Shown one piece after another: positions 1 to 64,000 of a DNA stretch of 64,000 nt. Position 1 is the first letter of the stretch; the number at the start of each line of letters is the position of its first letter. Made by a program: the position numbers and the translations under genes. Under the pieces are notes generated by a model that was not told the origin of the DNA, searched no databases, and saw only the letters and a list, made by a program, of their open reading frames with translations. The DNA is taken from the NCBI GenBank assembly GCA_045654345.1, contig JAZOND010000027.1, forward strand, positions 19,889-83,888, written 5' to 3'. The DNA comes from Alistipes sp. Its GTDB lineage: Bacteria > Bacteroidota > Bacteroidia > Bacteroidales > Rikenellaceae.

Positions 1-209
1 AGAGCAACTCTGCCACTCCACTACTCATTGATACAGAAGCTGTTACACAAACAGTCCCAGCAGCTGCAACCGAGGACTTGGACACACAGATTCGCCAGGC
101 TCAAGCCGATATGGAGCGTGCTGCCAAGAGCCTTGACTTCCTTGCCGCAGCTCGCTATCGCGACCTTATGCTCTCGCTCCAAAAGCAGAAAGAGGAGCAG
201 GGAAAATAG
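1..209 (+). CDS. uvrB: 3' end of excinuclease ABC subunit B (UVR domain), truncated by window edge
   Basis: Not in ORF track. Frame 3 reads ...QADMERAAKSLDFLAAARYRDLMLSLQKQKEEQGK*, a typical C-terminal UVR coiled coil. Stop TAG at 207-209. Confidence 0.8.
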   Translation, partial: SNSATPLLIDTEAVTQTVPAAATEDLDTQIRQAQADMERAAKSLDFLAAARYRDLMLSLQKQKEEQGK

Positions 210-348
210 TCCTAAAAAGAGACAGAAAACACCCAAAATGTACGAGTTACAACCCGCACATCGCATCTCTACACCCCTAACGACCAATCTGCAGAATAAT
301 ACAAAATAGGTTTTTTATACTACAAGACTAAATTTTAGTGTTTAGTTC

Positions 349-379
349 TTTGAACTACAAAGAAAAAGTATTATCTTTG
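349..379 (+). promoter_or_regulatory. Bacteroidota sigma-A promoter for lon operon
   Basis: TTTG (349-352), 19 nt spacer, TATCTTTG (372-379). Confidence 0.75.
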
Positions 380-431
380 TACGATTATAACTACGCCCGT
401 TTTTGTGGCTAAAAACTAATATTTCAGAGAG

Positions 432-2858
432 ATGAAAAAGAACGATAACGATATTTTATTTGACGATAAGGGCTTCCCTGCGGAGGCTGCTGATCGCAAG
501 TTTCAGGCTATTCCTATCGTTGCCGGTGATGATGACATTATCGAGAGCGTTAAGCTCCCCGAGACACTGCCTATCCTCACGCTGCGCAACTCTGTACTCT
601 TCCCGGGTGCAGTAACCCCTATTACCGTCGGCAGAGAGAAGAGCATCGCCCTTGTGCGTGCCGTAAATGCGGGTGACGGTCTGCTTGGTGCTGTGCTTCA
701 GCGCAATCCCGAGATTGAGACCCCTACACCGGACGATATGTACCGCATCGGTACGGCTGCGCGCATTCTCAAGATTCTTGAGATGCCGAATGGCAACCTT
801 ACCGTAATACTCTCTGGTCTTGAAAAGATTGAGGTGGGTGAGTATATCTCTACCGAGCCATTCTTCAAGGCTACCGTAACCACGCTGCTCGACTCTGCAC
901 CAGACAAGAACAACCCTGAGTTCAACGCCCTTGTTGAGGCTGTCAGGGAGACTGCGCTGCGCATTATCGACATATCGCCAACAATCCCTAAGGAGGCGAC
1001 ATTTGCCATTAAGAACATCGACTCTCACCGAGGCACGATTAACTTCATATGCTCAAACCTCGAGTTCTCTGACGACGACCGTCAGGCACTTCTTGAGGCT
1101 CCAGGTCTGCTGGCGCGCTCACGCAAGTTGCTCGAGATTCTTATCCGCGAGCAGCAGCTGCTTGAGCTCAAGCAGGAGATTCAAGAGAAGGTCAAGACCG
1201 AGATTGACAAGCAGCAGCGTGACTACTACCTCCAGCAGCAGATGCGCACCATTCAGGAGGAGTTGGGTGACGATGTAAATGGTGATGTTGAGAAGTTTCG
1301 CGAAGCTGCGAAGAAGAAGGTGTGGAAGAAGGAGATTGCCGAGCTCTTTGAGAAGGAGGTCTCTAAGCTCGAGCGTCTCAACCCTGCTATTGCCGAGTAC
1401 TCAATACAGATGACATACCTCCACCTGATGCTCGACCTTCCGTGGGATGAGGTTACTAAGGATAACCTCGACCTCGGTTGCGCACGCGAGCAGCTCGATG
1501 CCGACCACTTTGGCCTTGAGGAGGTTAAGGATCGTATTCTCGAGCACCTGGCCGTAATCAAACTCAAGGGCGATTTGAAGTCGCCAATCCTCTGCCTCTA
1601 TGGCCCTCCGGGAGTAGGCAAGACCTCGTTAGGTAAGAGCGTGGCTACTGCGCTGGGGCGTAAGTTTGGTCGTATTGCCCTCGGTGGTCTGCACGACGAG
1701 TCTGAGATTCGTGGTCACCGCCGCACATATATCGGAGCTATGCCTGGTCGAGTAATTGAGACCATCAAGCGTTGCGGCTCGTCAAACCCTGTCATCATCC
1801 TCGACGAGGTAGACAAGATGACCGTATCTAACCACGGCGACCCATCATCTGCCCTGCTCGAGGTGCTCGACCCTGAGCAGAACACCACCTTCCACGACAA
1901 CTATCTGGACATTGAGTACGATTTGTCTAAGGTGCTGTTTATTGCTACGGCAAACGACATCTCGGCTATCAACCCTGCGTTGCGTGACCGTATGGAGCTG
2001 ATTAATATCTCGGGATACATCCTCGAGGACAAGATACAGATTGCCCAGAAGCACCTTATCTCAAAGCAGAGCGAGGCTCACGGCTTGCGCGAGGGTGATA
2101 TGATTCTCTCTACAGAGGTGTTGCAGAAGATTATATCTGACTACACCCGTGAGTCGGGCGTACGCTCGCTGGATAAGAATATTGCCAAGCTGGCTCGCCA
2201 TCGTGCAAAGAATATCGCCTTTGAGGAGGAGTATACACCAGAGATTTCGGCTGCCGATATTGAGAAGATACTCGGCAAGCCTAAGTATATCAACGACCAA
2301 TATGAGATTAAGGATATGGTCGGCGTAGTTACAGGTCTTGCGTGGACTGCTGTGGGTGGTGACATACTTTACATCGAGTCACTACTGACCCCGGGCAAGG
2401 GCAAGCTCTCGCTGACAGGTAACCTTGGCGATGTGATGAAGGAGTCGGCAACAATCGCCTACGAGTGGGTTATGGCACATCACGCAGAGTTAGGCATTGA
2501 TCCTACAATGTTTGAGAAAAACGATCTTAACATCCACGTACCAGAGGGTGCTGTGCCGAAGGATGGCCCGAGTGCAGGTATTACAATGATAACCTCGATA
2601 GTATCAACATTCACAGGTCGAAAGGTTACAGAGCGCATAGCTATGACGGGCGAGACCACTCTGCGCGGTCGTGTAACCCCTATCGGTGGCGTTAAGGAGA
2701 AGGTGCTTGCTGCCAAGCGTGCAGGCATCACCACTATCCTTATTCCTGAGGACAACCGCAAGGATGTGGAGGAGATTAAGCCTGAGTATGTAGCAGGTAT
2801 TACCTTCCACTATGTTAAGACCAATGAACAAGTATTAGAACTTGCTCTCCAAAAATAG
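432..2858 (+). CDS. lon: ATP-dependent Lon protease
   Basis: LON N-domain, Walker A GPPGVGKT, Walker B ILDEVDK, catalytic PKDGPSAG and downstream Lys (GGVKEK). Confidence 0.97.
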   Translation: MKKNDNDILFDDKGFPAEAADRKFQAIPIVAGDDDIIESVKLPETLPILTLRNSVLFPGAVTPITVGREKSIALVRAVNAGDGLLGAVLQRNPEIETPTPDDMYRIGTAARILKILEMPNGNLTVILSGLEKIEVGEYISTEPFFKATVTTLLDSAPDKNNPEFNALVEAVRETALRIIDISPTIPKEATFAIKNIDSHRGTINFICSNLEFSDDDRQALLEAPGLLARSRKLLEILIREQQLLELKQEIQEKVKTEIDKQQRDYYLQQQMRTIQEELGDDVNGDVEKFREAAKKKVWKKEIAELFEKEVSKLERLNPAIAEYSIQMTYLHLMLDLPWDEVTKDNLDLGCAREQLDADHFGLEEVKDRILEHLAVIKLKGDLKSPILCLYGPPGVGKTSLGKSVATALGRKFGRIALGGLHDESEIRGHRRTYIGAMPGRVIETIKRCGSSNPVIILDEVDKMTVSNHGDPSSALLEVLDPEQNTTFHDNYLDIEYDLSKVLFIATANDISAINPALRDRMELINISGYILEDKIQIAQKHLISKQSEAHGLREGDMILSTEVLQKIISDYTRESGVRSLDKNIAKLARHRAKNIAFEEEYTPEISAADIEKILGKPKYINDQYEIKDMVGVVTGLAWTAVGGDILYIESLLTPGKGKLSLTGNLGDVMKESATIAYEWVMAHHAELGIDPTMFEKNDLNIHVPEGAVPKDGPSAGITMITSIVSTFTGRKVTERIAMTGETTLRGRVTPIGGVKEKVLAAKRAGITTILIPEDNRKDVEEIKPEYVAGITFHYVKTNEQVLELALQK

Positions 2859-2865
2859 TTTGAGT

Positions 2866-3618
2866 ATGAAGTACATTGCGATCATCCCAGCTCGCTATGC
2901 GAGTACAAGATTTCCTGCAAAGCCTCTTGCAGTATTGGGAGGTAAAACCGTTATCCAGCGCGTATATGAGCAGGTGGCAGGCGTGCTTGACGATGCCGTT
3001 GTGGCCACAGACAACCAGCGTATATATGATGCCGTGAAGGCCTTTGGCGGCAAGGTTGAGATGACATCAACCACCCACCGCAGTGGTACAGACCGCTGCT
3101 GGGAGGCATACTGCAAGCAGGGCAATCAGTACGATGTGGTTATCAATGTGCAGGGCGACGAGCCATTTATCCAGCCATCGCAGTTGGAGGCTCTCAAGGC
3201 GTGCTTTGCAGATCCAAATACCGACATTGCAACCCTCGTAAAGCCATTCTCGGCAGATGACGACATTGCTGCACTTGAGAATCCGAACTCGCCTAAGGTG
3301 GTGGTGGACAGCTCTATGCACGCGTTATACTTCTCTCGCTCGGTAATTCCATACTTGCGCGGAGTAGATAAAAGCGAGTGGCTCAAGAAGCATACATTCT
3401 ACAAGCATATCGGCATCTATGGCTTTAGAGCAGAGGTACTGAAGGCTGTAACATCTCTGCCGCAGTCATCACTCGAGCTTGCAGAGTCACTCGAGCAGCT
3501 TCGTTGGCTTGAAAATGGGTATAAGATTGGCGTAGGCATCTCTGATGTTGAGACTATCGGCATCGACACCCCCGAGGACCTTGCTCGCGCTGAGGAGTTC
3601 TTGAAGAGTCTTAAATAA
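2866..3618 (+). CDS. kdsB: 3-deoxy-manno-octulosonate cytidylyltransferase
   Basis: IIPARYASTRFPAKPL, NVQGDEP, HIGIYGF, LEQLRWLENG. Start reset to ATG 2866. Confidence 0.95.
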   Translation: MKYIAIIPARYASTRFPAKPLAVLGGKTVIQRVYEQVAGVLDDAVVATDNQRIYDAVKAFGGKVEMTSTTHRSGTDRCWEAYCKQGNQYDVVINVQGDEPFIQPSQLEALKACFADPNTDIATLVKPFSADDDIAALENPNSPKVVVDSSMHALYFSRSVIPYLRGVDKSEWLKKHTFYKHIGIYGFRAEVLKAVTSLPQSSLELAESLEQLRWLENGYKIGVGISDVETIGIDTPEDLARAEEFLKSLK

Positions 3619-3645
3619 CAGAAAAAACCTAAAAAAGATACAACT

Positions 3646-5466
3646 ATGAAGAAGACCTTTTTAGTACTGCTTGCAGCAGTCGCGCTTTTCACCACCGCAA
3701 ATGGACAGTGGAAGATTGCCGGAGATAAGATTCGCACCACTTGGGCAGAGGAGGTTGATCCGAACAATGTTCTTGCCGAGTATCCTCGTCCGCAGCTTGA
3801 GCGTAGCCATTGGATGAACCTCAACGGCTTGTGGAACTACGCCATTACAGATCTCAAGGCTGCAAAGCCTGCGACATTTGACGGTCAGATTCTTGTTCCG
3901 TTTGCTGTAGAGTCTGCTCTCTCTGGCGTACAAGGTAGAGTTACAAAGGACAATCTGCTCTGGTATGAGCGCACCTTTACAGTTCCGTCAAAGTGGGCTG
4001 GTCAGCGCATTATGCTCAACTTCGGCGCAGTAGACTGGAGTGCCGAGGTATATGTAAACGATATTCTTGTGGGTAACCACACAGGTGGCTATGCTCCATT
4101 CTCTATGGATATCACCGAAGCCCTGAAGAAGGGCGAGCAGCACATAGTTGTTCGCGTATGGGACCCAACAGACAGCGTACACAACCCTGTGGGCAAGCAG
4201 CGTCTGAACCCAAGTGGCATCTGGTACACAGCTGTATCAGGCATCTGGCAGACCGTTTGGCTCGAGCCTGTATCTAAGACCAACCACATCGAGGGCATTA
4301 CTACCAACTGCGACATTGAGCGTGGCGAGTTGTTTGTAGAGACCGCTTGTGCAAATACAAGTGGCACAATTAAGATCGAGGTTAAGGACGGTGATAACAC
4401 CGTATGCAGTGCCTCTGTATTCTGCGGCGTGCGTGCAACACTGCCTATTGAGCAGCCTAAGTTCTGGAGCCCTGACACTCCGCACCTCTACACCCTGAAC
4501 ATCTCCCTTGTTGAGAATGGCAAGGTTGTAGATAGCGTAAACTCATATGCCGCTATGCGTAGCTTCTCAACTCTGCGCGACAGCCAGGGTCACAAGCGCA
4601 TTACCCTTAACGGCAAGCCTATATTTATGTACGGCCCGCTGGATCAGGGTTGGTGGCCTGACGGACTCTACACCGCCCCTACCGATGAGGCGTTGCTGAG
4701 CGACATTAAGCTGACTAAGGAGCTGGGCTTCAACACTATTCGTAAGCATATCAAGGTTGAGCCTGCACGCTGGTACTACCACTGCGACCGCGAGGGTATT
4801 ATCGTATGGCAGGATATGCCTTGCCTTGCTCTCTATCCAAACGACAACAAGGGCGGCTGGGGTCGCAATAACATTGGTGGCGGTAGTGACTCGCCAGCCT
4901 CTCGTGAGGAGAAGAGCCGCTACTACAAGGAGTGGGCAGAGATTATGGATGCGCTCCGCTTCTTCCCGTCTATCGGCGTATGGGTGCCATTCAACGAGGC
5001 GTGGGGTCAGTTTGACACCGAGACAGTAGCTGATTGGACATCGGCTAACGACCCAACAAGACTTGTAAATGCTGCAAGTGGTGGTAACCTGCGTCTTTGT
5101 GGTCACATTCTTGATATTCACAATTATCCTGCCCCTGCAATGCCATTCCACAGCTCTGAGTTTGTGGTTGTGCTGGGCGAGTATGGCGGTATTGGCTACC
5201 CTATTAAGGATCACCTCTGGTGGAACAAGCGCAACTGGGGTTATATCCAGTTTAACAACACCGACGAGGTTACTGCCGAGTATGTAAAGTATGCCACACA
5301 GCTCAAGGAATTTATCCCTCAGGGTATGTCGGCAGCAATCTACACTCAGACCACCGATGTGGAGGGTGAGGTTAACGGCTTTGTGACCTACGACCGTAAG
5401 GTAACCAAGATGGATAAGGCAAAGGTCAACGCCATCAACACAGAGATTATCAATCTGTTAAAGTAA
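3646..5466 (+). CDS. Glycoside hydrolase family 2, secreted (beta-galactosidase-like)
   Basis: Signal peptide, WMNLNGLW, FGAVDW, RKHIKVEP, acid/base FNE, nucleophile GEYGG. Confidence 0.85.
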   Translation: MKKTFLVLLAAVALFTTANGQWKIAGDKIRTTWAEEVDPNNVLAEYPRPQLERSHWMNLNGLWNYAITDLKAAKPATFDGQILVPFAVESALSGVQGRVTKDNLLWYERTFTVPSKWAGQRIMLNFGAVDWSAEVYVNDILVGNHTGGYAPFSMDITEALKKGEQHIVVRVWDPTDSVHNPVGKQRLNPSGIWYTAVSGIWQTVWLEPVSKTNHIEGITTNCDIERGELFVETACANTSGTIKIEVKDGDNTVCSASVFCGVRATLPIEQPKFWSPDTPHLYTLNISLVENGKVVDSVNSYAAMRSFSTLRDSQGHKRITLNGKPIFMYGPLDQGWWPDGLYTAPTDEALLSDIKLTKELGFNTIRKHIKVEPARWYYHCDREGIIVWQDMPCLALYPNDNKGGWGRNNIGGGSDSPASREEKSRYYKEWAEIMDALRFFPSIGVWVPFNEAWGQFDTETVADWTSANDPTRLVNAASGGNLRLCGHILDIHNYPAPAMPFHSSEFVVVLGEYGGIGYPIKDHLWWNKRNWGYIQFNNTDEVTAEYVKYATQLKEFIPQGMSAAIYTQTTDVEGEVNGFVTYDRKVTKMDKAKVNAINTEIINLLK

Positions 5467-5484
5467 AATATATAACACTATTTT

Positions 5485-6237
5485 ATGAAGCCAATATTTA
5501 TTGCAGGCCCGTGCGTAATCGAGAGCGCAGAGTGTCTCGACGCGGTAGCCGAGCGTATAGTAGATATAAACAATCGACTTGGCGTAGATATTATCTTCAA
5601 GTCGTCATTTGACAAGGCAAATCGCACCTCTATCTCGTCGTATCGCGGTGTAGGCATTGAGAAGGGATTGCAGATGCTCTCTGACATCAAGAGCAAGTGG
5701 GGCCTAAAGACCCTTACAGACATACACGAGGCTTGGCAGGCAGAGGCTGCAGGTCAGGTTGTAGATGTGCTGCAGATACCAGCATTCCTCTGTCGTCAGA
5801 CCGACCTGCTCGTTGCAGCAGCCAAGACCGGCAAGAGTGTAAACATCAAGAAGGCTCAGTTCCTCTCGGGTGTAGATATGCAGTATCCGTATCAGAAGGC
5901 TATTGAGTCGGGTGCTACCGATGTGTGGCTTACTGAGCGTGGAAATAGCTTTGGATACAACAACCTTGTTGTTGACTTCCGCAATATCCCCGATATGCTC
6001 GCTATCTCTCCGCGCGTAATTATGGACTGCACCCACTCTGTTCAGCGACCAGGTGCTGCGGGTGGTAAGACAGGTGGTAATCGCGAGTATGTACCGGCTA
6101 TGGCTCTTGCAGCAAAGGCTTTTGGTGCAAACGGTTACTTCTTTGAGGTACACCCCGATCCGGACAATGCGTTGAGCGACGGACCAAATATGCTCTGCCT
6201 TGACAATCTTGAGAATGTTGTAAAATCATTATTATAA
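5485..6237 (+). CDS. kdsA: KDO 8-phosphate synthase
   Basis: AGPCVIES, KSSFDKANRTS, QIPAFLCRQTDL, DCTHSVQRP. Confidence 0.96.
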   Translation: MKPIFIAGPCVIESAECLDAVAERIVDINNRLGVDIIFKSSFDKANRTSISSYRGVGIEKGLQMLSDIKSKWGLKTLTDIHEAWQAEAAGQVVDVLQIPAFLCRQTDLLVAAAKTGKSVNIKKAQFLSGVDMQYPYQKAIESGATDVWLTERGNSFGYNNLVVDFRNIPDMLAISPRVIMDCTHSVQRPGAAGGKTGGNREYVPAMALAAKAFGANGYFFEVHPDPDNALSDGPNMLCLDNLENVVKSLL

Positions 6238-6240
6238 ATT

Positions 6241-7200
6241 ATGAATAGTAGAGATTTAATCCTCGATGTGGCGAAGGATGCCCTGCAGACCGAGGCCGAT
6301 GCGTTACTCAGAATAAAGAATGATCTGGGTGAGGAGTTTGTGCGTACAGTACAGACCATCTTGGCGTGTAATGGTAAGGTCATAATGACCGGTATGGGCA
6401 AGAGTGGCCTTGTGGCAAAGAAGATTGCCGCAACACTTGCCAGCACAGGTACACCGAGCTTCTATATGCACCCAGGAGAGGCCTTTCACGGCGATTTAGG
6501 CATGATTTCTAAGGGTGATGTTGTGGTTGCCCTCTCATACTCTGGCGAGACCGATGAGGTGCTTAAAATCGTGCCATTTATCCTCGACAACGGCAATCCG
6601 CTTATCTCAATGACGGGAAACAGCAACTCATCACTTGCTAAGAACTCGAACATACACCTCGATGTGCGCGTAGAGCGTGAGGCTTGCATACTCAAGCTCG
6701 CTCCGACAACCTCTACCACAGCTCAGCTGGCTATGGGTGATGCTCTGGCTTGCTCGCTGATGAAGGTGCGCGAGTTTACATCTATGGACTATGCGCGACT
6801 CCACCCAGGTGGTAGCCTTGGTCGTCGACTGCTTATGCGCGTGGGTAATGTTATGCACCGCACAGAGCTGCCTATAGTAGACGAAAACTGCTCTGCTATC
6901 GAGATGATTCAGCGCATCTCTCAGGGCGGTCTGGGTCTGATTATCATCTGCCGCGATAAGGAGATACTTGGCATTGTAACAGATGGAGATGTGCGTCGAG
7001 CAATGGAGAGCCGTCAGGCCGATTTTTTCAACATCAGCCCGATGGATATCGCCTCAAAGTTGCCTAAGATGATTCACCCTGAGGAGAAGCTTATTGAGGC
7101 TGAGAAGATGATGACTCAGCACAAGATTAACTCTCTGCTTGTAGTGGACAATGACAAGCACCTTGTGGGCGTAATTCAGATTTACGACATCAAACTATAA
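6241..7200 (+). CDS. kdsD: Arabinose-5-phosphate isomerase (KpsF/GutQ family, SIS + 2 CBS)
   Basis: GMGKSG, HPGEAFHGDLG, LAPTTST, HPGGSLG, C-terminal CBS pair; adjacent to kdsA. Confidence 0.93.
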   Translation: MNSRDLILDVAKDALQTEADALLRIKNDLGEEFVRTVQTILACNGKVIMTGMGKSGLVAKKIAATLASTGTPSFYMHPGEAFHGDLGMISKGDVVVALSYSGETDEVLKIVPFILDNGNPLISMTGNSNSSLAKNSNIHLDVRVEREACILKLAPTTSTTAQLAMGDALACSLMKVREFTSMDYARLHPGGSLGRRLLMRVGNVMHRTELPIVDENCSAIEMIQRISQGGLGLIIICRDKEILGIVTDGDVRRAMESRQADFFNISPMDIASKLPKMIHPEEKLIEAEKMMTQHKINSLLVVDNDKHLVGVIQIYDIKL

Positions 7201-7233
7201 CCATTCCAACCGTAACCTAAAAACACAATAATA

Positions 7234-8670
7234 ATGGGCCTACTTAGTTTCTTTAACCCTCCGGCTAAAAAGCCACAAATTGCAAAAGAGAAGATCGACA
7301 AAGAGTATAAGCAGATGCGTCTGAAGGTATTCCTCGGAATTTTCCTCGGCTATGCTGCATACTATCTTGTCCGCAAAAACCTGTCACTTGCTGCTCCGGG
7401 AATGATTGAGCAGGGACTTATCGACAAGGCTGGCGTAGGTATCGCTATGTCGGGTATTCCGATTGCTTATGCTTTCAGTAAGTTCCTTATGGGCAGTCTG
7501 TCTGATCGCTCAGATGCACGTAAGTTTATGACCGTTGGTCTTGTGCTCTCATCATTAGTGATGATTATAGCGGGCGTTATCAACTACCCAATGGGAGCCA
7601 ATGGCAACTATGGCGTAACCACTTGGGTGATGTTTGGCTTTATGCTGCTTGCAGGTTGGTTATCGGGTATGGGTTGGCCTCCGTGTGGTCGTGTGCTGGC
7701 ACATTGGTTCTCGACAAATGAGCGTAGCTTTAAGATGTCGGTATGGAATACGGCTCACAATGTAGGTAACGGTACGTTAGGCGTGCTTATTCCGCTCGGA
7801 ATTATAATATTCACAGCCTTTGGCATTGGCGAGACTTGGCGTGCTGCCTTTATTGCACCTGCTGTTGTGGCAATGCTCTTTGCGATATACTGCTGGTGGA
7901 CTATTCGTGACACACCAGAGTCGTGCGGTCTGCCACCAATTGAGCAGTATAGGAATGACTACTCAGGTGCAAAGACAGCTGCGGGTGAGGAGGATAAGAT
8001 TCCGTTCCGCCGTCTGTTTGTAGACTATATCTTTAAGAATAAGATGCTCTGGCTCATCGGTTTTGCCAATGTATTTATCTATTTTATCCGCTATGGTGTT
8101 GCCGACTGGTCTCCGACATATCTTACCGAGACCTTTAAGTGGGATGATGAGTCTGCATCATTTGCATTTGCAATTTTTGAGTATGCAGGTATCCCTGGTA
8201 CTATCCTCGGTGGCTGGATCTCGAGCAAGTTCTTCAATGGCCGTTGTGCTCCTATCAATGTGCTGTTTATGATTGCCGTGGTGCTGGGTATATTTATGTA
8301 TTGGCAGGCAGATGTCATCTCGGCATTTACCACCATTCCTATTAAGTGGATTATCTACTCATCACTCGCCCTTGTGGGTGGTGCTGTATATGCTCCTGTG
8401 GCTATGATTGGCATTCAGGGTCTTGCGTTGGTGCCTAAGAATGCTGCTGGCACTGTTGCAGGTTTCTTGAGTCTGTTTGGTTATCTATTTGGTGATGCTA
8501 TACTATCGAAGATTGTCTTGGGTCGCATCCTCAATCAGGGAGACTTTGCTTGGAATACCGCCTTCTGGATCTTTATTATCGGCTCTACCATATCTATTGT
8601 CGTTTGCGCCTTTGCGTGGAACAGAGAGAAAAAGACTATGGAGGAGCGTATTGCTGCTGCAAATAAGTAA
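7234..8670 (+). CDS. MFS organophosphate:phosphate antiporter (GlpT/UhpT/PgtP family)
   Basis: YYLVRKN, GSLSDRS, GMGWPPC, ER..MSVWNTAHNVG, RYGVADWSP; about 12 TM segments. Confidence 0.88.
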   Translation: MGLLSFFNPPAKKPQIAKEKIDKEYKQMRLKVFLGIFLGYAAYYLVRKNLSLAAPGMIEQGLIDKAGVGIAMSGIPIAYAFSKFLMGSLSDRSDARKFMTVGLVLSSLVMIIAGVINYPMGANGNYGVTTWVMFGFMLLAGWLSGMGWPPCGRVLAHWFSTNERSFKMSVWNTAHNVGNGTLGVLIPLGIIIFTAFGIGETWRAAFIAPAVVAMLFAIYCWWTIRDTPESCGLPPIEQYRNDYSGAKTAAGEEDKIPFRRLFVDYIFKNKMLWLIGFANVFIYFIRYGVADWSPTYLTETFKWDDESASFAFAIFEYAGIPGTILGGWISSKFFNGRCAPINVLFMIAVVLGIFMYWQADVISAFTTIPIKWIIYSSLALVGGAVYAPVAMIGIQGLALVPKNAAGTVAGFLSLFGYLFGDAILSKIVLGRILNQGDFAWNTAFWIFIIGSTISIVVCAFAWNREKKTMEERIAAANK

Positions 8671-8672
8671 TT

Positions 8673-10502
8673 ATGTATAAGAGTCTTAGAGATTATATCG
8701 CGGCACTTGAGGCTGCTGGGGAGCTGATACGCATATCTGCGCCCGTGACAAGTGTATACGAGATTGCAGAGCTTACAGACCGTCAGGCCAAGAGCGCGGG
8801 CGGAGGTAAGGCGTTGTTTTTTGAGAATACCGACAGTGCATTCCCTGTGATAACAAATATGATGGGCTCTTGTCGTCGTATATCGCTGGCATTAGGGGTT
8901 GATAAGCCCGAGGATATAACCACTCGCATAGACTCGCTACTGAAGCAAGTTACAACACCCAAGGACTCGATTGCTGACAAACTGAGTATGCTGCCGCTAT
9001 TGGCGGAGGTGTCTAAATGGTTTCCCAAGAAGCTCAAGCGTCGTGGAGCGTGTCAGCAGGTAGTTCTGCAGGGCGAGGATGCGTCGTTAGACAAGCTGCC
9101 GATACTCAAGAGCTGGGGCTGCGATGGTGGTCGTTTTGTTACACTACCGATGGTAAATACCCTCGATCCGCAAACAGGTGTTCGTAATGTTGGTATGTAC
9201 CGTATGCAGGTCTTTGACAGCCACACTACGGGTATGCATTGGCATCGTCATAAGACAGGTGCGCGCCACTACGACGGCTACAAGGCAGCAGGCAAGATTA
9301 TGCCCGTATCTGTAGCTATCGGTGGTGATCCTACCTACACCTATGCCGCAACGGCCCCGATGCCCGACAATATGGACGAGTATCTGTTGGCTGGTTTTCT
9401 GCGTCGTAAGCCCGTAAAGTTGGTCAAGTGTATTACAAACGACATATATGTACCTGAGGACTGCGACTTTGTCATCGAGGGCTATGTAGACCCAGCAGAA
9501 CCGCTGGCAGTAGAGGGCGACTTTGGCGACCATACGGGTTTCTACTCGCTCAAAGACCTCTACCCTCGCTTTCACATCACAGCAATTACCCATCGCAAAG
9601 ATGCAGTATACCCTGCAACCGTAGTTGGTGTACCTCCTCAGGAGGATGCCTATATATCTATAGCCACAGAGCGAATCTTCCTTGCGCCTATACGCCTTGT
9701 TATGCAGCCCGAGATTGTCGATATGACAATGCCTGCAGCCGGAACATCGCACAACATCGCCATCATCTCTATCAGCAGCCGCTACAAGGGTCAAGCCACA
9801 AAGGTCACTCAAGGTATGTGGAGCGCAGGACAGATGATGTTTAACAAGTATCTTGTCCTCACCCCACCGACCACGGTTGTTCGTGACAGTGATCAGATAG
9901 CTCAGTTGCTGCGAAATTGCGACCCTAAGAGCGCAGTTATTCGCGGAGAGGGCATCTACGATGTGCTTGACCACGCCACTGCTACTTGTGGCTATGGTGG
10001 TAAGTTGGCCCTAAACCTCACCGAGGTGGTTGATAATAATCGTAAAGCTTCTGTTGCCGACAATATACTCCTTCCAGAGGGGGTAACTATGCGTACTGAC
10101 CTTGTCGAGAGGTGGAGCACTCTGCTGCTCTTTGCCGACAACAATGCAGCGGTAGATATTGCCTCTATCGCCAAGCAGAGGGGTGTTGAGTGCAACTTTA
10201 TAGTCCTTTTTGACACTCGCGCAAGTGAGCTTAGCGGAGAGGATCTATTGTGGATTGCTGCAGCAAATACAGACCCGAGCCGCGACATAGCCCTTGCTGA
10301 GGGAAAACTCACCATTGATGCCCGTGCCAAGGTGCCAGGGGCTGAGGGTAACCCTCGACGCTTCCCTAATGTGGTTACCTCGACAGAGGATGTTATCGAC
10401 CTTGTCGATAGTCGCTGGAGCGAATATGGTATAGGCGATTTTATCGCATCGCCTTCGCGAGTATACCGCAAGTTATTACTTTCTGACAGAGCTGAGTGGT
10501 AA
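8673..10502 (+). CDS. UbiD-family decarboxylase (menaquinone biosynthesis decarboxylase-like)
   Basis: NVGMYRMQ, EGDFGDHTGFY, HATATCGYGGKL, DARAK motifs. Confidence 0.88.
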   Translation: MYKSLRDYIAALEAAGELIRISAPVTSVYEIAELTDRQAKSAGGGKALFFENTDSAFPVITNMMGSCRRISLALGVDKPEDITTRIDSLLKQVTTPKDSIADKLSMLPLLAEVSKWFPKKLKRRGACQQVVLQGEDASLDKLPILKSWGCDGGRFVTLPMVNTLDPQTGVRNVGMYRMQVFDSHTTGMHWHRHKTGARHYDGYKAAGKIMPVSVAIGGDPTYTYAATAPMPDNMDEYLLAGFLRRKPVKLVKCITNDIYVPEDCDFVIEGYVDPAEPLAVEGDFGDHTGFYSLKDLYPRFHITAITHRKDAVYPATVVGVPPQEDAYISIATERIFLAPIRLVMQPEIVDMTMPAAGTSHNIAIISISSRYKGQATKVTQGMWSAGQMMFNKYLVLTPPTTVVRDSDQIAQLLRNCDPKSAVIRGEGIYDVLDHATATCGYGGKLALNLTEVVDNNRKASVADNILLPEGVTMRTDLVERWSTLLLFADNNAAVDIASIAKQRGVECNFIVLFDTRASELSGEDLLWIAAANTDPSRDIALAEGKLTIDARAKVPGAEGNPRRFPNVVTSTEDVIDLVDSRWSEYGIGDFIASPSRVYRKLLLSDRAEW

Positions 10503-11617
10503 TGATGACCAAAAAGCAGATAGTCGGAGTAGTCGCTCTGATAGTTGGTGTTCTTGTCCTGACTCTGGTAACAACACTTGCAGACAGGGTGAGCCACAGC
10601 TCTATAGACATCGCCACAGAAACTGCCCTATCCCCTACCGAGTCACAAGACTCACTATTTGTTTTCGACCCCAATACGGTAAGCTACGAACAGCTGCTTG
10701 CCCTTGGATTTGACAAGCGTACAGCCGTGTCCATACTGAAGTATCGTGCGCGTGGCAAGGTGTTCGAGATTGCCGAGGAATTTGCGCTCTGCTATGGTGT
10801 TACAGACTCTATATTCAGCGCACTACGCCCCTATATAGTTATCGGAGAGACCTTTAGAGCCAAGGCTTACAGCTACACTATTGATAGTGCAAAATATCGC
10901 GCTGCTGACTCTATTCGCGCATTAAAGAGTAGCCAATGGCAGGCAAAGATAGCAGCCCACACACCGCACCCATATGAGCGTTTTAGGATTGATACCGTGG
11001 GTATGGCCTACCTGCAGAGTATTGGCTTTACTTATCGTCAGGCCGAGGGGCTTATTGAGTACCGCGACAAGGGTCTTGAGGGCATACGCAATATGGCCGA
11101 GCTATCGGACTGCTGGGCAGTGAGTCCCCAGATGGCAGACTCGCTTGCAAGGTATGTTATCTTTCCCGAGCCCAAGCCCTTTGGTGGCAAGGTTGAGATA
11201 AATTCTGCCGACAGCATAGCCCTCGTAAAGGTCCGAGGCATAGGGCCTAAGAGCGCGCAGGCGATAGTCGAATATCGCAAATTACTCGGCGGATATCACT
11301 CCATTGAGCAACTTTTAGAGTTAAAATGCGTTACAAGCGAAAATTTTGCACTTTTTTCTAAAGAAATTTACTGCGATAGTTGTGTTTTTTCAAAAATTGA
11401 TATTAACTTTGCACCCGCCTTTGAGATGGAGATGCATCCATATATGACTCGAAGGGCTATAAACCGTATTATTGAACTGCGCAAATCGAAAGGAGGCTGG
11501 AAGTCGTTTGAAGAGATTGTAAGTGACAACATATTTACTCAGGAGCAGGCGTTATCGCTTGAGCCGTATCTTCATTTCGGCACTATCCCTTTAGATTTGA
11601 ATCAGGAGAAGAACTAA
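10502..11617 (+). CDS. Helix-hairpin-helix (ComEA-like) membrane-anchored protein
   Basis: N-terminal TM, FDPNTVSYEQLLALG, EINSADSIALVKVRGIGP, RKLLGGYHSIEQL, KIDINFA HhH repeats. ATG overlaps the upstream stop. Confidence 0.85.
   Translation: MMTKKQIVGVVALIVGVLVLTLVTTLADRVSHSSIDIATETALSPTESQDSLFVFDPNTVSYEQLLALGFDKRTAVSILKYRARGKVFEIAEEFALCYGVTDSIFSALRPYIVIGETFRAKAYSYTIDSAKYRAADSIRALKSSQWQAKIAAHTPHPYERFRIDTVGMAYLQSIGFTYRQAEGLIEYRDKGLEGIRNMAELSDCWAVSPQMADSLARYVIFPEPKPFGGKVEINSADSIALVKVRGIGPKSAQAIVEYRKLLGGYHSIEQLLELKCVTSENFALFSKEIYCDSCVFSKIDINFAPAFEMEMHPYMTRRAINRIIELRKSKGGWKSFEEIVSDNIFTQEQALSLEPYLHFGTIPLDLNQEKN
11379..11411 (+). promoter_or_regulatory. Probable rpsU promoter embedded in the ComEA-like CDS
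   Basis: GTTG (11379-82), 21 nt spacer, TAACTTTG (11404-11) followed by CACCCGC, in an AT-rich stretch. Confidence 0.55.
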
Positions 11618-11715
11618 AGCGGTCGCAGTCCGAGGGTCGTAGGCAAGGTTTACAAGGACCCCATACTGCAAACAAAAAACAACAAACAATAACAAACTAA
11701 AAAAAAGACAATATT

Positions 11716-11910
11716 ATGATTATTATGCCGGTTAAGGAGGGTGAGAACATTGAGCGCGCCCTTAAGAAGTTTAAGCGTAAGTATGAGCGTACAGGTGTTC
11801 TGAAGGAGCTTCGCGCTCGTCAGTACTTCACAAAGCCTTCAATTGCAAAGCGCGAGAAGATGGCACACGCTATTTATGTTGAGAAACTTCACCGTGAGGA
11901 GGCTGAATAG
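11716..11910 (+). CDS. rpsU: 30S ribosomal protein S21
   Basis: MIIMPVKEGENIERALKKFKRK...ELRARQYFTKPS. Confidence 0.97.
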   Translation: MIIMPVKEGENIERALKKFKRKYERTGVLKELRARQYFTKPSIAKREKMAHAIYVEKLHREEAE

Positions 11911-11919
11911 CAACAACAA

Positions 11920-11946
11920 GGACTGACAAGATGTCAGTCCTTTTTT
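11920..11946 (+). terminator. Intrinsic terminator of rpsU
   Basis: GGACTGACA-aga-TGTCAGTCC followed by T6. Confidence 0.85.
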
Positions 11947-11969
11947 ATTAACCATAAAACCTTAGAGAT

Positions 11970-12353
11970 ATGAACAACACCGCAAAGACAGTATGGGGCC
12001 TTGTAGTGCTCGCTATTATCGCCCTGGCAGTAATCCTCGGACTTATGTTCGGTATTCCGATGTACAATGTATGGCAGCAGGAGATGAGTGGCCGCGCCGA
12101 GTTAGCAAAGGCTGAGCAGAATCGTCAGATCAAAATTGAGGAGGCTAAGGCTAACCTCGAGGCCGAGAAACTCAACGCACAGGCTGAGATTGAGCGCGCT
12201 AAGGGTGCCGCAGAGGCCATCCGCATCGAGAACGGCTCGCTGACAACAACATACATCCAGTACCTCTGGGTGCGCCAGCAGAACAATATTCCAGACAAGG
12301 TAGTCTACATCCCTACCGAGGCCAATATGCCAATTCTCGAGGCTAAGAAGTAG
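11970..12353 (+). CDS. Small membrane protein with SPFH/prohibitin-like coiled-coil tail
   Basis: One N-terminal TM, then YNVWQQEMSGRAELAKAE...EAEIERAKGAAEAIRI...YIQYLW...VYIPTEANMPILEA. Confidence 0.65.
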   Translation: MNNTAKTVWGLVVLAIIALAVILGLMFGIPMYNVWQQEMSGRAELAKAEQNRQIKIEEAKANLEAEKLNAQAEIERAKGAAEAIRIENGSLTTTYIQYLWVRQQNNIPDKVVYIPTEANMPILEAKK

Positions 12354-12375
12354 CACAAAACAGAGATAATATAGT

Positions 12376-12407
12376 AAGCCTTCCTTTCAAAGGGAGGCTT
12401 TTTATTT
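12376..12407 (+). terminator. Intrinsic terminator
   Basis: AAGCCTTCCTT-tca-AAGGGAGGCTT followed by T-rich tail. Confidence 0.8.
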
Positions 12408-12482
12408 GGCCTTTAGCACAAAATTACTATCCTGTACTATCTTTAAGTGAACGCAAGGCTAATACAATAGTATATAGTATGA

Positions 12483-12700
12483 TATGCCTTTGATTTTCAG
12501 GTTAATGGCATATGTGGGGAATATTACCATACCCACAACGGTATCGCATCAGGGCACTACATACAAGGTTGCTGCCATCGGAAACAACACATTTAACCTA
12601 TGCAAGATGCTGACGGATGTAATGCTGCCAGATAGCATTTCAACCATTCCTGTTGGTGTGTTTGAGCGTTGAAATGCATAGCATTGCGCCTGATACTACA
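12483..12700 (+). pseudogene. Decayed BspA-like leucine-rich-repeat (LRR_5) surface protein fragment
   Basis: Frame 3 YAFDFQVNGI (12483-12512) joins out of frame to frame 1 YVGNITIPTTVSHQGTTYKVAAIGNNTFNLCKMLTDVMLPDSISTIPVGVFER*, followed by further stops. Confidence 0.7.
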
Positions 12701-12724
12701 GAGGCGCAGCAGTGAAGGGTTGCC

Positions 12725-12911
12725 AAGGCGAGCCAACGCTCGGCTAAATACGAAATGGACTATGCACATTCCTTGCACCACCCCATTTTATCTTCAGAGT
12801 GCGGTAGTAGGTGTGCATCGTAAAAAATCCCCAGATGGGACATACTAAGCGTATTTCCCATTTGGGGATTTGAGGGATGTGCAGCTAATGCCGCACTATC
12901 ACGATAAAATG
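12725..12911 (+). repeat. Structured dispersed repeat, copy 1 (128-nt long-hairpin core 12784-12911)
   Basis: Long imperfect inverted repeat homologous to 25352-25535. Shared blocks include CAACGCTCGGC, TGCACCAC, TCAGAGTG, GTGCATCGT, AGGGATGTG, CACTATCACG. Confidence 0.85.
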
Positions 12912-14255
12912 CTACTCGAGGCCCTTAAGCTTCTTATACACAGCATTATACTTGGTGTACTTATCCATCACACCTGGCTCCTCACGAAGAAGGAAACATA
13001 CCTCCTTAAGGATCTGAGCGCAGTCTGCGTTCTCAGGGTTGAGCTCGTGTGCCTTCTCGAGGTAAGGGATAGCCTCCATATATACTGAGCGTACACGCTT
13101 ACGCTCTGCCAGGTACTCGTCCTGGCTGGTGAAGCTATCGAGCTTGCTGTTGAACTGACGGTTCTCGTGCTCTGCCTTCTCTACATAGAAGTAGCCGATA
13201 TAGAAGTTAGTGTCATAATCGTTTGGCTTGAGGGTGTCAATCTTCTTGAATGAAGTGATACACTCATCAAAGTTCTTAAGTTTGTAGAACACGCGGCCAC
13301 GACCGAACCAGAGGTCAGTGTTATCCGGAGTCTCAGCAAGGAACTTGTCGATCATAGTTACGAGCTCAGCTGGGTCACCTACGCCCTCCTCAGCAGTGTA
13401 GAGAGACATAAGGCCATCGAGGATACGCTCGTTCTTTGGGAACTTCTCGATACCCTCAAGAAGGATGTTCTTAGCCTTGAGAAGGTTGTCGCGGTTGTCG
13501 TCACGCTGACCATAGTAGCAGTGGAAGAGGTAGTAGTAGATAGTACCATTATCGTCGTTATAGCCAAGCTCGAGAGCCTTGTTCAGATACTGCTCACCGT
13601 CGATGAAGTACTGCTTGTTATCAGCACCGAGGAATGCAGACATCTGACCTGCGTAGTAGTAGTACTTAGCGTCAACGCCCTCATAGAGGCTGCACTCCTG
13701 AATCTTAGCAGCCTTGATAAATGCGTCGATAGCAAGCTCGTAGTCAGGAATAGTGGTGCTAACCTCACCGAGCTGTGAGTAGTAGTTAATAACCAGGTCG
13801 AGTACCGGCTTAACCTTAGCGGTGGTCTTAGGATCGAGCTCGATAGCCTTAGACGCAGCCTCAACGATAACCTCATACAGACCATCCTTAATCTCGCGAG
13901 TCTGCTTCCAAGCCTCTACGCGGCCACCCTTCAAATAAACAGATACCCAAGGGTATACCCAGATCTCACGACCCTGCTCATCCTGATTCTTCTCAGTTGG
14001 AGCGAGCATAGTGTACTGAAGGAATGTTGCATCGAGAGATGTTGACAGAGCCTTTGTTGGCTCCATAAGGGCGTCAGCGTAAACCTTTGCACGATTTACC
14101 CATACTGAAGCCTTTGCAGACTTCTTAGCATCCTTAATCTCGGCATCGCTCTTAGTAAGTTTTGCAAGAGTTGAAGCCTCATTGACTTTCTGTGCAGTAG
14201 CAGCAGGTACAGCGAGTACCAAAGCAGCAGCTACCATCAAGATAAACTTTTTCAT
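12912..14255 (-). CDS. Secreted tetratricopeptide-repeat protein
   Basis: Signal peptide, TPR-like helices (LWFGRGRVFYKLKNFDE, TNFYIGYFY, AIPYLEKAHELNP); directly downstream of gyrA. Confidence 0.8.
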   Translation of the reverse strand: MKKFILMVAAALVLAVPAATAQKVNEASTLAKLTKSDAEIKDAKKSAKASVWVNRAKVYADALMEPTKALSTSLDATFLQYTMLAPTEKNQDEQGREIWVYPWVSVYLKGGRVEAWKQTREIKDGLYEVIVEAASKAIELDPKTTAKVKPVLDLVINYYSQLGEVSTTIPDYELAIDAFIKAAKIQECSLYEGVDAKYYYYAGQMSAFLGADNKQYFIDGEQYLNKALELGYNDDNGTIYYYLFHCYYGQRDDNRDNLLKAKNILLEGIEKFPKNERILDGLMSLYTAEEGVGDPAELVTMIDKFLAETPDNTDLWFGRGRVFYKLKNFDECITSFKKIDTLKPNDYDTNFYIGYFYVEKAEHENRQFNSKLDSFTSQDEYLAERKRVRSVYMEAIPYLEKAHELNPENADCAQILKEVCFLLREEPGVMDKYTKYNAVYKKLKGLE

Positions 14256-14274
14256 AATATTAAAATTTGGTTTG

Positions 14275-16845
14275 TTATTGTTCGTTATTTACACTATCTG
14301 TTGTCGGAGCAGTTTCAGCGGTCTGTGTTGTCTCTGCAGTCTCTACAGCCTCTACGCCCTCGATAATCTCGGTCTCCTCCTCGCTCTTTGGCACTGCCAT
14401 AACTGAAGCGATGGTATCGCCCTCGCGCAGGTTGATAATCTTAACACCCTGAGTAGCACGACCCGCAAGGCGAATCTGGTCTACAGCGGTGCGGATAGTA
14501 ATACCTGAGCGGTTGATAATCATCAGGTCGTTCTGGTCGGTTACTGCCTGCAGAGATATCAGCTTACCTGTCTTCTCGGTAATATTGATGGTCTTAACAC
14601 CCTTACCACCGCGGTTGGTAATACGATACTCCTCAAGGTCGGTACGCTTACCGAAGCCATTCTCTGAGAGTACGAGTACATCCTGCTGAGCATCCGGCTC
14701 GATACAAATCATACCGATAGCCTCGTTGCCATCCTCAAGAGCAATACCGCGAACACCCATACTTACACGGCCTACAGGGCGGACAATCTCCTCATTGAAG
14801 CGGATAGCCTTACCCTCGCGTGAAGCGATGAGCACCTCAGCCTTACCACTTGTCAGCTTAGCCTCGATGAGCTGGTCAGACTCGCGGATAACGATTGCAT
14901 TGACACCATTTGCGCGTGGGCGTGAGTAGGCCTCAAGCTTGGTCTTCTTGATAATACCCTCACGAGTACACATAATGATGTAATTGTTGTCAACATACTC
15001 GGCATCATTGAGCTTCTTGCAGTTGATATATGCGCGAACCTTATCATCCGGCTCAATCTGAATGACATTCTGGATAGCTCTTCCCTTAGAAGAACGAGTA
15101 CCCTCAGGAATTTCGTATACCTTAAGCCAATAACAACGACCCTTTTCGGTAAAGAACATCATTGTATTGTGCATAGATGCCACATAGATGTGCTCGATAA
15201 AGTCCTCATCGCGAGTTGCACTACCCTTAGCTCCTACACCACCACGATTCTGTGTGCGGTACTCAGAGAGCGATGTACGCTTGATATAGCCCAGGTGAGA
15301 GATGGTAATTACCATATCCTCATCAGCATAGAAGTCCTCAGGATTAAACTCCTCTGAAGAGTAGACAATCTCTGAACGACGCTCGTCAGCATACTGCTCG
15401 CGAACCTCGATAAGCTCAGCCTTAACGATTGCTAACTGACGCTCTACGCTGCCCAAAATAGCGGTGTACTCTGCAATATTAGCCTCCAGCTGATCACGCT
15501 CTGCAGTGAGCTTGCCGTGCTCAAGGCCTGTCAGGGCACCAAGGCGCATAGCCACGATAGCCGCTGCCTGAAGCTCGCTCAAATCGAAGCGAACCATAAG
15601 GGCCTGGCGTGCATCCTCAGGGGTGCGCTGTGCGCGGATAGTGTGTACAACCTCGTCGATATTGTCCTGCGCGATGAGCAGACCAAGAACAATGTGCAGA
15701 CGATCCTGTGCAACCTTAAGGTCGTGCTGTGTGCGACGAACAACAACCTCGTGACGGTGGTCTACGAAGTGCGCGATAAGCTGCTTGAGGTTAAGAAGCT
15801 CAGGACGACCATTTACAAGGGCAATATTGTTAACAGCAAATGATGACTGGAGCGAAGTGTGCTTGAAGAGCATATTTACAACCACATTGGCAACAGCATC
15901 CTGCTTAAGAAGCACTACCAGACGAACACCATCGCGATCTGATGACTCGTCGTTTACATCGGCAATACCCTCAATCTTACCATCCTTAATCATCTTGCCG
16001 ATAGTGTCGCAAAGCTCATCCTTGCGAACCATATATGGCATCTCGGTAAAGACAATCTGCTGGCGGTTGTTCTTGGTAGTCTCAATCTCGTACTTAGCAC
16101 GAATAACTACGCGGCCACGACCTGTAAGCAGAGCATCCTTAATACCTGCATAGCCATAGAGAATACCACCTGTAGGGAAGTCCGGACCCTTAACAAAGTG
16201 GAGAAGATCCTCACAGAGGCAGTCAGGGTTGTCGATATATGCGCAGCAGGCGTCTACAACCTCTCCCAAATTATGTGGAGCCATATTGGTTGCCATACCT
16301 ACCGCAATACCACTGGCACCATTAACGAGCAGCAACGGAATCTTTGTAGGCAGCACTGTAGGCTCGAGCTCCTCACCATCGAAGTTTGGAGTCCAGTCGA
16401 TAGTCTGCTTGTCGATATCGGCCATAACCTCAGCAGAGATCTTCTGAAGGCGAGCCTCGGTATAACGCATAGCCGCAGGAGAGTCACCGTCCATAGAACC
16501 GAAGTTACCCTGACCATCAACGAGCGGATAGCGCATAGCCCAATGCTGAGCCATACGACACATAGCATCGTACACTGATGAGTCACCGTGCGGGTGGAAC
16601 TTACCGAGTACATCACCCACGATACGGGCTGACTTACGGGTCTCTTTGTCGTGGTAGAGGTGCAGGTGCTCGCTCATATCGAAGAGGATACGACGATGCA
16701 CCGGCTTGAGTCCGTCCCTGACATCAGGCAGGGCACGAGAGACAATTACCGACATCGAGTAGTTGATGTAGGCGGTCTTCATCTGCTCCTCGATATTCAC
16801 TTTATCGATTCTACCGACAAGACCATCATTCTTTTCTAATTCCAT
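14275..16845 (-). CDS. gyrA: DNA gyrase subunit A
   Basis: [29 protein letters not shown], catalytic AAMRYTE, GyrA box QNRGGVG, beta-pinwheel repeats. Confidence 0.97.
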
Positions 16846-16891
16846 AATATAAGTTTAGTTTGTTACGATTTTTCGCTTAAATAAACACGCG

Positions 16892-16923
16892 CAAAAATAG
16901 CATTTTTTTTTGATTTAGGCAAC
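16892..16923 (-). promoter_or_regulatory. Probable gyrA promoter
   Basis: Minus-strand TATTTTTG (16899-16892) with GTTG 20 nt upstream. Confidence 0.5.
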
Positions 16924-17016
16924 TTTGCCTCTATCTTTTAACGCTAATTTAATGTTAAACGCGGGAAATTTGCGATTATTGCCCCTTTTTAGCCGTTTTT
17001 ACGGGGTGTAACGATT

Positions 17017-18921
17017 TTACCGACCCTCTGTCGGGAGTAGAGTGACAGTACAGAAATTGTCTATTCGCACACGCTCTGCCTCGGCAAGCTCTTTGACAGC
17101 TTGGATAATATGCTTCTCGGGGGCGTGTATGCGGTTGGCTATCTCGACAATATCGAAGCTACCCTGACTGAGCAGCTCGACAATCTTGGCTTTAACGGCT
17201 GTGGTGTCCCCTGCCCTACGCTTCTCAAGGCATATATCGCAGCAACCGCAAGGCTCTACGCCCGTATCGCCAAAGTAGCGCGACAGCACCACACTACGGC
17301 ACTCCGTCTCATTATTAGCATAGGCAATCATAGTATTAAACTGCTTGAGCATCTGCTCCTTACGGTATCCATAGGTATGGGGAGCAATATAGAGCGAGGA
17401 GACTGGAAGACGCTCCTTGTTCATATATATCATCGGCGAGGTGATGGCAGGCACATAGCGGATAATCTGACTACGCCACAGCTCTCGCAGAGCCTCGTGA
17501 ACCTCCTCGATACTAAAGTTGCAATTGGCCGCAATAAGCGACTCGTCAATGGCTCTAAACTCTGTAAAAAGGCCGTTATACAAGCGCAGCAGAAAGAGCA
17601 CCACCGTCTCCACGCGCGGACTAAACTTATACTTATACAACTCGTCACGGCTAACCTTGAAAATCACGCGAGCGGGGTTATCTGCCGAGTCAACATAGGT
17701 CATATACTCATTACGCGACAGCAGATCCAACGCCCCTAAAACGGTTGTGGGAAAGAGTCGCTCGTGCTTGCAAAACTCGTGAAGATTAAACACATAACTA
17801 CTACCCTGACCATCGCCGATGGCTATCATCATAAAGGCGCAAATCTTCTCATACAGAGCCTTGACCTGCTCTATAGGCTGGAAACTGTTCTCTATCCTTC
17901 GGGTAAGGTTCGGACAATCCTCAGGTGCCACCATAAGCACCGCATAGCTACGCTGCAAATCTCGACCCGCACGACCAGCCTCCTGATAGTAACTCTCCAG
18001 GTTGTCGCTCATAGTGTAGTGAACAACAAAGCGCACATTGCCCTTATCAATACCCATACCGAAAGCATTGGTGGCAACCATCACGCGCACCTTGCCCGTA
18101 ACCCACTCATCCTGTCGTATATTACGCTCCTCGGCAGGCAGTCCGCCGTGGTAGTACGACACGCTAACGCCCTGCTCCTTAAGCCATTTGCACAAGCCCT
18201 CAGCCGTATCGCGCTTGCGAACATAGACGATACCCGAGCCTGCTACACGCTCTATAATGCGCAGCAGATTACCCTGCTTATCCTCCACCTTGCGCACCAC
18301 ATAGCTCAGATTTGGACGAGCAAACGAGCCTCGGATGATATTGTGCTTACTGAAGTGCAGATTATCCATAATATCGCGCGCCACCTTATCTGTCGCCGTG
18401 GCGGTAAGTGCCAGCACGGGCACATCGGGAATAAGCTCCCTGAGGCTGGCGATATGGAGATACGAAGGGCGGAAGTCGTGGCCCCACTGAGAGATACAGT
18501 GAGCCTCATCAACGGCAATGAGCGAGACATTCATCTTCAACACGCGGCTGCGGAACAGCGCAGTATCGAGTCGCTCGGGCGAGACATAGAGGAACTTAAC
18601 ATCTCCATAGGCGCAGTTATCCAGCAATCGGTCTATCTTGCGTTGCGACATACCCGCATTAACAGCCACAGCCGAGATACCACGACGCTTAAGGCCATCG
18701 ACCTGATCCTTCATCAGCGCAATCAGAGGCGTGACCACGATACACATTCCATCCATAGCCAATGTGGGCAGCTGGTAAGTAATTGACTTACCGCCACCTG
18801 TAGGCATAAGCGCAAGAGTATCAACGCCCGAAAGCACAGAGTTGATAATCTCATACTGCGTCTCTCGGAACTGATCATAGCCCCAATATTGCTTAAGTAT
18901 AGCCGTTAAACGTTCTCTCAT
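17017..18921 (-). CDS. recQ: RecQ-family ATP-dependent DNA helicase
   Basis: MPTGGGKS, VDEAHCISQWGHDFRP, YYQEAGRAGRD, Zn-binding CR...CGCCDIC; no obvious HRDC domain. Confidence 0.92.
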   Translation of the reverse strand: MRERLTAILKQYWGYDQFRETQYEIINSVLSGVDTLALMPTGGGKSITYQLPTLAMDGMCIVVTPLIALMKDQVDGLKRRGISAVAVNAGMSQRKIDRLLDNCAYGDVKFLYVSPERLDTALFRSRVLKMNVSLIAVDEAHCISQWGHDFRPSYLHIASLRELIPDVPVLALTATATDKVARDIMDNLHFSKHNIIRGSFARPNLSYVVRKVEDKQGNLLRIIERVAGSGIVYVRKRDTAEGLCKWLKEQGVSVSYYHGGLPAEERNIRQDEWVTGKVRVMVATNAFGMGIDKGNVRFVVHYTMSDNLESYYQEAGRAGRDLQRSYAVLMVAPEDCPNLTRRIENSFQPIEQVKALYEKICAFMMIAIGDGQGSSYVFNLHEFCKHERLFPTTVLGALDLLSRNEYMTYVDSADNPARVIFKVSRDELYKYKFSPRVETVVLFLLRLYNGLFTEFRAIDESLIAANCNFSIEEVHEALRELWRSQIIRYVPAITSPMIYMNKERLPVSSLYIAPHTYGYRKEQMLKQFNTMIAYANNETECRSVVLSRYFGDTGVEPCGCCDICLEKRRAGDTTAVKAKIVELLSQGSFDIVEIANRIHAPEKHIIQAVKELAEAERVRIDNFCTVTLLPTEGR

Positions 18922-18975
18922 CGGTGCTAAATTACACTTTTTTTCGCAGACTAACGATAGTTTCGGGAAAAATTG

Positions 18976-18983
18976 TATCTTTG
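18976..18983 (+). promoter_or_regulatory. -7 promoter element for the acetyltransferase-ruvA unit
   Basis: TATCTTTG 22 nt before ATG 19006. Confidence 0.55.
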
Positions 18984-19005
18984 TACTATTAAAAACAGCC
19001 GAACA

Positions 19006-19560
19006 ATGAAAAGCGAATTTGAGAAGATGATGTCCGGGGAGCTATACAACTTCCACGACCCCGAAGTTGAGCACGCCTTTGCTCGCAGCAAGAAGCTACT
19101 CGTCAAACTCAACTCTATGACCCGTCGTGACCCCGAGTTCCCAAAGCTGCTGCGCGAGCTTATTCCAGATATGGCAGAGAGTTCGACCATCTCCGTACCC
19201 TTCTACTGCGATGTAGGCTTCAGAATCAAGGTGGGCGAGCACTCCTTTATTAATAAAAACTGCACCTTCCTCGACTCGGGAGGCATAACTATCGGCAACT
19301 ACACCAAAATTGGCCCAAACTGCGGTTTCTACACCCCTCAGCACCCGACAAACTATCTCGAGCGTCGCAAGCCCATCGAGACAGGTATGCCTATCAAAAT
19401 CGGCGACGACTGCTGGATTGGTGGCAGCGTGACCATCTGCCCTGGCGTGACTATCGGTGACCGCTGCATCATCGCTGCAGGTAGCGTAGTGACCAAGGAT
19501 ATACCAGACGACAGCCTTGCCGCAGGAAACCCAGCTGTAGTAAAGAGAAAACTTTTGTAA
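19006..19560 (+). CDS. Sugar O-acetyltransferase (maltose/galactoside, hexapeptide repeat)
   Basis: [41 protein letters not shown]. Start reset to 19006. Confidence 0.92.
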
Positions 19561-19571
19561 CCTAAAATACT

Positions 19572-20162
19572 ATGTACGAATATATTACAGGAAAACTTGC
19601 AGAAATAGCACCCGCCTATGCCATTATCGAGGCTGGGGGCGTGGGATACTTTATAAATATATCGCTGCAGACATATTCCGAGATTGAACACAACGAGCAG
19701 GCTATGCTCTATACCCACTATATTGTGCGCGAGGATGCGCATATCCTCTACGGCTTTGCCACTAAGGCAGAGCGCGAGCTGTTCCGACTGCTTATAGGCG
19801 TGTCGGGCGTGGGTGGCAATACGGCGCGAATGATTCAGTCTACTTACTCACCCGCAGAGCTGCGCAATATCATCGGCACGGGCAATGCCGTACTGCTCAA
19901 AAATGTCAAGGGATTAGGACTCAAGACTGCGCAGAAAATCATCGTCGAGCTGAGTGGCAAGATGATTGACCTCAAGACCGACGACAAGATAGCCGGCAAG
20001 GTAGATGTATCTGATAATGAAACCTTTAGCGAGGCACTCTCGGCACTCGTTATGCTCGGCTTCCAAAAGACCGCATCAGAAAAAGTCCTCAAAAAGCTAT
20101 TCAAAGAAAACCCCGATTTACGCGTCGAGGAGGCCATCCGCTTGGCCTTAAAGCAGCTGTAA
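19572..20162 (+). CDS. ruvA: Holliday junction branch migration protein RuvA
   Basis: IEAGGVGY, VREDAHILYGF, VSGVGG, VKGLGLKTAQKIIVEL, EALSALVMLGF. Confidence 0.96.
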   Translation: MYEYITGKLAEIAPAYAIIEAGGVGYFINISLQTYSEIEHNEQAMLYTHYIVREDAHILYGFATKAERELFRLLIGVSGVGGNTARMIQSTYSPAELRNIIGTGNAVLLKNVKGLGLKTAQKIIVELSGKMIDLKTDDKIAGKVDVSDNETFSEALSALVMLGFQKTASEKVLKKLFKENPDLRVEEAIRLALKQL

Positions 20163-20170
20163 TAGCCAAC

Positions 20171-20238
20171 AGCCAATAGCGCGCACAGCAGATAAAAGTA
20201 ACGAGCGTTACTTTTATCTGCTGTGCGCGCTGCTGGCT
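20171..20238. repeat. Long perfect palindrome (26-bp arms, 2-nt loop); may also act as terminator
   Basis: 20178-20203 is the exact reverse complement of 20206-20231; imperfect extension to 20171/20238. Confidence 0.9.
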
Positions 20239-20253
20239 AAAATCATAGAATGA

Positions 20254-20285
20254 TTTGGAATTTACCGCAATAATTATTATCTTTG
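20254..20285 (+). promoter_or_regulatory. Promoter for the FKBP lipoprotein pair
   Basis: TTTG (20254-57), 20 nt spacer, TATCTTTG (20278-85). Confidence 0.7.
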
Positions 20286-20299
20286 CGCGTTATATGGCT

Positions 20300-20905
20300 A
20301 TGAAACGAGGTTTATATTGCGTGGTTATAATGGTGGCTGCTATATTGTGCGGCTGCTCGAAGGATGAGGATATGCTCACGAAGCAGAAGGATAGCATCGT
20401 GAAGTATCTTACATCTACACGCCGTATGGTTGACGAGCAGGAGGTTAGCAGTGTATTGGAGGAGAATCCTGCCTTCTACACCAACTTTAACAACTCGGCA
20501 TACCGACACATTGTCAACTACTACGAGGCTGACCGTCACGAGTGGGTCGAGGTGGAGCCAAACAGCATTATCGACATACAGTTTAACGCCTACTCTTTTA
20601 CGGGTTCGGAGCCGCAGATAAAGGATATGTATTGGTCTAACATTCAGGCATCTATATCGGCTGTGGAGGCGAGCAACAACCACACTTACGACAAGTTGAT
20701 ATGGAAGGCAGAGCCGCTGACCGTAAGGCTTGGTCGTGGAGAGGTGCTTGAGGGACTTGAGGCGGCGTTGGTAGGCTGCAGAGATCAGGACTCGGTGCAG
20801 GTATACATCACCTCGAATGCCGCATATGGCAAGCAGGCGATAGGTTCTGTGGCCAAGAACAGCTCTGTGGCGTGGTATATTAAGATTTTAAGTGTTTCAA
20901 AATAG
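20300..20905 (+). CDS. FKBP-type peptidyl-prolyl isomerase-like lipoprotein
   Basis: Lipobox LCGC; C-terminal LGRGEVLEGLEAALVG...YITSNAAYG...VAWYIKIL. Start is ATG 20294 or 20300. Confidence 0.75.
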   Translation: MKRGLYCVVIMVAAILCGCSKDEDMLTKQKDSIVKYLTSTRRMVDEQEVSSVLEENPAFYTNFNNSAYRHIVNYYEADRHEWVEVEPNSIIDIQFNAYSFTGSEPQIKDMYWSNIQASISAVEASNNHTYDKLIWKAEPLTVRLGRGEVLEGLEAALVGCRDQDSVQVYITSNAAYGKQAIGSVAKNSSVAWYIKILSVSK

Positions 20906-20918
20906 TACTCTATAGATT

Positions 20919-22484
20919 ATGAAGAATATGAAGATTATAATCACTCTATTACTCTCGCTCTTTGTGTTGAGCTCTTGTGTTAAGGAGCCTGACTACAACC
21001 GCACAGAGCTTGAGGCGCGCTCGCTCAAGGCGTGGATTAAGAAGAATCGTCCCGAGTTGGTAGGCAACTATCAGCAGGAGGGTGGCTACTATGTAGATGT
21101 GCTCAAGTGGGGCGAGGACGACACTCCTGCCAACGGCAATGACTTTGGTACTCAGCCTATTATGGAGCAGGATACCTGCTGGGTGTTCTACAACTTTACA
21201 GGCTACGATATGGACGGCAATGTATTCTCTACCCGTGACGAGATTATTGCCCGTATGCAGGCTACATATACCGACTACACACACTACATTGCTTATGGTA
21301 ATTACTGTGGTAAGGAGGAGTTCTATGCTATTGTCGAGGGTAGCTACTTGGCTTCGCGCAATAAGCTTACGCTGAGTGAGGAGTATATCTCTCGTGCCGA
21401 CAAGCAGTCTATCTGCAAGGGCACAGAGCTTGTTCTGCGCAAGGGTTCAAAGGTGCGCCTCTACCTGCCATCTACTATTGCATATAGCAGCAATGGTTCG
21501 TCGGCTGATGGTGGCTACGAGGGTCAGTATTCATTAGATGCAAGTGTACCTATGATTCTCGATGTAGAGGTTATGCGCGTGGTTAAGAGCCCATCAGACA
21601 ACGAGTTAGACCTTGTTGACGAGTTGGTTAAGCTATGTAACGCCCAGAATGAGCAGACCGTATGGCACCAGATTGAACAGACCGACGAGGAGGACACTGA
21701 CGATGGTGACAATACTGACGACAGCTCTGATACTGAGGATACCGAGAATACTGATGACAAGAAGGAGTATCTCGATGGCATCTATTACAGCACCGACTTT
21801 ACCCCAGCTAACAATCTTACACACTTAAGCTATGGTCGCATTGACCAGGCAGGTATTAACAATCCATACAAGGACTCTGACCGCTATGCCGATATGGCAG
21901 CCTTTGACAAGAAGTTGTGGGATATTCTCAACGAGAAGTTTGCAGACAAGATTAAGCAGACCACTGAACTTGAGGCTGTTGGTCAGGAGGGCGATGCACT
22001 GATTTGGTATGTAGGTCGATTCCTTGACGGCTATATTTTCGACTCAAATATCGACGAGGTGCGCGAGCTTGCCTTTGGTAAGGAGGAGGATTCAACTGTA
22101 GGTGAGTCTATCTCATACTCTGTATCGACAAGCAAGGATGAGTATATCAGCGCGTGGGCACACGGCATTCCTAAGCTACACTATGGTCGCTGGGGTGCTA
22201 TTGTTACCACTTCGGGTTACGCATACGGCTCTGCTGGCGTGGCTGCATCAACAAGCACAACATCAAGTAGCTCAGCAGCCTATAACGCTTTGGCAAACCT
22301 CTATAACTACTATAGTATGATGGGCTCGTCGTATTACAACTCGTATAGCTACTACAACTACTACAACTACTACGGCGGTTATACCAACTACTATGACTAT
22401 AGTGACACAACCACCACTATCGAGACCGAGATTTCACCATATGCTCCACTGCTCTTCTACATCTTCATCGAGCCTAAGGAGTAA
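20919..22484 (+). CDS. Two-domain FKBP-like lipoprotein with acidic linker and Tyr/Ser-rich insert
   Basis: Lipobox LSSC; YNFTGYDMDGNVF and YVGRFLDGYIFDSN FKBP motifs; YAYG...ISPYAPLLFYIFI. Confidence 0.72.
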   Translation: MKNMKIIITLLLSLFVLSSCVKEPDYNRTELEARSLKAWIKKNRPELVGNYQQEGGYYVDVLKWGEDDTPANGNDFGTQPIMEQDTCWVFYNFTGYDMDGNVFSTRDEIIARMQATYTDYTHYIAYGNYCGKEEFYAIVEGSYLASRNKLTLSEEYISRADKQSICKGTELVLRKGSKVRLYLPSTIAYSSNGSSADGGYEGQYSLDASVPMILDVEVMRVVKSPSDNELDLVDELVKLCNAQNEQTVWHQIEQTDEEDTDDGDNTDDSSDTEDTENTDDKKEYLDGIYYSTDFTPANNLTHLSYGRIDQAGINNPYKDSDRYADMAAFDKKLWDILNEKFADKIKQTTELEAVGQEGDALIWYVGRFLDGYIFDSNIDEVRELAFGKEEDSTVGESISYSVSTSKDEYISAWAHGIPKLHYGRWGAIVTTSGYAYGSAGVAASTSTTSSSSAAYNALANLYNYYSMMGSSYYNSYSYYNYYNYYGGYTNYYDYSDTTTTIETEISPYAPLLFYIFIEPKE

Positions 22485-22506
22485 GGGACAACCACGGTTA
22501 AAGAAT

Positions 22507-22542
22507 AAAGAAAAAGCTCAGCGAAAGCTGGGCTTTTTCTTT
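22507..22542 (+). terminator. Intrinsic terminator
   Basis: AAAGAAAAAGCTCAGC-GAAA-GCTGGGCTTTTTCTTT. Confidence 0.85.
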
Positions 22543-22619
22543 GCACTGAAGCCGAGGATAAACAACTCTTGGACTTTCTATATTTTTTCACTACTTTTGC
22601 TTAAGCTAAACCGTATATT

Positions 22620-25094
22620 ATGAAAAAACCTATTTTACTACTTATTTTGGCTGTGCTATCACTTCCGTTATCGGCGCAGTACAAGGTCACCGAGCAGCAC
22701 AAGCAGCGTGCCGCCGAGGTTGTTAAGCAGATGACCCTTGAGGAGAAGATTGACTACATCGCAGGCTATGAGCGATGGTATATCCGCGCCATAGACCGTC
22801 TTGGTCTGCCTGCTGTGCGTATGGCTGACGGCCCGCAGGGTGTGCGCAACAACACCAAGAGTACCCTCTACCCTTCAGGTATTGCTGCAGCGGCAACTTG
22901 GGACACAGAGCTGATAAATCAGATGGGACTCTCGCTGGGTAAGGATGCCCGTGCGCGTGGTGTGCATATTCTGCTCGGCCCTGGTGCCAACATATACCGT
23001 TCACCACTCTGTGGTCGCAACTTCGAGTACTTTGGCGAGGATCCTTTCCTTGCTGGTGAGGTTGCAAGCGCATATATTAAAGGTGTGCAGAGTATGGGCG
23101 TAATGGCCTGCATCAAGCACTTTGCAGGTAACAATCAGGAGTGGGCTCGCCATAGCGTATCGACAGATGTTGACGAGCGTACCCTCAACGAGATATACTT
23201 CCCAGCCTTCGAGAAGGCGGTCAAAGAGGCCAATGTAGCCTCTATTATGACCTCTTACAACCTGCTCAATGGCCAGCACGCCTCTGAGAGCCGATATCTC
23301 AATCAGCAGGTGCTGCGTGGTCAGTGGGACTTTGATGGCTTTGTGATGTCGGATTGGACATCTTGCTACTCGCCTGTGAATGTTATCCGCTGGGGTGTTG
23401 ACCTTGAGATGCCTCTTGCCGAGTGTCTTAAGCCTGAGCTTATCAAGCAGCTTATAGAGCAGGGCGTTCTTGACGAGCGTTCACTCGATGTTAAGTGTCA
23501 GAATATCATCCAGAACATCTTCGCCTTCGAGTTCGACAAGCGCGAGCAGTTAGACAGCACCCTGCCACAGAACAACCCTGAGTGCGACGCTGTGGCACAT
23601 AAGCTCTCGCAGTCAGCAGTGGTTATGCTCAAGAATGAGGGCAACTTCCTGCCGTTCAAGAAGGGTAAGGTTGTTGTCTGCGGCCCTAATGCCGACAAGA
23701 TTGTCACAGGTGGCGGTAGCGGCTTTGTAACTCCGCTATTCTCATACTCTGTGGCTGAGGGAATGTCAAATATCGACAAGCGCATTAAGACTACAGTCAT
23801 CTCTAAGAACACCCTCACCCACCTCGAGGACAGCTTTGCTGATGAGGCGATGACCACTGCAGGCGTCTATGCCGAGTACTACGACAACGATCAGCTGCAG
23901 GGAGCACCTAAGCACACCTTTGTTACCGATAAGGTGGCTATTCGCACCGATGCTATCGAGGCTCACGAGGATCTTGTTATGGAGGGCATATCTACCCGTC
24001 ACACCTTCTACTACAAGCCTAAGAAGGATGAGAACTACGATATGATGGTCAGCAGCAACGACGGCTTCCGCCTCTTTATCAACGACAAAAAGATTGCCGA
24101 CACTTGGGGCAGAGACTCTGGACAGAGTGGTTTTACAAATCTTAGCCTCAAGGCAGACAATGTATATAAGTTCGTTGTCGAGCACCACAATATGTCAGGC
24201 CGCATTGCGCTGGGACTTACTTTCGATGTGCCACCAACAGACGATATGCAGAATGTAGAGCTGTTCCGCAATGCCGACTGCATTGTTGCCTGCCTCGGCT
24301 TTGACAGCTATACCGAGAAGGAGAACTCAGACCGCACCTTCACCCTGCCTCCAGGACAGTTAGCATATCTAAAGTCGATACTCAAGATTAACAATAATGT
24401 GGTGGTTGTGCTCAATGGCGGTGGTGCTATGGAGATGACTCCGTGGATTGACGATGTTAAGGCTGTGCTTATGGCGTGGTACCCTGGTCAGCAGGGAGGT
24501 CTTGCAATCTCGGAGATTATCACAGGTAAAATCTCTCCATCAGGCAAGCTGCCTATCTCTATCGAGGCCCGCCTGGAGGATAACCCGTGCTATCATAACT
24601 ACCACGAGAATGTTGACCGCGTACGCTCACACGCCATCAACCCACACCCACGCGTAGAGTACCGTGAGGGTATCTTTATGGGCTACCGTGGCTACGATAA
24701 GAGTGGTATCAAGCCTCTGTTCCCATTCGGATATGGACTGAGCTATACCACCTTCAACTACTCGAACCTCTCAATCGCCCAGCAGGGTGATAAGTACGCC
24801 GTATGCTTCGATATTACCAACACAGGTAAGGTCGCAGCTGCCGAGGTTGCTCAGGTATATGTTCACGATAACGAGTGCTCACTCATCCGCCCTGCTAAGG
24901 AGCTTAAGGGCTTCAGTAAGGTATACCTCAAGGCTGGAGAGACTCGACGCGTAACCGTAGAGCTCGATGATGAGGCCTTTAGATTCTTCGACCCTATCCA
25001 CCGCAAGTTCGTCGTAGAGCCAGGTGCCTTTACCATCTTCGTGGGCGCATCCTCTGCCGATATCCGCCTGACAGGAGAGCTAAGCGTGAAATAG
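22620..25094 (+). CDS. GH3 beta-glucosidase with PA14 insert and Fn3-like C-terminus
   Basis: MADGPQGVR, GRNFEYFGEDP, IKHFAGN, nucleophile MSDW, WYPGQQGG, FPFGYGLSYT. Confidence 0.92.
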   Translation: MKKPILLLILAVLSLPLSAQYKVTEQHKQRAAEVVKQMTLEEKIDYIAGYERWYIRAIDRLGLPAVRMADGPQGVRNNTKSTLYPSGIAAAATWDTELINQMGLSLGKDARARGVHILLGPGANIYRSPLCGRNFEYFGEDPFLAGEVASAYIKGVQSMGVMACIKHFAGNNQEWARHSVSTDVDERTLNEIYFPAFEKAVKEANVASIMTSYNLLNGQHASESRYLNQQVLRGQWDFDGFVMSDWTSCYSPVNVIRWGVDLEMPLAECLKPELIKQLIEQGVLDERSLDVKCQNIIQNIFAFEFDKREQLDSTLPQNNPECDAVAHKLSQSAVVMLKNEGNFLPFKKGKVVVCGPNADKIVTGGGSGFVTPLFSYSVAEGMSNIDKRIKTTVISKNTLTHLEDSFADEAMTTAGVYAEYYDNDQLQGAPKHTFVTDKVAIRTDAIEAHEDLVMEGISTRHTFYYKPKKDENYDMMVSSNDGFRLFINDKKIADTWGRDSGQSGFTNLSLKADNVYKFVVEHHNMSGRIALGLTFDVPPTDDMQNVELFRNADCIVACLGFDSYTEKENSDRTFTLPPGQLAYLKSILKINNNVVVVLNGGGAMEMTPWIDDVKAVLMAWYPGQQGGLAISEIITGKISPSGKLPISIEARLEDNPCYHNYHENVDRVRSHAINPHPRVEYREGIFMGYRGYDKSGIKPLFPFGYGLSYTTFNYSNLSIAQQGDKYAVCFDITNTGKVAAAEVAQVYVHDNECSLIRPAKELKGFSKVYLKAGETRRVTVELDDEAFRFFDPIHRKFVVEPGAFTIFVGASSADIRLTGELSVK

Positions 25095-25111
25095 CCTACA
25101 GCTATTCAATA

Positions 25112-25158
25112 AAATAGAGCTTACACTTTCAAGCTTGCTTGAGTGTAGGCTCTATTTA
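25112..25158 (+). terminator. Intrinsic terminator of GH3 gene
   Basis: AAATAGAGCTTACACT ... AGTGTAGGCTCTATTT hairpin with T-rich tail. Confidence 0.75.
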
Positions 25159-25292
25159 TTATACTTGGTATAACAAAAGTGGAACTTGGTCGCAAATTCC
25201 ATTTGCTACGATGTGTGCGCAATAATCGGGTTTCCTTGCTAACGCAGAACAACACTAAAGCCAGACTTTTGCACTATTATCCATTCTTCGTA

Positions 25293-25424
25293 CACAATTT
25301 GGCGTCAGAGTCTACACGATGAGTATTATCTGCACTTAAAAACTAACTTTTAAGCGAGGATTTTCAACGCTCGGCATAGAAAACAGCGAAGGGCTGTATG
25401 TGCACCACAATTTGGCGTCAGAGT
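25293..25424 (+). repeat. 19-bp exact direct repeat CACAATTTGGCGTCAGAGT
   Basis: Copies at 25293-25311 and 25406-25424; the second is the left end of the structured element. Confidence 0.85.
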
Positions 25425-25535
25425 GGTGTAGTTGCGGTGCATCGTGAAAAAAAGCAGCGACGGATAGTACAAGAAGTACAGCCGTCGCTGATATTTAAGG
25501 GATGTGACGCAAATGCGCCACTATCACGCCAAATT
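25352..25535 (+). repeat. Structured dispersed repeat, copy 2 (127-nt long-hairpin core 25409-25535)
   Basis: Same stem register and length as 12784-12911 with compensatory substitutions; right arm overlaps the rubrerythrin stop codon. Confidence 0.85.
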
Positions 25536-26085
25536 ATTTAAAGTAGCGGTTGTAGAGCCCCTCAAAACCCTTTCCGTGACGAGCCTCATCCTTAGCCATC
25601 TCGTGAACGGTGTCGTGTACGGCGTCGAGGTTCTGCTCCTTAGCCATACGAGCAAGACGGAACTTATCCTCACAAGCACCACTCTCGGCGTTCATACGCT
25701 TGAACAGGTTGGTCTTAGTATCCCAAACTACCTCACCGAGGAGCTCTGCAAACTTTGCAGCGTGCTCTGCCTCCTCCCAAGCGTAACGCTTGTAAGCCTC
25801 AGCAATCTCAGGATAGCCCTCACGGTCTGCCTGACGGCTCATAGCAAGGTACATACCTACCTCGGTGCACTCACCCATAAAGTGGTTCTTAAGACCCTCA
25901 AGCAACTCCGGGCTTGAACCAAGACCATCACCAAGAACATGCTCGGTAGCAAACTCGAGGTTACCGCTCTGCTCCTCAATCTCTACAAACTTATCAGCAG
26001 GAACCTTACAAAGAGGACAACGCTCAGGAGCCTCATTTCCCTCGTGAATATAACCACAAACTGTGCAACGAAATTTCTTATTCAT
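25534..26085 (-). CDS. rbr: Reverse rubrerythrin (N-terminal rubredoxin + ferritin-like diiron domain)
   Basis: CTVCGY..CPLC, then [36 protein letters not shown]. Confidence 0.9.
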
Positions 26086-26131
26086 AGTGTTAAAGTTTTA
26101 AATGTTTTACTTCTGTTTTATTTTCCTACTG

Positions 26132-26162
26132 CAAAGGTAAAAACATTTTTCGAAATATCAAA
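26132..26162 (-). promoter_or_regulatory. Promoter of rubrerythrin
   Basis: Minus-strand TTTG (26162-59), 19 nt spacer, TACCTTTG (26139-32). Confidence 0.72.
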
Positions 26163-26201
26163 ATTCTTTTTCCTTATACTATAATAAGTTTTACTTATCT
26201 G

Positions 26202-27122
26202 CTACTGGTTTATACACTGGAGCAGTACTTGTTCGATTTGCGGTATGGAGGTTGAATCCTTGACCAGCACTCGTTTATCGGCATCAAGCAGGTAGAGTGC
26301 AGGTATTGCACGCAGGTCATAGAGACGGTTTTTCTCCACTACGCAGCCCTTATCGTAGCCATTAATCCAATTTGCAGGCAGTGGGTGAGCCTTCCAGAGC
26401 GAGATATCCTGATCGGGATAGAGAGCCACCACCTTGAGGTGTTTTTCGGCTATAAGCTGGCATATAAGCTGCGAGGAGACAATCTGCTGCTGAATATCGC
26501 GACACATTGGGCAGCCTGGGTTATTTATATATATAAGTATAAAGTCGGCCTTGACAGAGTATAGGTTCTGCGAGCGACCCGATGCTGTAGTAAATCGGAA
26601 GTCGTTAGCCTTCTGTAGGATTCTGTTCTGCGAGGCCAGAGCAAGGTCGTACTCGGGCACCATCTTCTCATACTCATCGTAGAATGGAGCTGCAATCTGT
26701 GCCTCGAGGACGGGGATATATAGCTCATCGCTACGCAGTGGCGAGTTAGGGTCGTGGAAGAGCTTCTCGGACATAGCAACGAAGTAGTCGAGCATAGCGC
26801 GTGACGAGGATGCCTTATCCATAAGCCTCTTAATTGGCTCGCCATTATATGGACCCACATATGATGCCACATACTCGGCATAGACACGCATCATCTCGGT
26901 GCTATCGGCACGCTGACAGAAGAGGGTATCGGCAAAATCGAAGCGATCCCAATAGTGCTCAGCCATCCACTCTCCGACCTCAGAGTCAACAAGATGCGCT
27001 GGCGGGATAACATAGCTAAAGCGGTAGCTCTTCTTTGGCTGCTTGGTCTCTTTACCCTTCTGCTGCGCACCACCGCAAGCTACAAGGCAGAGTAGGCAAA
27101 ATATAGTTACAATCTGTTTCAT
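26202..27122 (-). CDS. DUF5106-like lipoprotein with C-terminal thioredoxin-like domain
   Basis: Lipobox LVAC; HYWDRFDF, LFHDPNSPLRSDELYIP, NPGCPMC, YDLRAIPALYLLD. Confidence 0.75.
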   Translation of the reverse strand: MKQIVTIFCLLCLVACGGAQQKGKETKQPKKSYRFSYVIPPAHLVDSEVGEWMAEHYWDRFDFADTLFCQRADSTEMMRVYAEYVASYVGPYNGEPIKRLMDKASSSRAMLDYFVAMSEKLFHDPNSPLRSDELYIPVLEAQIAAPFYDEYEKMVPEYDLALASQNRILQKANDFRFTTASGRSQNLYSVKADFILIYINNPGCPMCRDIQQQIVSSQLICQLIAEKHLKVVALYPDQDISLWKAHPLPANWINGYDKGCVVEKNRLYDLRAIPALYLLDADKRVLVKDSTSIPQIEQVLLQCINQ

Positions 27123-27126
27123 ACAT

Positions 27127-27153
27127 ACAAAAAGAGGCTGTTTTCACAGCCCC
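27127..27153 (-). terminator. Intrinsic terminator of TPR gene
   Basis: Minus strand GGGGCTGT-GAAA-ACAGCCTC followed by TTTTTG. Confidence 0.75.
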
Positions 27154-27175
27154 ATAACTCTCTATGTGAGTACTA

Positions 27176-28153
27176 TTACTTAAGGTTCTCAAGAGCAGCC
27201 TTAGCAGCCTCAACGCTACCACCAGCAGTAACCTTCTGGAGGTAAGATACAGCCTTATCCTTAAGAGCAGCGTCGGTGTTACCACCAGCGTTGTACTTAG
27301 CGTTGTAAGCAGCACCGATGATGAAGTATACATCGCTCTGACCATCCTCAGTAGTCTGTGCAAGAGCAGCAGTCTCACCAAGCTCGATAACCTTAGCGTA
27401 GTCCTTCTTGTTGTTGTAAGCCTGGAGACGAATCTTCTCAGCAAGTGCAGATGCAGGATCTGTAGCAAGCATAGACTCAGCCATAGCGATGATACCGTCC
27501 TGATCACCAGCCTGCTGGAGACGAGCAACCTCGTTATTGGTGTACATAGCCATCTTCTCCTTAGCCTCAGCGATAGCCTCAGCATACTTAGTTGCGTTCA
27601 TACCGCAGATGTTAGTACAAACATCCATACCCTTCTGGTACTCACCGAGCTTAAAGTAGCTCTCAGCAAGGTTGAGTGCCATACCTGTATTACGCTTGTT
27701 TGCAGCATAGCCCTTCTCAAATACAGCTACAGCAGCAGCGTAGTCGCCAGCGTTGAACGCCTCACCACCCTGAGCCTGGTAAACCTTAGCCAGAATCTGG
27801 TTAGCCTTAGTCTTTGCAGTGCTATCGCCCCAAAGCTCAGCCTTCTCAGCAGCAGTTGAGAGGTACTTAACAGCCTCGTCCCACTTCTTTGCACCGGCAG
27901 CAGCAGTACCCAGACGCTGGTAGCAAGTAGGGATATACTTCTTTGAAGTAGCTACAAGGCTGAGAACATTGCTATCCTCAGAGTCCACACCGCCCTTAAC
28001 AACAGACTCGAAGTTCTCAAGAGCCTTTGTCCAATTCTTTGCCTGAAGAGCAGCAGCTGCCTCGTTGTACTTAGCAGTAATCTCGCTTGCGCTCTGTGCC
28101 GATACCATTGCAACAGAGAACAATGCAACAGCCATCAAAACAAGTTTTTTCAT
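27176..28153 (-). CDS. Secreted tetratricopeptide-repeat protein
   Basis: Signal peptide MKKLVLMAVALFSVAMVSA; Ala-rich TPR helices; strongly biased codon usage. Confidence 0.75.
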   Translation of the reverse strand: MKKLVLMAVALFSVAMVSAQSASEITAKYNEAAAALQAKNWTKALENFESVVKGGVDSEDSNVLSLVATSKKYIPTCYQRLGTAAAGAKKWDEAVKYLSTAAEKAELWGDSTAKTKANQILAKVYQAQGGEAFNAGDYAAAVAVFEKGYAANKRNTGMALNLAESYFKLGEYQKGMDVCTNICGMNATKYAEAIAEAKEKMAMYTNNEVARLQQAGDQDGIIAMAESMLATDPASALAEKIRLQAYNNKKDYAKVIELGETAALAQTTEDGQSDVYFIIGAAYNAKYNAGGNTDAALKDKAVSYLQKVTAGGSVEAAKAALENLK

Positions 28154-28169
28154 AGTTGAAATCAGTAAT

Positions 28170-28202
28170 TTATTAAGTTTTTATTAAGTTTTTATTAAGT
28201 TT
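28170..28202 (-). repeat. 3 x 11-bp exact tandem repeat (AAACTTAATAA on the coding strand) in a 5' leader
   Basis: TTATTAAGTTT at 28170, 28181 and 28192. Confidence 0.9.
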
Positions 28203-28239
28203 AAATTTTGTTCTTTGCTTAAAAAAGCCCAACAAGCTG

Positions 28240-28271
28240 CAAAGGTAACGCTTTTACCTTAACTTTGCAAA
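28240..28271 (-). promoter_or_regulatory. TPR-gene promoter overlapping the 3' end of the deaminase CDS
   Basis: Minus-strand TTTG (28271-68, inside codons F-A), 20 nt spacer, TACCTTTG (28247-40). Confidence 0.7.
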
Positions 28272-28700
28272 AAAATCGGTCATAAGTTTCTCACATTCAT
28301 CAGATAGCACGCCACTAACCACCTCCGTGCGCGGATGGAGCAGCACTTTACCAAAACGAGCATAGCCTCGCTTAGGATCTGAAGCTCCATAGACAATTCT
28401 GCCAATCTGACTCCACGCAAGGGCTCCTGCGCACATAACACACGGCTCCACAGTCACATAGAGAGTGCAGTCCTGCAGATACTTACCACCCAGAGCCGAG
28501 GCTGCTGCAGTGATTGCCTGCATCTCAGCGTGGGCCGTAACATCGGTTAGCGTCTCAACCAAATTGTATGCGCGGGCAATAACCTTTCCCCCCGCAACAA
28601 CCACCGCACCGACAGGTACCTCGTCACTATCGAACGCCTTTTGCGCCTCATTTATTGCAAAACGCATATATTTTTCGTCTGTTTGGTGCATACTATCCAT
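28254..28700 (-). CDS. tadA: TadA-like nucleoside/tRNA adenosine deaminase
   Basis: EVPVGAV, HAEMQAI, TLYVTVEPCVMC zinc motif. Confidence 0.8.
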   Translation of the reverse strand: MDSMHQTDEKYMRFAINEAQKAFDSDEVPVGAVVVAGGKVIARAYNLVETLTDVTAHAEMQAITAAASALGGKYLQDCTLYVTVEPCVMCAGALAWSQIGRIVYGASDPKRGYARFGKVLLHPRTEVVSGVLSDECEKLMTDFFAKLR

Positions 28701-28731
28701 ATTTTTTATATCTTTGTGGGTTAAAACACCG

Positions 28732-28763
28732 CAAAGTTAACAAGATAATACAAACAATACAAA
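28732..28763 (-). promoter_or_regulatory. Promoter of the deaminase gene
   Basis: Minus-strand TTTG (28763-60), 20 nt spacer, TAACTTTG (28739-32). Confidence 0.7.
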
Positions 28764-28964
28764 TAAAATAAGGGAGGTTCTATAAATTATTCGCGGCGAT
28801 TTTGGAGGGTATTTCGTGGCTATTTCGCAACAATCTTGAGGGAGCAATAACCTATTGTAACCGAGAGAATGTGCAAAATAGACGGAAAAAGAGCCAAAAG
28901 CGGCCGAAATAGAATTTACCCTAAAACGAAAAGAGACAATTTAATAATTTATAGAACATTCCTT

Positions 28965-30719
28965 ATGTACAGAAGTCACACCTGCGGAGAACTTCGTTCC
29001 GCAAATATCAATCAGACCGTCACTCTGGCGGGTTGGGTGCAGAAGGTACGCAACCTGGGAGCTATGGCATTTATTGACCTGCGTGACCGCTACGGCATCA
29101 CTCAGATTGTTGTTGAAGAGGGCTCGGCAGAGCAGACCAAAGAGGCTGCAGCACGCCTGGGTCGTGAGTATGTTATCCAGGTTACCGGCCGCGTAATTGA
29201 GCGTAGCAGCAAGAACCCTAAGATGGCTACCGGCGACATTGAGGTTGTTGCTGAGAATATCACTATCCTCACCGAGGCTGTTACACCTCCATTTACTATC
29301 GAGGAGCACTCTGACGGCGGTGATGACCTTCGTATGAAGTACCGCTATCTCGACCTTCGTCGTCCGCCTCTGCAGCGCAATATGATTCTGCGTCACAAGA
29401 TGGCCCAGGAGATTCGTCGTTTCCTTGACAGCGAGGGCTTCCTTGAGATTGAGACACCATACCTTATCAAGTCTACCCCAGAGGGTGCGCGCGACTTTAT
29501 CGTACCAAGCCGTATGAATCCTAACGAGTTCTACGCCCTGCCACAGTCGCCACAGACACTCAAGCAGCTGCTTATGGTGGCTGGTTACGACCGCTACTTC
29601 CAGATTGTTCGCTGCTTCCGTGACGAGGACCTGCGTGCTGACCGTCAGCCTGAGTTTACACAGATTGACTGCGAGATGGCTTTTGTTGAGCAGGAGGATG
29701 TACTCTCTATCTTCGAGCGTTGGGCTAAGCATATGTTCAAGAGCGTACTTGGCGTTGAGTTTAACGAGCCACTGCGCCGTATGCCTTGGATTGAGGCTAT
29801 GGAGAAGTACGGTTCTGATAAGCCAGACCTTCGCTTCGGTATGGAGTTTAATGACATTACCGACCTTGCACACGGCCACAATTTCTCAGTCTTTGACGAC
29901 GCCGAGTATGTTGTAGGTTTCGCTGCAACAGGTTGCGCATCATACACCCGTAAGCAGATTGATGCTCTGACAGAGTTTGTTAAGCGTCCACAGGTTGGTG
30001 CTAAGGGTCTTGTATGGATCCGTCTTGAGGAGGGTGGCAACATCAAGTCATCTATCGACAAGTTCTTCGATGCTGAGTCGCTGCGCGCTATTGCTAATCG
30101 TCTGGGCGCAAAGGAGGGTGACCTCTGCCTTGTTATGTGCGGCAAGAAGTTTAAGGTTCTCACACAGCTCTGTACCCTGCGTCTTGAGGTTGGTCAGCAG
30201 CTTGGTCTGCGCGATCCGTTCAAGTTCGCTCCGCTGTGGGTTGTTGACTTCCCTATGTTCGAGTGGGACGAGGAGACTGAGCGTTTCTACGCTATGCACC
30301 ACCCATTCACCTCTCCTAAGCCTGAGGATGTGCAGTACCTTGAGTCTGATCCAGGTCGCGTTCGCGCAAATGCATACGACTTTGTCTGCAACGGTACTGA
30401 GCTTGGTGGCGGTAGTATCCGTATCCACGATGCACAGCTGCAGCAGACTATCTTCAAGTGCCTCGGATTTACTCCAGAGCAGGCTGAGGCTCAGTTTGGC
30501 TTCCTTATCAACGCCTTCAAGTTCGGTGCACCACCACACGGAGGTCTGGCATTCGGCTTTGACCGCCTCTGCTCTCTGTTCGGTGGCTCTGAGTCTATCC
30601 GTGACTACATCGCCTTCCCTAAGAACAATGCAGGTCGCGATGTGATGCTCGATGGTCCATCACCTGTAGCACCAGAGCAGCTCGAGGAGCTCTACCTCTC
30701 ACTTGTAAAACCTGAGTAA
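28965..30719 (+). CDS. aspS: Aspartyl-tRNA synthetase
   Basis: [55 protein letters not shown]. Start reset to 28965. Confidence 0.97.
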
Positions 30720-30727
30720 GTATAGTT

Positions 30728-30758
30728 AAGGCTGCAGAGAGTTGCAGCCTTTTCTTTT
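30728..30758 (+). terminator. Intrinsic terminator of aspS
   Basis: AAGGCTGCA-gagagt-TGCAGCCTT followed by TTCTTTT. Confidence 0.8.
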
Positions 30759-30768
30759 GTTATAGTAA

Positions 30769-31368
30769 ATGAAGAACTTTATATCTATGTCTGTGTTCGC
30801 AGGTCTGCTGATTGGTATTGGCGGACTTGTATACCTGCGCGTTGGTGGCGTGGCGGGAGCTGTGCTCTTTGCCTTTGGACTGCTGAGCGTTGTTATGTGT
30901 GGTGCGCAACTCTTTACGGGTAAGGCGGGATTTCTGCCATATAAGGATGCCGCAAAGCTCGTTGTAATGATAGCCCTCAACGCTGTGGGCTGCGCTATAG
31001 CGGCTACTATAGCCTCATATTGCACCTCGGATGCTGTTACATCGGGCCTTGATGCGATACTCTCTGCACGCCTTACTGCCCCGTGGCATAAGCTGCTTAT
31101 AACCTCGGCTGGTACGGGTATGATTATGACCCTCGCGGTTTATGGCGCACGACAGAAACACTATCTGCCACTGCTCTTTGGCGTTCCCGTGTTTATCCTC
31201 TGCGGTCTACCCCACTGCGTGGCTGATGCCTTCTACTACGCCCTTGCACTCTTTTGTGGTAAGGCCGAGTGGGCACTACTTTCAGCGTGGCTTTGGGCCA
31301 TTGCCGGCAACTACATCGGCTGCAACCTACCCCGATGGTTTATGGGTAAGCAGTTTGATAATCAGTAG
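30769..31368 (+). CDS. Short formate/nitrite transporter (FNT) family channel
   Basis: AGLLIGIGG, GAVLFAFGL, QLFTGK, FILCGLPHCVAD, GNYIG; about 6 TM. Confidence 0.75.
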   Translation: MKNFISMSVFAGLLIGIGGLVYLRVGGVAGAVLFAFGLLSVVMCGAQLFTGKAGFLPYKDAAKLVVMIALNAVGCAIAATIASYCTSDAVTSGLDAILSARLTAPWHKLLITSAGTGMIMTLAVYGARQKHYLPLLFGVPVFILCGLPHCVADAFYYALALFCGKAEWALLSAWLWAIAGNYIGCNLPRWFMGKQFDNQ

Positions 31369-31503
31369 ATGATAAAGAGTATTTAATTGCGCTATTTACC
31401 CCAGAAAGCAACCAAAGTTGTTTTGTCGGTATGTTTAGTAATATTTCCATAAAATTGGGTATCGACAACAGCAACTAAAGCACAAATTAAACTCTCAACT
31501 AAC

Positions 31504-31541
31504 AAAATAGGGATAGCCTCGCAAGAAGCTATCCCTATTTT
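31504..31541. terminator. Bidirectional terminator
   Basis: AAAATAGGGATAGC ... GCTATCCCTATTTT between convergent genes. Confidence 0.8.
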
Positions 31542-31556
31542 ATTATTACACTTGAT

Positions 31557-33545
31557 TTATTCACCTTTGACGGTAAGCATAAATCCACCACCTGGAGCAA
31601 GCTCTACGCTGATAACACCACTCTCTGGCAGGGTGATGCTCTGACGAGTGTAGTCAGTACCGTCGACTGAGGCACGCTTGCCATCTGCGAAGATATCAAC
31701 CTCTGCACCAGCAGCAAGTCCCAGCTGGCTGAGGTCTACCTCAAGGGTACGGGCATCCCAGTTGGTCATACCGCCCACATACCAAGTCTTTCCGCTACGG
31801 CGAGCAGTGATAACATACTGTCCAATCTTACCATCAAGCACAACACTCTGCTCCCAAACGGTTGGCACAGAGGCAATAAACTCGGCGCACTCAACATTTT
31901 TGCGATAGTTGGAAGGAGAGTCGCAGAGCATAGAGAGAGGAGAGTAGAATACTGCATAAGCAGCCAGCTGGTGGCAGCGAGTACCTTGACTCATCGGCTG
32001 CTTATTATTTGGCTGGTACTTATCCTTAGTGGCGTTGAGCATTGCGCCCTGAGTGTAGTCGATTGGGCCTGCAACCATACGGATAAACGGAATGGTCACA
32101 TCGTACTCCATCTGGTCGGTATCAGGCTTGCGCCACTTCATCTGCTCCAGACCGTGTACAGCCTCGAAGTTAACCACATTAGGGTATGTTCTATTCAGAC
32201 CCGCAGGCTTAGCGCAGCCGTGAAAATCTACCATCAGCTTATACTTAGCGCAAGTCTCAGCCGCGCGGTAGTAGAACTGGGTCATAGTCTGGTCATCGCG
32301 ATCCATAAAGTCGATTTTAAAGCCCTTTACGCCAAGCGCAGAGTAGTGCTGGCATACACGCTCCATATCGACATTAAAGGCGTTATAGCCTGCCCAGAGG
32401 ATAATTCCCACCCCCTTCTGTGCCGCATAGTCAAGGATGCCCTGCATATCAATAGCAGGAACAATACTCAGCAAGTTATTCTCATACTTAGTCGCCCAGC
32501 CCTCGTCGAGAATCACATACTCAACACCATACTGCGCTGCAAAGTCGATATATGCCTTATATGTCTCGGTGTTCACACCAGCCTTAAAGTTCACATCGGT
32601 AAGTCCCCAATGGTTCCACCACTCCCAAGCAACCTTACCAGGTACAATCCACGAAGCATCCTCTACGCGAGAAGGCGAAGCGAGGCGATAGATCATATCC
32701 GAGTTGGCAATCTTAGTGTCGTCATCAGAGATAATCAACACACGCCAAGGGAAGGCTCTTGTACCCTGGCACTTAGCGATATAGCTCTCTCGTGCAGTGA
32801 CAATGCCCTGCAACTTATTGTGTCCGCCAACAACCTCCTCGGCAGGCACAGGTGCAAGTTCTCCCTCAAGAGCGCAGTCGCTGTCGGCATTGCCGATAAA
32901 CATACCAGGATAGTTCTCAACATCGCTCTCGGCAATAAGAACCTTAACGCCGTCGACATCTACAACAACAGGAGTAAAAGCCACTCGAGCAGCATCTACC
33001 TCGTTGATAGGCAGATACTTATAGAGATGCTCAAAAGATGTAAAGTACTTATCCTTCTTAGTCCCTGTCAGGTTATTGTAGGCAATCCAGCAGTTATAAG
33101 GCTTATCAAAAGCAAGGCTATAGACCTCATTCTGAACGGTCATCTCGCCATTACGAGTAGTTGAGAAGCGATACACCACGCCCTCATCATAGGCACGGAA
33201 CTCGATAGCCGAGCGGTCTGCAAACTCAACCTTCAGGGCGTTGTAGTTATCTGCAACCTCATTGCGAGTATAGAGCTGGGCTGCGATAGTCTTATTCACA
33301 GAGTAAGGTGTCACCTTGCGCACCTTACCGGCACCAAGGGTTGTACCATCGGTAAGAACCATTGCCGCAGTGGCCTTACTGACCACCACATTGCCATTAT
33401 AGGCCACCGTATAACTTGTACCGCCATCGACGGTAACCTCAGCCACCACCTTACCATCAGGCGAGGTAAGTGTATAACTGCCCTCCTTTGCGCAAGAGCA
33501 GAAAATAACACTCAGAAGTGCCAAAACAGATAAAATTCTCTTCAT
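31557..33545 (-). CDS. Glycoside hydrolase family 97 lipoprotein
   Basis: Lipobox FCSC; PGKVAWEWW, YIDFAA, LDEGW, GFKIDFMD, EAVHGLE, GPIDYTQG. Confidence 0.92.
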   Translation of the reverse strand: MKRILSVLALLSVIFCSCAKEGSYTLTSPDGKVVAEVTVDGGTSYTVAYNGNVVVSKATAAMVLTDGTTLGAGKVRKVTPYSVNKTIAAQLYTRNEVADNYNALKVEFADRSAIEFRAYDEGVVYRFSTTRNGEMTVQNEVYSLAFDKPYNCWIAYNNLTGTKKDKYFTSFEHLYKYLPINEVDAARVAFTPVVVDVDGVKVLIAESDVENYPGMFIGNADSDCALEGELAPVPAEEVVGGHNKLQGIVTARESYIAKCQGTRAFPWRVLIISDDDTKIANSDMIYRLASPSRVEDASWIVPGKVAWEWWNHWGLTDVNFKAGVNTETYKAYIDFAAQYGVEYVILDEGWATKYENNLLSIVPAIDMQGILDYAAQKGVGIILWAGYNAFNVDMERVCQHYSALGVKGFKIDFMDRDDQTMTQFYYRAAETCAKYKLMVDFHGCAKPAGLNRTYPNVVNFEAVHGLEQMKWRKPDTDQMEYDVTIPFIRMVAGPIDYTQGAMLNATKDKYQPNNKQPMSQGTRCHQLAAYAVFYSPLSMLCDSPSNYRKNVECAEFIASVPTVWEQSVVLDGKIGQYVITARRSGKTWYVGGMTNWDARTLEVDLSQLGLAAGAEVDIFADGKRASVDGTDYTRQSITLPESGVISVELAPGGGFMLTVKGE

Positions 33546-33679
33546 AATATTCTCTATAGGTTTAGTATAAATACAATCGTTGGTACTATTTTCCTCTTTA
33601 GATAGGTTCTATAAAATCTCAGAATGCGCCTTTTGGGTATAAAGATATACAATAAAATGGAAATTTACAATTTATTTAT

Positions 33680-33687
33680 TACCTTTG
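33680..33687 (+). promoter_or_regulatory. -7 element immediately upstream of rarA
   Basis: TACCTTTG 6 nt before ATG 33694, implying a nearly leaderless mRNA. Confidence 0.5.
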
Positions 33688-33693
33688 CGCATT

Positions 33694-34971
33694 ATGGCAG
33701 CACCACTTGCAGAGAGGCTTCGCCCTCAGAAACTTGATGATTATATCGGTCAGGATCACCTGGTCGGTCCTACGGGTGTGTTCCGTCGCTTTATAGAGAG
33801 CAAGAATGTACCATCATTCATTCTCTGGGGCCCTCCTGGCGTGGGTAAGACCACCCTTGCAAGGATTGTTGCCACAGAGCTTGGTCGCCCATTCTACACC
33901 CTCTCGGCTGTAACTTCGGGTGTGAAGGAGGTGCGCGAGGTTATCGAGACGGCTAAGCGTCAGCAGTTCTTCAGCTCGGCTACTCCGCTGCTATTTATCG
34001 ACGAGATTCACCGCTTCAACAAGTCCCAGCAGGACTCGCTCCTCGGTGCTGTGGAGAAGGGAGAGGTGGTGCTTATCGGTGCCACTACAGAGAATCCATC
34101 TTTCGAGGTCATCACGCCTCTGCTCAGTCGCTGTCAGGTGTATACCCTCAAGTCTATGGACGAGGGCCAGCTTGCCGAGCTGCTTAATCGCGCCATAACC
34201 ACCGACACAGAGCTACAGAAGCGTACAATTACCGTCGAGCAGACCGACGCCCTCTTCCGCTTTGCAGGTGGCGATGCGCGTAAGTTGCTCAATATCATTG
34301 ACATAATCACCAGCGCAACTGATGGCAATATTATCCTTAACAACCAAACCGTCACCGATGCGCTACAGCAGAACATAGCCCTCTACGACAAGAATGGCGA
34401 GCAGCACTACGATGTAATCTCGGCATTTATCAAGTCTGTGCGCGGCTCAGACCCCAATGCAGCCATATACTACCTTGCCCGTATGCTTGCGGGCGGTGAG
34501 GAGCCGAGGTTTATTGCCCGTCGCCTTGTAATTCTCGCCTCTGAAGATATAGGTCTTGCAAATCCTAACGCGCTACTGCTTGCTAATGCCTGCTTCGACA
34601 CGGTGCATAAGATTGGTATGCCCGAGGCGCGTATAACCTTAGCCGAGACTACCATATATCTGGCTACATCGCCTAAGAGCAATAGTGCCTATGCTGCTAT
34701 AAATGAGGCTCTTGCCTTTGTCAATAAAGATACTACAAACCGTCCTGTGCCACTCCATCTGCGCAATGCCGTTACCGACCTTATGCGCAAAGAAGGGTAT
34801 GCTGCCGACTACAAGTATGCGCACAGCTATGAGGGCGGCTTTGTCGAACAGGAGTTTATGCCTGATAGCCTTGCCGGCACGCAGTTCTACCATCCGATAA
34901 CCACAAACCCGACTGAGCAGAAGATTGCAGCACGCATAACTGAGTTGTGGGGTGACAAATACAACAAATAA
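33694..34971 (+). CDS. rarA: Replication-associated recombination protein A (MgsA/RarA)
   Basis: [59 protein letters not shown]. Confidence 0.95.
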
Positions 34972-34972
34972 T

Positions 34973-35896
34973 ATGAAAAGACTCTTTACACTATTTGCAA
35001 CTATAGCTGTTGCCCTTACAGCAACTGCTCAAACCTCACACCTCTACGCCGAGCGTCAGGGCGAGAAGCTATACTTTGACCACTACACAGCCGTAGGTGT
35101 CGAGGGTCTGCGTCCCTGCGTGATATTTGCCTTTGGCGGTGCCTTTGCTCGTGGAACCAAGGCCGATAAGGGCTATCTGCCCTACTTCAAGGCTCTGACA
35201 GAGGCTGGATATGATGTGGTCAGCATCGACTACCGCAAGCACCTTGCTAATGGTATCGGAGACTCAGGACTTAGGGGCGCAGTTATCACTATGAAGAATG
35301 CTGTCGAGTACGCTGCCGAGGATATGCTCAGCGCAACCAAGGTGGTGCTTGATAATGCTGATAAGTGGAATATTGACACCTCCAAGATTATCGCGTGTGG
35401 CTCGAGTGCAGGTGCTATCACCTCTCTGCAGGCCGAGAATATGATCTGCAATGCAGACCCTCGTGCAGCACAACTTGGCGAATTCAACTATGCAGGTGTG
35501 GTGAGCTTCGCGGGTGCTATCTTCTCCGTTTCGGGCAAGCCGAAGTGGGATAAAACTCCGTGCCCTATGCTCCTATTCCACGGAAATGCAGACAGCAATG
35601 TGCCCTACAATAAGGCCTCGGCTATGGGCGTAGGATTCTTTGGTTCTAAGTTTATCAGCAAGCAGCTCGCAAAGATGGGCGTACCTCATTGGTTCTACTC
35701 GGCGCAGTACCGCGACCACGATATGGCTGGCGACCCGATGTATGACAACATTGAGGAGATTACAGCCTTTATCAACCGCGTAGTAGTTAAGGGTCAGCAG
35801 ATTACAGTCTTGCAGGAGGTGAGCGACAATAAATATCCGAAGGTCAAAACCCGATTCAAGGTAAGCGATTATCTATCAAGCAATTACAGCAAGTAA
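34973..35896 (+). CDS. Secreted alpha/beta hydrolase (carboxylesterase-like)
   Basis: Signal peptide; FGGAF oxyanion, GSSAG nucleophile, HGNAD, downstream His. Confidence 0.82.
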   Translation: MKRLFTLFATIAVALTATAQTSHLYAERQGEKLYFDHYTAVGVEGLRPCVIFAFGGAFARGTKADKGYLPYFKALTEAGYDVVSIDYRKHLANGIGDSGLRGAVITMKNAVEYAAEDMLSATKVVLDNADKWNIDTSKIIACGSSAGAITSLQAENMICNADPRAAQLGEFNYAGVVSFAGAIFSVSGKPKWDKTPCPMLLFHGNADSNVPYNKASAMGVGFFGSKFISKQLAKMGVPHWFYSAQYRDHDMAGDPMYDNIEEITAFINRVVVKGQQITVLQEVSDNKYPKVKTRFKVSDYLSSNYSK

Positions 35897-36405
35897 TGAA
35901 GCGTATAGGCGTAATATCTGACACCCACAACACCTTTGACGACTGCCTGAAACTCTTTCTCAAGGATGTTGACGAAATTTGGCACGCAGGCGATATTGGC
36001 AGCCTCGAGTGCGCAAACCAGATAGCGCAATTTAAGCCCCTACGCGCCGTATTTGGCAATATAGACAACACCTCCGTAAGGTACAACTACTCAGAGTTCA
36101 ACTGCTTTGAGTGCGAAGGCGTCAAGGTGCTTATGACCCACATTGGCGGCTATCCGCGCCACTACCACCCTAAGGCTCTGCAGAAGATTCAGGAGACAAA
36201 GCCAACTATATTTATCGCAGGCCACTCGCACATCCTCAAGGTTATCTACGACAATGTCTACGACCTGCTACACATAAACCCAGGTGCTGCAGGATGCTAC
36301 GGATTCCATAATGTCCGCACCGCCATACGCTTTACTATCGACGGGTCTGACATCCGCGATATGGAAATCGGCAACTGGGACCGCGACAAAAAGACTGCGT
36401 GGTAG
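35896..36405 (+). CDS. YfcE-like metallophosphoesterase
   Basis: ISDTH, HAGDIG, FGNID, THIG, AGHSH, NPG. Confidence 0.9.
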   Translation: MKRIGVISDTHNTFDDCLKLFLKDVDEIWHAGDIGSLECANQIAQFKPLRAVFGNIDNTSVRYNYSEFNCFECEGVKVLMTHIGGYPRHYHPKALQKIQETKPTIFIAGHSHILKVIYDNVYDLLHINPGAAGCYGFHNVRTAIRFTIDGSDIRDMEIGNWDRDKKTAW

Positions 36406-36444
36406 CCGAAATCTGCCCATTGCAAACATAGCATCGTCACAAGT

Positions 36445-36472
36445 AAAACAAAGCCCGCTTTGTCAAGCGGGC
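36445..36472 (-). terminator. 8-bp stem/GACA-loop hairpin (terminator; possible DGR target-recognition hairpin)
   Basis: Minus strand GCCCGCTT-GACA-AAGCGGGC followed by TTTGTTTT, 28 nt after the stop codon. Confidence 0.75.
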
Positions 36473-36500
36473 AATATTATTAAATAGATAAATAGTTAAT

Positions 36501-37925
36501 TTAAAAAGCGAGGACAGCACGCACTGCGTAATAGTAGAACTTACTGGTGTCGTTGTCATAGCCACTCGAGAAAACGACGTAGTACGCGAGGTTACTGCTG
36601 CACTCAGACGAAGACCAATACCAATCACCACTCTTCCAGAAGTTACCTTTATCAAGTTTATCTATTAAATAGACATTGAGTTCCGACATATTTTTCTGGA
36701 TAGTCTGCAACTCTTGTTTTGCCGGCAAATACCATCCTTCGCCCAAATCGGCACACCACTTAAAGGCAGGATACATACTCTCCCAACCCTGTATAGCCTT
36801 GACTACTGCCATATTCTTTGCTCCGTCAGTCTCGCTACTTGCACCTACTCGGCGTTTGCGCTCTTTCTTATCGGAACACCATTGTAATTTTTCCGGAGAC
36901 TGATTCATACTTACTATCTTACCGTGCTTGCCGTCAGCAGAAACCTCAAAGACTACACCCTCCTTGCCATTTTCGTTGTAGTAATCGCCTACCTTATATC
37001 GTTTTTCTGATACGTCAGGAGTTGAAGCCGATGACGAGCTTGCGGGTCTGTCAAATGGAGATAGTCGCAAATCTTGTTTAAAGAATATGCTATTGCGATG
37101 TACGGCGATAGTCTGCTCTGCCGCGGTTGTGCCGAACTTGAGTTTTAGCTGGTGTGTTCCCGAGGCAACATCGGGTATAGAGAGTTGATTGTTGCTATCT
37201 GTGATACCTTTATAATTACCGTCAACAAACACCTCCACATCAGGCATATTGGACATAACTACAATCGAGTAGCTTTGTGTCGGTGCAGCAAGGTTAATAT
37301 CGACCTTAAAGGCTATACTGCCACGATGCACGACAATATTCTGTTCAGCCACATCGTTGCCAATCTTCAGTTTCAAGCGGTGAGAGCCTGGAATGACATC
37401 GTGTATAGAGAGTTGATTGTTTTTATCGGTATTACCCTGATAGCAATCATCAAGATAGACCTCCACATCGGGCATATTAGAGCTGACAACTATAGAATAC
37501 AACTGGTTTAGTCGCGCCATCATCTGATACACCTTGTTACCCTCAAGGTTGAGACAGACCTCGTTACTCTCGCCGAAGTCGGGGCTTTGCACATAGAAGC
37601 GTGTGTTTGGCTTGGCTGTCATCTCAAGAATCAGCACATTGTCAAAATATTCAGCTACATACTGGCGAACAAGGTCAGTATTTGACAGAAACTTAACCGC
37701 CAGTGCATCAACCTCGGCACGATTCATATTGGCAAACTTTATCTTTACTCGCGCGCACGCATTGCGAGATGCATCCTTTGCTATAGGGTCGATATTTACG
37801 CCCGAAAGCGGATCATCCTGAACAGGACGGAAAGTGCTCTGGTCGAGAATAATTGAGTGCTCGACCTGCGCCGTAGCAGCAAGGAAGGCAAGCAATACTA
37901 CAAATAGGGTTAACAGTCTCTTCAT
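36501..37925 (-). CDS. Secreted protein: N-terminal domain + 2 PEGA-like repeats + DUF1566/C-type-lectin-like C-terminal domain
   Basis: Signal peptide; duplicated SNMPDVEV..D..Y.G.T repeats; GEGWYLPAKQEL and YWSSSE...VRAVLAF. Confidence 0.78.
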   Translation of the reverse strand: MKRLLTLFVVLLAFLAATAQVEHSIILDQSTFRPVQDDPLSGVNIDPIAKDASRNACARVKIKFANMNRAEVDALAVKFLSNTDLVRQYVAEYFDNVLILEMTAKPNTRFYVQSPDFGESNEVCLNLEGNKVYQMMARLNQLYSIVVSSNMPDVEVYLDDCYQGNTDKNNQLSIHDVIPGSHRLKLKIGNDVAEQNIVVHRGSIAFKVDINLAAPTQSYSIVVMSNMPDVEVFVDGNYKGITDSNNQLSIPDVASGTHQLKLKFGTTAAEQTIAVHRNSIFFKQDLRLSPFDRPASSSSASTPDVSEKRYKVGDYYNENGKEGVVFEVSADGKHGKIVSMNQSPEKLQWCSDKKERKRRVGASSETDGAKNMAVVKAIQGWESMYPAFKWCADLGEGWYLPAKQELQTIQKNMSELNVYLIDKLDKGNFWKSGDWYWSSSECSSNLAYYVVFSSGYDNDTSKFYYYAVRAVLAF

Positions 37926-37936
37926 ATGAGTATTTT

Positions 37937-38533
37937 TTACAAAATCTCTTCTATCTTACACAGCAGAGGACTAAAGTCTGAGTGGCTATTGGCAAACTCG
38001 TCATACGACCACTCGTTATGGCCACTCTGGGGAACATCGGAGATATACTTAACGGCCAGCAATGGAATGCCACCAGCATAATCACGCACAGCAATAGCCA
38101 CAGCCATAATCTCCATATCGAAGATTGCGCTGGCAGTATTAAAGCGGTTCATAATCTCGGTTACGCTACCAGCATTGACAAACGAGTCGCCCGTAAAGAC
38201 GGTTATATCATCCTGACCGGCAAGCATATACGGATCAGTAAGCTCAGGAATAAAGCCCTCAGGCACATCGCAGTCGTGGTAGATAGTGCGAGCAGGAGCA
38301 ACAACATCTCCCTGCTTAAAGTCAGCACTACCAGCCGCAAAGCCGATAACGGCAACAGCCTCAAATGGCTGCTCTGCCCTTGCGATTGCGTTCATAACAC
38401 CAGCCGCAGCACCAGCCTTGCCGATACCCGAGCAGATAAGTGTATAGTCGTGCTTTGGGGTTGTCAGAGCATCGAGCGTTGCGCGCATATATTTATACTC
38501 GCGCGTGGTTGGGGCAACAATTAGAACTCGCAT
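37937..38533 (-). CDS. mtnN: 5'-methylthioadenosine/S-adenosylhomocysteine nucleosidase (Pfs/MtnN-like)
   Basis: SGIGK, GDVV, TGDSFV, FDME, KYISD; overlaps the luxS stop. Confidence 0.75.
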   Translation of the reverse strand: MRVLIVAPTTREYKYMRATLDALTTPKHDYTLICSGIGKAGAAAGVMNAIARAEQPFEAVAVIGFAAGSADFKQGDVVAPARTIYHDCDVPEGFIPELTDPYMLAGQDDITVFTGDSFVNAGSVTEIMNRFNTASAIFDMEIMAVAIAVRDYAGGIPLLAVKYISDVPQSGHNEWSYDEFANSHSDFSPLLCKIEEIL

Positions 38534-38991
38534 AGGCTCAGCACATTAATATAGTTCTTCATTGCCTCATTTGTACCCTCAACAGAGTAGAGGTAAGGGT
38601 TTCCGCACTGAATTTCGTTCAGGCCGACAATATCATCGGTCGAGGCGATTGGGAATACCTTATTATATACGCGCGTAAGGGCAGCTGCGATATCGGCAGC
38701 AGTTACGCTGTTTGTAGTTGAGAGGTAAAAGCCTGTCTGGCAGCCCATTGGGCAGAAGCTAACGATAGCCGACCCAATCTGCTCATCAAGTCTAAGGTGG
38801 TATGCCATAAGGTGCTCAATAGTGTGGACAACACCAGCCTCGAGAGGCTTGCGATCCATAGGTGCGCAGAAGCGAAGATCCCACGAGAGGATAGACACCT
38901 TTTCGTCAATCTTATAAGTTGAGCGGAGGTAAAGGCCCTCGCGCAGTGTACGATGATCTACATCGAATGATGAAACTACTGACTTTTTCAT
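38521..38991 (-). CDS. luxS: S-ribosylhomocysteine lyase
   Basis: SFDVDH, HTIEHL metal motif, PMGCQTGFY catalytic Cys, CGN metal ligand. Confidence 0.92.
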   Translation of the reverse strand: MKKSVVSSFDVDHRTLREGLYLRSTYKIDEKVSILSWDLRFCAPMDRKPLEAGVVHTIEHLMAYHLRLDEQIGSAIVSFCPMGCQTGFYLSTTNSVTAADIAAALTRVYNKVFPIASTDDIVGLNEIQCGNPYLYSVEGTNEAMKNYINVLSLCEF

Positions 38992-39001
38992 ATTTATATA
39001 T

Positions 39002-39373
39002 CTATTTTTCTATCTCCATTTTGCAATACTCCATATCGTGCTCAAGCTGCGCTCTAAGCTCGGCTACAGATGAGAACTTACGCTCATTACGAATCTTCTC
39101 GACAAGTCGCACAGTAAGCCTTCTGCCATACAGATCGCCACGAAAGTCGAAGATATGGGTCTCGAGCCAGCGACCCGTACTCTCAACAGATGGGCGGATG
39201 CCCACATTAGACATAGCGTGGTAGATAACCCCATCAATCTCTATCTCCGAGCGATAGACGCCATTGGTAATATCCTCGCGAGCCGATATATCCATATTGG
39301 CAGTAGGAAAGCCCAGCTTACGACCCAACCTATTGCCCGAAACCACCTCTGCCTGAACAACAACGCCCTCCAT
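39002..39373 (-). CDS. Stand-alone riboflavin kinase (flavokinase domain only)
   Basis: GNRLGRKLGFPTAN, GVY, NVGIRPS, LETHIFDF, IRNERKF; no FAD synthetase domain. Confidence 0.88.
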   Translation of the reverse strand: MEGVVVQAEVVSGNRLGRKLGFPTANMDISAREDITNGVYRSEIEIDGVIYHAMSNVGIRPSVESTGRWLETHIFDFRGDLYGRRLTVRLVEKIRNERKFSSVAELRAQLEHDMEYCKMEIEK

Positions 39374-40476
39374 TAGATATCCTTTGTCAATTTTTTAACA
39401 AGCGCATACTGCGAGAAGAACTCCTTTGCAAATACGCGCAGCACTGTATATGATGGTATAGCAAGCAGCATACCTACAATCCCGCCCAAAGAGCCTGCCA
39501 TAAGCAACACGATAAAGACCTCTAACGGATGGGCATTTACCCTCTCAGAGTAGAGCGTCGGCTGCAGCACAAAGTCATCCAAGGCCTTGATAGTAAGCAG
39601 CGTACCAGCAATAACGGCAAGGGTATAACCGATAGTTGCACCCTCGATTGGCGAGACAACACCCACAAAAAGCGAAGCTACGCCACCCATCAGCGGACCT
39701 GCATATGGGATGACATTCATCACGCCCATAATCACACCGATAAAGCAGGCATTAGATGCACTGACACCAAAAATCATAAGCACCACCGAGATTACCGTCA
39801 TAAGTATAAAGCTCTCAGCCATAAGACCCGCAAAGTAGCGCGACAGAAGTGATGTAATCTTATCAAGTGCGCGATTAATATTCTCCTTATATCTCTCAGG
39901 GAACAGCGCACTGACCATCTTATAGAACAAACCATCCTCCTTAAGGAAGAAGAATGTGATAAACGACACAGAGAAGAATGCGATAACCGTGGAGGTTGTA
40001 ATATCCACCACAGAGGTAAATGCACTATTGAGAGTTTGATAATTCAGCACCCTACGCAGCCAATCGACGAGGAAATCTGAAACAGACACACTCTGCTGCC
40101 ACACAATGCCCATAGAGCTAAGATACTGCTGAATATGCTCAACGGGCTGCTGTATATGTGCAACCACAGCCCTTAGATCAAGGGTCGAGAGTGACGATAG
40201 TTTGCTAACCACGATAGGTACCACCAGCAGGCAGAAGCCTACCAACGCTATCCATATTAGCACAAGGGTAACAAGTGCCGCCAATGCACGCGGAACATAC
40301 CACTTACCCACCTTGATATTAGAGAGGAAGTTGACAACTGGCCTAAAGACGATGGCCAGCACCGCCGAGATAAGGATATAGACAACCGTAGAGCTGAAGT
40401 ACCACAATAGCGCACCTACAATCAGCATCACAGCCACTCCTGCGACCCACTTGCCAATATTGCTCTGACTACTCAT
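39373..40476 (-). CDS. AI-2E family transporter (PerM/TqsA-like)
   Basis: TM pattern; FFFLKE, NVIPYAGP, DDFVLQPTL, VNAHPLEV, GGIVGMLLAIP. Confidence 0.88.
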   Translation of the reverse strand: MSSQSNIGKWVAGVAVMLIVGALLWYFSSTVVYILISAVLAIVFRPVVNFLSNIKVGKWYVPRALAALVTLVLIWIALVGFCLLVVPIVVSKLSSLSTLDLRAVVAHIQQPVEHIQQYLSSMGIVWQQSVSVSDFLVDWLRRVLNYQTLNSAFTSVVDITTSTVIAFFSVSFITFFFLKEDGLFYKMVSALFPERYKENINRALDKITSLLSRYFAGLMAESFILMTVISVVLMIFGVSASNACFIGVIMGVMNVIPYAGPLMGGVASLFVGVVSPIEGATIGYTLAVIAGTLLTIKALDDFVLQPTLYSERVNAHPLEVFIVLLMAGSLGGIVGMLLAIPSYTVLRVFAKEFFSQYALVKKLTKDI

Positions 40477-41161
40477 CAGCATCCTCTACGCCAAAATCGC
40501 CAATACGCGCAATAGGAGTCTGGGTACCAACTACGCGGTCACCAATCTCTACAAGAAGCTCTGCATTCTCAGGTAACAGAATATCAATACGCGAGCCAAA
40601 CTTGATAAAGCCGCACTTATCATTCTGATTTACAACCTCATCAACCTTTACATAGCTTACGATACGACGCGCAACAAAGCCCGCAATCTGGCGGAAGAGA
40701 ACCTCCACACCATTCTTAGTCTCGACAACAGTTGTTGTGCGCTCATTATCGGTAGATGACTTAGGATGCCAAGCAAGCAGGAAGCGACCAGGGTGGTACT
40801 TGAAGTACTTAACCACACCACCTACAGGGAACCAGTTGATGTGTACATTGGTAACAGACATAAAGATAGACACCTGCATACGCTTACCCTTGAAGTACTC
40901 GTCATCCTGAACAACCTCAGTAACCACCACGCGACCATCGCAAGGTGAGAATACCAAATTCTCATCGTGAATCTTAATTCTTCGTGGCTCGCGGAAGAAC
41001 GAAACGATAAAGAACCAGAATGCCAAAAGCAGCACCGAAATAAGAACAAGTAGCCAGATGCTCTCGCGTACCGCTACCATATAATACAGCAGTGTCCAAA
41101 CTGCAGCAAGACCAACACCCGAAATGGTAATAATCTTATAACCCTCTTTATTTATCTTCAT
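40469..41161 (-). CDS. psd: Phosphatidylserine decarboxylase proenzyme
   Basis: FFREPRR, SPCDGRV, IFMSVTNVHIN, SSTDNER, RQIAG, self-cleavage KFGSRID. Confidence 0.92.
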   Translation of the reverse strand: MKINKEGYKIITISGVGLAAVWTLLYYMVAVRESIWLLVLISVLLLAFWFFIVSFFREPRRIKIHDENLVFSPCDGRVVVTEVVQDDEYFKGKRMQVSIFMSVTNVHINWFPVGGVVKYFKYHPGRFLLAWHPKSSTDNERTTTVVETKNGVEVLFRQIAGFVARRIVSYVKVDEVVNQNDKCGFIKFGSRIDILLPENAELLVEIGDRVVGTQTPIARIGDFGVEDADE

Positions 41162-41180
41162 AATTTCTATATTATTTCAA

Positions 41181-42038
41181 TTAACTTACAAGTATCAGAT
41201 AGAGCACCACATATGGCGCAGAGATAAACAGCGCATCGAATCTATCAAGCACACCGCCGTGACCAGGCATAATAGTACCCGAATCCTTCACGCCCGCGCT
41301 ACGCTTAAAGAGCGACTCTACAAAGTCGCCAGCCACACCCGTAACGGCAATAATTGCGCCCATACCTGCCCAAATCAACACATTTGCATCGAGCAGATAG
41401 CCCCACAGAGCAGCAAAGCCTATAGCGGCAATAACACCACCTACAAAGCCCTCCCAGCTCTTCTTCGGAGAGATGCGCTCGCACATACGATGACGACCGA
41501 TGCTCATACCTGTAAGGTATGCAAACGAATCATTAGCCCAGATTGTGAGGATATAGCACAGCGCACACCACGGATTCCACGCTCCATTGCCCAGCAGAAG
41601 TGGTATTGCCAGCATAAGTGCCATAGGAAATGCCACATAGAGTACACCGCCAAGCGTTGTTGCCACATTAGCAATAGGATGCTCCACATTGCGGAACAGC
41701 TCGCAGACAAATACTGTCGGTATAGCCACAAGAGCGTAGAGCAACGCCGCGAGAATAACCATCTCTGCCTCTAATGAGCGCGAGATGGCAAATGAGGCAA
41801 ATATAGCTGCGCCAAGGCCAAAGAGAATTACGCCCAGCACAACGCCCATAACTCTCTGAGGTGTGTAACCGCAAGCAGCTGCAAGATTATAGAACTCCCA
41901 TATGCCAATAGCTGTAATTACTGCCAGCAGAGCTATATAACCCCACGGAGAGAGGAGTGTCACCCCGAAGAGTATAGCCGCCAGCACTGCCCCGCTAAGG
42001 GTGCGCACGGTTAAGTTCTTAAGTTTAGTTTTATCCAT
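41181..42038 (-). CDS. cdsA: Phosphatidate cytidylyltransferase
   Basis: WANDSFAY, ISPKKSWEG, GDFVESLFKR, KDSG..MPGHGGVLDRFD. Confidence 0.94.
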   Translation of the reverse strand: MDKTKLKNLTVRTLSGAVLAAILFGVTLLSPWGYIALLAVITAIGIWEFYNLAAACGYTPQRVMGVVLGVILFGLGAAIFASFAISRSLEAEMVILAALLYALVAIPTVFVCELFRNVEHPIANVATTLGGVLYVAFPMALMLAIPLLLGNGAWNPWCALCYILTIWANDSFAYLTGMSIGRHRMCERISPKKSWEGFVGGVIAAIGFAALWGYLLDANVLIWAGMGAIIAVTGVAGDFVESLFKRSAGVKDSGTIMPGHGGVLDRFDALFISAPYVVLYLILVS

Positions 42039-42062
42039 ATAGTTTAGGTTAGTTAGGTTTTC

Positions 42063-44033
42063 TTAAGCATTCTCAGTGGCGGTCTCAGTAGCCTCTGGAG
42101 CGGTCTCTGCAGCTGGCTCCTGGTTCTTCTGACCATCACGCTTACCGAAGATGCGCTCTACATCCTCAGTAAAGACTACCTCGCGCTCAAGCAGCAGCTC
42201 TGCAAGGGCTGTAAGACCCTCACGGTTCTCGAGAATTGTGCGCTCAGCCATAGCATACGCCTCGGCAATAATAGCCTTCACCTCGTCATCAATCTGCTGT
42301 GCAGTGCGCTCTGAGTACGGCTTGGTAAATGCCATATCGCTCTGACCTGTAGAGTCGTAGTAGCTGATAGTACCCACCTTATCGCTCATACCGTAGTAGG
42401 CAACCATTGCGTAGACCTGCTTGGTCACACGCTCAAGGTCGTTCAGCGCACCTGTAGAGAGGTGGCCGAAGAATATCTGCTCTGACACTCGACCTGCAAG
42501 GGTTGCTGCAATCTCGTCCATCCACTGAGCCTTAGTGGTAATCTGACGCTCCTCTGGCAGATACCACGCTGCACCAAGTGCCTTACCGCGTGGGATGATA
42601 GTCACCTTGATAAGCGGATTGGCGTGCTTAAGCTTCCAGCTAACAGTAGCGTGACCCGCCTCGTGGAAGGCGATAGTGCGCTTCTCGGCAGCTGAGATAA
42701 CCTTATTCTTACGCTCAAGGCCACCGATAATACGGTCGATAGCAGCAAGGAAGTCCTCCTTAGACACGAACTTCTTATTGTTTCGAGCAGCGATAAGTGC
42801 TGCCTCGTTACATACATTGGCAATATCGGCACCCGAGAAGCCAGGTGTCTGGCGAGCCAAGAACTCGCGATCCAAATCCGGATCGAGCTTGAGCTTACGC
42901 AGGTGTACCTCGAAGATCTCCTTACGCTCGTGAATCTCTGGCAGACCAACCTCAATCTGACGATCAAAGCGGCCAGCACGCATCAGTGCCTTGTCAAGGA
43001 TATCGGCGCGGTTTGTAGCAGCAAGCACAATCACGCCTGCATTGGTCTGGAAGCCGTCCATCTCTGTGAGCAACTGGTTGAGCGTATTCTCGCGCTCATC
43101 GTTACCCGAGAAGCCTGCATTGCGACCACGAGCACGACCTATAGCGTCGATCTCGTCGATAAATACAATACAAGGGGCCTTCTGCTTTGCCTGCTCAAAG
43201 AGGTCTCGCACACGCGAAGCACCCACACCCACGAACATCTCGACAAAGTCAGAACCCGAGATAGAGAGGAATGGCACATTAGCCTCACCTGCCACAGCCT
43301 TGGCAAGCAATGTCTTACCCGTTCCCGGAGGACCTACAAGCAGTGCGCCCTTTGGAATCTTTGCACCCAGCTCGCGGTACTTACCCGCATTCTTAAGGAA
43401 GTCGACAATCTCCATAATCTCGACCTTCGCCTCCTCAAGACCTGCAACATCCTTAAATGTAATCTTGCGATTAGGGTCTGATTGGTCAAACTCCTGCGCA
43501 CGCGCCTTACCGACATTCATAATGCCGCCGCCACCGCCACCGGCACCGCCACGGCTAAAGCCACGCATAAGCAGCAGCCAGATAACGATAAAGAAGACCC
43601 ACGGCAGCCAGCTAAACAGCGAATCCATCCAGCCACCACGGTTATTGTCGTAGACCAGCTTCACATCTGTAGGCGAGGTCTCCACGGCCTTATCAAAATC
43701 CTGACGGAAGGTATCTACAGAGCCAATCTGGAACTCAAGCTGATGTCCCTGTTCCGGAATATTTACAAACTCAGACTCCTGCTCGGCCTTCAACTCCTTA
43801 ACAGCCTCAGGGGTAAGGGTTACAAGGGCCTTATCGCGGTTGACAACCTCGATTTTACTAACCATACCGCGAGAGATAAACTGCTCGGTCTGACGCCAAT
43901 CGCTCTGCTTTGGTGCATCCTTATCACCACCAAAGAAGGCAAAGCCTATAATTGCGATAAAGACTACCGTCCACAACCACATCATATTGGGACGGAAGCT
44001 GAAAAATGTATTGTTTTTCTTCTTACTTGCCAT
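42063..44033 (-). CDS. ftsH: ATP-dependent zinc metalloprotease FtsH
   Basis: Two [40 protein letters not shown]. Confidence 0.97.
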
Positions 44034-44131
44034 AATTTTTACACAGTATTATTGTACAACTTCTGCTGTACAACGAATACTCGCCGCACAAGATTGTACA
44101 AAAGCAAAAAAAGTGCTACAAAATGTAGCCG

Positions 44132-44488
44132 CTACACCTCGTCGTTGTACTCCACCATAGGGGCATCTGCCCATAGATCCTCAAGGCGATAGTAGTCACG
44201 AAGCTCGCTCTGGAAGATATGAACCACAACATCAATATAGTCCATAGCCACCCAAAGGCCTGTCTGCTTACCCTCAACACGCCAAGGATTCTGACCCAAC
44301 TTGAGATAAACAGCCTCCTCAATAGAGTCGGCAATAGCCGCAACCTGAGTAGTCGAGTCGGCATTACAAACCACAAAGTGAGAGCAGATGGTGCCATCCA
44401 TACCACTTAAGTCGAGTGATACAACACCCTTGCCCTTTTTATCCAGAATTGCCTGCGCAATTACATCTATCAATACCTGTTCTTCCAT
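44132..44488 (-). CDS. rsfS: Ribosome silencing factor
   Basis: ILDKKG, FVVCNADS, WVAMDY, VHIF, YYRLEDLW. Confidence 0.93.
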   Translation of the reverse strand: MEEQVLIDVIAQAILDKKGKGVVSLDLSGMDGTICSHFVVCNADSTTQVAAIADSIEEAVYLKLGQNPWRVEGKQTGLWVAMDYIDVVVHIFQSELRDYYRLEDLWADAPMVEYNDEV

Positions 44489-44552
44489 AAGGAATGTCCT
44501 ATTTTTTTAATTATTATTTATCTTCTATTATTTGATTAATACTATAATCACG

Positions 44553-44560
44553 CAAAGATA
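44553..44560 (-). promoter_or_regulatory. -7 element for rsfS-ftsH operon
   Basis: Minus-strand TATCTTTG. Confidence 0.55.
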
Positions 44561-44622
44561 ATAAATTATATCGAAAATCAAAACTCTTTGACCATCTATT
44601 TACCCAGAAAAGGCTTTTAAGG

Positions 44623-45936
44623 CTATTTATCGCTCTTTTTATAGACCATTTCGAGGCGATTTGACATAAAATATTGCGCCACACCACGCAGAGCCATATA
44701 CATTGCAAAGGCCAGCCAAAGGGCATTATTTCCAATCAAAGGGTGCAGCGAATAGTAGAGCACAAAGTAGGCCACCGTAGAGAGCAACATCGAGTTGCGA
44801 AGTATGCGAGTAAGGGTTGCGCCAACCATAATTCCATCCATCAAGAATGGCAGCGCAGCCGCTGCAGGAATAGCTATAACCCAGCCAATATACTGACCTG
44901 CAACTTCCATAATCTCAGGTAGTTGCGCCTTATCACCTACAAACATAGCAATAATCTGCTCCCACCAGCCAACATAGACCGCAATGCAAATAACAGCCGT
45001 ACCAATCGACCAGACAACACTACGACGAATACAGAGGCGGAGCGAGGCCTGATCCTTAGCCCCGATAAACCTACCCGTAAGGGCCTCTGCTGCATAGGCA
45101 AAGCCGTCGTTCATATACGAGAACAGAGTAAAGAGCTGCAGCAGCATAGTGTTGACAGCCAGCACTATATCACTCTCCATACGCGCCGAGGCGGCAGTGA
45201 AAAATGTATAGACGGCAACAATGCAGAATGTGCGGATAATGATATCTCTGTTGACAGCAAAAAACTCCTTCAGCTCGCTCATATCCACCACCTGTGCAAG
45301 TGTCACCTTGCGCAGCGTTTCCCTAAAGAAGATTACCAGCAGCAGTATCGAGAGCAGCATTCCGCTCCACTGCGCAACAACAGCCGCATAAGCAATGCCC
45401 TCGATACTCATATCGCAACCAAAGACAAACCAATAGCTGAGACTCAGGTGAAGGATATTGATAAAAATCGAGGTACACATCGGAATGATGGCGTTCTGCA
45501 TACCCGTAAACCAGCCGTTAAGACCAAAGAGCATAATACCCGCAGGCACTGCCCAAATACGGGCATAAAAGTAGTCGGAAACCATCTGATTTCCATTCAT
45601 CATCCATATCGACAACTCCCCTAACGGATACTGCAACAGCAACATAATAATGCCCAACAAAGCCGAGACAGCCACAGCTCTATAGAGCATAGCTGTTGTG
45701 GTCGTAAAGTCCTTAGCACCAAATGCTTGCGCGGTAATGCCGCTGGTACCCATACGGATAAACGAGCAGTTCCAATAGATAAAATTAAATATCGAAACAC
45801 CGATAGCAAGTGCGCCAATTGTAGCGGCACTATCACCCGTATGACCCGCTATGGCAGTCGAGAAGATACCCATCAGCGGAACGGTGATACTCGATATAAT
45901 ATTTGGTACCGCAATTCTAAAAATTTCCCTATTCAT
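44623..45936 (-). CDS. MATE family efflux transporter (DinF-like)
   Basis: PNIISSITVPLMG, FIRMGTSG, GWFTGMQN, DGFAYAAE, DGIMVGAT; 12 TM. Confidence 0.9.
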   Translation of the reverse strand: MNREIFRIAVPNIISSITVPLMGIFSTAIAGHTGDSAATIGALAIGVSIFNFIYWNCSFIRMGTSGITAQAFGAKDFTTTTAMLYRAVAVSALLGIIMLLLQYPLGELSIWMMNGNQMVSDYFYARIWAVPAGIMLFGLNGWFTGMQNAIIPMCTSIFINILHLSLSYWFVFGCDMSIEGIAYAAVVAQWSGMLLSILLLVIFFRETLRKVTLAQVVDMSELKEFFAVNRDIIIRTFCIVAVYTFFTAASARMESDIVLAVNTMLLQLFTLFSYMNDGFAYAAEALTGRFIGAKDQASLRLCIRRSVVWSIGTAVICIAVYVGWWEQIIAMFVGDKAQLPEIMEVAGQYIGWVIAIPAAAALPFLMDGIMVGATLTRILRNSMLLSTVAYFVLYYSLHPLIGNNALWLAFAMYMALRGVAQYFMSNRLEMVYKKSDK

Positions 45937-46020
45937 ATTGCAAATGTAACTAAAATTTGGAAAAGAGCCACAAGTTTTATAACTTTGTAGAAATTATATA
46001 AATAAATTGCCAATTAAACT

Positions 46021-46452
46021 ATGAAAAAGTTCTTTTGTACAGCTCTTGCCATTGCGGCAGCGCTCTTTGCAATAAGTTGCGATATAGTTCTAAAAGACTA
46101 TCCAATAGTATATTTTGAGAACAGCAGCTATATGATTCCCGCAGCTGGCGGCGAACTGATTATCCCCGTAAAGAGTACTGGTGTTGACAATGTTACAGTC
46201 GGCTACTCTGACAACGCTAACTGGGAGATAGAGAGCAATGGAGACAAGATTCCTACCCAGGGTTGGGTTCAGATAGTAAAGGTTATTGACGACTACCAGA
46301 GCTCTCGCGCCCTGGCAACTTGGACTTCTGGCATCGTGGTTGTCGTAGAGCCAAATAACTCAAACTCTGAGCGTCGCGCAGCTATTACCGTAACCAGCCT
46401 TGGCATATCAGATGCCGTTACTATCGTTCAGCCTGCGGCTCTTGCTAAGTAA
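46021..46452 (+). CDS. BACON-like domain lipoprotein, paralog 1
   Basis: Lipobox AISC; PAAGGEL, GWV, VEPN...ERRAAITV...TIVQ. Confidence 0.65.
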   Translation: MKKFFCTALAIAAALFAISCDIVLKDYPIVYFENSSYMIPAAGGELIIPVKSTGVDNVTVGYSDNANWEIESNGDKIPTQGWVQIVKVIDDYQSSRALATWTSGIVVVVEPNNSNSERRAAITVTSLGISDAVTIVQPAALAK

Positions 46453-46475
46453 TTGAAAATAACCACTATAGACCT

Positions 46476-46919
46476 ATGAAAAGACTCTTTTTTGCAACTA
46501 TTTGCTGTGTTATTTTGGCCACTGCCTGCACTAATAATCAGAACGATCCTGACATTTTAATCGACAAGCCAACCGTATGGTTTGATGTCGAGGAGTACAC
46601 CCTGCCTGCCAATGGTGGTCAGGTGATTATCCCCGTACACTCTACAGGTGTGGACTACGCAACAATAAAGTACACCTTTGAGGATGCGTGGGACTTTACC
46701 TCTGAGGGCAATATGGTGCCGCGTGAGGGTTGGATCTCCCTTGAGGTTATCCCTAACTACGACGAGTCAAGGGCACTTATGACAGGTCGTTCAGGCATCA
46801 AGCTAACCGTAGAGCCAAACAAGAGCGTCTCTAACCGCACGGCGTGGCTTATCGTGGGCAGCTACAACCAGACCACAAGTTTAGTGCTGCATCAGCCAAC
46901 ACCATCTGCAAAACAGTAG
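46476..46919 (+). CDS. BACON-like domain lipoprotein, paralog 2
   Basis: Lipobox ATAC; PANGGQV, GWI, VEPN...NRTAWLIV...LHQ; aligns end to end with paralog 1. Confidence 0.65.
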   Translation: MKRLFFATICCVILATACTNNQNDPDILIDKPTVWFDVEEYTLPANGGQVIIPVHSTGVDYATIKYTFEDAWDFTSEGNMVPREGWISLEVIPNYDESRALMTGRSGIKLTVEPNKSVSNRTAWLIVGSYNQTTSLVLHQPTPSAKQ

Positions 46920-47015
46920 GCTCCGCAGAGCTTACAAAACCTCCTATTAGGGTCTATTTATAAGGTAAAGAGGTATATTTATACCTTTTTGTCACCACTC
47001 TATCAAAATTTTGAC

Positions 47016-47023
47016 TACCTTTG
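47016..47023 (+). promoter_or_regulatory. -7 element for rluB-hpt-queE operon
   Basis: TACCTTTG 38 nt before ATG 47062. Confidence 0.6.
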
Positions 47024-47061
47024 CAGCCAAAATACAATAATTTATAGAACACAGCTTTACA

Positions 47062-48225
47062 ATGGCAAAGTTTAACACAGAGAACTCTTCTACCCTTTCG
47101 CGTTTTGCAAAGGACAAGCGTGTGCGTACAGCTGCTCCAAAGGAGCGCACCGAGCGTACTGAGCGTCCAGAGCGCAACTTCTCACGTACAGATCGCACCT
47201 TCTCGCGCCCTAAGCGCGCATCATATAATCCTCATTTCACCGAGGACAACCGTCTGCGTGACGAGTATACACAGCCAGAGCGCAGTGAGCGCGGCTCTCG
47301 TCCATCACGCCCATCAACTCGCCCAGAGCGTTCATCACGCCCAGATAGCAAGCCTTTTGGCAAGCGCACCGAGGGCGGCTTTAAGGGCAAGAGTCAGGGT
47401 GGTCACACCTCTGGTAAGCCATTTGGTAAGCGTACCGAGGGCGGTTTCAAGGGCAAGCCACGCACACAGGAGCGCAAGAGCTACCCTAAGTTCAACCCTA
47501 ACAAGCAGACTGGCGAGATTCGTCTCAACCGCTTTGTGGCCCAGTCTGGCGTATGCTCACGCCGTGAGGCTGACGAGCTGATTACAGCAGGTCTTGTAAG
47601 TGTAAATGGCGTTATCGTAACCGAGCTTGGTACTAAGGTTATGCCTGGTGACGAGGTTCGTTTCAATGGCGAGAAGATTCAGGGCGAGCACAAGGTTTAC
47701 CTGCTGCTCAACAAGCCTAAGGGCTATGTTACAACCATTGAGGATGACCACGCAGCCAAGACCGTTATGGAGCTTGTTTCGGGTGCTTGCACTGAGCGCA
47801 TCTACCCTGTAGGTCGTCTTGACAAGAACTCTCTTGGTCTGTTGCTCTTCACAAACGATGGTGATATTACCCGCACACTGACACATCCGTCACTCAAGAA
47901 GAAGAAGGTTTACGAGGTGACACTCGACAAGCCGCTGACTCGCGCAGACTTCGACACCCTTGCTGAGGGCGTAACCCTTGAGGATGGTGAGTCATACTTC
48001 GACGAGATCTCTTGGCTTAAGGATGACAAAAAGTCTGTGGGCGTTGAGATTCACTCTGGCCGCAATCGTATTGTGCGCCGTATGTTCGAGCATTTGGGCT
48101 ATCAGGTGACAAAACTCGACCGTGTATACTATGCTGGTCTGACAAAGAAAAACCTCAAGCGCGGTGCTTGGCGTTTCCTTACCGTAGATGAGGTAAATCG
48201 CCTTAAGTCAGGTAGATACGAATAG
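47062..48225 (+). CDS. rRNA pseudouridine synthase (RluB/RsuA family) with long basic N-terminal extension
   Basis: S4-like IRLNRFVAQSGVCSRREAD, LNKPKG, catalytic VGRLD, GRNRIVRRM. Confidence 0.9.
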   Translation: MAKFNTENSSTLSRFAKDKRVRTAAPKERTERTERPERNFSRTDRTFSRPKRASYNPHFTEDNRLRDEYTQPERSERGSRPSRPSTRPERSSRPDSKPFGKRTEGGFKGKSQGGHTSGKPFGKRTEGGFKGKPRTQERKSYPKFNPNKQTGEIRLNRFVAQSGVCSRREADELITAGLVSVNGVIVTELGTKVMPGDEVRFNGEKIQGEHKVYLLLNKPKGYVTTIEDDHAAKTVMELVSGACTERIYPVGRLDKNSLGLLLFTNDGDITRTLTHPSLKKKKVYEVTLDKPLTRADFDTLAEGVTLEDGESYFDEISWLKDDKKSVGVEIHSGRNRIVRRMFEHLGYQVTKLDRVYYAGLTKKNLKRGAWRFLTVDEVNRLKSGRYE

Positions 48226-48257
48226 TTTTCAGACTCTCAAAGATATAGAAAACCCAA

Positions 48258-48803
48258 ATGGAGAAGATAAAACTCAATGACCGCACCTTCAAGGTGATGA
48301 TTCCTGCAGAGCAGATTGATGTTGCTGTGAAAAAGGTTGCCGAGCGACTCAATGCAGACTATGCCAATACCCAGAAGCCCCCTATCTTCGTAGGTGTGCT
48401 ATGCGGTGCTTTTGTATTCCTTGCCGATGTTATGCGCAAGGTTAACTTTACCAACGAGGTGACATTTATTCAGGTATCATCATACCAGGGAACTCAGTCT
48501 ACAGGCAATGTGCAGCAGAAGTTGGGTATCGACTTTGACATTACCGATCGCGATATTATCCTTGTTGAGGATATTGTTGAGACAGGTCACAGCATCGAGC
48601 ATATGATTGAGTATCTCCAGACCCTCAACCCTCGCAGCATTGAGGTATGCACACTCTTCTACAAGCCGGAGAAGCACCTCTACAACCGCGAGATTAAGTA
48701 TGTGGCTATGGAGATTGGCAATGAGTTTATTGTAGGCTACGGTCTTGACTACGATCAGGTTGGTCGCGGACTGAAGGATATATATGTCGTTGACAATGAG
48801 TAA
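48258..48803 (+). CDS. hpt: Hypoxanthine phosphoribosyltransferase
   Basis: GAFVFLAD, SSYQG, ILVEDIVETG, FIVGYGLD. Confidence 0.92.
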   Translation: MEKIKLNDRTFKVMIPAEQIDVAVKKVAERLNADYANTQKPPIFVGVLCGAFVFLADVMRKVNFTNEVTFIQVSSYQGTQSTGNVQQKLGIDFDITDRDIILVEDIVETGHSIEHMIEYLQTLNPRSIEVCTLFYKPEKHLYNREIKYVAMEIGNEFIVGYGLDYDQVGRGLKDIYVVDNE

Positions 48804-49422
48804 CATCGACATTCTGCAAGGCGGAGAGTTACTGCCATTGGTAGAGGATTTCTACACCATTCAGGGCGAGGGATTTCACACGGGTAAGCCCGCATATTTC
48901 ATTCGCCTTGGCGGATGCGATGTAGGCTGTAAGTGGTGCGATGCCAAGTACACCTGGAACCCCAAGCTCTATCCCCCAACAGATATAGATGTGGTTGTGC
49001 GTCGTGCCGTTGAGTGCAGTGCCAAGTCTATCGTCATCACGGGCGGAGAGCCTCTGCTCTACCCTCTTGAGCCGCTGACCACAAAGCTCAGCGAGCAGGG
49101 TCTGCAGATATTCCTCGAGACCTCGGGCAGCCACCCTTTCAGTGGTACCTTTGACTGGGTTTGCCTCTCACCAAAGCGCAAGCAGCCACCTTTAGAGGAG
49201 GCATTTGCCAAGGCTGACGAGTTGAAGGTCATTATCGAGACCGAGGAGGACTTTGCCTGGGCAGAGCAGAATGCAGCCAAGGTAGACGAGAACTGTCTGC
49301 TCTACCTGCAGCCTGAGTGGAGCCGTTCTGCCGAGATGATGCACGCCATAGTGGAGTACGCCAAGGCAAATCCTAAGTGGAGCATATCTATTCAGAGTCA
49401 CAAATTTATGCGCATACCATAA
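48796..49422 (+). CDS. queE: 7-carboxy-7-deazaguanine synthase (radical SAM)
   Basis: FYTIQGEG, CDVGCKWCD, ITGGEP, LETSG, CLSPK, QSHK. Confidence 0.92.
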   Translation: MSNIDILQGGELLPLVEDFYTIQGEGFHTGKPAYFIRLGGCDVGCKWCDAKYTWNPKLYPPTDIDVVVRRAVECSAKSIVITGGEPLLYPLEPLTTKLSEQGLQIFLETSGSHPFSGTFDWVCLSPKRKQPPLEEAFAKADELKVIIETEEDFAWAEQNAAKVDENCLLYLQPEWSRSAEMMHAIVEYAKANPKWSISIQSHKFMRIP

Positions 49423-49742
49423 TGGCAAAGAAGGGCAACTTTTTCAAAAATTTGTTTGCCGATGCGTCACTACTATTTTGGCGTATCCTTACCATTGTTG
49501 TATCACTACTCACACTATTTATCATCGCCCAGTCGGCGTGGTCTATAATCAAATCTAAGCGTCACATCCGACAGCTCGAGAGGCGCAAGACAGAGCTGCT
49601 CAACTCCATTTCTGCCGACAGTATCACCATCAAACAGCTCAAGATGGATGAGTATCTCGAGAAGTACGCCCGCGAGCGATATAATATGCAACGCCAAAAC
49701 GAGCGAATATACATTATCGAGGAGGATAAACCTCATAAGTAA
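49422..49742 (+). CDS. Septum formation initiator (FtsB/DivIC-like)
   Basis: One TM, coiled coil, LEKYARERYNMQRQNERIY. Confidence 0.75.
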   Translation: MAKKGNFFKNLFADASLLFWRILTIVVSLLTLFIIAQSAWSIIKSKRHIRQLERRKTELLNSISADSITIKQLKMDEYLEKYARERYNMQRQNERIYIIEEDKPHK

Positions 49743-49744
49743 AT

Positions 49745-49777
49745 AAATAGCTCCGAAGCATCACTTCGGAGCTATTT
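49745..49777. terminator. Bidirectional terminator
   Basis: AAATAGCTCCGAAG-catca-CTTCGGAGCTATTT. Confidence 0.85.
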
Positions 49778-49794
49778 TCTATTATACAACCTCT

Positions 49795-50289
49795 TTAATA
49801 CAGCTCTATATATTCAAAGGTATTACCCACTGCCGCAAGGTACTTGGCAAACATCTGCTGCGAGATTACCACCGTGGCACGATTATCGTTTGGGTGGAAA
49901 GATAGAGACGGATAGTCCAGCAGGTTCTTGTCAAGGAAGAGGTGAACGTGGTTCTCGGCATCATTTATAAGGCCAAAGGGAGATACCGAGCCGGGCTTAA
50001 GGCCGAGGTAACGCTCCATACGCTGCTCTGAGGCAAATGAGAGCTTACCCTGACGCAGACGCTGCTCAAGGTCGTGTATAGCAAGGCTCTGCTCGCTATC
50101 AAAGACCACAAGGTAGTGGCGGTTACCCTTATGGTTGCGAAAGAATAGGTTCTTGCAGTGCTTTGAGCCATCGTTATGCCAATATTGGCGGGCAATCTCG
50201 ATGGTCGGTGCCTCGGGGTGGGTATAAAAAGAGTATTCGATCTCCTGCTGCTGCAGAAAATCGAATACCTTATTCATCTTTTCGTTCAT
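49795..50289 (-). CDS. ProX/PrdX (YbaK-family) aminoacyl-tRNA deacylase
   Basis: KHCKNLFFRN, KLSFAS, GSVSPFGL, FHPNDN. Confidence 0.88.
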   Translation of the reverse strand: MNEKMNKVFDFLQQQEIEYSFYTHPEAPTIEIARQYWHNDGSKHCKNLFFRNHKGNRHYLVVFDSEQSLAIHDLEQRLRQGKLSFASEQRMERYLGLKPGSVSPFGLINDAENHVHLFLDKNLLDYPSLSFHPNDNRATVVISQQMFAKYLAAVGNTFEYIELY

Positions 50290-50291
50290 AA

Positions 50292-50960
50292 CTACTTAGA
50301 GATAGCTGCACGCAACTGTGGAATAGACTCATCGAGGGTCATACCCTTGCGGTATACACCAGCGGTACCACCTACGAATACATTTGCACCCATACCTGCC
50401 ATAAGCTCGGCACGCTCGCAAGATACAGAGCCGTCAACGCTGATAAGCACCTTCTCATAGCCGTTGTTGTCAAGCCACTGACGCATCTGAGCAACCTTAT
50501 CGAGGATACCGTCAACAAGCTTAGCACCAGAGAAGCCTGGGTGAACAAGCATAAGGGTTACCATATCAGTATAAGCCATATGTGGAGCCACAGCCTCAAC
50601 AGGAGTATCCGGGTTGATAACAACACCGAACATTGCACCCTTAGAGTGGATGTCTGCAGCAAACTCGCTCAAATCCTTATCAAGCTCAACGTGAGTAGAA
50701 ATGATATCACCTGCGTGAACATCTATCTTAGAGCAGATAAACTCAGGCTCCTCACACATAAGGTGGATATCGAGAGGCATATCGGTAACCTTGTGCATAG
50801 CGTTAGGGAAGTCAGGACCAAATGTCATATTTGGAACGAAGTGACCATCCATAACATCGATATGCAACCAGTCGATACCGTTGCGCTCAAGAGTCTTGAT
50901 GTCGCGCTCAAGATTCATAAGGTCTGAGCACATTACTGATACAGAAATTTTGTTAGCCAT
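50292..50960 (-). CDS. Ribulose-phosphate 3-epimerase family, AlsE (allulose-6-P 3-epimerase)-like
   Basis: HIDVMDGHFVPN, DIHLM, MLVHPGF, VDGS; N-terminal SVMC resembles AlsE SLMC rather than Rpe PSILSA. Confidence 0.85.
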   Translation of the reverse strand: MANKISVSVMCSDLMNLERDIKTLERNGIDWLHIDVMDGHFVPNMTFGPDFPNAMHKVTDMPLDIHLMCEEPEFICSKIDVHAGDIISTHVELDKDLSEFAADIHSKGAMFGVVINPDTPVEAVAPHMAYTDMVTLMLVHPGFSGAKLVDGILDKVAQMRQWLDNNGYEKVLISVDGSVSCERAELMAGMGANVFVGGTAGVYRKGMTLDESIPQLRAAISK

Positions 50961-50996
50961 ATATGCACTATTTTATTAAATTTGTTCTACTTGTGA

Positions 50997-51054
50997 CAAA
51001 GATAATATTTTTTAGAGAATAAATTGCGAGTTTTAAAGAAAATTTCTAATTTTG
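50997..51054. promoter_or_regulatory. Divergent promoter pair (epimerase operon / GDPD operon)
   Basis: Minus TATCTTTG (51004-50997) and plus TAATTTTG (51047-54). Confidence 0.55.
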
Positions 51055-51087
51055 TTAAAAGAAATAAATGTAATACAGCTAAATAGA

Positions 51088-51888
51088 ATGAAAAAGATTA
51101 TCACACTTGCTGCAGCAGCGATGATTTCGGTAGCTGCATTTGCACAGCCAAAGGTTATTGCACACCGTGGCTATCACGCTATAGACGGCTCTTGCCGCAA
51201 CTCTATTGAGGCACTTGCACAGGCACAAAAGTTGGGTCTGTACGGCTCTGAGTGCGATATAAACCTTACCAAAGATGGTGTTATTGTTGTGGCACACGGC
51301 GGCCTACACCCTGACAAGATTTATCGCAAGGGCGAGAATATTACCCGCCTTGATATTCAGCGCAGTACATACGACGAGCTGAAGGCTATTCCACTTGAGA
51401 ATGGAGAGATAATCCCTACCCTTGAGCAGTACCTTGAGCAGTTGAAGAAGAGCGACAAGACCAAGCTTATTATTGAGATTAAGAGCCACTACTCAAAGGC
51501 TAAGGAGAGCGAGATTGTCCGCAAGACTGTAGATATGGTTGCCAAGTATGGTCTGAACGATATGGTTGAGTACATCGCCTTCCGCCCGTGGGTATGCTTT
51601 GAGCTTGAGCGTCTTGCCCCAAAGGGTACACCAATTGCATATCTGAATGGAGATTATGATCCTGAGTATGTGCAGAGTATGGGCATTGCAGGCATTGACT
51701 ACAACTACTCAGTACTCAAGAAGAAGCCTCAGTGGATTAAGCAGTGCCACAAGCTCGGTCTGAGCGTAAATGTTTGGACAGTAGACAAGGAGGAGGAGTT
51801 GCGCTGGGTAATCAGCCAGGGCGTTGACTACATCACTACAGACAACCCTGTGCTTGCCACCAAACTTATTAAAGAGATGTGTAAATAA
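51088..51888 (+). CDS. Glycerophosphodiester phosphodiesterase, secreted
   Basis: Signal peptide; IAHRG, ECD, IEIK, VWTVD, ITTDNP. Start reset to 51088. Confidence 0.88.
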   Translation: MKKIITLAAAAMISVAAFAQPKVIAHRGYHAIDGSCRNSIEALAQAQKLGLYGSECDINLTKDGVIVVAHGGLHPDKIYRKGENITRLDIQRSTYDELKAIPLENGEIIPTLEQYLEQLKKSDKTKLIIEIKSHYSKAKESEIVRKTVDMVAKYGLNDMVEYIAFRPWVCFELERLAPKGTPIAYLNGDYDPEYVQSMGIAGIDYNYSVLKKKPQWIKQCHKLGLSVNVWTVDKEEELRWVISQGVDYITTDNPVLATKLIKEMCK

Positions 51889-53141
51889 TGGATTTTAAGT
51901 TCCCACTCAATAGTCGCCCCTCTTTTGGGGCGATGTTGCTCTATGGTATGCAATGGTTGATGATATGCATACCCGTAGTGCTCACCAGCACCTTTGTAGC
52001 CCCCGAGGGACAGATGCTGTTCTTTACCCAGAAGCTATTTGCCGTGATGGGTATTACAATGATTATCAACTCATTATGGGGTCACCGTCTACCACTTATT
52101 GCAGGTCCTGCGGCAGTACTGCTTATGGGTGTACTTGCAGCCTCGCAGTTAGGCGGCAGCAGTGAGGCTATATATCCGTCGATGGTCATTGGTGGCGTAA
52201 TAATAGTTCTACTCTCAATCTCGGGTCTTATGCGCAAGATTCAGAGTGTATTTACCCCACGCATTGTTGCGGCTATTGTTCTGCTTATTGCCTTTACTAT
52301 TGTAAAGCCGATAGTTGGTATGATATTCTCAGACACCGCGCACCAGCTCTTTGCTATGATTTTTGCTGTAGTTACCGTAATTACTATGGCTGTGGCAAAT
52401 AATCTGCTCAAGGGCGTATGGAAGTCGATGGTGGTTATCGTGGCAATGGTTGTAGGCTCTATTATCTACTACGCCTATACGGGTTTCCCTGATAGTTTTG
52501 TCAGCGACAGCACAGCTCCGCAGCTCTTCCTTAGCGGCATTGAGGTAGATGCGGGCATTATCATAGCATTTATCTTCTGCTACATAGCTCTGTTTATCAA
52601 CCAAGTAGGCTCAGTGCAGTCATTAGGCGAGCTTGTGGGTGCCGACAAGATGGAGTCACGCCAGAAGCGCGGTATGGTGGTTCAGGGTATTATGAATATG
52701 GTAGCTGGTGCTATGGGCGTTATCGGCCCTGTGGACTACTCGCTCTCGCCAGGCGTTGTGGCATCGACCTCGTGTGCTTCGCGCTATACCGTTCTGCCGG
52801 CTGCTGTGGCGATGATTATCTTGGCATTTATCCCCGAGGCTGTGTCAGTGCTGCTAACCATTCCTTCACCTGTGATGGGTGTGGTGCTGCTATACCTGAT
52901 GTCTACACAGATTGCAGCGGGTCTACATATGATACACGCCACAAATGCCACACCTACATTTAAGGATGGTGTGATACTTGCCATTCCGATTATGTTTACC
53001 ACCATACTATCCTTTGCTCCGACCGAGGCTCTATCTGCCATACCGGCACTTATTCGCCCAATTGTCGGCAACGGATTTGTGATGGGCATTATCTTGATAC
53101 TACTTCTCGAACACCTATTTTTAAAGGATAAAAAACAATGA
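51888..53141 (+). CDS. NCS2/NAT (xanthine/uracil permease) family transporter
   Basis: GHRLPLIAGP, FTPRIV, G..SR, IP..VMG; NAT signature is divergent. Confidence 0.78.
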   Translation: MDFKFPLNSRPSFGAMLLYGMQWLMICIPVVLTSTFVAPEGQMLFFTQKLFAVMGITMIINSLWGHRLPLIAGPAAVLLMGVLAASQLGGSSEAIYPSMVIGGVIIVLLSISGLMRKIQSVFTPRIVAAIVLLIAFTIVKPIVGMIFSDTAHQLFAMIFAVVTVITMAVANNLLKGVWKSMVVIVAMVVGSIIYYAYTGFPDSFVSDSTAPQLFLSGIEVDAGIIIAFIFCYIALFINQVGSVQSLGELVGADKMESRQKRGMVVQGIMNMVAGAMGVIGPVDYSLSPGVVASTSCASRYTVLPAAVAMIILAFIPEAVSVLLTIPSPVMGVVLLYLMSTQIAAGLHMIHATNATPTFKDGVILAIPIMFTTILSFAPTEALSAIPALIRPIVGNGFVMGIILILLLEHLFLKDKKQ

Positions 53142-53956
53142 ATGTAAAACAACTACTCAAAGAGTGTCAGCAGCAGAAGTGTGCTGTGCTGGCAACCAAC
53201 TTCTATAATCTCGAGACTCTGCAGGGCGTTATGCGTGCTGCTCAGGCCACCTCAGCTCCCGTACTGCTACAGCTCACACGCTCGAGCATCGACTATATGG
53301 GTCTAAAGAACGCTGTTGTTATGGCGCGTCAGGCAATTTCTGACTATGGCGTAAATGGCTGGATACACCTCGACCACGGTGGCAGCGTAGAGCTTGTTGA
53401 GCGTTGTCTTGATGCAGGCTTTGACTCGGTGATGATTGATGCCAGCGAGGAGCCGTTTGAGGTAAATGTAGAGACTACTCGTCGCGTAGTTGAGCTTGCA
53501 GCCCCTTATGGCGTAAATGTAGAGGCAGAGTTGGGTTATGTTGCCAAGCTCGGTCAGCAACAGGGTGGCGGCTTTACAACACCTCAGGAGGCAAAGCTCT
53601 TTGTTGAGCAGACAGGCGTCGATGCCCTTGCCGTATCTATCGGCTCAGCTCACGGATTCTACAAGCAGGCTCCGAAGCTCGACATTGAGCGTCTGGCACA
53701 GATTCACGCCGCAACTGATGTTGCCCTTGTTCTGCACGGCAGCTCAGGCATTCCGCACCAGATGGTACAGCAGGCTATTGCTAACGGTATTGTCAAGGTA
53801 AACCTTGCTACAGAGATTAAGGACACCTTTATGCGCAACCTCAAGTCGATACTCACCACTACCGACGAGATTGACCTGCGCAAGGTATTCCCGAAGGCTA
53901 CAAATGCTGTTGTAGAGCTACTGATTGACAAGTACAAGATGGTTAGCTGCAAGTAG
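53138..53956 (+). CDS. Class II fructose/tagatose-bisphosphate aldolase
   Basis: HLDH, GFDSVMID, EAELG, GSAHG, LHGSSG, KVNLAT. Confidence 0.92.
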   Translation: MNVKQLLKECQQQKCAVLATNFYNLETLQGVMRAAQATSAPVLLQLTRSSIDYMGLKNAVVMARQAISDYGVNGWIHLDHGGSVELVERCLDAGFDSVMIDASEEPFEVNVETTRRVVELAAPYGVNVEAELGYVAKLGQQQGGGFTTPQEAKLFVEQTGVDALAVSIGSAHGFYKQAPKLDIERLAQIHAATDVALVLHGSSGIPHQMVQQAIANGIVKVNLATEIKDTFMRNLKSILTTTDEIDLRKVFPKATNAVVELLIDKYKMVSCK

Positions 53957-53978
53957 CACTACCTATCATATAGATACA

Positions 53979-54009
53979 ATAAATGCCGACCAAACAGGTC
54001 GGCATTTAT
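53979..54009. terminator. Bidirectional terminator
   Basis: ATAAATGCCGACC-aaaca-GGTCGGCATTTAT. Confidence 0.85.
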
Positions 54010-54016
54010 GTTTAAT

Positions 54017-54592
54017 TTACGCATTTAGAAGATGTTTATATATCTCTACGCAGACCCACGCATCTGTGGCGGCATAGAGTTGCTGTTGTGGTGTTAAGGT
54101 ATTTGCCTCCCAATTACTCAGACGCTGAGCCTTTGAGACCTTCTTACCCAGCACAATGCCCGAAATCTTACGCAAACTCTTATCATCAATGCCGTAGTTA
54201 CCCACAATCTCTTGCAAATCGACAAAGCCGCCAGCAGTAAAGTGGCGCAGCTTATTGAGCACCACAATATCATTCTTCACCGCTGCCCCTACCTTTATTA
54301 TATTAGGGTTATGCAGGATATCTGTAAGCTGCTTGCTCATCTGCACACGGTTAAGGCGGATAAGAAAACACTTTTCTCCACCAAACAACTGCAACAGCGA
54401 CACCTTATTGGTAACGCCCGCAGTAAAGGATGGGCGCGTCTCGGTATCGAAACCTAAAATAGAACACTTAGAGAGGTAATCACACGCCGCAGCAAGTGCC
54501 TGAGGGGTTTGAACAATAACTATCTCCCCCTCAAACTGCGCTGCAGGAAGTTGTGCAACATCTTCGTTAGATATTGTGCGAATAAAAGCCAT
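54017..54592 (-). CDS. 3'-5' exonuclease (DEDD, WRN/RNase D-like)
   Basis: GFDTETRP, LLQL, VDLQ, SNWE, YAATDAW. Confidence 0.88.
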   Translation of the reverse strand: MAFIRTISNEDVAQLPAAQFEGEIVIVQTPQALAAACDYLSKCSILGFDTETRPSFTAGVTNKVSLLQLFGGEKCFLIRLNRVQMSKQLTDILHNPNIIKVGAAVKNDIVVLNKLRHFTAGGFVDLQEIVGNYGIDDKSLRKISGIVLGKKVSKAQRLSNWEANTLTPQQQLYAATDAWVCVEIYKHLLNA

Positions 54593-54606
54593 TTTAAACC
54601 TCTTCC

Positions 54607-56505
54607 CTATCGTTTCATCTGCTCCTGCTGACGCATAAGCTCCTCATAACGCTGCTGGAAGCGTGACTTCTTACCCTTGGTGTTAGCCATCTTGGAGTTA
54701 ATCTTGGCTCTTACCTTCTCGTCATCGACAAAGTAACGGATACCATACATCATTACCATTGTGATGATATTTGAGAGCAGGTAGTAGTAGCAAAGACCAC
54801 TTGAGTAGCTATTGAACCAGAAGAGGAGCATCAGCGGCATCATATATACCATCATAAACTTCATACCTGGCATCTGTGGCTGTGTAGATGCGGTCTGCTT
54901 ATAGTTCAGATAAGAGTAAGCAAACATAACAACGGTCATCAGCAGACAGAATAGTGAGATATGGTCGCCATAGAATGGGATATTGAACGGCAAATCGAGA
55001 ACACTATCATAAGATGAGAGGTCATCGCTCCAGAGGAATGACTGACCACGAAGCTCGATAGATGCAGGGAAGAAGCGGAACATCGCAATCAGAATCGGCA
55101 TCTGAATAAGCATAGGCAGACAGCCGCTCATAGGGCTGATGCCCGCCTTATTGTAGAGCTCCATAGTAGCCTGCTGCTTCTTCATAGCATCCTCCTGACG
55201 AGGGTACTTGGCATTGATTGCATCAAGTTCAGGTCGTACTGCACGCATCTTGGCAGTAGAGAGGTAGCTCTTATATGTAAGTGGCGAGATAAGCAGCTTA
55301 ACCACAAGAGTAAGGATGAGGATAATAAGACCGAAGCTCTCGATATACTTGCTCAGGAAGTTAAAGAGCGGAATTACCAACCAGCGGCTGATATATGTCG
55401 AGAAGATCCAACCTAACGGAATAACGCGCTCGAGTGAGAGGCTCTCACCATTGCTATCTACCAACTCCTTGAGTACAGTAAACTTATTTGGACCTAAGTA
55501 GAAGTTGAAGTTATAACCCTCAGTCTGCGGAGTGTAAGGCACAGCGGCAACCATTGAGTAATCCTTCATAAAGCCCGACTTCTCAGGTGCAGTGGTATAG
55601 GCAAGGTCTGCATATGTAAAGTTTACATTCTGCGGAATGATTGCCGAGGTAAAGTACTGCTGCTTGAAAGCTACCCAATCAACTGATGTAGATACATTAT
55701 CAGACTTTGAGCCCTCAGAGACACCCAGATCCTCAATACCTGTCTCACCTGGGTGGCGGTAGTAGAGGTTGGTGTACATATTCTCGTTCTTATAACTACG
55801 CTCGTTCTGGTAGCTGCGATTGCTCCAAGCAATGCCGATAGAGCTCTGGTTTGCCATAATAGGCGCCAGATTGTTAAAGCGAACATCGAAGTCTACGAGG
55901 TAGTCGCGCTCCTCTGCCTTCTGATTATAAATGGTATATACAAAGTCGAGTGACTCGCCACCCTTAAATGGCAGACGGAAGGTCACGCACTGCTTATCCT
56001 CAAGAGTCTCAACAGGGAGCAGAGTGAAGTTATGCTCGATGGTAGATACCTTTGCATTCTTCAATCCGTCCTTGATAAAGAAGCTCATATCGAAGCGCGC
56101 ACTCATTGGGTCGAAGAGCTTAACCAGCTCATTACGCTCCTCCTTTGGTGCATACTTGGTGTGCTGCTTAAGGGTTGCATCTATAATCTGACCACCGAGA
56201 GTCGAGAACTTGAGTGTCAGATAGTCGTTCTCAACAACAGTCTCTGCAACCTCTGTGCCATCAAGGATAAGAGGATCTACAACCACTGCTGGGGCAGCCT
56301 CTGTTACACTCTGAGCCTCAGCCTGAGTCTGCTCTGCCGCTACAGCAGAAGCCTCAGCAGCTACAGCCTCAACAGTCTGCTCGAGGGCAAGTTGCTCGTT
56401 GTACTTCTCCATCTGATAGTTGTTATACAACATATAGCCGAAGAAGACTACGCCGATAAGGATAAATCCGATAATTGATAGTTTATTTGTTCCTTTATTT
56501 TCCAT
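54607..56505 (-). CDS. yidC: Membrane protein insertase YidC
   Basis: N-terminal TM, periplasmic domain, FYLGP, GLIILILT, GCLPMLIQMP, SGLCYYYLLSN. Confidence 0.95.
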   Translation of the reverse strand: MENKGTNKLSIIGFILIGVVFFGYMLYNNYQMEKYNEQLALEQTVEAVAAEASAVAAEQTQAEAQSVTEAAPAVVVDPLILDGTEVAETVVENDYLTLKFSTLGGQIIDATLKQHTKYAPKEERNELVKLFDPMSARFDMSFFIKDGLKNAKVSTIEHNFTLLPVETLEDKQCVTFRLPFKGGESLDFVYTIYNQKAEERDYLVDFDVRFNNLAPIMANQSSIGIAWSNRSYQNERSYKNENMYTNLYYRHPGETGIEDLGVSEGSKSDNVSTSVDWVAFKQQYFTSAIIPQNVNFTYADLAYTTAPEKSGFMKDYSMVAAVPYTPQTEGYNFNFYLGPNKFTVLKELVDSNGESLSLERVIPLGWIFSTYISRWLVIPLFNFLSKYIESFGLIILILTLVVKLLISPLTYKSYLSTAKMRAVRPELDAINAKYPRQEDAMKKQQATMELYNKAGISPMSGCLPMLIQMPILIAMFRFFPASIELRGQSFLWSDDLSSYDSVLDLPFNIPFYGDHISLFCLLMTVVMFAYSYLNYKQTASTQPQMPGMKFMMVYMMPLMLLFWFNSYSSGLCYYYLLSNIITMVMMYGIRYFVDDEKVRAKINSKMANTKGKKSRFQQRYEELMRQQEQMKR

Positions 56506-56511
56506 TTCGTT

Positions 56512-58131
56512 TTATTTATTTTCAGAATATTTAAGTGCAGCCGCTACAAAGTCTACAAACAGCGGTGCAGGGTGCTCTACTGTACTCTTGTACTCAGGGT
56601 GATACTGGGTAGCGATAAACCAAGGGTGATTTTCAAGCTCGAGTACCTCAACAAGCTGGGTCTCTGGGTTGATACCTACGCACTTCATACCTGCAGCCTC
56701 GAATGCCTCGCGATACTCGCTATTGAACTCATAGCGATTGCTATGACGCTCCATAACTGAGGTGATGCCGTAAGCCTTAGCAGCCTTTGACTCAGGATCG
56801 AGGGTACATACATAGCCACCGATACGGCGAACATCGCCCTTATCACTCTTGCTGTCCTCCATAAGGTCGATAACAGGGTGCTTAGTGGTGTTATCAAGCT
56901 CTGAAGATGCTGCATCAGCATAACCCAACACATTGCGAGCAAACTCTACAACTGCGCAGTGCATACCCAGACCTACACCGAAGAATGGGAGGTTATTCTC
57001 ACGAGCATACTGAACAGCGGCAATCTTACCATCTACGCCACGACGACCAGAGCCTGGAGCAACGAAGATACCAGATACGCCATCAAACAGTTCTGCAGCA
57101 CTCTCTGCTGTAACCTTCTCTGCCTTAACATAACGAACCTTAACCTTGCAGTCGTTCATAGCACCTGCGTGGATAAATGACTCGTTGATACTCTTATAGG
57201 CATCTGGCAGCTCGGTATACTTACCAACAAGGGCAACCTCTACGAACTTGGTAGGGTTCTTAACCTTGTCAACAAATGCACGCCAAGCGCAAAGGTCTGA
57301 CTCGCTATTCTCTGTTGGTAGGCCGAGACGCTGCATAACTACAAGGTCCATATTCTGCTCAAACAGACGCAGTGGCACCTCATAGATTGTAGGCATATCT
57401 ACTGACTCGACTACCGCCTCAGGCATAACATTGCAGAAGAGGGCAATCTTACGCTTGATAGATGTCTCGAGTGGATTCTCGGCACGAAGCACAAGCACAT
57501 CCGGCTGAAGACCATTCTCGAGCAACGCCTTTACAGAGTGCTGTGTAGGCTTGGTCTTAACCTCACCCGATGCTGCAAGATATGGCACCCACGCAAGGTG
57601 TACAAGGGCTGTATTCTGGTAACCCAAAGAGTTACGCAGCTGGCGAACAGACTCGATAAATGGCAGTGACTCGATATCACCAACAGTACCACCAATCTCG
57701 GTGATAATAATATCGAACTGCTTAGTCTGACCATTGAGCTGGATGCGACGCTTAATCTCGTCAGTAATGTGAGGGATAACCTGCACGGTCTTACCCATAT
57801 AGTCACCACGACGCTCCTTCTCGATTACGGTCTTATAGATCTTACCTGTGGTAACGGTGTTCTTATTCGAGGTAGCGATAGATGTAAATCGCTCATAGTG
57901 ACCAAGGTCGAGGTCTGCCTCTGTACCATCATCAGTAACATAACACTCACCGTGCTCGTATGGGTTAAGAGTGCCCGGATCAACATTGATATATGGGTCA
58001 AACTTCTGGATTGTTGTCACATATCCACGAGCCTGCAACAGTCTTGCAAGTGATGAAGAGATAATACCCTTTCCGAGTGATGATGCCACACCTCCTGTAA
58101 CGAAGATATACTTTGGCTTTGAAAGTTTCAT
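56512..58131 (-). CDS. pyrG: CTP synthase with apparently inactive glutaminase domain
   Basis: Synthetase motifs intact (GGVASSLGKG, KFDPYINVDPGT, GGTVGDIES, KTKPTQHS); nucleophile loop reads FGVGLGMH instead of GICLGMQ. Confidence 0.93.
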   Translation of the reverse strand: MKLSKPKYIFVTGGVASSLGKGIISSSLARLLQARGYVTTIQKFDPYINVDPGTLNPYEHGECYVTDDGTEADLDLGHYERFTSIATSNKNTVTTGKIYKTVIEKERRGDYMGKTVQVIPHITDEIKRRIQLNGQTKQFDIIITEIGGTVGDIESLPFIESVRQLRNSLGYQNTALVHLAWVPYLAASGEVKTKPTQHSVKALLENGLQPDVLVLRAENPLETSIKRKIALFCNVMPEAVVESVDMPTIYEVPLRLFEQNMDLVVMQRLGLPTENSESDLCAWRAFVDKVKNPTKFVEVALVGKYTELPDAYKSINESFIHAGAMNDCKVKVRYVKAEKVTAESAAELFDGVSGIFVAPGSGRRGVDGKIAAVQYARENNLPFFGVGLGMHCAVVEFARNVLGYADAASSELDNTTKHPVIDLMEDSKSDKGDVRRIGGYVCTLDPESKAAKAYGITSVMERHSNRYEFNSEYREAFEAAGMKCVGINPETQLVEVLELENHPWFIATQYHPEYKSTVEHPAPLFVDFVAAALKYSENK

Positions 58132-58220
58132 AATTATAAAATTTATTATTTTAACCTAATTAACAATTTAATCTGCTTAACAAATAGAGAACGGCGTCAA
58201 CCGCCGCACTCTAAACATGG

Positions 58221-60074
58221 CTACTGACCATCAATCATCTTAATCTTTGCCACGATATCGGCAATCTCGCGCTTTGTTGCCTCAATCTTGACCTTAACCT
58301 CAGCAATCATAGACTCTGCGCCCTTTGACTTTGAGAAGAAGCCGATATTATTTTCAAGGGTTGCAACCTCCTGCTCGAGCTGACGCACTCTGTTGTAGAG
58401 TTTCTCGCGCTCGCTACGCAGGCGACGGTCACCACTCTGACGCATAGTATTCACACGCTCCTTAAAGCGGTTGAGCGAACTCTCACGGTCAGCACCGCGA
58501 ACAACTGCAAACAGACGATCAAGAGCCTGCTTATATTGTTTCTGAATCTCATCCTTATGCTTAATAGGCACAAAACCAATCTCGCCCCAGCGACGCTGAT
58601 ACTCCTTAATAGCCTCATAACCGCCTACGCTCACATCGGCGTTATTCATCTCCTCAAGCAGAGCCTGCTTCTTAGCAAGGTTTGCAGAGAACTTATCCTC
58701 GACTGTTGCGAAGTGCGCGCTCTTGCGCTCAAAGAAACGGTCACAAGCGGCACGGAAACGCTGCCAAATAGCATCTGCGTGGCGACGAGATACGGCACCC
58801 ACCTTCTTCCACTGCGCCTGCAGCTCGAGAAGTTGCTCGGTTGCAGCCTTCCAATCCTCGCTCTCCTGCAGCGCCTCAGCAGCCTGACAGAGTGACTCCT
58901 TGAGGGCAAGGTTCTGCTCCATATCGTCCTTAACATCAGCATAGTAGGTGTGCTTAAGCTCGAAGAAACGGTCACAAGCAGCACGGAAGCGGTCGTAAAT
59001 CTTGGCATTATCCTTCTTTGGAGCAAAGCCGATGGTGCGCCACTGAGCCTGAAGCTCGATAAGACGCTCTGATGCACGATTCCACTCCTTATGGTTTGCA
59101 GGAACTACTGCTACCAAAGCCTCAGCAGCCTCACAGAGAGCTGTCTTAGCGGCCAGATTATTAACCTGCTCCTGCTTAAGAGACTCGAAGTGCTCCTGAT
59201 GGCGACGGTTAACCACTGCCGATGCAGCCTTGAAACGCTCCCAGAGCGACTCCTTATACTCTGCAGCCACAGGACCTGTCTCGCGCCACTGCTCGTGGAG
59301 CTTCTGCAACTTACGGAATGCCTCAACAACATTATCCTCTGCAGCAAGAGCCTCAGCAGCCTGACACAGAGCCGTCTTAGCCTCGAGATTCTTCTTCCAA
59401 TCCAAATCGCGCAACTCCTTATTGATATTCACAAAGTCATAAAAACGCTCTACGTGGAGGTTATAGGTCTCCCAAAGGTCGTTAATCTTAGCCTGCGGAA
59501 CCTGACCGATAGCCTTCCAACGAGACTGCAGCTCGCGGAAACGAGCAAAGGTTACATTAATAGTCTCCTCTGCAGAGATAAGAGCCTTAAGTTCCTCGAT
59601 AATCTCCGCCTTCTGACGATAGTTCTCCTCCTTAACCTTCTCGGTCTCGGCAACAGCGCGATCACGACGCTCTCTGTATACCTTGAGGAGCTCCTTAAGG
59701 CGAAGCTCGTCAGCATCAGCCTCAACAACAACCTCCTGACCCTCGGCAGCCTCCTTAAGGCGGCTATCTACCTGAGCGCGGTGAATCTTGTAAAAGGCGG
59801 TCTTAATATCGTCAACATACTGGCGAACATCTGGTACTATATCCTGCTCGAGCAAAAAGGCAAGCATATCAACAAGCTCAGCCTTGCTCTTACCGGCAAT
59901 CTGATACTCTACCTCAACCTCAACAGGCTCCTCGATGACCGCATCCGACTCTAAATCATCGGCCGTACAATCGACATCATTTAAACTCTGATCAACACAA
60001 TTGATAGACGCATCCTCAGCAACGCTGACAACCTCCACATCGGGAGTCTCCATAGGTTTAATAGTAGTAGACAT
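58221..60074 (-). CDS. DUF349 domain-containing protein
   Basis: Repeated LQ.RW..IG.VP...LWERF..A.D.FF units with N(L)..K..LC..AE.L spacers. Confidence 0.88.
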   Translation of the reverse strand: MSTTIKPMETPDVEVVSVAEDASINCVDQSLNDVDCTADDLESDAVIEEPVEVEVEYQIAGKSKAELVDMLAFLLEQDIVPDVRQYVDDIKTAFYKIHRAQVDSRLKEAAEGQEVVVEADADELRLKELLKVYRERRDRAVAETEKVKEENYRQKAEIIEELKALISAEETINVTFARFRELQSRWKAIGQVPQAKINDLWETYNLHVERFYDFVNINKELRDLDWKKNLEAKTALCQAAEALAAEDNVVEAFRKLQKLHEQWRETGPVAAEYKESLWERFKAASAVVNRRHQEHFESLKQEQVNNLAAKTALCEAAEALVAVVPANHKEWNRASERLIELQAQWRTIGFAPKKDNAKIYDRFRAACDRFFELKHTYYADVKDDMEQNLALKESLCQAAEALQESEDWKAATEQLLELQAQWKKVGAVSRRHADAIWQRFRAACDRFFERKSAHFATVEDKFSANLAKKQALLEEMNNADVSVGGYEAIKEYQRRWGEIGFVPIKHKDEIQKQYKQALDRLFAVVRGADRESSLNRFKERVNTMRQSGDRRLRSEREKLYNRVRQLEQEVATLENNIGFFSKSKGAESMIAEVKVKIEATKREIADIVAKIKMIDGQ

Positions 60075-60129
60075 ATCGTTTATTTTGTTTAAAAAAGTAC
60101 CATACTATTTTATTAAAAAAAGTATCGCA

Positions 60130-60160
60130 CAAAGATAGAAAAAGCAAATCAAAATTCAAA
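60130..60160 (-). promoter_or_regulatory. Promoter of DUF349 gene
   Basis: Minus TTTG (60160-57), 19 nt spacer, TATCTTTG (60137-30). Confidence 0.7.
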
Positions 60161-60196
60161 GGACAGACTCTAATTTTATTGCACTTTTTTGCACAA

Positions 60197-60229
60197 TTTG
60201 GCAATTTAAGTTATTTTTTCATAACTTTG
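60197..60229 (+). promoter_or_regulatory. Promoter of response regulator
   Basis: TTTG (60197-200), 21 nt spacer, TAACTTTG (60222-29). Confidence 0.7.
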
Positions 60230-60259
60230 TAAAGTTATTTATAGACAAAAAGCATTTTG

Positions 60260-60934
60260 ATGACACAGCGAATACTCATAGTTGACGACGAGGACGATAT
60301 CCGCGAATTTATGGGTTACAACCTGCGAAAGGAGGGCTATCAGATATTCACCGCCACCAATGGTGCCGAGGCTATCGAGGTGGCTCGACAGGTGTTGCCG
60401 CACCTTATAATTCTCGATATGATGATGCCGATTATGGATGGCAGAAGTGCCTGCGAAAAGATGCGAAAAATCCCCGAATTAGAGCAGACAATAATCCTCT
60501 TTTTATCAGCCATACAAGAGGAGGAGTGTCAGCTCAGCAGTTTTCGTGCAGGTGCCGACGACTACATCACTAAGCCTGTGAGTATGAAGGTGTTATGCAG
60601 TCGCGTCGGAGCTATAATGAAGCGTCTTAAACAGAGAGACACACCTAAAACGGAGTCGCAAATTTCCATCGACAACATCAGCCGCAAAGTCATCTCTCCC
60701 AAGGGCGAATTTATCCTTCCGCGCAAGGAGTTTGAACTACTCAATTTGCTCATTTCCCAGCCCGAAAAAGTATTTACCCGAGAAGAGATTTTTGAGCATA
60801 TTTGGGGCGGCGAGGTGGTTGTTGGCGACCGCACTTTGGATGTCCACATTCGCCGACTGAGGCGCAAGCTGGGTGACCGAACCATTATCACCCACAAAGG
60901 TATCGGTTTTAAGTTCGATACGGGCAGTAAATAG
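60260..60934 (+). CDS. OmpR/PhoB-family response regulator (no adjacent kinase)
   Basis: ILIVDDE, LDMMMP, FLSA, DDYITKP, LDVHIRRLRRKLG. Confidence 0.92.
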   Translation: MTQRILIVDDEDDIREFMGYNLRKEGYQIFTATNGAEAIEVARQVLPHLIILDMMMPIMDGRSACEKMRKIPELEQTIILFLSAIQEEECQLSSFRAGADDYITKPVSMKVLCSRVGAIMKRLKQRDTPKTESQISIDNISRKVISPKGEFILPRKEFELLNLLISQPEKVFTREEIFEHIWGGEVVVGDRTLDVHIRRLRRKLGDRTIITHKGIGFKFDTGSK

Positions 60935-60996
60935 CAGATATTCTGCAGAAAACAGTCATTTTTGTCGAAGATGGCTAAATATTTATAAATATTTAC

Positions 60997-61004
60997 TATC
61001 TTTG
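60997..61004 (+). promoter_or_regulatory. -7 element for ackA operon
   Basis: TATCTTTG 28 nt before ATG 61033. Confidence 0.55.
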
Positions 61005-61032
61005 CCTCTTGGAAACAAATTTCACAAAAGAT

Positions 61033-62235
61033 ATGGTTATTTTAGTTTTGAATTGCGGCAGTTCGTCGATCAAGTATCAGGTTATCGACATCTGCGAGGG
61101 CAGCAACACGCTGCTTGCTAAGGGTATTGTTGATCGTATTGGCCTGTCTGAGGGCGACCTTGTTCACAAGCCGGTGGGCAAAGATGTATTTAAGTTACAC
61201 CAGCCTATCGCTAACCACACTACAGGTATCCGCCTTGTACTCGACGCGCTGACCAACCCTGAGCACGGTGTTATCTCTTCTCTGGATGAGGTTAAGGCTG
61301 TAGGTCATCGTGTAGCTCACGGTGGTGAGTTCTTCGAGTGCAGCTGCATTGTTAACGAGGATGTTAAGGCTAAGATTCGCTCACTGTTCGACATCGCTCC
61401 ACTCCACAACCCTGCAAACCTCGAGGGTATCCTCTCTATCGAGCAGGTATTGCCAAATGTAAAGCAGGTGGCTGTATTTGACACCTCATTCCACCAGAGC
61501 ATCGAGCCAATCAACTACCTCTATGCTCTGCCATACGAGTACTATGAGAAGTATCGCGTGCGTCGCTACGGCTTCCACGGAACAAGCCACAAGTTTGTAG
61601 CTAAGGTGGGTGCTGAGCTTACAGGTCTTGACCTTGAGAACTCTAAGATTGTAACTTGCCACATCGGCAATGGCGCATCTGTTACCGCTATTAAGAATGG
61701 TAAGAGTGTCTGCACCTCTATGGGCTTCTCTCCTGTAGACGGCCTTGTTATGGGTACTCGCTGCGGTGATGTTGACCCATCGGCTCTGCTCTTCATCGCT
61801 GAGAAGGAGGGTATGAATCTTGCAGATATCAACAATATGATAAACAAGCGTTCTGGCGTTGAGGGCCTGTCTGGCATCTCAAGCGATATGCGTGATATTG
61901 ACGATGCATATGATGCAGGTAACCCACGCGCTATTGTTGCTCGTGACCTCTACTACGACCGCGTACGCCAGTATATAGGTAAGTATGCAGCCCTGATGGG
62001 TGGTGTAGACCTTATCATCTTCACCGGTGGTGTTGGTGAGAACTCTTGGGATCTGCGTGCTCGCGCAACTATGGGTCTGGAGTTTATGGGCGTTGAGATT
62101 AACGACGCAGTAAACCGCCCTACTCGCGGCACTGATACCATCATCTCGACTGAGAACTCTCGCGTAAAGGTTGCTGTAATTGCAACAAACGAGGAGCTTG
62201 TTATCGCTACTGATACATATAACTTGACAAAATAA
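61033..62235 (+). CDS. ackA: Acetate kinase
   Basis: NCGSSSIK, GHRVAHGG, APLHNP, RRYGFHGTSH, HIGNGAS, FTGGVGEN, TNEE. Start reset to 61033. Confidence 0.95.
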   Translation: MVILVLNCGSSSIKYQVIDICEGSNTLLAKGIVDRIGLSEGDLVHKPVGKDVFKLHQPIANHTTGIRLVLDALTNPEHGVISSLDEVKAVGHRVAHGGEFFECSCIVNEDVKAKIRSLFDIAPLHNPANLEGILSIEQVLPNVKQVAVFDTSFHQSIEPINYLYALPYEYYEKYRVRRYGFHGTSHKFVAKVGAELTGLDLENSKIVTCHIGNGASVTAIKNGKSVCTSMGFSPVDGLVMGTRCGDVDPSALLFIAEKEGMNLADINNMINKRSGVEGLSGISSDMRDIDDAYDAGNPRAIVARDLYYDRVRQYIGKYAALMGGVDLIIFTGGVGENSWDLRARATMGLEFMGVEINDAVNRPTRGTDTIISTENSRVKVAVIATNEELVIATDTYNLTK

Positions 62236-62245
62236 ATAATTGACT

Positions 62246-63148
62246 ATGAAGCATTTACAAGAAATAGTAGAGGCTGCTCAGGCTCGTGGCAAGAAGCGTC
62301 TTGCAGTAGCTTATGGACAGGACTCTCACACCATTGAGGCTGTTTACGATGCATACAACGAGGGTCTGGTAACCCCTATCCTCTACGGTGACCGCATCAC
62401 TATCGAGAAGGTGTGCAAGGACCTCAACATCGACAGCTCTGTATTCCAGATTATCGACGAGAAGAGCGATGTTAAGGCTGCTAAGCTCGCTGCTACAGCT
62501 GTAGCGTCAGGCGATGCTGATGTACTTATGAAGGGTATGCTGCCAACTGATAAGTATATGCGCGCAATTCTCAACAAGGATCTTGGTCTCTGCCCTCCTA
62601 AGGCTGTGCTTAGCCACGTATCTGTATTTGAGTGGTCTGGCTACCACAAGCTCCTGCTTGCATCTGATATCGCGATTATCCTTCAGCCGGATATCAAGCA
62701 GAAGCAGCAGCAGATTGAGTATCTGCGTCAGGTAGCTGTAGCTTTAGGCGTTGACACACCTAAGGTTGGTTGCGTAGCTCCATCAGAGCAGGTGCTCCCA
62801 GCATCAGTATCATCTATCGAGGGTGCTATGCTTGCAAAGATGGCAGATCGCGGTCAGCTCGGCAATGTTATTGTTGACGGCCCGCTCTCACTCGATGTAG
62901 CCCTCTTCAAGGAGGTTGCTGACCACAAGAAGGTTAAGGGTTCTGCTATCGCAGGCGATGTTGACGCGCTGCTGTTCCCTAACATCGAATCTGGTAATGT
63001 GTTCTTTAAGTCTGTATCACACCTTGCCGGTGGCGAGATTGCCGCTATCGTTATGGGCGCTAAGGTTCCTTGCGTGCTCACTTCACGCGGTGACTCTGCA
63101 GCCTCTAAGAAGTTCTCTATCGCCCTGGCTTGTCTGCTTGCAAAGTAA
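62246..63148 (+). CDS. Phosphate acyltransferase, short Ptb (phosphate butyryltransferase)-type
   Basis: LMKGM, SHV, VDGPLSLDVA, DALLFPNIESGNV, VLTSRGDS. Confidence 0.88.
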   Translation: MKHLQEIVEAAQARGKKRLAVAYGQDSHTIEAVYDAYNEGLVTPILYGDRITIEKVCKDLNIDSSVFQIIDEKSDVKAAKLAATAVASGDADVLMKGMLPTDKYMRAILNKDLGLCPPKAVLSHVSVFEWSGYHKLLLASDIAIILQPDIKQKQQQIEYLRQVAVALGVDTPKVGCVAPSEQVLPASVSSIEGAMLAKMADRGQLGNVIVDGPLSLDVALFKEVADHKKVKGSAIAGDVDALLFPNIESGNVFFKSVSHLAGGEIAAIVMGAKVPCVLTSRGDSAASKKFSIALACLLAK

Positions 63149-63165
63149 TACGACCATATAAATAG

Positions 63166-63212
63166 TGCCGAAGTCTCTGCATACATCTGTATGTTGCGAT
63201 TTCGGCATTTTT
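63166..63212 (+). terminator. Extended hairpin terminator
   Basis: TGCCGAAGTC ... GATTTCGGCA with inner GCATACA/TGTATGT stem, followed by T5. Confidence 0.7.
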
Positions 63213-63226
63213 GTAATTTTTAGACT

Positions 63227-63655
63227 ATGAAGATTCTAATCCTCAACGGAGCAAACCTCAACCTGCAGGGTAAGCGCGACAAGGGCGTCTATGGCTGTGA
63301 GAGTTTCGACAGCTTTATTCCTCGTCTGCAGGCGTTATATCCTGACCAGACCATAGAGTACTATCAGTCCAACATCGAGGGCGAGATTGTAACGGCACTA
63401 CACAATGCTGAGGGTAACTACGACGGTGTGTTGCTCAACGCAGGCGGATACACCCACACCTCGGTGGTTATTCGCGATGCCATCTCGGCAATTGACACTC
63501 CTGTAGTGGAGATTCACATCTCCAATATTGCAGCGCGTGAGGAGTTTCGTCACACAACGCTCATTGGCAGCGTAGCCATAGGCAGCGTAGTGGGCTTTGG
63601 ACTCAACTCGTATCGCCTTGGTATTGAGGCACTTAAGCTCCACCTTGAGCAGTAG
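63227..63655 (+). CDS. aroQ: Type II 3-dehydroquinate dehydratase
   Basis: NGANLNLQGKR..VYG, QSNIEG, LNAGGYTHTS, EIHISNI, REEFRH. Confidence 0.94.
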   Translation: MKILILNGANLNLQGKRDKGVYGCESFDSFIPRLQALYPDQTIEYYQSNIEGEIVTALHNAEGNYDGVLLNAGGYTHTSVVIRDAISAIDTPVVEIHISNIAAREEFRHTTLIGSVAIGSVVGFGLNSYRLGIEALKLHLEQ

Positions 63656-63661
63656 TAAATT

Positions 63662-64000
63662 ATGGCACAGCAACTGAGAGACAAGGTAGCCTCCGGTGTG
63701 GCGTGGAGCGTGGCTGAGAAGTTAGGCTCTATGGCGTTGCAGATGGTGGTTAGCATCGTGGTGGCGCGACTGCTGCTACCCGAAGACTTCGGTGTGCTTG
63801 CCATACTCACATTCTTTACAGCCCTATCTATCGTTGTTATAGATAGCGGATACTCGCAGACGCTCATTGGCAAGACTGAGCCAACTGATACCGACTACAA
63901 GAGCGTATTTATCTTCAACATCGGCGTATCTATCGCCCTCTATGCCCTACTTGTAGCCATCAGTCCGCTGATAGCCTCATACTACAACCTGCCGATAATC
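63662..64000 (+). CDS. Wzx-type polysaccharide flippase, truncated by window edge
   Basis: Not in ORF track. Reads MAQQLRDKVASGVAWSVAEKLG...IVVARLLLPEDFG...DSGYSQTLI. Confidence 0.85.
   Translation, partial: MAQQLRDKVASGVAWSVAEKLGSMALQMVVSIVVARLLLPEDFGVLAILTFFTALSIVVIDSGYSQTLIGKTEPTDTDYKSVFIFNIGVSIALYALLVAISPLIASYYNLPII

Follow-up and report, generated by a model that had tools for sequence, protein, structure and literature searches.

Two long palindromes lie within the window analysed here, a 64,000-nt stretch of an Alistipes sp. genome (C27:19889-83888 in an assembly of 2.1 Mb, 28 contigs and 94% completeness). The first stands behind a gene for a TPR-repeat protein and the second behind a gene for rubrerythrin, and both palindromes finish at, or overlap, the stop codon of these minus-strand genes, as an earlier reading of this DNA (the original prediction) had stated. 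The parts of both loci are collected in Table 1.

Table 1. Palindromic units, associated remnants and neighbouring genes in the window (window coordinates).
Feature	Position	Strand	Basis or remark
Copy 1, full palindromic unit, type A	12784-12911	+	Fold; alignment with 35 other copies
Copy 1, outer stem	12784-12792 with 12903-12911	+	
Copy 1, conserved mismatched block	TCAGAGTG 12794-12801 with CACTATCA 12894-12901	+	
Copy 1, middle stem	~12798-12819 with 12877-12897	+	
Copy 1, A-run	12822-12827	+	
Copy 1, inner hairpin	12825-12871; apex loop TAAGC 12846-12850	+	
TPR-repeat protein gene, docked gene of copy 1	12912-14255	-	Stop TAG 12912-12914 abuts the unit's last base
gyrA	14275-16845		Upstream of the TPR gene
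Distal leader of copy 1, TGCACATTCCTTGCACCACCC	12763-12783	+	Accompanies many copies
Remnant of an older type-B copy	12699-12762	+	blastn match to C11:9009-9052; comparison with type-B copies and left-only fragments
Copy 2, full palindromic unit	25409-25535	+	Fold; covariance model R1, 127 bits, E 4e-26 (C27:45295-45426)
Copy 2, outer stem	25409-25418 with 25526-25535	+	
Copy 2, A-run	25447-25453	+	
Copy 2, inner hairpin	25455-25490; apex loop 25471-25475	+	
Rubrerythrin gene, docked gene of copy 2	25534-26085	-	Stop TAA 25534-25536 overlaps the unit's last two bases
Older copy displaced by copy 2	25296-25398	+	Sequence; same architecture at 12 other places
Short leader of copy 2, TGTGCACCAC	25399-25408	+	After the displaced older copy

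Folded as plus-strand RNA, copy 1 reaches a minimum free energy (MFE) of -70.9 kcal/mol (z -11.3) and copy 2 one of -64.5 kcal/mol (z -10.6), and none of 200 shuffles was equally stable in either case. The minus strands reach -53.4 and -52.0 kcal/mol, respectively, which is ~12-17 kcal/mol worse. The claim that both stretches form the same long hairpin is thus borne out, and the shared block, the register of the middle stem and the A-run that it described are all found in both copies. At least six compensatory double changes had been counted between the two copies. Re-derived by hand from a pairwise alignment, they comprise three in the outer stem (A-T to G-C, T-A to G-C and T-A to A-T) and, in the middle stem, no fewer than three (C-G to G-C, A-T to T-A and T-A to G-C). 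The inner hairpins do differ, as predicted, but they are not of unrelated sequence, as a conserved apex, (G/A)TAC-N5-GTA(C/T), is common to both.

Homology extending about 60 nt to the left of the hairpins, also part of the original prediction, is real but consists of two separate things: a short distal leader (..TTGCACC..) and what is left of a truncated older copy of a second type, type B, recognizable by CAACGCTCGGC. At copy 1, the remnant reads in the order CAGAG, an inserted module, CAACGCTCGGC, an A-rich run and the left arm of an inner hairpin, and is cut at the apex. At copy 2, positions 25296-25311 correspond to the outer-left sequence AATTTGGCG plus TCAGAGT (18-nt direct repeat with 25407-24); the remnant also contains a small hairpin module, inserted, and a type-B stretch (CAACGCTCGGC...GGGCTGTA), again cut at the apex.

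Both window hairpins belong to a family of non-coding palindromic repeats that is dispersed in the DNA of Alistipes-like Rikenellaceae. Iterated nhmmer searches of the genome detected 74 copies that do not overlap, of which 40 are full length and the others partial; they occupy 58 sites, and more than one unit is present at 14 of these. A covariance model of the unit, R1, recovers the copies found by nhmmer and scores copy 1 at 129 bits (E 1.6e-26; C27:32671-32801). The original prediction had proposed an ncRNA element present in two copies and had made its case depend on whether others exist; the genome-wide model search turned up many more, and with ~74 copies the two-copy element gives way to a dispersed repeat. 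The closest pairs of copies are 96-98% identical at unrelated loci.

We refer to the unit as read on the strand antisense to its docked gene as E+, the gene strand being its complement. The unit is ~128 nt long and often carries a distal leader of 10-35 nt. In the alignment, the outer stem pairs (A/G)TTTT-NNN-G with C-NNN-AAAA(T/C). At the tips, only TTTT/AAAA is invariant, and the next three bases vary yet stay complementary in every case (ATC/GAT, GTT/AAC, GGC/GCC, CTC/GAG and others). An invariant block follows in which TCAGAG faces CTATCA with two conserved mismatches, C.C and G.A. The middle stem is mainly of type A (GCGGTAGTAGGTGTGCATCG...) or type B (GGGGTAGGTACCACGCTCGG...) and encloses the A-run and an inner hairpin whose arms are variable and whose apex is conserved. 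One subfamily has the inner module flipped. Across 36 copies, standard pairs make up 96.3% of cells in the paired columns, and both sides change in 16 of the 28 pairs, although cell counts overstate the number of independent events because the copies are related by descent. None of 500 shuffles reached the observed pairing, and pairing collapsed to 30-47% when partners were slid by 1-3 columns. These observations agree with the earlier view that structure is preserved rather than sequence, be it by selection or by the way in which the units are copied.

The repeat is patchy within its family and restricted phylogenetically. Of 25 genomes from this GTDB genus, R1 matched 16, among them the complete genome G011; eight had at least 50 matches (strand duplicates counted, among at most 82 scored candidates), and the nine without any match include closed genomes of 3.3 Mb. 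Among 151 Rikenellaceae genomes from 31 genera, three genera were matched, and none of 16 genomes of other Bacteroidales families was. The family had not been recognized in the original prediction, and an Rfam check of the whole window likewise gave no match at the gathering threshold; at E <= 10, there were only chance miRNA and sRNA matches far below gathering scores. Full-text literature searches did not turn up any account of a repeat like this from Alistipes or Bacteroidales. The nearest published candidate is HMP2_4205, a 132 bp palindromic candidate structured RNA found mostly in Bacteroidetes near TPR genes and itself predicted as a Rho-independent terminator (PMC8040213, Fremin & Bhatt 2021). 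Its size, phylum and TPR neighbour match copy 1, and going by description alone it may be the same thing; dispersal as a repeat, stop docking and strand bias are not described for it in that paper.

The units end at a characteristic place. In 28 of the 40 full copies, the last base falls between -2 and +1 nt relative to the stop of a long ORF on the opposite strand, and most of the remaining full copies are outer members of head-to-tail pairs. About 40 of the 50 copies with an intact proximal end pass directly from the stop codon into TTTT. Several of the non-docked proximal ends follow the stub of an older unit or a secondary TAA or TGA, and stubs of 6-14 nt left by older units were seen at proximal junctions. 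The stop codons at the sites (31 TAA, 16 TAG and 3 TGA) follow the usage of the genome (58%, 34% and 7.5%, respectively), which indicates that the unit does not bring its own stop codon. No target motif was found upstream of the stop: the last sense codons vary, with a weak enrichment of ..AG. Similarly, no target-site duplication was detected, the mean direct repeat at the boundaries being 1.23 nt compared with 1.17 +/- 0.13 nt for shuffled flanks, and in none of 40 copies did the gene-side 6-mer recur on the distal side; neither a TA nor any other duplication was found. The absence of such duplications, together with the variable arm tips, supports the earlier judgement that the element is not a simple MITE. 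The docked genes make up roughly 3% of the genes in the genome and include syntenic core genes, namely the TPR gene next to gyrA, rubrerythrin, GAPDH and pgk. Stop-like triplets in non-coding DNA presumably outnumber real stops more than ten-fold (a rough estimate, not computed), so selection alone cannot give 80% exact docking.

Comparison of orthologous sites indicates insertion. Of 12 close relatives, 8 also have a unit at the stop of the TPR gene, though of differing variants. In more distant ones, an ordinary terminator lies 30-40 nt beyond the stop; the C-terminus and stop position of the TPR orthologues are unchanged with or without the element. In two relatives (L003 and L004), a separate and apparently native terminator hairpin persists downstream of the unit. 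Since the ancestral stop and native terminator are both kept, the unit was inserted between them. Orthologous sites of the sister species carry different variants or none. Elaborate native terminators, inherited vertically and never mobile, would account for the position at gene 3' ends, for the terminator-like core and for the filled TPR site in most close relatives. That reading is already contradicted and retains hardly any credibility: near-identical copies stand behind unrelated genes, 58 sites here contrast with none in nine congeners, empty orthologous sites have ordinary terminators while filled ones keep theirs downstream, and rows of units and displaced remnants exist.

Rows of units are arranged head-to-tail and are not inverted. 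Of older copies, the distal half survives, severed at the hairpin apex. Such left-only fragments, each with a full copy after it, occur at 12 places besides the window copies and were never found alone. Conversely, about 20 copies retain the gene-proximal end and inner hairpin and lack the distal arm, and some of the apparent fragments are mosaics with other small modules. A conserved leader, ..ATTCCTTGCACCGC, directly precedes most copies on E+, and tandem copies are without any leader. In the most similar pairs, homology reaches 26-35 nt on the leader side and ends exactly at the last gene-side base. Four near-identical copies adjoin paralogous genes, and part of the apparent recent copying may therefore be segmental duplication or recombination between copies, not transposition.

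A function of the inner module is suggested by its T-run. On the gene strand, 27 of 40 copies have a run of at least five T after the inner hairpin, compared with 9 of 40 on E+, and a simple terminator scan flags copy 1 on the minus strand; about a third of the copies are without a good T-run. The features of an intrinsic terminator, a G+C-rich hairpin and a T-run on the sense strand, are present by sequence, and the inner hairpin with its T-run probably ends the transcript of the docked gene, in line with the original prediction that it doubles as the terminator of the convergent gene. Between convergent genes lie 26 of 54 sites (48%), compared with 22% for leading-strand genes generally, a 2.2-fold enrichment. 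If transcripts do end there, the mRNA would hold the proximal arm and inner hairpin only, and the sense transcript would then not account for the long hairpin.

The long hairpin folds better on the other strand. Opposed positions on E+ in the 40 full copies include 191 G.T compared with 37 A.C (P = 3e-26). With RNA parameters, E+ gives the more stable fold in 39 of 40 copies, and with DNA parameters it does so in all 40, so that the strand-specific pairing predicted from two copies extends to the family. E+ sits on the C-rich strand, and the wobble asymmetry is opposite to that expected from compositional skew; the constraint thus acts on a single-stranded form of E+ polarity. One candidate for this form is RNA. 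The units could be structured RNA genes on E+, encoding either a cis-antisense or 3'-end RNA acting on the docked mRNA or a family of processed small RNAs, and the covarying stems, the conserved leader before the hairpin, the advantage of ~13 kcal/mol for E+ and the G.U wobbles, which pair solely on E+, would all fit. G.T pairs are tolerated in DNA hairpins too, however. Moreover, the leader shows no evident promoter in a sigma-70-type scan or, by eye, a Bacteroidetes -7 motif (TAnnTTTG), and tandem copies have no leader. The nine copies with the E+ T-run (mainly type B) could halt an E+ transcript midway, and public metatranscriptome contigs, which are of mixed species, without strand information and uninformative over the unit, gave no clear signal. 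We consider an RNA gene improbable, also because it predicts neither the distal-half remnants nor the 97% replication-strand bias of the units.

This bias is nearly complete and is the chief new clue. The docked gene is on the G-rich (leading) strand for 72 of 74 copies and, judged by local 50-kb skew, at 56 of 58 sites, compared with 54% of 1,496 gene proxies in the genome (56/58 sites vs 54%: P = 7e-13), and the well-folding E+ strand is thereby on the leading-strand template. Both exceptions are partial, degenerate copies. Within contigs, units are uniformly oriented, in keeping with GC skew, also on contigs with balanced gene orientation (C25, 114 vs 101 genes; C15, 61 vs 65). Skew and orientation are the same on both sides of dnaA; since no skew switch coincides with this gene, it was rejected as an origin marker. 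A second species (G014) shows the same preference: 7 of the 8 units located on contig C7 conform, as do 33 of 35 in those 20-kb pieces whose |skew| is >= 0.02. The local test performs poorly in G127, a more distantly related complete genome with weak skew that is noisy at 20 kb; 12 of 19 copies fit there, and orientation is still regionally uniform with two switch points. For comparison, the orientation of SPRITE, BOX and RUP repeats merely mirrors the coding bias of ~61-63% (PMC3049150).

Preserved hairpins with a replication-strand bias, in tandem and clustered units without target-site duplication, are also what would be expected of REPIN- or PATE-like hairpins moved by an HUH Y1 transposase (RAYT or IS200/IS605 TnpA) encoded elsewhere, as the original prediction had offered. 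This explanation is largely refuted. The RAYT/IS200 TnpA profile PF01797 had no match in this genome (94% complete) or in six relatives (G003, G008, G010, G012, G013 and G014) that carry 53 to at least 82 copies each, while the same search was positive in eight of nine genomes of other families and in six control genomes. In addition, the fold-competent strand is on the leading-strand template, the opposite of the lagging-strand template that IS200/IS605 elements reportedly prefer. Genes bracketed by inverted units were also considered as mobility enzymes, and the two orientation exceptions create the only such brackets. One bracket, near pgk and rplQ, holds an ordinary XerC/D-like recombinase and a membrane protein and was unconvincing; a second encloses ordinary metabolic genes and was equally so, leaving the Xer-like region as the sole inverted-unit-flanked gene to be named. 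Among the nhmmer matches, no longer element with the same ends was found, although MAGs often lose IS copies.

The leading-strand template leads to another class of folded single-stranded sites. The units could be attC-like or IMEX-like sites (the latter from integrative elements exploiting Xer) for a tyrosine recombinase, either host Xer or another integrase. An outer stem, mismatched spacer, inner stem and variable terminal structure in ~128 nt, strand-specific folding and a start at the stop of the preceding ORF all resemble attC, and so does the recombinogenic-looking strand on the leading-strand template, where it is reportedly located in chromosomal integrons as well. The RYYYAAC/GTTRRRY cores are absent, however, the units trail syntenic core genes rather than cassettes, and the integron integrase IntI was not detected above the TIGR02249 cut-off in any of 25 genomes. 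We regard such sites as very unlikely.

A retroelement would combine RNA with copying. In a SINE-like scheme, reverse transcription would begin at the A-rich 3' end of an E+ RNA, at a nick by the stop codon; alternatively, the cDNA of such an RNA would pair with the lagging-strand template, much as oligonucleotides do in recombineering. The RNA-type wobbles on E+ would be explained, as would the precise 3' docking with a ragged 5' end and the ~20 copies that keep the stop-proximal (E+ 3') end with variable 5' loss. The bias would fit as well, since E+ cDNA could anneal solely at places whose gene strand serves as lagging-strand template. Further, hairpin-copying UG27 reverse transcriptases occur in Alistipes and Bacteroides (bioRxiv 10.64898/2026.09.22.753630), although the alignment of units shows neither of their motifs, AUC-N7-UANAG and UUYA. 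The PF00078 search found a single reverse transcriptase (RT) in the genome, and it belongs to a DGR cassette (target gene, avd, template repeat and RT). The RT lies ~1.2 kb from one repeat site. RT presence does not track copy number, as four of six high-copy relatives have no RT match and some zero-copy genomes have one, and many of the '5'-truncated' copies are really mosaics with other modules. Taken together, these points make a retroelement highly unlikely.

The reading that we prefer, with a probability of roughly 0.6, is that of an undescribed REP/ERIC/SPRITE-like terminator repeat that is copied by a replication-linked mechanism on folded single strands. Under this model, the inner module would have been co-opted as the terminator of the docked gene, and termination by the inner hairpin and T-run would let copies persist at the ends of transcription units, hence their enrichment between convergent genes. 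The long hairpin would be needed in a single-stranded E+ nucleic acid, most likely folded ssDNA handled during replication, given that orientation follows the replication strand rather than gene density. The folded strand may be recognized through the asymmetric C.C and G.A mismatches of the TCAGAG/CTATCA block, and DNA-level copying would act on, or be filtered by, the folded single strand at the replication fork. New copies would arise by copy-and-replace, precise on the stop-codon side and imprecise on the distal side. Once established, docking could be perpetuated as a resident unit is replaced by another, with the proximal break falling within the conserved TTTT.

A bolder version, which we hold to be unlikely while giving it some weight, is that the units are mobile elements that home in a gene-polar manner to the first base after the stop of leading-strand genes via the folded antisense single strand, carried by host replication and repair or by an undiscovered enzyme. 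We know of no described bacterial transposition system with this target. If homing were true, the element would read translation and transcription polarity as well as replication polarity. Were the docking mechanistic, it would represent a new targeting principle, with possible uses as a tool for tagging gene 3' ends and as a marker of replication direction in draft genomes.

Returning to the terminator repeat that we favour, its relationship to known systems can be described on two levels. By analogy, it appears closest in function to SPRITE, and closest in logic to folded-ssDNA sites (REP/RAYT substrates and attC), the latter in view of structure conserved over sequence, asymmetric mismatches, a single folding strand and replication polarity. 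SPRITE is a small dispersed repeat with a long stem, a terminator-like T-rich tract and AAAA/TTTT termini; it is found near coding-sequence 3' ends, enriched between convergent genes and restricted to one species group, and no target-site duplication or transposase has been identified for it (PMC3049150). The Alistipes repeat shares the dispersal, the long stem with a T tract, the AAAA/TTTT ends, the position near coding-sequence 3' ends, the convergent-gene enrichment and the lack of a known transposase or target-site duplication, a likeness that makes a class by function, not by homology. There is no sequence relationship and the phylum is another; ~63% of SPRITEs compared with 97% of the Alistipes units respect the leading strand, and stop docking, covarying subfamilies and one-strand folding are not reported for SPRITE.

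REP, BIME and REPIN sequences are likewise extragenic palindromes in 3' untranslated regions, often near stops, with clusters, mosaics and conserved structure. Their active form is presumably an ssDNA hairpin; REPs are ~20-40 nt long, and REPINs are doublets. The Alistipes repeat, in contrast, is a single 128-nt hairpin that nests a terminator, forms head-to-tail rows, has no Y1 transposase, docks with nucleotide precision and has a near-total replication-strand bias. ERIC/IRU (127 nt) and the Neisseria Correia elements resemble it as imperfect palindromes of ~125-155 nt that are transcribed or intergenic and have effects on transcripts. A blastn search (word size 11, E <= 1) of the unit against 5,426 complete E. 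coli genomes gave no match that would indicate similarity to ERIC/IRU, and Correia elements have a TA target-site duplication whereas the Alistipes repeat has none. To our knowledge, neither is stop-codon-docked or replication-strand-polar. Sites of the attC class (e.g. the ~125-nt Vibrio cholerae repeats) share the conserved structure, single folding strand, asymmetric unpaired bases, variable terminal structure, start at the stop of the preceding ORF and folding strand on the leading-strand template; they differ in having R''/R' cores, cassette arrays and IntI, whereas the Alistipes repeat follows conserved core genes.

Repeats such as REP, ERIC, BOX, Correia and SPRITE shape transcription, mRNA stability and genome plasticity and, as far as we know, small palindromic repeats have been known almost only from Proteobacteria and Firmicutes. 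Here, a family of this kind is abundant in a major gut genus and joins three traits not reported together elsewhere: stop-precise docking, near-total restriction to leading-strand genes and a covarying strand-specific structure without a known transposase. The repeat also breaks metagenome assemblies at gene 3' ends and is liable to be mistaken for a novel ncRNA. In four metagenomes in which strain polymorphism was looked for, the configuration is unchanged and contigs are interrupted at the apex.

Four paralogous genes of the studied genome G000, all outside the window, encode PEGA-domain proteins resembling targets of diversity-generating retroelements (DGRs), and share the promoter region TATATTTG. 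Immediately upstream of each is a hairpin unit, nearly identical in all four cases; the upstream gene on which the unit is docked, starting at its stop codon, differs each time. Because every paralogue directly follows such a unit, the units may mediate segmental duplication or recombination. A complete DGR cassette is present at locus L092 of the same genome; directly after it come a gene for GAPDH and a pair of hairpin units.

The units themselves vary in their modules. In one subfamily the inner module is flipped, so that the T-run precedes the hairpin and the A-run comes after it, whichever strand is read; in this orientation the module cannot serve either strand as a terminator. Some type-B units carry a 35-nt module, CAGAGGCGNAGCAGYGAAGGGTYGCCAARGCGAGC, in place of the proximal portion of their left middle arm. 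A further palindromic module of small size, CCTCGCTTAAAA-N7-TTTTAAG, has been inserted into arms of old units. At two loci from relatives (L002 and L033), the stop-codon position is instead taken by a related element with the outer stem ATCGCATTTTAAG/CTTAAAATGCGAT. On the distal side of several units, the short repeat (T)TGGCTATTAGCCATTGGC recurs and is followed by a terminator-like hairpin, CATCCGC-N4-GCGGATA.

Positions of the features in the window, in G000 (contigs C1 to C25) and at loci from relatives (L002 to L011)
Feature	Position	Remarks
PEGA-domain paralogues	C15:~7230; C4:~69670; C22:~73850; C20:~8450	
DGR cassette	C23:12-2729	
DGR target gene	within cassette	PEGA/FGE-type; C-terminal end ...AVRAVLALD
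avd-like ORF	within cassette	114 aa
Template repeat	within cassette	many AAC codons
Reverse transcriptase	within cassette	
Units with flipped module	C16:3499; C23:26090; C23:26222; C23:40053	
35-nt module	window 12699-12733; C11:9009-9041	
Palindromic module	window 25333-25359; L002, L005, L008, L011	
Distal repeat	flanks of C16:3499, C1:296561, C1:121266, C23:40053; L003, L004	
dnaA	C25:102357-102845	
11-nt tandem repeat	window 28169-28212	three copies

No GC-skew switch occurs at dnaA: its flanks show uniformly negative skew over ~100 kb in one direction and ~190 kb in the other; therefore, oriC of this genome probably lies elsewhere. Within the window, the 11-nt unit TTTATTAAGTT is repeated in tandem.

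Follow-up and report, generated by a model that had tools for sequence, protein, structure and literature searches.

The rubrerythrin gene of this Alistipes assembly lies on the minus strand of the window, that is, the whole stretch of 64,000 nucleotides that was analysed. It encodes 183 amino acids (25534..26085; ORF list, Pfam PF21349 (RUBY_RBDX) and PF02915 (Rubrerythrin)). Its TAA stop codon (25534-25536) is met by a full foldback unit of 126 nt, gene-sense on the minus strand, which was delimited at 25409..25535 by its inverted repeat, nhmmer, a covariance model and folds. The end of its right arm (25527-25535) shares 2 nt with the TAA, and the overlap described in an earlier note on this DNA was thus confirmed. 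The unit carries a type-A middle module and the outer stem TTTGGCG/CGCCAAA. It corresponds to the nhmmer match C27:45298-45421 with 98 bits and to a covariance-model match with 103 bits. Its arms (25409-25443 and 25501-25535) measure 35 nt each and form an imperfect palindrome with 77% complementarity; the outermost 9-10 nt (AATTTGGCG / CGCCAAATT) pair perfectly.

Read in the direction of the gene, the 5' arm (25501..25533, minus strand; from sequence) starts right after the TAA with TTT-GGCG-TGA-TAG and provides two back-up stops, TGA (25524-25526) and TAG (25521-25523). ORFs in other copies of the family terminate on the same TGA of the 5' arm. A nested hairpin resembling an intrinsic terminator was recognised at 25447..25491 on the minus strand from sequence, inverted repeat and folds. 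In this hairpin, GCAGCGACGG (25454-25463) pairs with CCGTCGCTG (25482-25490) below the apex GTAC-N5-GTAC. Seven T residues (25447-25453) follow on the minus strand, and a strong T-run is found on the gene strand only. The 3' arm (...CTCTGACGCCAAATT; 25409..25443, minus strand; sequence and inverted repeat) lies past the terminator and is therefore missing from terminated transcripts. The whole unit folded with -65.3 kcal/mol on the plus strand (z = -9.9) and with -55.5 kcal/mol on the minus strand (z = -8.0). Outside the element, the convergent GH3 beta-glucosidase gene (22620-25094; Pfam GH3) is followed on the plus strand by an ordinary terminator hairpin at 25112..25157, detected by inverted repeat and terminator scan.

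Further layers were observed on the minus strand with increasing distance from the rubrerythrin stop. The full unit (25535-25409) is followed by the start of a conserved tail (GTGGTGCA, 25408-25401; tail consensus and alignment), which is truncated by relic 1 (25400-25312). Alignment to three full type-B units showed that relic 1 is what remains of the 3' half of an older unit of this type. It starts at the hairpin apex (CATACAGCCCTTCGCTGTTTT...) and contains a degenerate 3' arm and a tail; the terminator scan reported a half-hairpin within it at 25383-25397. Relic 2 (25311-25262; direct repeat and alignment) consists of a bare 3'-arm end (25294-25311) and its tail (25262-25293). An exact direct repeat of 19 nt (25293-25311 = 25406-25424) is spaced by 113 nt, because the arm end of relic 2 lies within this repeat of 25406-25424. 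Given one full unit and two relics at a single stop, at least three generations have occupied the rubrerythrin stop codon.

Copy 1 of the same family (12784..12911, minus strand; repeat searches and Pfam) follows a TPR gene downstream of gyrA. It abuts the TAG of this gene (12912-14), in agreement with its earlier placement at that stop. Its outer stem is TTTTATC/GATAAAA and its terminator module differs from that of the rubrerythrin unit. The start of the rubrerythrin element had been set at 25352 and had to be moved to 25409, since 25352-25408 resembles the flank of copy 1 only via older relics. The likeness to the left of both copies comes from relics in either flank, which derive from older units of another subfamily. 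A third copy on the same contig (C27:93564-93689) lies outside the window. The 18-mer ACAATTTGGCGTCAGAGT occurs three times (two exact, one with 3 mismatches), compared to 0.04 expected occurrences at up to 3 mismatches. This excess and the 72 loci in the genome exclude a chance origin of the repeat similarity. The feature at the rubrerythrin gene is best explained as one full copy of an Alistipes/Rikenellaceae foldback DNA repeat together with two decayed older copies.

Other repeats were noticed as well. Runs of a GCYAAYRGC nonamer (GCCAATGGCTAATAGC...) form a second short repeat at about 15 sites in the own genome (e.g. C1:121459, C16:3693 and C23:40235). They are often preceded by a TATCCGCnnnGCGGATR hairpin, and several are located just downstream of foldback units and upstream of the next gene. 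The window holds only a weak match at 20165-20180. A palindrome at 20171-20238 with 33-nt arms, 94% complementarity and a 2-nt loop lies between the plus-strand ORFs 19572-20162 and 20255-20905, and its left arm overlaps the GCCAAYAGC motif. At 28169-28212, three tandem copies of the 11-mer TTTATTAAGTT are situated just upstream (minus strand) of an ORF ending at 28153.

The family comprises 72 loci at 57 sites of the own 2.1-Mb assembly (28 contigs), 42 of them full length, as determined by BLAST and iterated nhmmer. The sister species G014 (Alistipes sp. RGIG4013) carries at least 146 copies. On the gene strand, the stop codon is followed by the 5' arm with TTTT-NNNN-TGATAG..., by the terminator hairpin with the apex GTAC-N5-GTAC and T5-7, by the 3' arm ending in ...CTCTGAC-N'N'N'N'-AAAA and by a tail of ~28 nt. 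The consensus antisense to the gene reads (A)TTTT-NNNN-TCAGAG..GTAG.., module A or B, an A-run, the terminator stem, the GTAC-N5-GTAC apex, the second stem strand, the partner module and CTATCA-N'N'N'N'-AAAA. The tail RGTGCAAGGAATnnnCGGnGTGCAAAC with its two GTGCA boxes is present after most units; inspected by eye for a Bacteroidetes promoter (TTTG ... TAnnTTTG), it gave no consistent match.

Units are mosaics that draw on outer tetranucleotides (GTTG, ATCG, GGCG, CTCG), on two kinds of middle module and on terminator modules of at least three kinds, each of which always pairs with its own partner. At the arm tips, only TTTT/AAAA is invariant and the next 4 nt covary. In an alignment of 41 sequences, 85% of the paired cells were complementary, compared to 70% in shuffles and ~45% with slid partners, and 35 out of 46 base pairs showed changes on both sides. 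The closest copies at non-paralogous loci are 94-98% identical, and what they share is the 126-nt unit, in some cases together with the tail. A search of Rfam 15 gave no family match at gathering thresholds over the whole window and only chance matches of at most 19 bits at E <= 10 for 25080-25600; a tRNA/tmRNA search yielded none either. Four units at paralogous loci (C4:69446, C15:7050, C20:8507 and C22:73624) are alike in their tail, in a promoter box of the TAnnTTTG type (TATATTTG) and in how the downstream gene starts (ATGAAGCGA...). Thus, some copies were multiplied by segmental duplication and not by transposition. Several copies are found close to contig ends (C2, C6, C13, C20), at distances of no more than a few hundred bases, which suggests that the repeat breaks the assembly there.

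Concerning their position, the copies are docked on stop codons. The stop of a long ORF was located within a few nt in 44 of the 56 copies with an intact gene-proximal end, and in 28 of these at offset 0 (TTTT directly after the stop). ORFs open for at least 80 codons were counted, and the gene calls were crude longest-ORF calls. Most of the exceptions are second units of tandem arrays. At 80 loci of other Alistipes/Rikenellaceae genomes, 74 out of 107 copies were docked, 36 of them at offset 0 and 7 with the ORF ending on the TGA of the element itself (positions 9-11). The targeted insertion that the earlier note had proposed is therefore supported by most of the 57 sites and by these other genomes, and the positional bias of further copies towards stop codons, whose absence the note had named as a refutation, is present. 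Stop usage behind elements equals genome usage (TAA 58%, TAG 35%, TGA 7%), which fits "any stop" better than a strict sequence motif. True in-frame stops are the usual docking sites, and an out-of-frame TAG near the end of a gene or the TGA of an 11-nt stub, left by an earlier unit, is used at times; roughly 70-75% of the non-tandem copies sit on true stops. A plain 3-nt target predicts many more intergenic copies than were seen, so that an extra determinant or strong selection must be assumed.

Scars of turnover were found at these sites. In eight genuine cases, one or two 11-nt stubs (TTTTNNNNTGA) stand between the real stop and the full unit, and the new unit begins directly after the TGA of the stub. 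A stop-like triplet in non-coding DNA is thus sufficient, which argues against sensing of translation. The newer units are nearest to the stop, and older ones persist only as 5' stubs and as 3' halves from the hairpin apex. At C40:184876 of the sister species, a new unit has replaced the interior of an old one, and both ends of the latter survive, one as a stub (ATCG) and the other, downstream, as a 3'-arm relic (CGAT) with tail. The hairpin apex is regularly the starting point of downstream relics, and in one chimeric terminator halves of two modules meet at the GTAC apex; by their sequence, these junctions suggest that hairpin loops may be broken or exchanged in vivo. One ORF of the sister species (e37) crosses an out-of-frame TAG into the element and ends on the TGA of the element. 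At site e22, the empty orthologue has a native terminator that the filled one lacks. Arrays of units are arranged head-to-tail in the same orientation.

The orientation of the elements follows the replication strand, inferred here from the skew on MAG contigs. It agreed with the contig GC skew in 68 out of 72 loci (about 94%), and three of the four exceptions were partial copies with ambiguous scores. This was independent of the gene majority, as contigs with genes mostly on the other strand still follow the skew. A copy was carried by 45 out of 789 leading-strand genes and by 4 out of 665 lagging-strand genes. The coding-strand skew amounted to ~0.055 and the replication component to ~+/-0.05, and the sign of the latter matched the orientation on every element-bearing contig above 40 kb. 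On the 400-kb contig C40 of the sister species, on which the skew is negative throughout, 38 out of 39 copies have one orientation. Since orientation is locked to skew, it is invariably the lagging-strand template that contains the element's gene-sense strand.

The covariance model detected the family in 26 out of 151 Rikenellaceae genomes and in 9 out of 31 genera (23 candidates scored per genome, so that the counts are lower bounds), and many genomes of the same genus were empty. A degenerate pattern scan with one genome per species returned almost only Alistipes/Rikenellaceae MAGs, largely from ruminant guts, with few single chance matches elsewhere. Phage carriers were searched by blastn in 50,697 phage records without any match. 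Four pattern matches in IMG/VR were rejected as chance because they gave no covariance-model match.

At the rubrerythrin site, the own genome has a type-A unit with outer GGCG. On the same TAA, the sister species has a unit of another subfamily (outer GTTG, type-B), while G010 has two tandem units, G013 only a stretch like the 5' arm and a terminator, and G012, G015, G011 and others plain terminators. The C-terminus of rubrerythrin (...NRYFK*) is identical in orthologues with and without the element; thus, insertion took place after the native stop. In the comparison of rubrerythrin 3' regions that the earlier note had called for, the element is present or absent between species with the C-terminus unchanged. 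A strain-level empty site was not found, as only two other assemblies encode an identical rubrerythrin and both have the element. The only other assembly of the same species has the same unit at this site, with one SNP that turns a pair into G.U on the antisense strand. Filled and empty pairs, compared with the sister species at 80-90% identity, are too diverged to define a target duplication, and no direct repeat was seen flanking family copies. The unit L116 of another species (uncultured Alistipes SRR15429246_bin.6) and the own unit at C22:36728 are 96% identical at non-orthologous loci, in genomes which differ by 10-20%. Such identity across species hints at horizontal movement or at strong conservation of some subfamilies.

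A GC-rich hairpin with T5-7 on the gene strand is present in all copies, with a 9-10 bp stem and T7 at rubrerythrin, and the opposite strand has only a weak T-run. By sequence, this agrees with an intrinsic (Rho-independent) terminator, i.e. a GC-rich hairpin and then a U-run on the transcribed strand. Of the 57 sites, 25 have a convergent and 24 a co-directional gene next to them, with a space of 13-273 nt and room for a promoter, which fits ends of transcription units. A secondary role as terminator of the upstream gene is therefore plausible, judged from these features. An mRNA that ends at this terminator would carry the 5' arm with the hairpin and lack the 3' arm, so that the outer stem is confined to DNA, read-through or antisense RNA. 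The earlier argument that this stem can form only in read-through or opposite-strand RNA was logically right.

Given these properties, the feature is probably a non-autonomous foldback element, likely mobilised as a single strand, that homes to stop triplets and serves as a gene terminator. The element would be moved or copied as single-stranded DNA at the replication fork, with a stop-like triplet (TAA, TAG or TGA) as the presumed docking signal. Purifying selection and probably the benefit of a ready-made terminator would leave mainly copies on real stops. There, the nested hairpin and U-run would end the upstream transcript and replace the native terminator.

The shared 3'-end regulatory role that the earlier note had also proposed would correspond to a cis-acting structured 3' UTR RNA, kept by selection on RNA folding and active in antitermination, mRNA stabilisation or antisense control. 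Strong covariation and the precise placement relative to the stop, with the 5' arm within reach of the ribosome, speak in its favour. The gene-antisense strand folded better in 39 out of 42 copies by ~12 kcal/mol (mean -61.8 vs -50.0 kcal/mol), G.U pairs numbered 191 on this strand and 37 on the other, and the strain SNP adds a further one. The direction of the G.U excess is opposite to the expectation from leading-strand deamination bias. It is, however, confined to about seven inherited positions, and rare states are unbiased (22 G.U vs 17 A.C, p = 0.52), which weakens the asymmetry as proof of antisense RNA. The better fold of one strand was therefore treated as a built-in founder feature and not as proof of a functional antisense RNA. 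Against an RNA also stand the lack of any Rfam match, the 3' arm past a strong terminator and the patchy occurrence even within the genus. As primary nature of the feature, a shared regulatory RNA was not supported: a high-copy repeat occurs after unrelated genes and almost never behind lagging-strand genes, its orientation is tied not just to the gene but to the replication strand, and it forms head-to-tail arrays, stubs and decayed half relics. A regulatory RNA of this kind is thus very improbable. Dispersed single attC sites of integron type, without integrase, were considered too. Imperfect palindromes of ~126 nt right after ORFs with variable centre, conserved ends, strand asymmetry and replication-oriented bias would suit them, and these features resemble the VCR/attC sites of Vibrio. 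The ends of the units, however, do not have the RYYYAAC / GTTRRRY cores (only the GTTG variant is similar, in the wrong orientation), Rfam 15 gave no match even at E <= 10, and the copies are scattered behind housekeeping genes and not in cassette arrays. This makes an attC identity barely credible.

Mobilisation in trans by a Y1 HUH transposase (RAYT or TnpA), as for REP/REPIN or IS200/IS605-derived palindromic elements (PATEs), would explain why orientation is locked to the lagging-strand template, why units are inserted 3' of a short and specific sequence without a visible target duplication, why their ends are hairpin-based and why they cluster beside existing copies. All these features are hallmarks of Y1-mediated single-strand transposition (IS608/ISDra2). 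However, a six-frame search for the Y1 domain PF01797 gave no match in the own genome or in 11 of the 12 further genomes that carry the element (G014, G117, G105, G108, G114, G130, G172, G043, G113, G010 and G149), while controls were positive in 6 of 14 reference genomes. TnpB (PF07282) was absent from all genomes searched. The single 126-nt foldback also differs from GTAG/CGTC-tagged palindromes of 20-40 nt and from distinct left and right subterminal hairpins, and its arrays are head-to-tail and not alternating. A Y1-driven origin is accordingly held to be distinctly improbable. A classical DDE-type MITE was rejected as only TTTT/AAAA is invariant, no flanking direct repeat was seen and no multi-copy transposase ORF occurs in the MAG; an all-against-all ORF comparison returned only surface proteins, an AraC-like regulator and rubrerythrin paralogues. 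Of the known kinds compared, REP/RAYT, IS200/IS605 PATEs, DDE-type MITEs and integron attC sites each fail at least one of the defining features that were tested. Spread driven by host replication without a dedicated transposase would dispense with a helper gene: the strongly folding strand, nascent or template, would fold while single-stranded at the fork, and the polymerase would switch template at the 3-nt microhomology of a stop triplet. Elements would thereby be copied to new stop codons, or resident units would be overwritten by copy choice. The lack of Y1 transposase and TnpB fits this, as do the reverse transcriptase PF00078, whose presence or absence is independent of the element, and the lack of any long autonomous version with matched 5' and 3' ends in the 3.3 Mb searched. 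Stubs that end at position 11, where the outer stem meets the first internal loop, relics that start at the hairpin apex, mosaic modules, a resident interior that is replaceable while both ends stay and the strict lock of orientation to the replication strand point in the same direction. Yet this account is purely inferential, and we know of no case in which template switching dispersed a 126-nt unit de novo. At virgin sites, no homology accounts for the second junction, and the preference for true stops over other TAA/TAG/TGA triplets is left unexplained. Overall, it was considered unlikely. For the preferred non-autonomous element that homes to stop triplets, it is possible that a helper gene was missed through MAG incompleteness or is borne by a plasmid or phage.

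More tentatively, and with the balance against it, the family could be the Bacteroidota representative of an undescribed cross-phylum class of foldback elements. Members of this class would seek out stop triplets on the lagging-strand template, behind leading-strand genes only, bring a terminator, overwrite their predecessors and be spread by an enzyme or by hairpin-induced template switching. A full-text literature search returned no description of a stop-docked, replication-locked hairpin repeat, and a 2024 survey of MITEs makes no mention of stop codons or strand bias (PMC11602168). If these readings are true, small gut Alistipes genomes acquire and renew terminators via a mobile hairpin that senses, at the DNA level, the gene end and the direction of replication. 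A stop-triplet-specific and strand-specific integration activity would then be defined that could interest biotechnology. Such an element would account for many contig breaks in MAGs of Rikenellaceae and for false leads to a "structured RNA" there, and in fragmented assemblies it could serve as a marker of the replication strand.

No repeat family described so far (REP, ERIC, Correia, SPRITE, attC) is known to combine recognition of the gene end with that of replication direction. ERIC/IRU (127 bp) and the Correia/NEMIS foldback MITEs are imperfect palindromes that are co-transcribed with their neighbours and affect transcript ends (background in PMC3049150). They are similar to the Alistipes family in size and in the imperfect palindrome. 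They differ in their conserved terminal inverted repeats, in the TA duplications of Correia, in their occurrence in either orientation and in not being known to show stop docking or a replication-strand lock. Integron attC sites and Vibrio cholerae repeats are, like the family, imperfect palindromes of ~60-140 nt from the ORF end with conserved ends, variable covarying centres and strand-specific folding; core sites, cassette arrays, integrase context and an Rfam match are absent from the family. With REP/BIME/REPIN-RAYT systems and IS200/IS605 PATEs (background on REP/RAYT in PMC3333891), it shares hairpin-forming intergenic repeats, short-target insertion with no visible duplication, clustering and, likely, a single-strand, replication-oriented biology. 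Unlike them, it has no Y1 gene in element-rich genomes, a length of 126 nt instead of 20-40 nt, no terminal GTAG/CGTC tag, arrays in one head-to-tail orientation and a stop triplet as docking signal.

The closest functional analogue is SPRITE of S. pneumoniae, a repeat of less than 200 bp with a long stem followed by a T-rich tract and with AAAA/TTTT tips (PMC3049150). It is enriched near gene 3' ends and between convergent genes, has no established target duplication and was proposed to provide co-opted terminators (PMC3049150). Small size, the stem with T-rich tract, AAAA/TTTT tips, enrichment at 3' ends and between convergent genes, the lack of an established target duplication and the proposed use as terminator are common to both. 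AT-rich and present in 30 copies, SPRITE is from a different phylum, and the comparison is one by description and not by sequence. Its orientation is 63% leading strand and mirrors coding bias (PMC3049150), in contrast to ~94% independent of gene majority in the Alistipes family. SPRITE lies near genes and a start on the stop codon is not reported for it, whereas the Alistipes family is docked on stops. Unlike SPRITE, the Alistipes family is further characterised by modular covarying stems, stubs and the layering of relics.

Follow-up and report, generated by a model that had tools for sequence, protein, structure and literature searches.

The last gene in a run of housekeeping genes of an Alistipes genome ends in codons of unusual regularity, and the question that it raises is whether this tail is a variable repeat (VR) written by a diversity-generating retroelement (DGR) and, if so, where the retroelement resides. 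We analysed a window of 64,000 nucleotides, positions 19889-83888 of contig C27, from an assembly of 28 contigs (2.1 Mb, 94% complete). The open reading frame terminates in YWSSSECSSNLAYYVVFSSGYDNDTSKFYYYAVRAVLAF followed by the stop codon, a tail that can be divided into YWSSSE-CSSNL-AYYVVFSSG-YDNDTS-K-FYYY-AVRAVLAF. After the Glu, 22 of 25 codons end in C or T, the exceptions being GCG, TCG and AAG, exactly as a preliminary description of the sequence had reported. That description also held that upstream codons of the same domain show no such bias; C/T-ending codons make up 55% of the other 441 codons of the gene (one-sided binomial p = 5e-4). The gene is preceded by co-directional genes for phosphatidylserine decarboxylase, an AI-2E-family transporter, a flavokinase-like protein, LuxS and a PNP_UDP_1/MtnN-like nucleosidase (Pfam labels of these neighbours were taken from syntenic loci). 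It begins 11 nt past the nucleosidase gene, closes the run and converges with a metallophosphoesterase gene, and its earlier placement within a housekeeping operon was a fair one. The coordinates of the features discussed below are collected in Table 1.

Table 1. Position of the target gene, its domains and its 3' flank within the window
Feature	Position	Strand	Basis or remark
DGR target gene	36501..37925	(-)	ORF, 474 aa
Two PEGA beta-sandwich repeats	37098..37496	(-)	Pfam PF08308, two matched stretches, 37.6 bits, E = 2e-9, about aa 144-276
C-terminal 180 aa, modelled	36504..37043	(-)	AlphaFold2, mean pLDDT 81, pTM 0.80, built with 25 sequences
Variable repeat (VR)	36503..36617	(-)	115 nt homologous to the TR on C23 (C23 about 1440-1554)
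Mutable VR core, first to last substituted adenine position	36530..36602	(-)	TR/VR alignment
GC-rich invariant 3' VR segment GCAGTGCGTGCTGTCCTCGC	36508..36527	(-)	Identical in the TR and all four clean VRs (alignments)
AT-rich spacer AAATTAACTATTTATCTATTTAATAATATT past the VR	36473..36502	(-)	Similar motif after the VRs of C23 (cis), C15, L014 and L019
8-bp perfect GC-rich hairpin GCCCGCTT-GACA-AAGCGGGC, then TTTGTTTT	36453..36472	Sense strand of the gene	Between convergent genes

The encoded protein is predicted from its sequence to be secreted. It starts with a signal peptide (MKRLLTLFVVLLAFLAATAQ...), followed by an N-terminal domain common to a family of paralogues, the two PEGA domains, a Ser-rich linker and a DUF1566/Lcl_C-like domain of the C-type-lectin fold that ends in the VR. 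At least nine paralogues in the genome have the same N-terminus. Homologues carried the names Alistipes sp. or Rikenellaceae bacterium, and a DNA search of 40 related genomes returned paralogues and no clear orthologue of the whole gene. NCBIfam offered no above-threshold name for the protein. The assignment to DUF1566, which the preliminary description had proposed to check by Pfam and by structure prediction, was borne out by the second of these; in Pfam, the Lcl_C/DUF1566 match on the window protein itself stayed below threshold (28.4 bits vs a cut-off of 34.9), which paralogues passed with 37.4 and 50.2 bits. In the AlphaFold2 model of the C-terminal 180 residues, a disordered stretch (residues 1-13) and a short beta-unit precede a C-type-lectin-like (Lcl_C/DUF1566) fold. 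Its best Foldseek match in the PDB was the C-terminal domain of Legionella Lcl (8q4e, E = 4.6e-6, target-normalised TM-score 0.69), the second was the Bacteroides ovatus fimbrial protein 4eps, and a long list of C-type lectin-like proteins came next. We assign the C-type-lectin/Lcl_C fold to the window protein because its predicted fold fits the Lcl C-terminal domain and because the paralogues exceed the Pfam cut-off. According to the model, the last ~38 residues form the surface encoded by the VR. A C-type-lectin fold is what one expects of DUF1566/'CLec2' DGR targets (PMC5758913).

The preliminary description had found neither a template repeat (TR) nor a reverse transcriptase (RT) in the 64 kb, and none lies there: blastn of the VR against the window's own contig gave chance-level matches only, and the sole RVT_1 match in the whole genome (81 bits) is on contig C23. 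The genome-wide search that it had suggested, for a near-copy of the VR beside a DGR RT and Avd, led to this same contig, where template and RT are both present. The locus (L001) opens with the 3' part of a PEGA/DUF1566 gene, truncated by the contig start, and continues with a 114-aa ORF, a segment saturated with Asn codons, the RT and GAPDH; the cassette thus has the order cis-target, bAvd, TR, RT. The 114-aa ORF was identified as bAvd by Pfam (PF22296, 80.3 bits, cut-off 40); the NCBIfam model DivGenRetAVD matched it with 57.9 bits, under its equivalog cut-off of 80. The TR, located between bAvd and RT, is the only Asn-codon-rich template-like segment that an Asn-codon scan picked out in the genome. 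It encodes IWSSSE-NNNNN-AYNINFSNG-NDNNNN-K-NNNN-AVRAVLAF, nearly the template E-NNNNN-AWNVNFSNG-NNNNNN-K-NNNNx-VRAV that had been predicted from the tail of the window gene. Immediately 3' of the TR, the RT has an intact ORF with the motifs IGNLTSQ and YVDD; [ILV]GxxxSQ is a DGR signature. Its nearest solved relative is the 328-aa RT 8ub7 (entries 8ub7-8ube, E = 1.4e-26), which we take to be the Bordetella DGR bRT, whereas the best group II intron RT reached only 3.8e-9 and retron RTs were also far behind. A literature search for PDB entry 8UB7 found no paper mentioning it, and no NCBIfam model scored above its cut-off on the C23 RT. A related species carries a syntenic DGR (L021: PEGA target, bAvd, RT, GAPDH) whose RT is 82% identical to that of C23 and aligns with no gaps; the C23 enzyme has been kept intact since the two diverged. 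The 90% cluster of the RT has a single member.

The window VR and the TR were aligned gaplessly, and 113 nt (43 TR adenines and 70 other positions) were scored within a full homology of 115 nt. The window VR differed from the TR at 22 of the 43 adenines and at none of the 70 non-A positions; extended to 115 nt, the non-A positions were unchanged at 0/72 (Fisher p = 4.7e-12). The same pattern was seen in other copies. The cis VR of C23 and the VR of C25 were each changed at 21/43 adenines and 0/70 non-A positions, and the internal VR of C20 at 17/43 adenines and 2/70 non-A positions, these two at the extreme 3' edge only. A fifth VR, on C15, is degenerate, with 22/43 adenines and 9/70 non-A positions changed. 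As a specificity control, the window VR was compared with the TR of the related DGR L021, which gave 8/71 non-A mismatches. The perfect non-A match to its own TR, set against these 8/71 mismatches, indicates that the window VR was written from the genome's own present-day TR. To judge by the alignments, at least four targets in the genome draw on this one TR, namely the window gene on C27, the cis target on C23, and those on C25 and C20. The targets of the C23 DGR belong to a family of at least nine PEGA surface proteins.

These results make it almost certain that the tail of the gene is a trans target written by a DGR, as had been proposed from the window sequence. We are likewise highly confident in the fuller statement that the 3' end of the gene is a genuine VR, that the gene is a non-adjacent (trans) target, and that its machinery lies on C23 of the same genome. 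On contig C27 the VR has 41 kb of sequence to one side and 56 kb to the other, and the cassette is on C23, so in this draft assembly the target is non-adjacent and separated from the RT by at least about 41 kb. Wu et al. 2018 call a target 'remote' when it is >100 kb from the RT and non-adjacent if less (PMC5758913).

We then considered the sequences in and around the VR that may direct the exchange. The mutable core matches 17 AAY codons and other A-containing codons of the TR. By analogy with the Bordetella IMH (PMC5758913, PMC3240598), the invariant 3' segment of the VR may represent the GC-rich portion of an IMH-like element. Past the VR, the motif TAAATTAAC(T/A)ATTTAACAATTTAA occurs downstream of the VRs of C27, L014, C23 (cis), C15 and L019, at a point where the TR diverges; from its sequence, this AT-rich motif may be the VR-specific half of such an element, or simply a shared 3' UTR. 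The hairpin that follows is located 28 nt past the stop codon and 28-30 nt from the end of the VR. Its fold energy was -10.6 to -11.5 kcal/mol, with z = -3.8 vs shuffles (DNA fold).

The preliminary description had compared this hairpin to a DGR target-recognition element. Its 8-bp stem, GACA loop and distance of 28 nt from the stop codon are as it had described, but the structure more likely acts as a terminator. Read as a recognition hairpin or cruciform of the Bordetella BPP-1 type, it would be needed for efficient homing into the remote site. Published DGR target hairpins have GC-rich stems of 7-10 bp and 4-nt GRNA loops on the sense strand and lie 4-34 bp from the VR (PMC3240598), and the stem length, the loop (GRNA on the sense strand) and the 28-30 nt distance all fall within these ranges. 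A GRNA loop on either strand was found in only 3 of the genome's 65 perfect 8-bp GC-rich hairpins with a 4-nt loop, and the only two copies of the stem sequence in the genome follow the DUF1566-type VRs of C27 and C15. However, the cis VR of C23 is followed only by a weak stem-loop (5 bp, loop TTTA), and C25 and C20 have no hairpin, yet their A-only mutagenesis is equally clean. The hairpin is also part of the backbone of the locus. Homology with an FGE-sulfatase-type allele (L016) is lost at 37060 and returns at 36472, precisely the first base of the stem, and L016 has the same stem with the loop TACG, 126 nt past its stop codon. In a third allele type (L020), a related stem is capped by the loop CTCG, while L019, from another species and with a VR that matches the same TR type, has no such hairpin. 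Finally, the hairpin, with TTTGTTTT next to it and convergent genes on either side, scores as an intrinsic terminator on both strands. We consider a role in DGR recognition unlikely; the hairpin is most likely a terminator common to the two convergent genes, a reading that we rate well above the former.

The comparison of alleles revealed a second kind of variation. Closely related strains differ in the C-terminal module at this syntenic locus (mtnN-like gene, target, metallophosphoesterase), the tails being the DUF1566-type VR served by the C23 DGR, an FGE-sulfatase-type VR, or an apparently non-diversified DUF1566 tail. Within the window genome, the targets on C20 and C25 carry both VR types, a DUF1566-type VR and an FGE-sulfatase VR-like tail. 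For the FGE-sulfatase VR-like tails, the paralogues imply a TR of the form RVLRGGSW-NNNA(R/N)NCRVSNRNNNNP(D/N)NRNNNNGFRL, but blastn, the Asn-codon scan and the RVT_1 search detected no second TR or RT in the assembly. It is conceivable, though less likely than not, that the C-terminal lectin-fold module is an exchangeable cassette, with breakpoints at the linker and at the terminator hairpin, whose swaps would move the protein between DGRs; the AT-rich motif, and not the GC hairpin, could also be the target-side recognition signal of the lineage. If so, the FGE-sulfatase-type VR would need a different TR than that of C23, and about 10 FGE-type VR tails of the genome would be orphans because their DGR was lost or is missing from the assembly.

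Whether the VR is still being written is a separate matter, as the preliminary description had left room for a frozen relic beside the remote target. A relic would have been written by the DGR in the past and would no longer be a substrate, its recognition elements lost, for example, or the RT silent, so that the tail would now be an ordinary fixed C-terminus. Targets of this family do decay, as the degenerate VR of C15 (9/70 non-A mismatches) shows in the same genome, and the assembled contigs gave no demonstration of within-sample polymorphism at the window VR. Against this, not one non-A position of the window VR mismatches the present TR across the 115 nt, compared to 8/71 for the related TR, and RT, Avd and TR are all intact. 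Another allele, L014/L015, occupies the same syntenic locus in other ENA metagenome assemblies (protein P0124); it differs at 29 of 115 VR positions (25%) vs 60 of 1431 elsewhere (about 4%); with the gene about 4% different from this allele outside the VR, an old relic should show non-A changes or drift of the TR. Sequencing runs were searched through Logan assembled contigs from gut and bovine gut metagenomes, in which contigs break or swap at the VR. In contigs of runs X2 and X8 the flanks aligned and the block 36529/30..36596 was exchanged for equally many (67-68) other letters. Exact VR-flank patterns with 75 N between them had no match in JGI metagenome contigs (locus-specific pattern) or in GTDB genome contigs (general pattern).

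The L014 VR itself showed 6/72 non-A differences from the TR of the window genome, likely reflecting a variant TR in its strain. The own TR of that strain was not found, and its RT was absent from the protein collection. The TR of L021 was tried as the source of the non-A differences in L014 and C15 and rejected, with 7/71 and 9/71 mismatches, respectively.

Taken together, the perfect non-A match to the current TR, the intact RT, Avd and TR, the alleles that differ mostly in the VR and the core exchanged in the X2 and X8 contigs argue for recent writing. The window VR thus looks, from its sequence, like a live or very recently live target and not a decayed relic. It is probably still being diversified, although differences between strains could date from past activity. 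The frozen relic, the less likely of the two options given the perfect non-A match and the variation of alleles mostly within the VR, is improbable. Weakest of all is the idea that no DGR was involved, that the resemblance to the C23 segment stems from ordinary paralogy of DUF1566 tails in a genome admittedly rich in paralogous PEGA/DUF1566/FGE-sulfatase genes and that the Y-ending codons reflect codon or amino-acid bias: it is refuted by the A-only mismatches of the window VR and the other copies, since ordinary divergence cannot put 22/22 differences on template adenines or repeat this pattern in three further copies, and the matching C23 segment looks non-coding, is saturated with Asn and lies between bAvd and the RT.

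By the established DGR model, the TR on C23 would be transcribed and its RNA copied to cDNA by an RT-Avd complex that misincorporates opposite template adenines, and this cDNA would then replace the VR. Misincorporation opposite the TR adenines would turn its 17 Asn (AAY) codons into NNY codons of the VR, which are predicted to encode the ligand-binding face of the C-type-lectin-fold domain. The potential variants of the window VR would number about 15^17 = 1e20. The diversified domain would be displayed on a secreted, PEGA-domain surface protein.

The VR of TvpA, the target of the Treponema denticola DGR, is of the FGE-sulfatase type. That of the window differs in being of the DUF1566/CLec2 type. 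In organisation the T. denticola system is otherwise similar, with one chromosomal non-phage Avd-TR-RT cassette, several scattered VRs assigned by A-only mismatches and surface-exposed targets of the C-type-lectin fold (PMC5758913), but here the host, a Rikenellaceae-like bacterium of gut or rumen, has a small genome (2.1 Mb), and the targets come from a large paralogue family of PEGA-domain proteins. A second likeness is to the Legionella pneumophila DGR (LdtA) and the 'category d' DUF1566/CLec2 targets of Wu et al. 2018: a weak DUF1566 match at the very C-terminus overlaps the VR, Avd is part of the cassette, and the motif ...WSSSE..A(Y/W)...F..G.....K....VRxV of the window VR aligns with CLec2-type VRs. 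Unlike LdtA, the window protein has PEGA repeats and a type I signal peptide in its N-terminal part, and the C23 cassette, the only region examined for it, has no MSL (MutS-like) accessory gene. The DGRs that act on Type V pilus tip adhesins of Bacteroides (bioRxiv 10.1101/2024.11.15.621889; 4eps, BACOVA_04982) also belong to gut Bacteroidota and have a DUF1566-like CLec domain, whereas the window target has PEGA repeats and no fimbrial (FimA-like) domains; that paper makes no mention of PEGA, Alistipes, Rikenellaceae or remote targets. With the DGR of Bordetella phage BPP-1 (mtd-avd-TR-brt), the present element has in common the order target-avd-TR-RT, adenine-specific mutagenesis, a VR whose GC-rich 3' end is invariant and beyond which VR and TR no longer agree and, for the window VR in particular, a downstream hairpin with a GRNA loop. 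It differs from BPP-1 in being chromosomal and not phage-borne and in having multiple targets, and the hairpin is not common to the others.

The element is a DGR of the canonical target-avd-TR-RT order, with a VR of the DUF1566/CLec2 type and additional targets that are non-adjacent, and all of these features have already been catalogued. Wu et al. 2018 listed 51 DUF1566-type DGRs and found non-adjacent targets across the RT tree, up to seven for the Treponema element (PMC5758913). Remote targets and DUF1566 VRs being both documented there, the current understanding of DGRs is unchanged (PMC5758913). The locus illustrates that a trans target can be recognised from sequence alone through the NNY codon periodicity in a DUF1566 tail, which is of use for the annotation of genes that would otherwise be called 'PEGA domain-containing protein'. 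A chromosomal DGR with multiple targets is thereby added for a small-genome, Rikenellaceae-like bacterium of gut or rumen, with PEGA-domain surface proteins as the family that it diversifies, and the locus should be useful to studies of variation in surface ligand-binding proteins of gut Bacteroidota.

The gene carrying the variable region (VR) in the window lies at a syntenic locus whose C-terminal modules differ between strains, while the N-terminal 288 aa of these strains' proteins are 96-99% identical; the window was compared with four related contigs (L016, L017, L018 and L020). Three modules were distinguished: a DUF1566 VR, an FGE-sulfatase domain ending in a hypervariable tail of classic DGR-like type, and another DUF1566 tail with many A-containing codons. 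DNA homology between the window and the FGE-type allele L016 is lost at 37060 and regained at the hairpin (36472) that follows the gene. Among the same contigs, the flavokinase-like and LuxS ORFs that precede the PNP_UDP_1 gene are called as a single fused protein of 279 aa in L016, L017 and L020, and as separate ORFs (123/126 aa and 156 aa) in the window and L018; gene calling may account for the difference, or the fusion may be genuine.

On contig C23, the template repeat (TR) is in frame within a long ORF running on into the reverse transcriptase (RT), and its 3' end contains an in-frame GTG. The precomputed Lcl_C match on several database RT homologues is explained by this arrangement, and automatic annotation will therefore produce an RT with a DUF1566-like peptide attached to it. 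The protein sequence encoded at the start of C23 is nearly the same as that at the end of C25 (NGALKGTGRWSGMLASGTYIFEARKAGHKSS...). The assembly break falls within repeated target paralogues, which cuts the cis target short and leaves the two contigs unjoined. A 775-aa paralogue with two DUF1566 domains was found on C15. Its degenerate terminal VR differs from the TR by 9/70 non-A mismatches, some of them shared with the allele on L014 (e.g. GAC to GTG), which suggests that a different or older TR variant wrote this VR. The hairpin 3' of this gene has the stem sequence of the window hairpin; its stem, however, is 11 bp long and its loop 5 nt.

Coordinates of the features compared (C, contigs of the draft genome; L, related contigs; P, proteins)
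Feature	Location	Strand
Locus module 1, DUF1566 VR	window, P0124	
Locus module 2, FGE-sulfatase domain	P0006/P0007/P0009/P0126	
Locus module 3, other DUF1566 tail	P0001	
Segment compared	window 36473..37059 vs L016 4867..5713 (also L017, L018, L020)	
ORF with TR and RT	L001 1051..2448 (C23)	
Start of C23	C23:1-884	
Paralogue with degenerate VR	C15:7186-9561	+
Target with both VR types	C20:5919-8447	-
Target with both VR types, C25 end	C25:291866-293467	-
FGE-sulfatase tails	C10:28217-29143, 31370-31573	
	C15:22205, 174462	
	C16:31360	
	C18:41636	
	C20:5919-6139	
	C25:292409	
	C1:284681	

VR-like tails of the form RVLRGGSW......CRVS.R....P..R....GFRL terminate about ten FGE-sulfatase domains in the genome, and a single implied Asn-rich template fits their constant positions. 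No second TR or RT was found in the 94%-complete assembly. These tails could be orphaned targets whose DGR has been lost; alternatively, their DGR may be present but unassembled. Two targets, on C20 and C25, each combine a clean DUF1566-type VR, matching the C23 TR, with an FGE-sulfatase VR-like tail; in the C20 protein the DUF1566 VR is internal and the FGE domain comes after it. In these two proteins, two lectin-fold sites would undergo diversification from two different templates.

Follow-up and report, generated by a model that had tools for sequence, protein, structure and literature searches.

CTP synthase (PyrG) is a glutamine amidotransferase with GTP-gated ammonia channelling, and a pyrG gene in which the codon for the glutaminase nucleophile specifies glycine raises the question of whether its product still makes CTP and, if so, from which source of nitrogen. 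The gene in question lies in a 64,000-nucleotide stretch of Alistipes sp. contig JAZOND010000027.1, analysed as a whole and here called the window. The original prediction, read from these letters, was that of a CTP synthase probably working with ammonia only. The features on which the argument rests are the following.

58221..60074, minus strand: DUF349 gene upstream of pyrG, context only
56512..58131, minus strand: pyrG coding sequence, 539 aa plus stop, the sole CTP synthase gene of the genome
57319..58113, minus strand: synthase (amidoligase) domain, PyrG residues 7–271, ATP and UTP motifs all intact
56545..57210, minus strand: class-I glutamine amidotransferase (GAT) domain, PyrG residues 308–529, fold kept, catalytic and ligand sites degenerate
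57049..57051, minus strand: Ser361, codon TCT, replacing the lid-L11 Phe (E. coli Phe353)
56971..56973, minus strand: Gly387, codon GGT, replacing the nucleophile Cys (E. coli Cys379)
56959..56961, minus strand: His391, replacing the Gln of GICLGMQ (E. coli Gln383)
56815..56835, minus strand: GDVRRIG, residues 433–439, replacing the CTPS-specific GTP-activation motif GG(T/S)(M/L)RLG
56728..56751, minus strand: ERHSNRYE, residues 461–468, replacing ERHRHRYE (E. coli 465–472), with Arg468Ser and His469Asn
56593..56601, minus strand: His511-Pro-Glu513, the kept His and Glu of the old catalytic triad (E. coli His515/Glu517)
54607..56505, minus strand: yidC, 6 nt downstream of pyrG, context that marks the conserved syntenic position

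Results

The Pfam model CTP_synth_N (PF06418) matches PyrG residues 7–271 over profile positions 1–265 of 265 (407 bits), a class-I GATase fold is recognised in residues 308–529 (Pfam GATase, PF00117; 104 bits), and the protein scores 725 bits against the NCBIfam equivalog TIGR00337 (cut-off 463) and 773 bits against NF003792 (cut-off 308). In the synthase domain GGVxSxLGKG, EIGGTVGDIES and KTKPTQHS are intact and invariant. Judged by TIGR00337 the protein is a PyrG ortholog, although the description 'glutamine-hydrolyzing' in the family name does not apply to it. The genome, a 94%-complete metagenome-assembled draft of 28 contigs, holds one copy of pyrG, and we found in it neither a second pyrG nor a stand-alone CTPS-C-terminal-like protein. 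Nor did it yield a stand-alone class-I GATase that could act in trans, the three PF00117 matches in the genome all being degenerate. In the canonical congener G309 and in G138 pyrG likewise adjoins yidC; together with the single copy, this bears out the earlier view that the gene in the DUF349-pyrG-yidC context is the main ortholog.

Residue equivalences were taken from an alignment with E. coli PyrG. The translated reading frame (56512..58131, minus strand) contains NNLPFFGVGLGMHCAV, with Gly at the nucleophile position, so that of the triad Cys379-His515-Glu517 only the counterparts of the last two, His511 and Glu513, are present. These two are still kept throughout the 14-species group to which the genome belongs, for no obvious reason. 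In E. coli CTPS, Phe353 covers the triad and contacts GTP, and Phe353, Thr438, Arg468 and Arg470 have roles in triad covering, GTP binding or activation (PMC9138612). Neither Phe353 nor the GG(T/S)(M/L)RLG motif, both tied to GTP activation, is found in the Alistipes protein: aligned to E. coli GGTMRLG (437–443), GDVRRIG shows Gly437Asp, Thr438Val, Met439Arg and Leu441Ile, with Arg440 unchanged. Arg470 is present here, but it is R, S or T across the 14-species group. Frame translation and alignment agree with the glycine codon originally read at 56971-56973, and all five of the original statements on drifted motifs, with an intact HPE and synthetase domain, are correct against E. coli PyrG; Phe353, the lid motif and Arg468/His469 are lost along with the Cys, in the coordinated manner that had been described. 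The AlphaFold model of the protein is confident for the GAT domain only (pLDDT about 85–95; synthase domain poor, mean pLDDT 67), and our proposals on tunnel and port do not rest on it.

As the genome is a metagenome-assembled draft in 28 contigs, a sequencing, assembly or binning artefact has to be considered. Contigs from four runs, belonging to four separate metagenome studies, span codon 387 and read GGT (X3, X5) or GGC (X1, X9), all Gly and none Cys, so that the variation at this codon is synonymous. A further 13 species genomes of the group share the nucleophile-less state, as do about 50 metagenome protein clusters. On this evidence Gly387 is not a sequencing error, as had been argued from the number of changed motifs, and the chance of an artefact is negligible. 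The source metagenomes of the sequence are bovine gut, pig gut, manure and cow dung. From metatranscriptomes we obtained nothing beyond short contigs within the conserved N-terminal region of PyrG, for which relatives are a possible source.

The loss, which had been suspected to be fixed in a clade, is indeed fixed: the nucleophile is replaced by G or N in 14 of 14 species of the group, and by S, N, H or A in relatives. In a census of the genus covering 112 sampled PyrGs out of 307 PyrG places, 38 lack the Cys or the His of the triad, 10 lack Phe353 with the triad kept, and 64 are canonical. Each of the 48 degenerate PyrGs that we examined has an uninterrupted, full-length reading frame. Cys-less PyrG was also found in gut metagenome-assembled genomes of Muribaculaceae and Clostridia. 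Related species have gone as far as deleting pyrG: a CTP synthase domain is absent from at least 17 species of the genus, of which 13 have genomes at least 90% complete, and in seven of the pyrG-less species DUF349 directly adjoins yidC on contigs of 43–273 kb. In the literature we found neither a natural CTP synthase lacking the Cys nor a loss of pyrG in Alistipes, an absence that is not proof.

We count at least two losses of Phe353 and at least four inactivations of the triad, and in each affected lineage the loss of Phe353 comes before that of the triad. A free tree of the N-terminal domain separates the two large Phe353-less clades; we do not claim independent origins for them, because a constrained tree that joins both has a likelihood higher by 22 log units (AU p = 0.83). 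Two substitutions near the tunnel recur in these lineages, namely L41F, present in 43 of 43 Phe353-less sequences of two clades, and L109M, which is confined to Phe353-less lineages.

Both domains of PyrG are under strong purifying selection, while the old glutamine- and GTP-site positions are hypervariable. Within the 14-species group dN/dS is 0.016 for the synthase domain and 0.067 for the GAT domain, against 0.03–0.05 and 0.06–0.10 in canonical clades, values which are rough because dS within groups (0.8–1.4) is near saturation. Twelve old glutamine/GTP-site positions, invariant in 26 canonical congeners, hold a mean of 2.33 distinct residues in the group versus 1.48 in the rest of the domain (Mann-Whitney p = 1e-5). 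The GAT domain thus shows the CPS1-type combination of a naturally replaced nucleophile (Cys to Gly) and a domain retained under selection, and the pseudo-enzyme domain proposed originally is kept under constraint. Each part of the original interpretation that lent itself to a check was borne out.

Two further amidotransferases of this genome have degenerate glutaminase domains that are still under purifying selection. CarA carries C269S, Q273L, N311S and H312L next to an intact carB. GuaA, a protein of 435 aa, has lost the region of C86/H181/E183, that is, the catalytic half of its GATase domain, and keeps an N-terminal remnant (model positions 1–76 of 190), fused and conserved. These losses and the deletion of pyrG in relatives form a wider pattern that the original prediction had missed. 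PurL retains its nucleophile Cys (GICNGFQ, GHTER), GlmS retains Cys1, and the class-II glutaminase domain of PurF scores as in canonical congeners; PurL, PurF and GlmS are accordingly predicted still to use glutamine. With these three and a glutamine synthetase (GlnA-III) present, a genome-wide abandonment of glutamine is ruled out. The genome has two gdhA genes, and no match in it was found for GltB, in a search covering this genome alone, or by tblastn with E. coli NadE as query. A homolog of the uridine/cytidine kinase Udk is present in this genome and in most relatives.

Discussion

We suggest that PyrG is the organism's working CTP synthase, turned ammonia-only and retaining a pseudo-glutaminase domain, a reading to which we give a probability of about 0.75. 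The activity that we infer from the conserved motifs is that the synthase domain would still phosphorylate UTP with ATP and then aminate it, while the GAT domain would be unable to split glutamine, because the nucleophile is absent and glutamine- and GTP-site residues are lost. The GAT domain would be kept for structural reasons, as domain interface, as ammonia vestibule and tunnel, and for oligomer contacts. Free NH3 of the ammonia-rich gut most likely enters via the opened cleft of the old glutaminase and GTP sites. Loss of Phe353 was probably the gateway change, because it would uncap the pocket and remove GTP control, with the triad and ligand residues drifting afterwards. Since CarA and GuaA share the PyrG-type loss, the synthesis of carbamoyl phosphate, CTP and GMP most likely takes its nitrogen directly from ammonia in all three cases, and adaptation to an ammonia-rich habitat, as proposed originally, is plausible as the selective reason.

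Alternatively, the dead glutaminase site could be the first stage of the loss of a gene already dispensable, with CTP coming from cytidine salvage and pyrG persisting as a decaying relic. CTP is evidently obtainable by salvage in this lineage, and because of the Udk homolog and the at least 17 related species without a CTP synthase domain, PyrG may be non-essential; the direct junction of DUF349 and yidC in seven of the pyrG-less species would fit such a path. Decay of this kind is however difficult to reconcile with 48 of 48 degenerate PyrGs being full-length open frames, with dN/dS of 0.016 and 0.067, no higher than in canonical clades, and with invariant synthase motifs and purely synonymous variation at the glycine codon, so that we consider it unlikely.

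It is also conceivable that the constrained GAT domain has acquired a new function, binding another ligand or partner in a regulatory or scaffolding capacity, or that the protein serves some non-catalytic purpose, filament formation for example. Strong constraint on a domain with a dead site, and the recurrent L41F and L109M near the tunnel, would fit this, but the old site positions differ between close relatives without any new fixed consensus, and the fully conserved catalytic motifs of the synthase domain argue for catalysis, which makes a new function quite improbable. Hardly credible, finally, is continued use of glutamine, whether through another nucleophile or by docking of a separate glutaminase. 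His511 and Glu513 are kept and a Cys lies five residues past the lost one, in MHCA, a residue that the original prediction had itself named as a possible substitute. We reject rescue by this Cys, as it is common to canonical Alistipes (GICLGMQCA) and missing in the other glutaminase-dead clade (GVGLGMQAS). The nucleophile position moreover varies freely (G/N/S/A/H), Gln383, Phe353, Arg468 and Arg470 are lost or variable, and the genome offers only degenerate PF00117 matches and no separate GATase to dock.

An ammonia-only PyrG has counterparts among known enzymes. NadE exists naturally in an ammonia-dependent and a glutamine-dependent form that carry out one amidation reaction, although the ammonia-dependent NadE is without any glutaminase domain, whereas PyrG here retains one as a pseudo-enzyme. 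A further comparison is with glutaminase-defective variants of E. coli CTPS, the same enzyme and domain, in which G352P or modification of Cys379 by DON abolishes glutamine-dependent CTP formation and leaves that with NH4Cl. The E. coli enzyme accepts exogenous NH3, G352P having no glutamine-dependent activity and almost full activity with NH4Cl; the port through which exogenous NH3 passes is in the GAT domain, close to the GTP cleft, and is blocked by GTP (PMC9138612). The E. coli variants were made in the laboratory, by mutation or chemical modification, whereas the loss in Alistipes is natural, is fixed in many species and extends to Phe353, the GTP-activation motif and Arg468/His469. CPS1 of ureotelic vertebrates uses ammonia only and keeps an inactive glutaminase-like domain with the catalytic Cys changed to Ser294, all other CPS types using glutamine (PMC4655335). 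The CarA of this genome has the same Cys-to-Ser change at position 269 as human CPS1, but CPS1, a fused enzyme of eukaryotes, depends on N-acetylglutamate, whereas the Alistipes case is bacterial and comprises CarA, PyrG and GuaA together. As for GuaA, the ATPPase subunit of GMPS on its own converts XMP to GMP if ammonia is supplied from outside, no glutaminase being needed (PMC10526850). The ATPPase of the two-subunit archaeal GMPS is in this respect analogous to the truncated GuaA, although the archaeal enzyme retains a separate active GATase subunit and this GuaA only the fused N-terminal GATase remnant.

More tentatively, and at somewhat less than even odds, a guild of gut anaerobes made up of large subclades of uncultured Alistipes and of lineages of Muribaculaceae and Clostridia may have repeatedly converted PyrG, CarA and GuaA, the class-I amidotransferases of nucleotide synthesis, to obligate ammonia-dependent enzymes with pseudo-glutaminase domains. 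For PyrG the path would be a repeatable one, in which loss of Phe353 opens the glutamine/GTP cleft as an ammonia port and the triad then decays; the guild would rely on high ambient ammonia, and some members would go on to delete pyrG.

A natural PyrG family without nucleophile, lid Phe and GTP motif is a test system for the entry of exogenous ammonia and for the structural role of the glutaminase domain, and PyrG, CarA and GuaA together would form a bacterial multi-enzyme counterpart of vertebrate CPS1. We point out that automatic annotation labels these PyrGs 'glutamine-hydrolyzing', and gut-community metabolic models would credit them with a need for glutamine. Inhibition by glutamine analogues, DON among them, should not work through the usual Cys in these enzymes. 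These uncultured Alistipes may require high ammonium for growth, and the pyrG-less species may require cytidine.

PyrG without a glutaminase nucleophile

The pyrG gene encodes a full-length CTP synthase in which, as the original prediction held, the catalytic cysteine of the glutamine amidotransferase (GAT) domain is replaced by glycine. The features concerned are, in window positions:

56512-58131, minus strand: pyrG, open reading frame of a full-length CTP synthase (539 aa), with the altered site in the C-terminal half
56971-56973, minus strand: Gly codon GGT of the nucleophile elbow PFFGVGLGMH of PyrG
57796-57798: PyrG Met112 (E. coli Leu109)
58000-58002: PyrG Phe44 (E. coli Leu41)

Pfam places CTP_synth_N at residues 7-271 (407 bits) and GATase at residues 308-529 (104 bits), scores against the NCBIfam PyrG equivalogs are 725-773 bits, and the top PDB matches are bacterial CTP synthases (E = 1e-173). 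Residue equivalences were taken from an alignment to E. coli PyrG, in which Gly387 falls on the nucleophile position Cys379, Ser361 on Phe353 and His391 on Gln383, which we take to be a glutamine contact. The predicted drift of the neighbouring motifs is seen in the same alignment, with GDVRRIG in place of GGTMRLG (Gly437Asp, Thr438Val, Met439Arg and Leu441Ile, Arg440 being unchanged) and ERHSNRYE in place of ERHRHRYE (Arg468Ser and His469Asn). The HPE motif and the synthase domain, which had been called intact, are so: the triad residues His511 and Glu513 (E. coli His515 and Glu517) and the synthase-domain motifs are all present. The DUF349-pyrG-yidC context was also confirmed, with the DUF349 gene upstream and the YidC gene 6 nt downstream. 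The earlier description is correct in all its details.

Gly387 is no artefact. This pyrG sequence is present in gut, bovine gut, pig gut, manure and cow-dung metagenomes, and the contigs that span the codon, from four runs of four different studies, read GGT (X3 and X5) or GGC (X1 and X9), all Gly. A search for a second pyrG returned a single copy in the genome, which is 94% complete (2.10 Mb in 28 contigs). Its class-I GATase (PF00117) matches are three only, namely CarA, PyrG and a GuaA remnant, and among them is no stand-alone class-I glutaminase able to act in trans.

Distribution and order of loss

We found pyrG in 307 of the 376 species genomes of the genus, and 112 of these PyrGs were retrieved and aligned. 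Sixty-four are canonical (PGFG, GICLGMQ, GGTMRLG, ERHRHRYE and HPE), 38 have lost the triad Cys and/or His, and 10 have lost Phe353 with the triad still present. The gene described here belongs to a 14-species group (91-94% identity) in which the loss of Cys is fixed: the position is G or N throughout, Phe353 is replaced by S, A or T, and species differ among themselves in the lid and ERH motifs. In a tree of the synthase domain only, the group is nested in a 25-species clade (SH-aLRT 99). Some further species of this clade have the Cys position occupied by Ser, Asn, His or Ala, and in seven others the triad is complete but PGNG, G[NS]xTRLG and ERHFHH[YN]E are already present. The second clade (18 sampled species) carries PGSG together with NPE or SPE, and so has lost His; most members read GVGLGMQ, and Cys is still kept in three basal ones. 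The third lineage is small; its motifs are PG[SA]G, GSTMRRG and ERHHHRYE, and two of its five members lack His. Loss of Phe353 thus precedes loss of the triad in each lineage. Parsimony on the free tree gives five triad inactivations and nine residue changes in the Cys column; when the two large Phe353-less clades are forced together, the likelihood of the tree rises (AU p = 0.83), and we therefore limit the claim to at least two Phe353 losses and at least four independent triad inactivations.

Among the best 150 representatives of 50%-identity clusters, about 20 full-length proteins (490 aa or longer) carry a residue other than Cys in the nucleophile column, in many cases with His replaced too; such a library over-represents divergent sequences. 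Both Cys and the triad His are absent from proteins annotated 'MAG: CTP synthase' of a Clostridia bacterium (MIGMGAQ, RPE; P0136/P0274) and a Muribaculaceae bacterium (ATGQGMQ, CPE; P0172/P0288), each a gut MAG. Judging by these predicted proteins, Cys-less PyrG is clearly not limited to the genus Alistipes. In the literature searched we found no report of a natural Cys-less CTP synthase.

Selection on the two domains

Pairwise Nei-Gojobori dN/dS within the 14-species group is 0.016 for the synthase domain and 0.067 for the GAT domain, and 0.03-0.05 and 0.06-0.10, respectively, within four canonical clades; the ratios are approximate, as dS is 0.8-1.4. Overall constraint on the GAT domain matches that in normal enzymes; on the synthase domain it is stronger. 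The 12 changed positions, invariant across 26 canonical congeners, show a mean of 2.33 distinct residues in the group versus 1.48 in the remaining domain (Mann-Whitney p = 1e-5). This is the signature of a function-released site in a still-needed domain, and it upholds the proposal of a retained pseudo-enzyme domain.

CarA, GuaA and ammonia assimilation

When five affected-clade genomes, this one among them, were compared with three canonical congeners, each of the three PF00117 proteins proved degenerate in the former only. CarA and GuaA are encoded outside the window; their positions and those of the ammonia-assimilation genes are given as contig coordinates in the same genome:

G000:C25:125433-126521 (locus L115/L063): CarA
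G000:C25:152040-153344 (locus L078): GuaA, 435 aa
G000:C25:116726-118054, C23:36057-37388 and C1:192385-192960: GdhA homologs, type-III glutamine synthetase and GltD-like gene, listed jointly

CarA, followed by an intact full-length carB, has Cys269Ser (GISLGHLL), Gln273Leu, Asn311Ser and His312Leu, and keeps His353 and Glu355. The Cys position is Ser in the sampled members of the group (Gly in one species) and GICLGHQ is found in canonical congeners; other lineages have Gly with HPE changed to DPT, Asn, or Gly with His changed to Asn. The same Cys-to-Ser change occurs in human CPS1, where Ser294 replaces Cys and glutamine cannot be used (PMC4655335). CPS1 is the known precedent for such a loss. 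GuaA, the sole one of the genome, is 435 aa long versus about 510; its GATase part covers model positions 1-76 of 190 only, the regions bearing Cys86 and His181/Glu183 being deleted, and both the ATP-pyrophosphatase domain and the dimerisation domain remain intact. Of the 376 species, 102 have this short form (84-97% identity), which may stem from internal deletion or from transfer. Purifying selection persists in the degenerate domains of both proteins. In vitro, external ammonia serves as a substrate both for GMP synthetases and for ATPPase subunits on their own (PMC10526850).

Glutamine use has not been given up, judging from gene content: PurL retains GICNGFQ and GHTER, GlmS retains Cys1, the PurF class-II domain scores as in canonical congeners, and there is one type-III glutamine synthetase. 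E. coli GdhA has two homologs here (60% and 56% identity), a GltD-like gene is present, and GltB had no match in the genome, which suggests that ammonia is assimilated mainly through glutamate dehydrogenase. Two GdhA without GltB fit assimilation of abundant ammonia.

Discussion

CTP synthase is able to work with exogenous NH3. In lid L11, Phe353 encloses the triad and also touches GTP, the CTPS-specific motif GG(T/S)(M/L)RLG mediates GTP activation via Thr438 and Arg440, and Arg468, Arg470 and Glu68 apparently contact the GTP purine (PMC9138612). Given these roles, the natural changes take away the nucleophile and some of the GTP site. Gln-dependent activity is absent from the G352P variant, whose activity with NH4Cl is almost full (PMC9138612). 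Exogenous NH3 is described as entering at a port in the GAT domain close to the GTP cleft, an entry that GTP blocks (PMC9138612). We infer that loss of Phe353 uncaps the pocket, which would admit ammonia and end GTP control, and that the glutaminase machinery would afterwards turn neutral and decay. Two substitutions in the synthase domain go along with the change. L41F is universal in the two large Phe353-less clades (43 of 43 sequences), position 41 being Leu in 62 and Cys in 2 of 64 canonical PyrGs, and L109M is restricted to Phe353-less lineages (2/14, 14/18 and 5/5). Leu109 is located above the ammonia entrance (PMC9138612), and the literature places both positions near the tunnel or ammonia entry.

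In 17 genomes of the genus, of which 13 reach a completeness of 90% or more, no CTP synthase domain was found. In the seven checked (loci L159-L165, in G127, G231, G223, G108, G266, G110 and G106) DUF349 directly adjoins yidC on gap-free contigs of 43-273 kb and pyrG is cleanly absent. Absence of pyrG is unusual in free-living bacteria and implies cytidine dependence. These genomes have the short GuaA, and CarA is dead where examined (G108, G127, G231 and others). In several species without pyrG (G280, G005, G169, G273, G190 and G262) the sequence matching carA contains an in-frame TAG; in G280, the one examined, it lies four codons ahead of the usual end and is therefore an earlier stop, not a pseudogene.

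We keep alive the reading that the present pyrG is itself a dispensable relic, mainly because a Udk homolog, found in this genome and most relatives, makes cytidine salvage possible; for its group, the very low dN/dS and the 48 intact open frames of degenerate PyrGs speak against it. The original interpretation is supported. At a probability of roughly 0.75, we favor a CTP synthase that is functional with ammonia only and in which the pseudo-glutaminase domain is conserved. Such an enzyme would resemble the CPS1 type of pseudo-glutaminase. Its change most likely belongs to a lineage-wide ammonia switch of CarA, PyrG and GuaA, and Cys-less PyrG is relevant both to amidotransferase enzymology and to the physiology of gut microbes.
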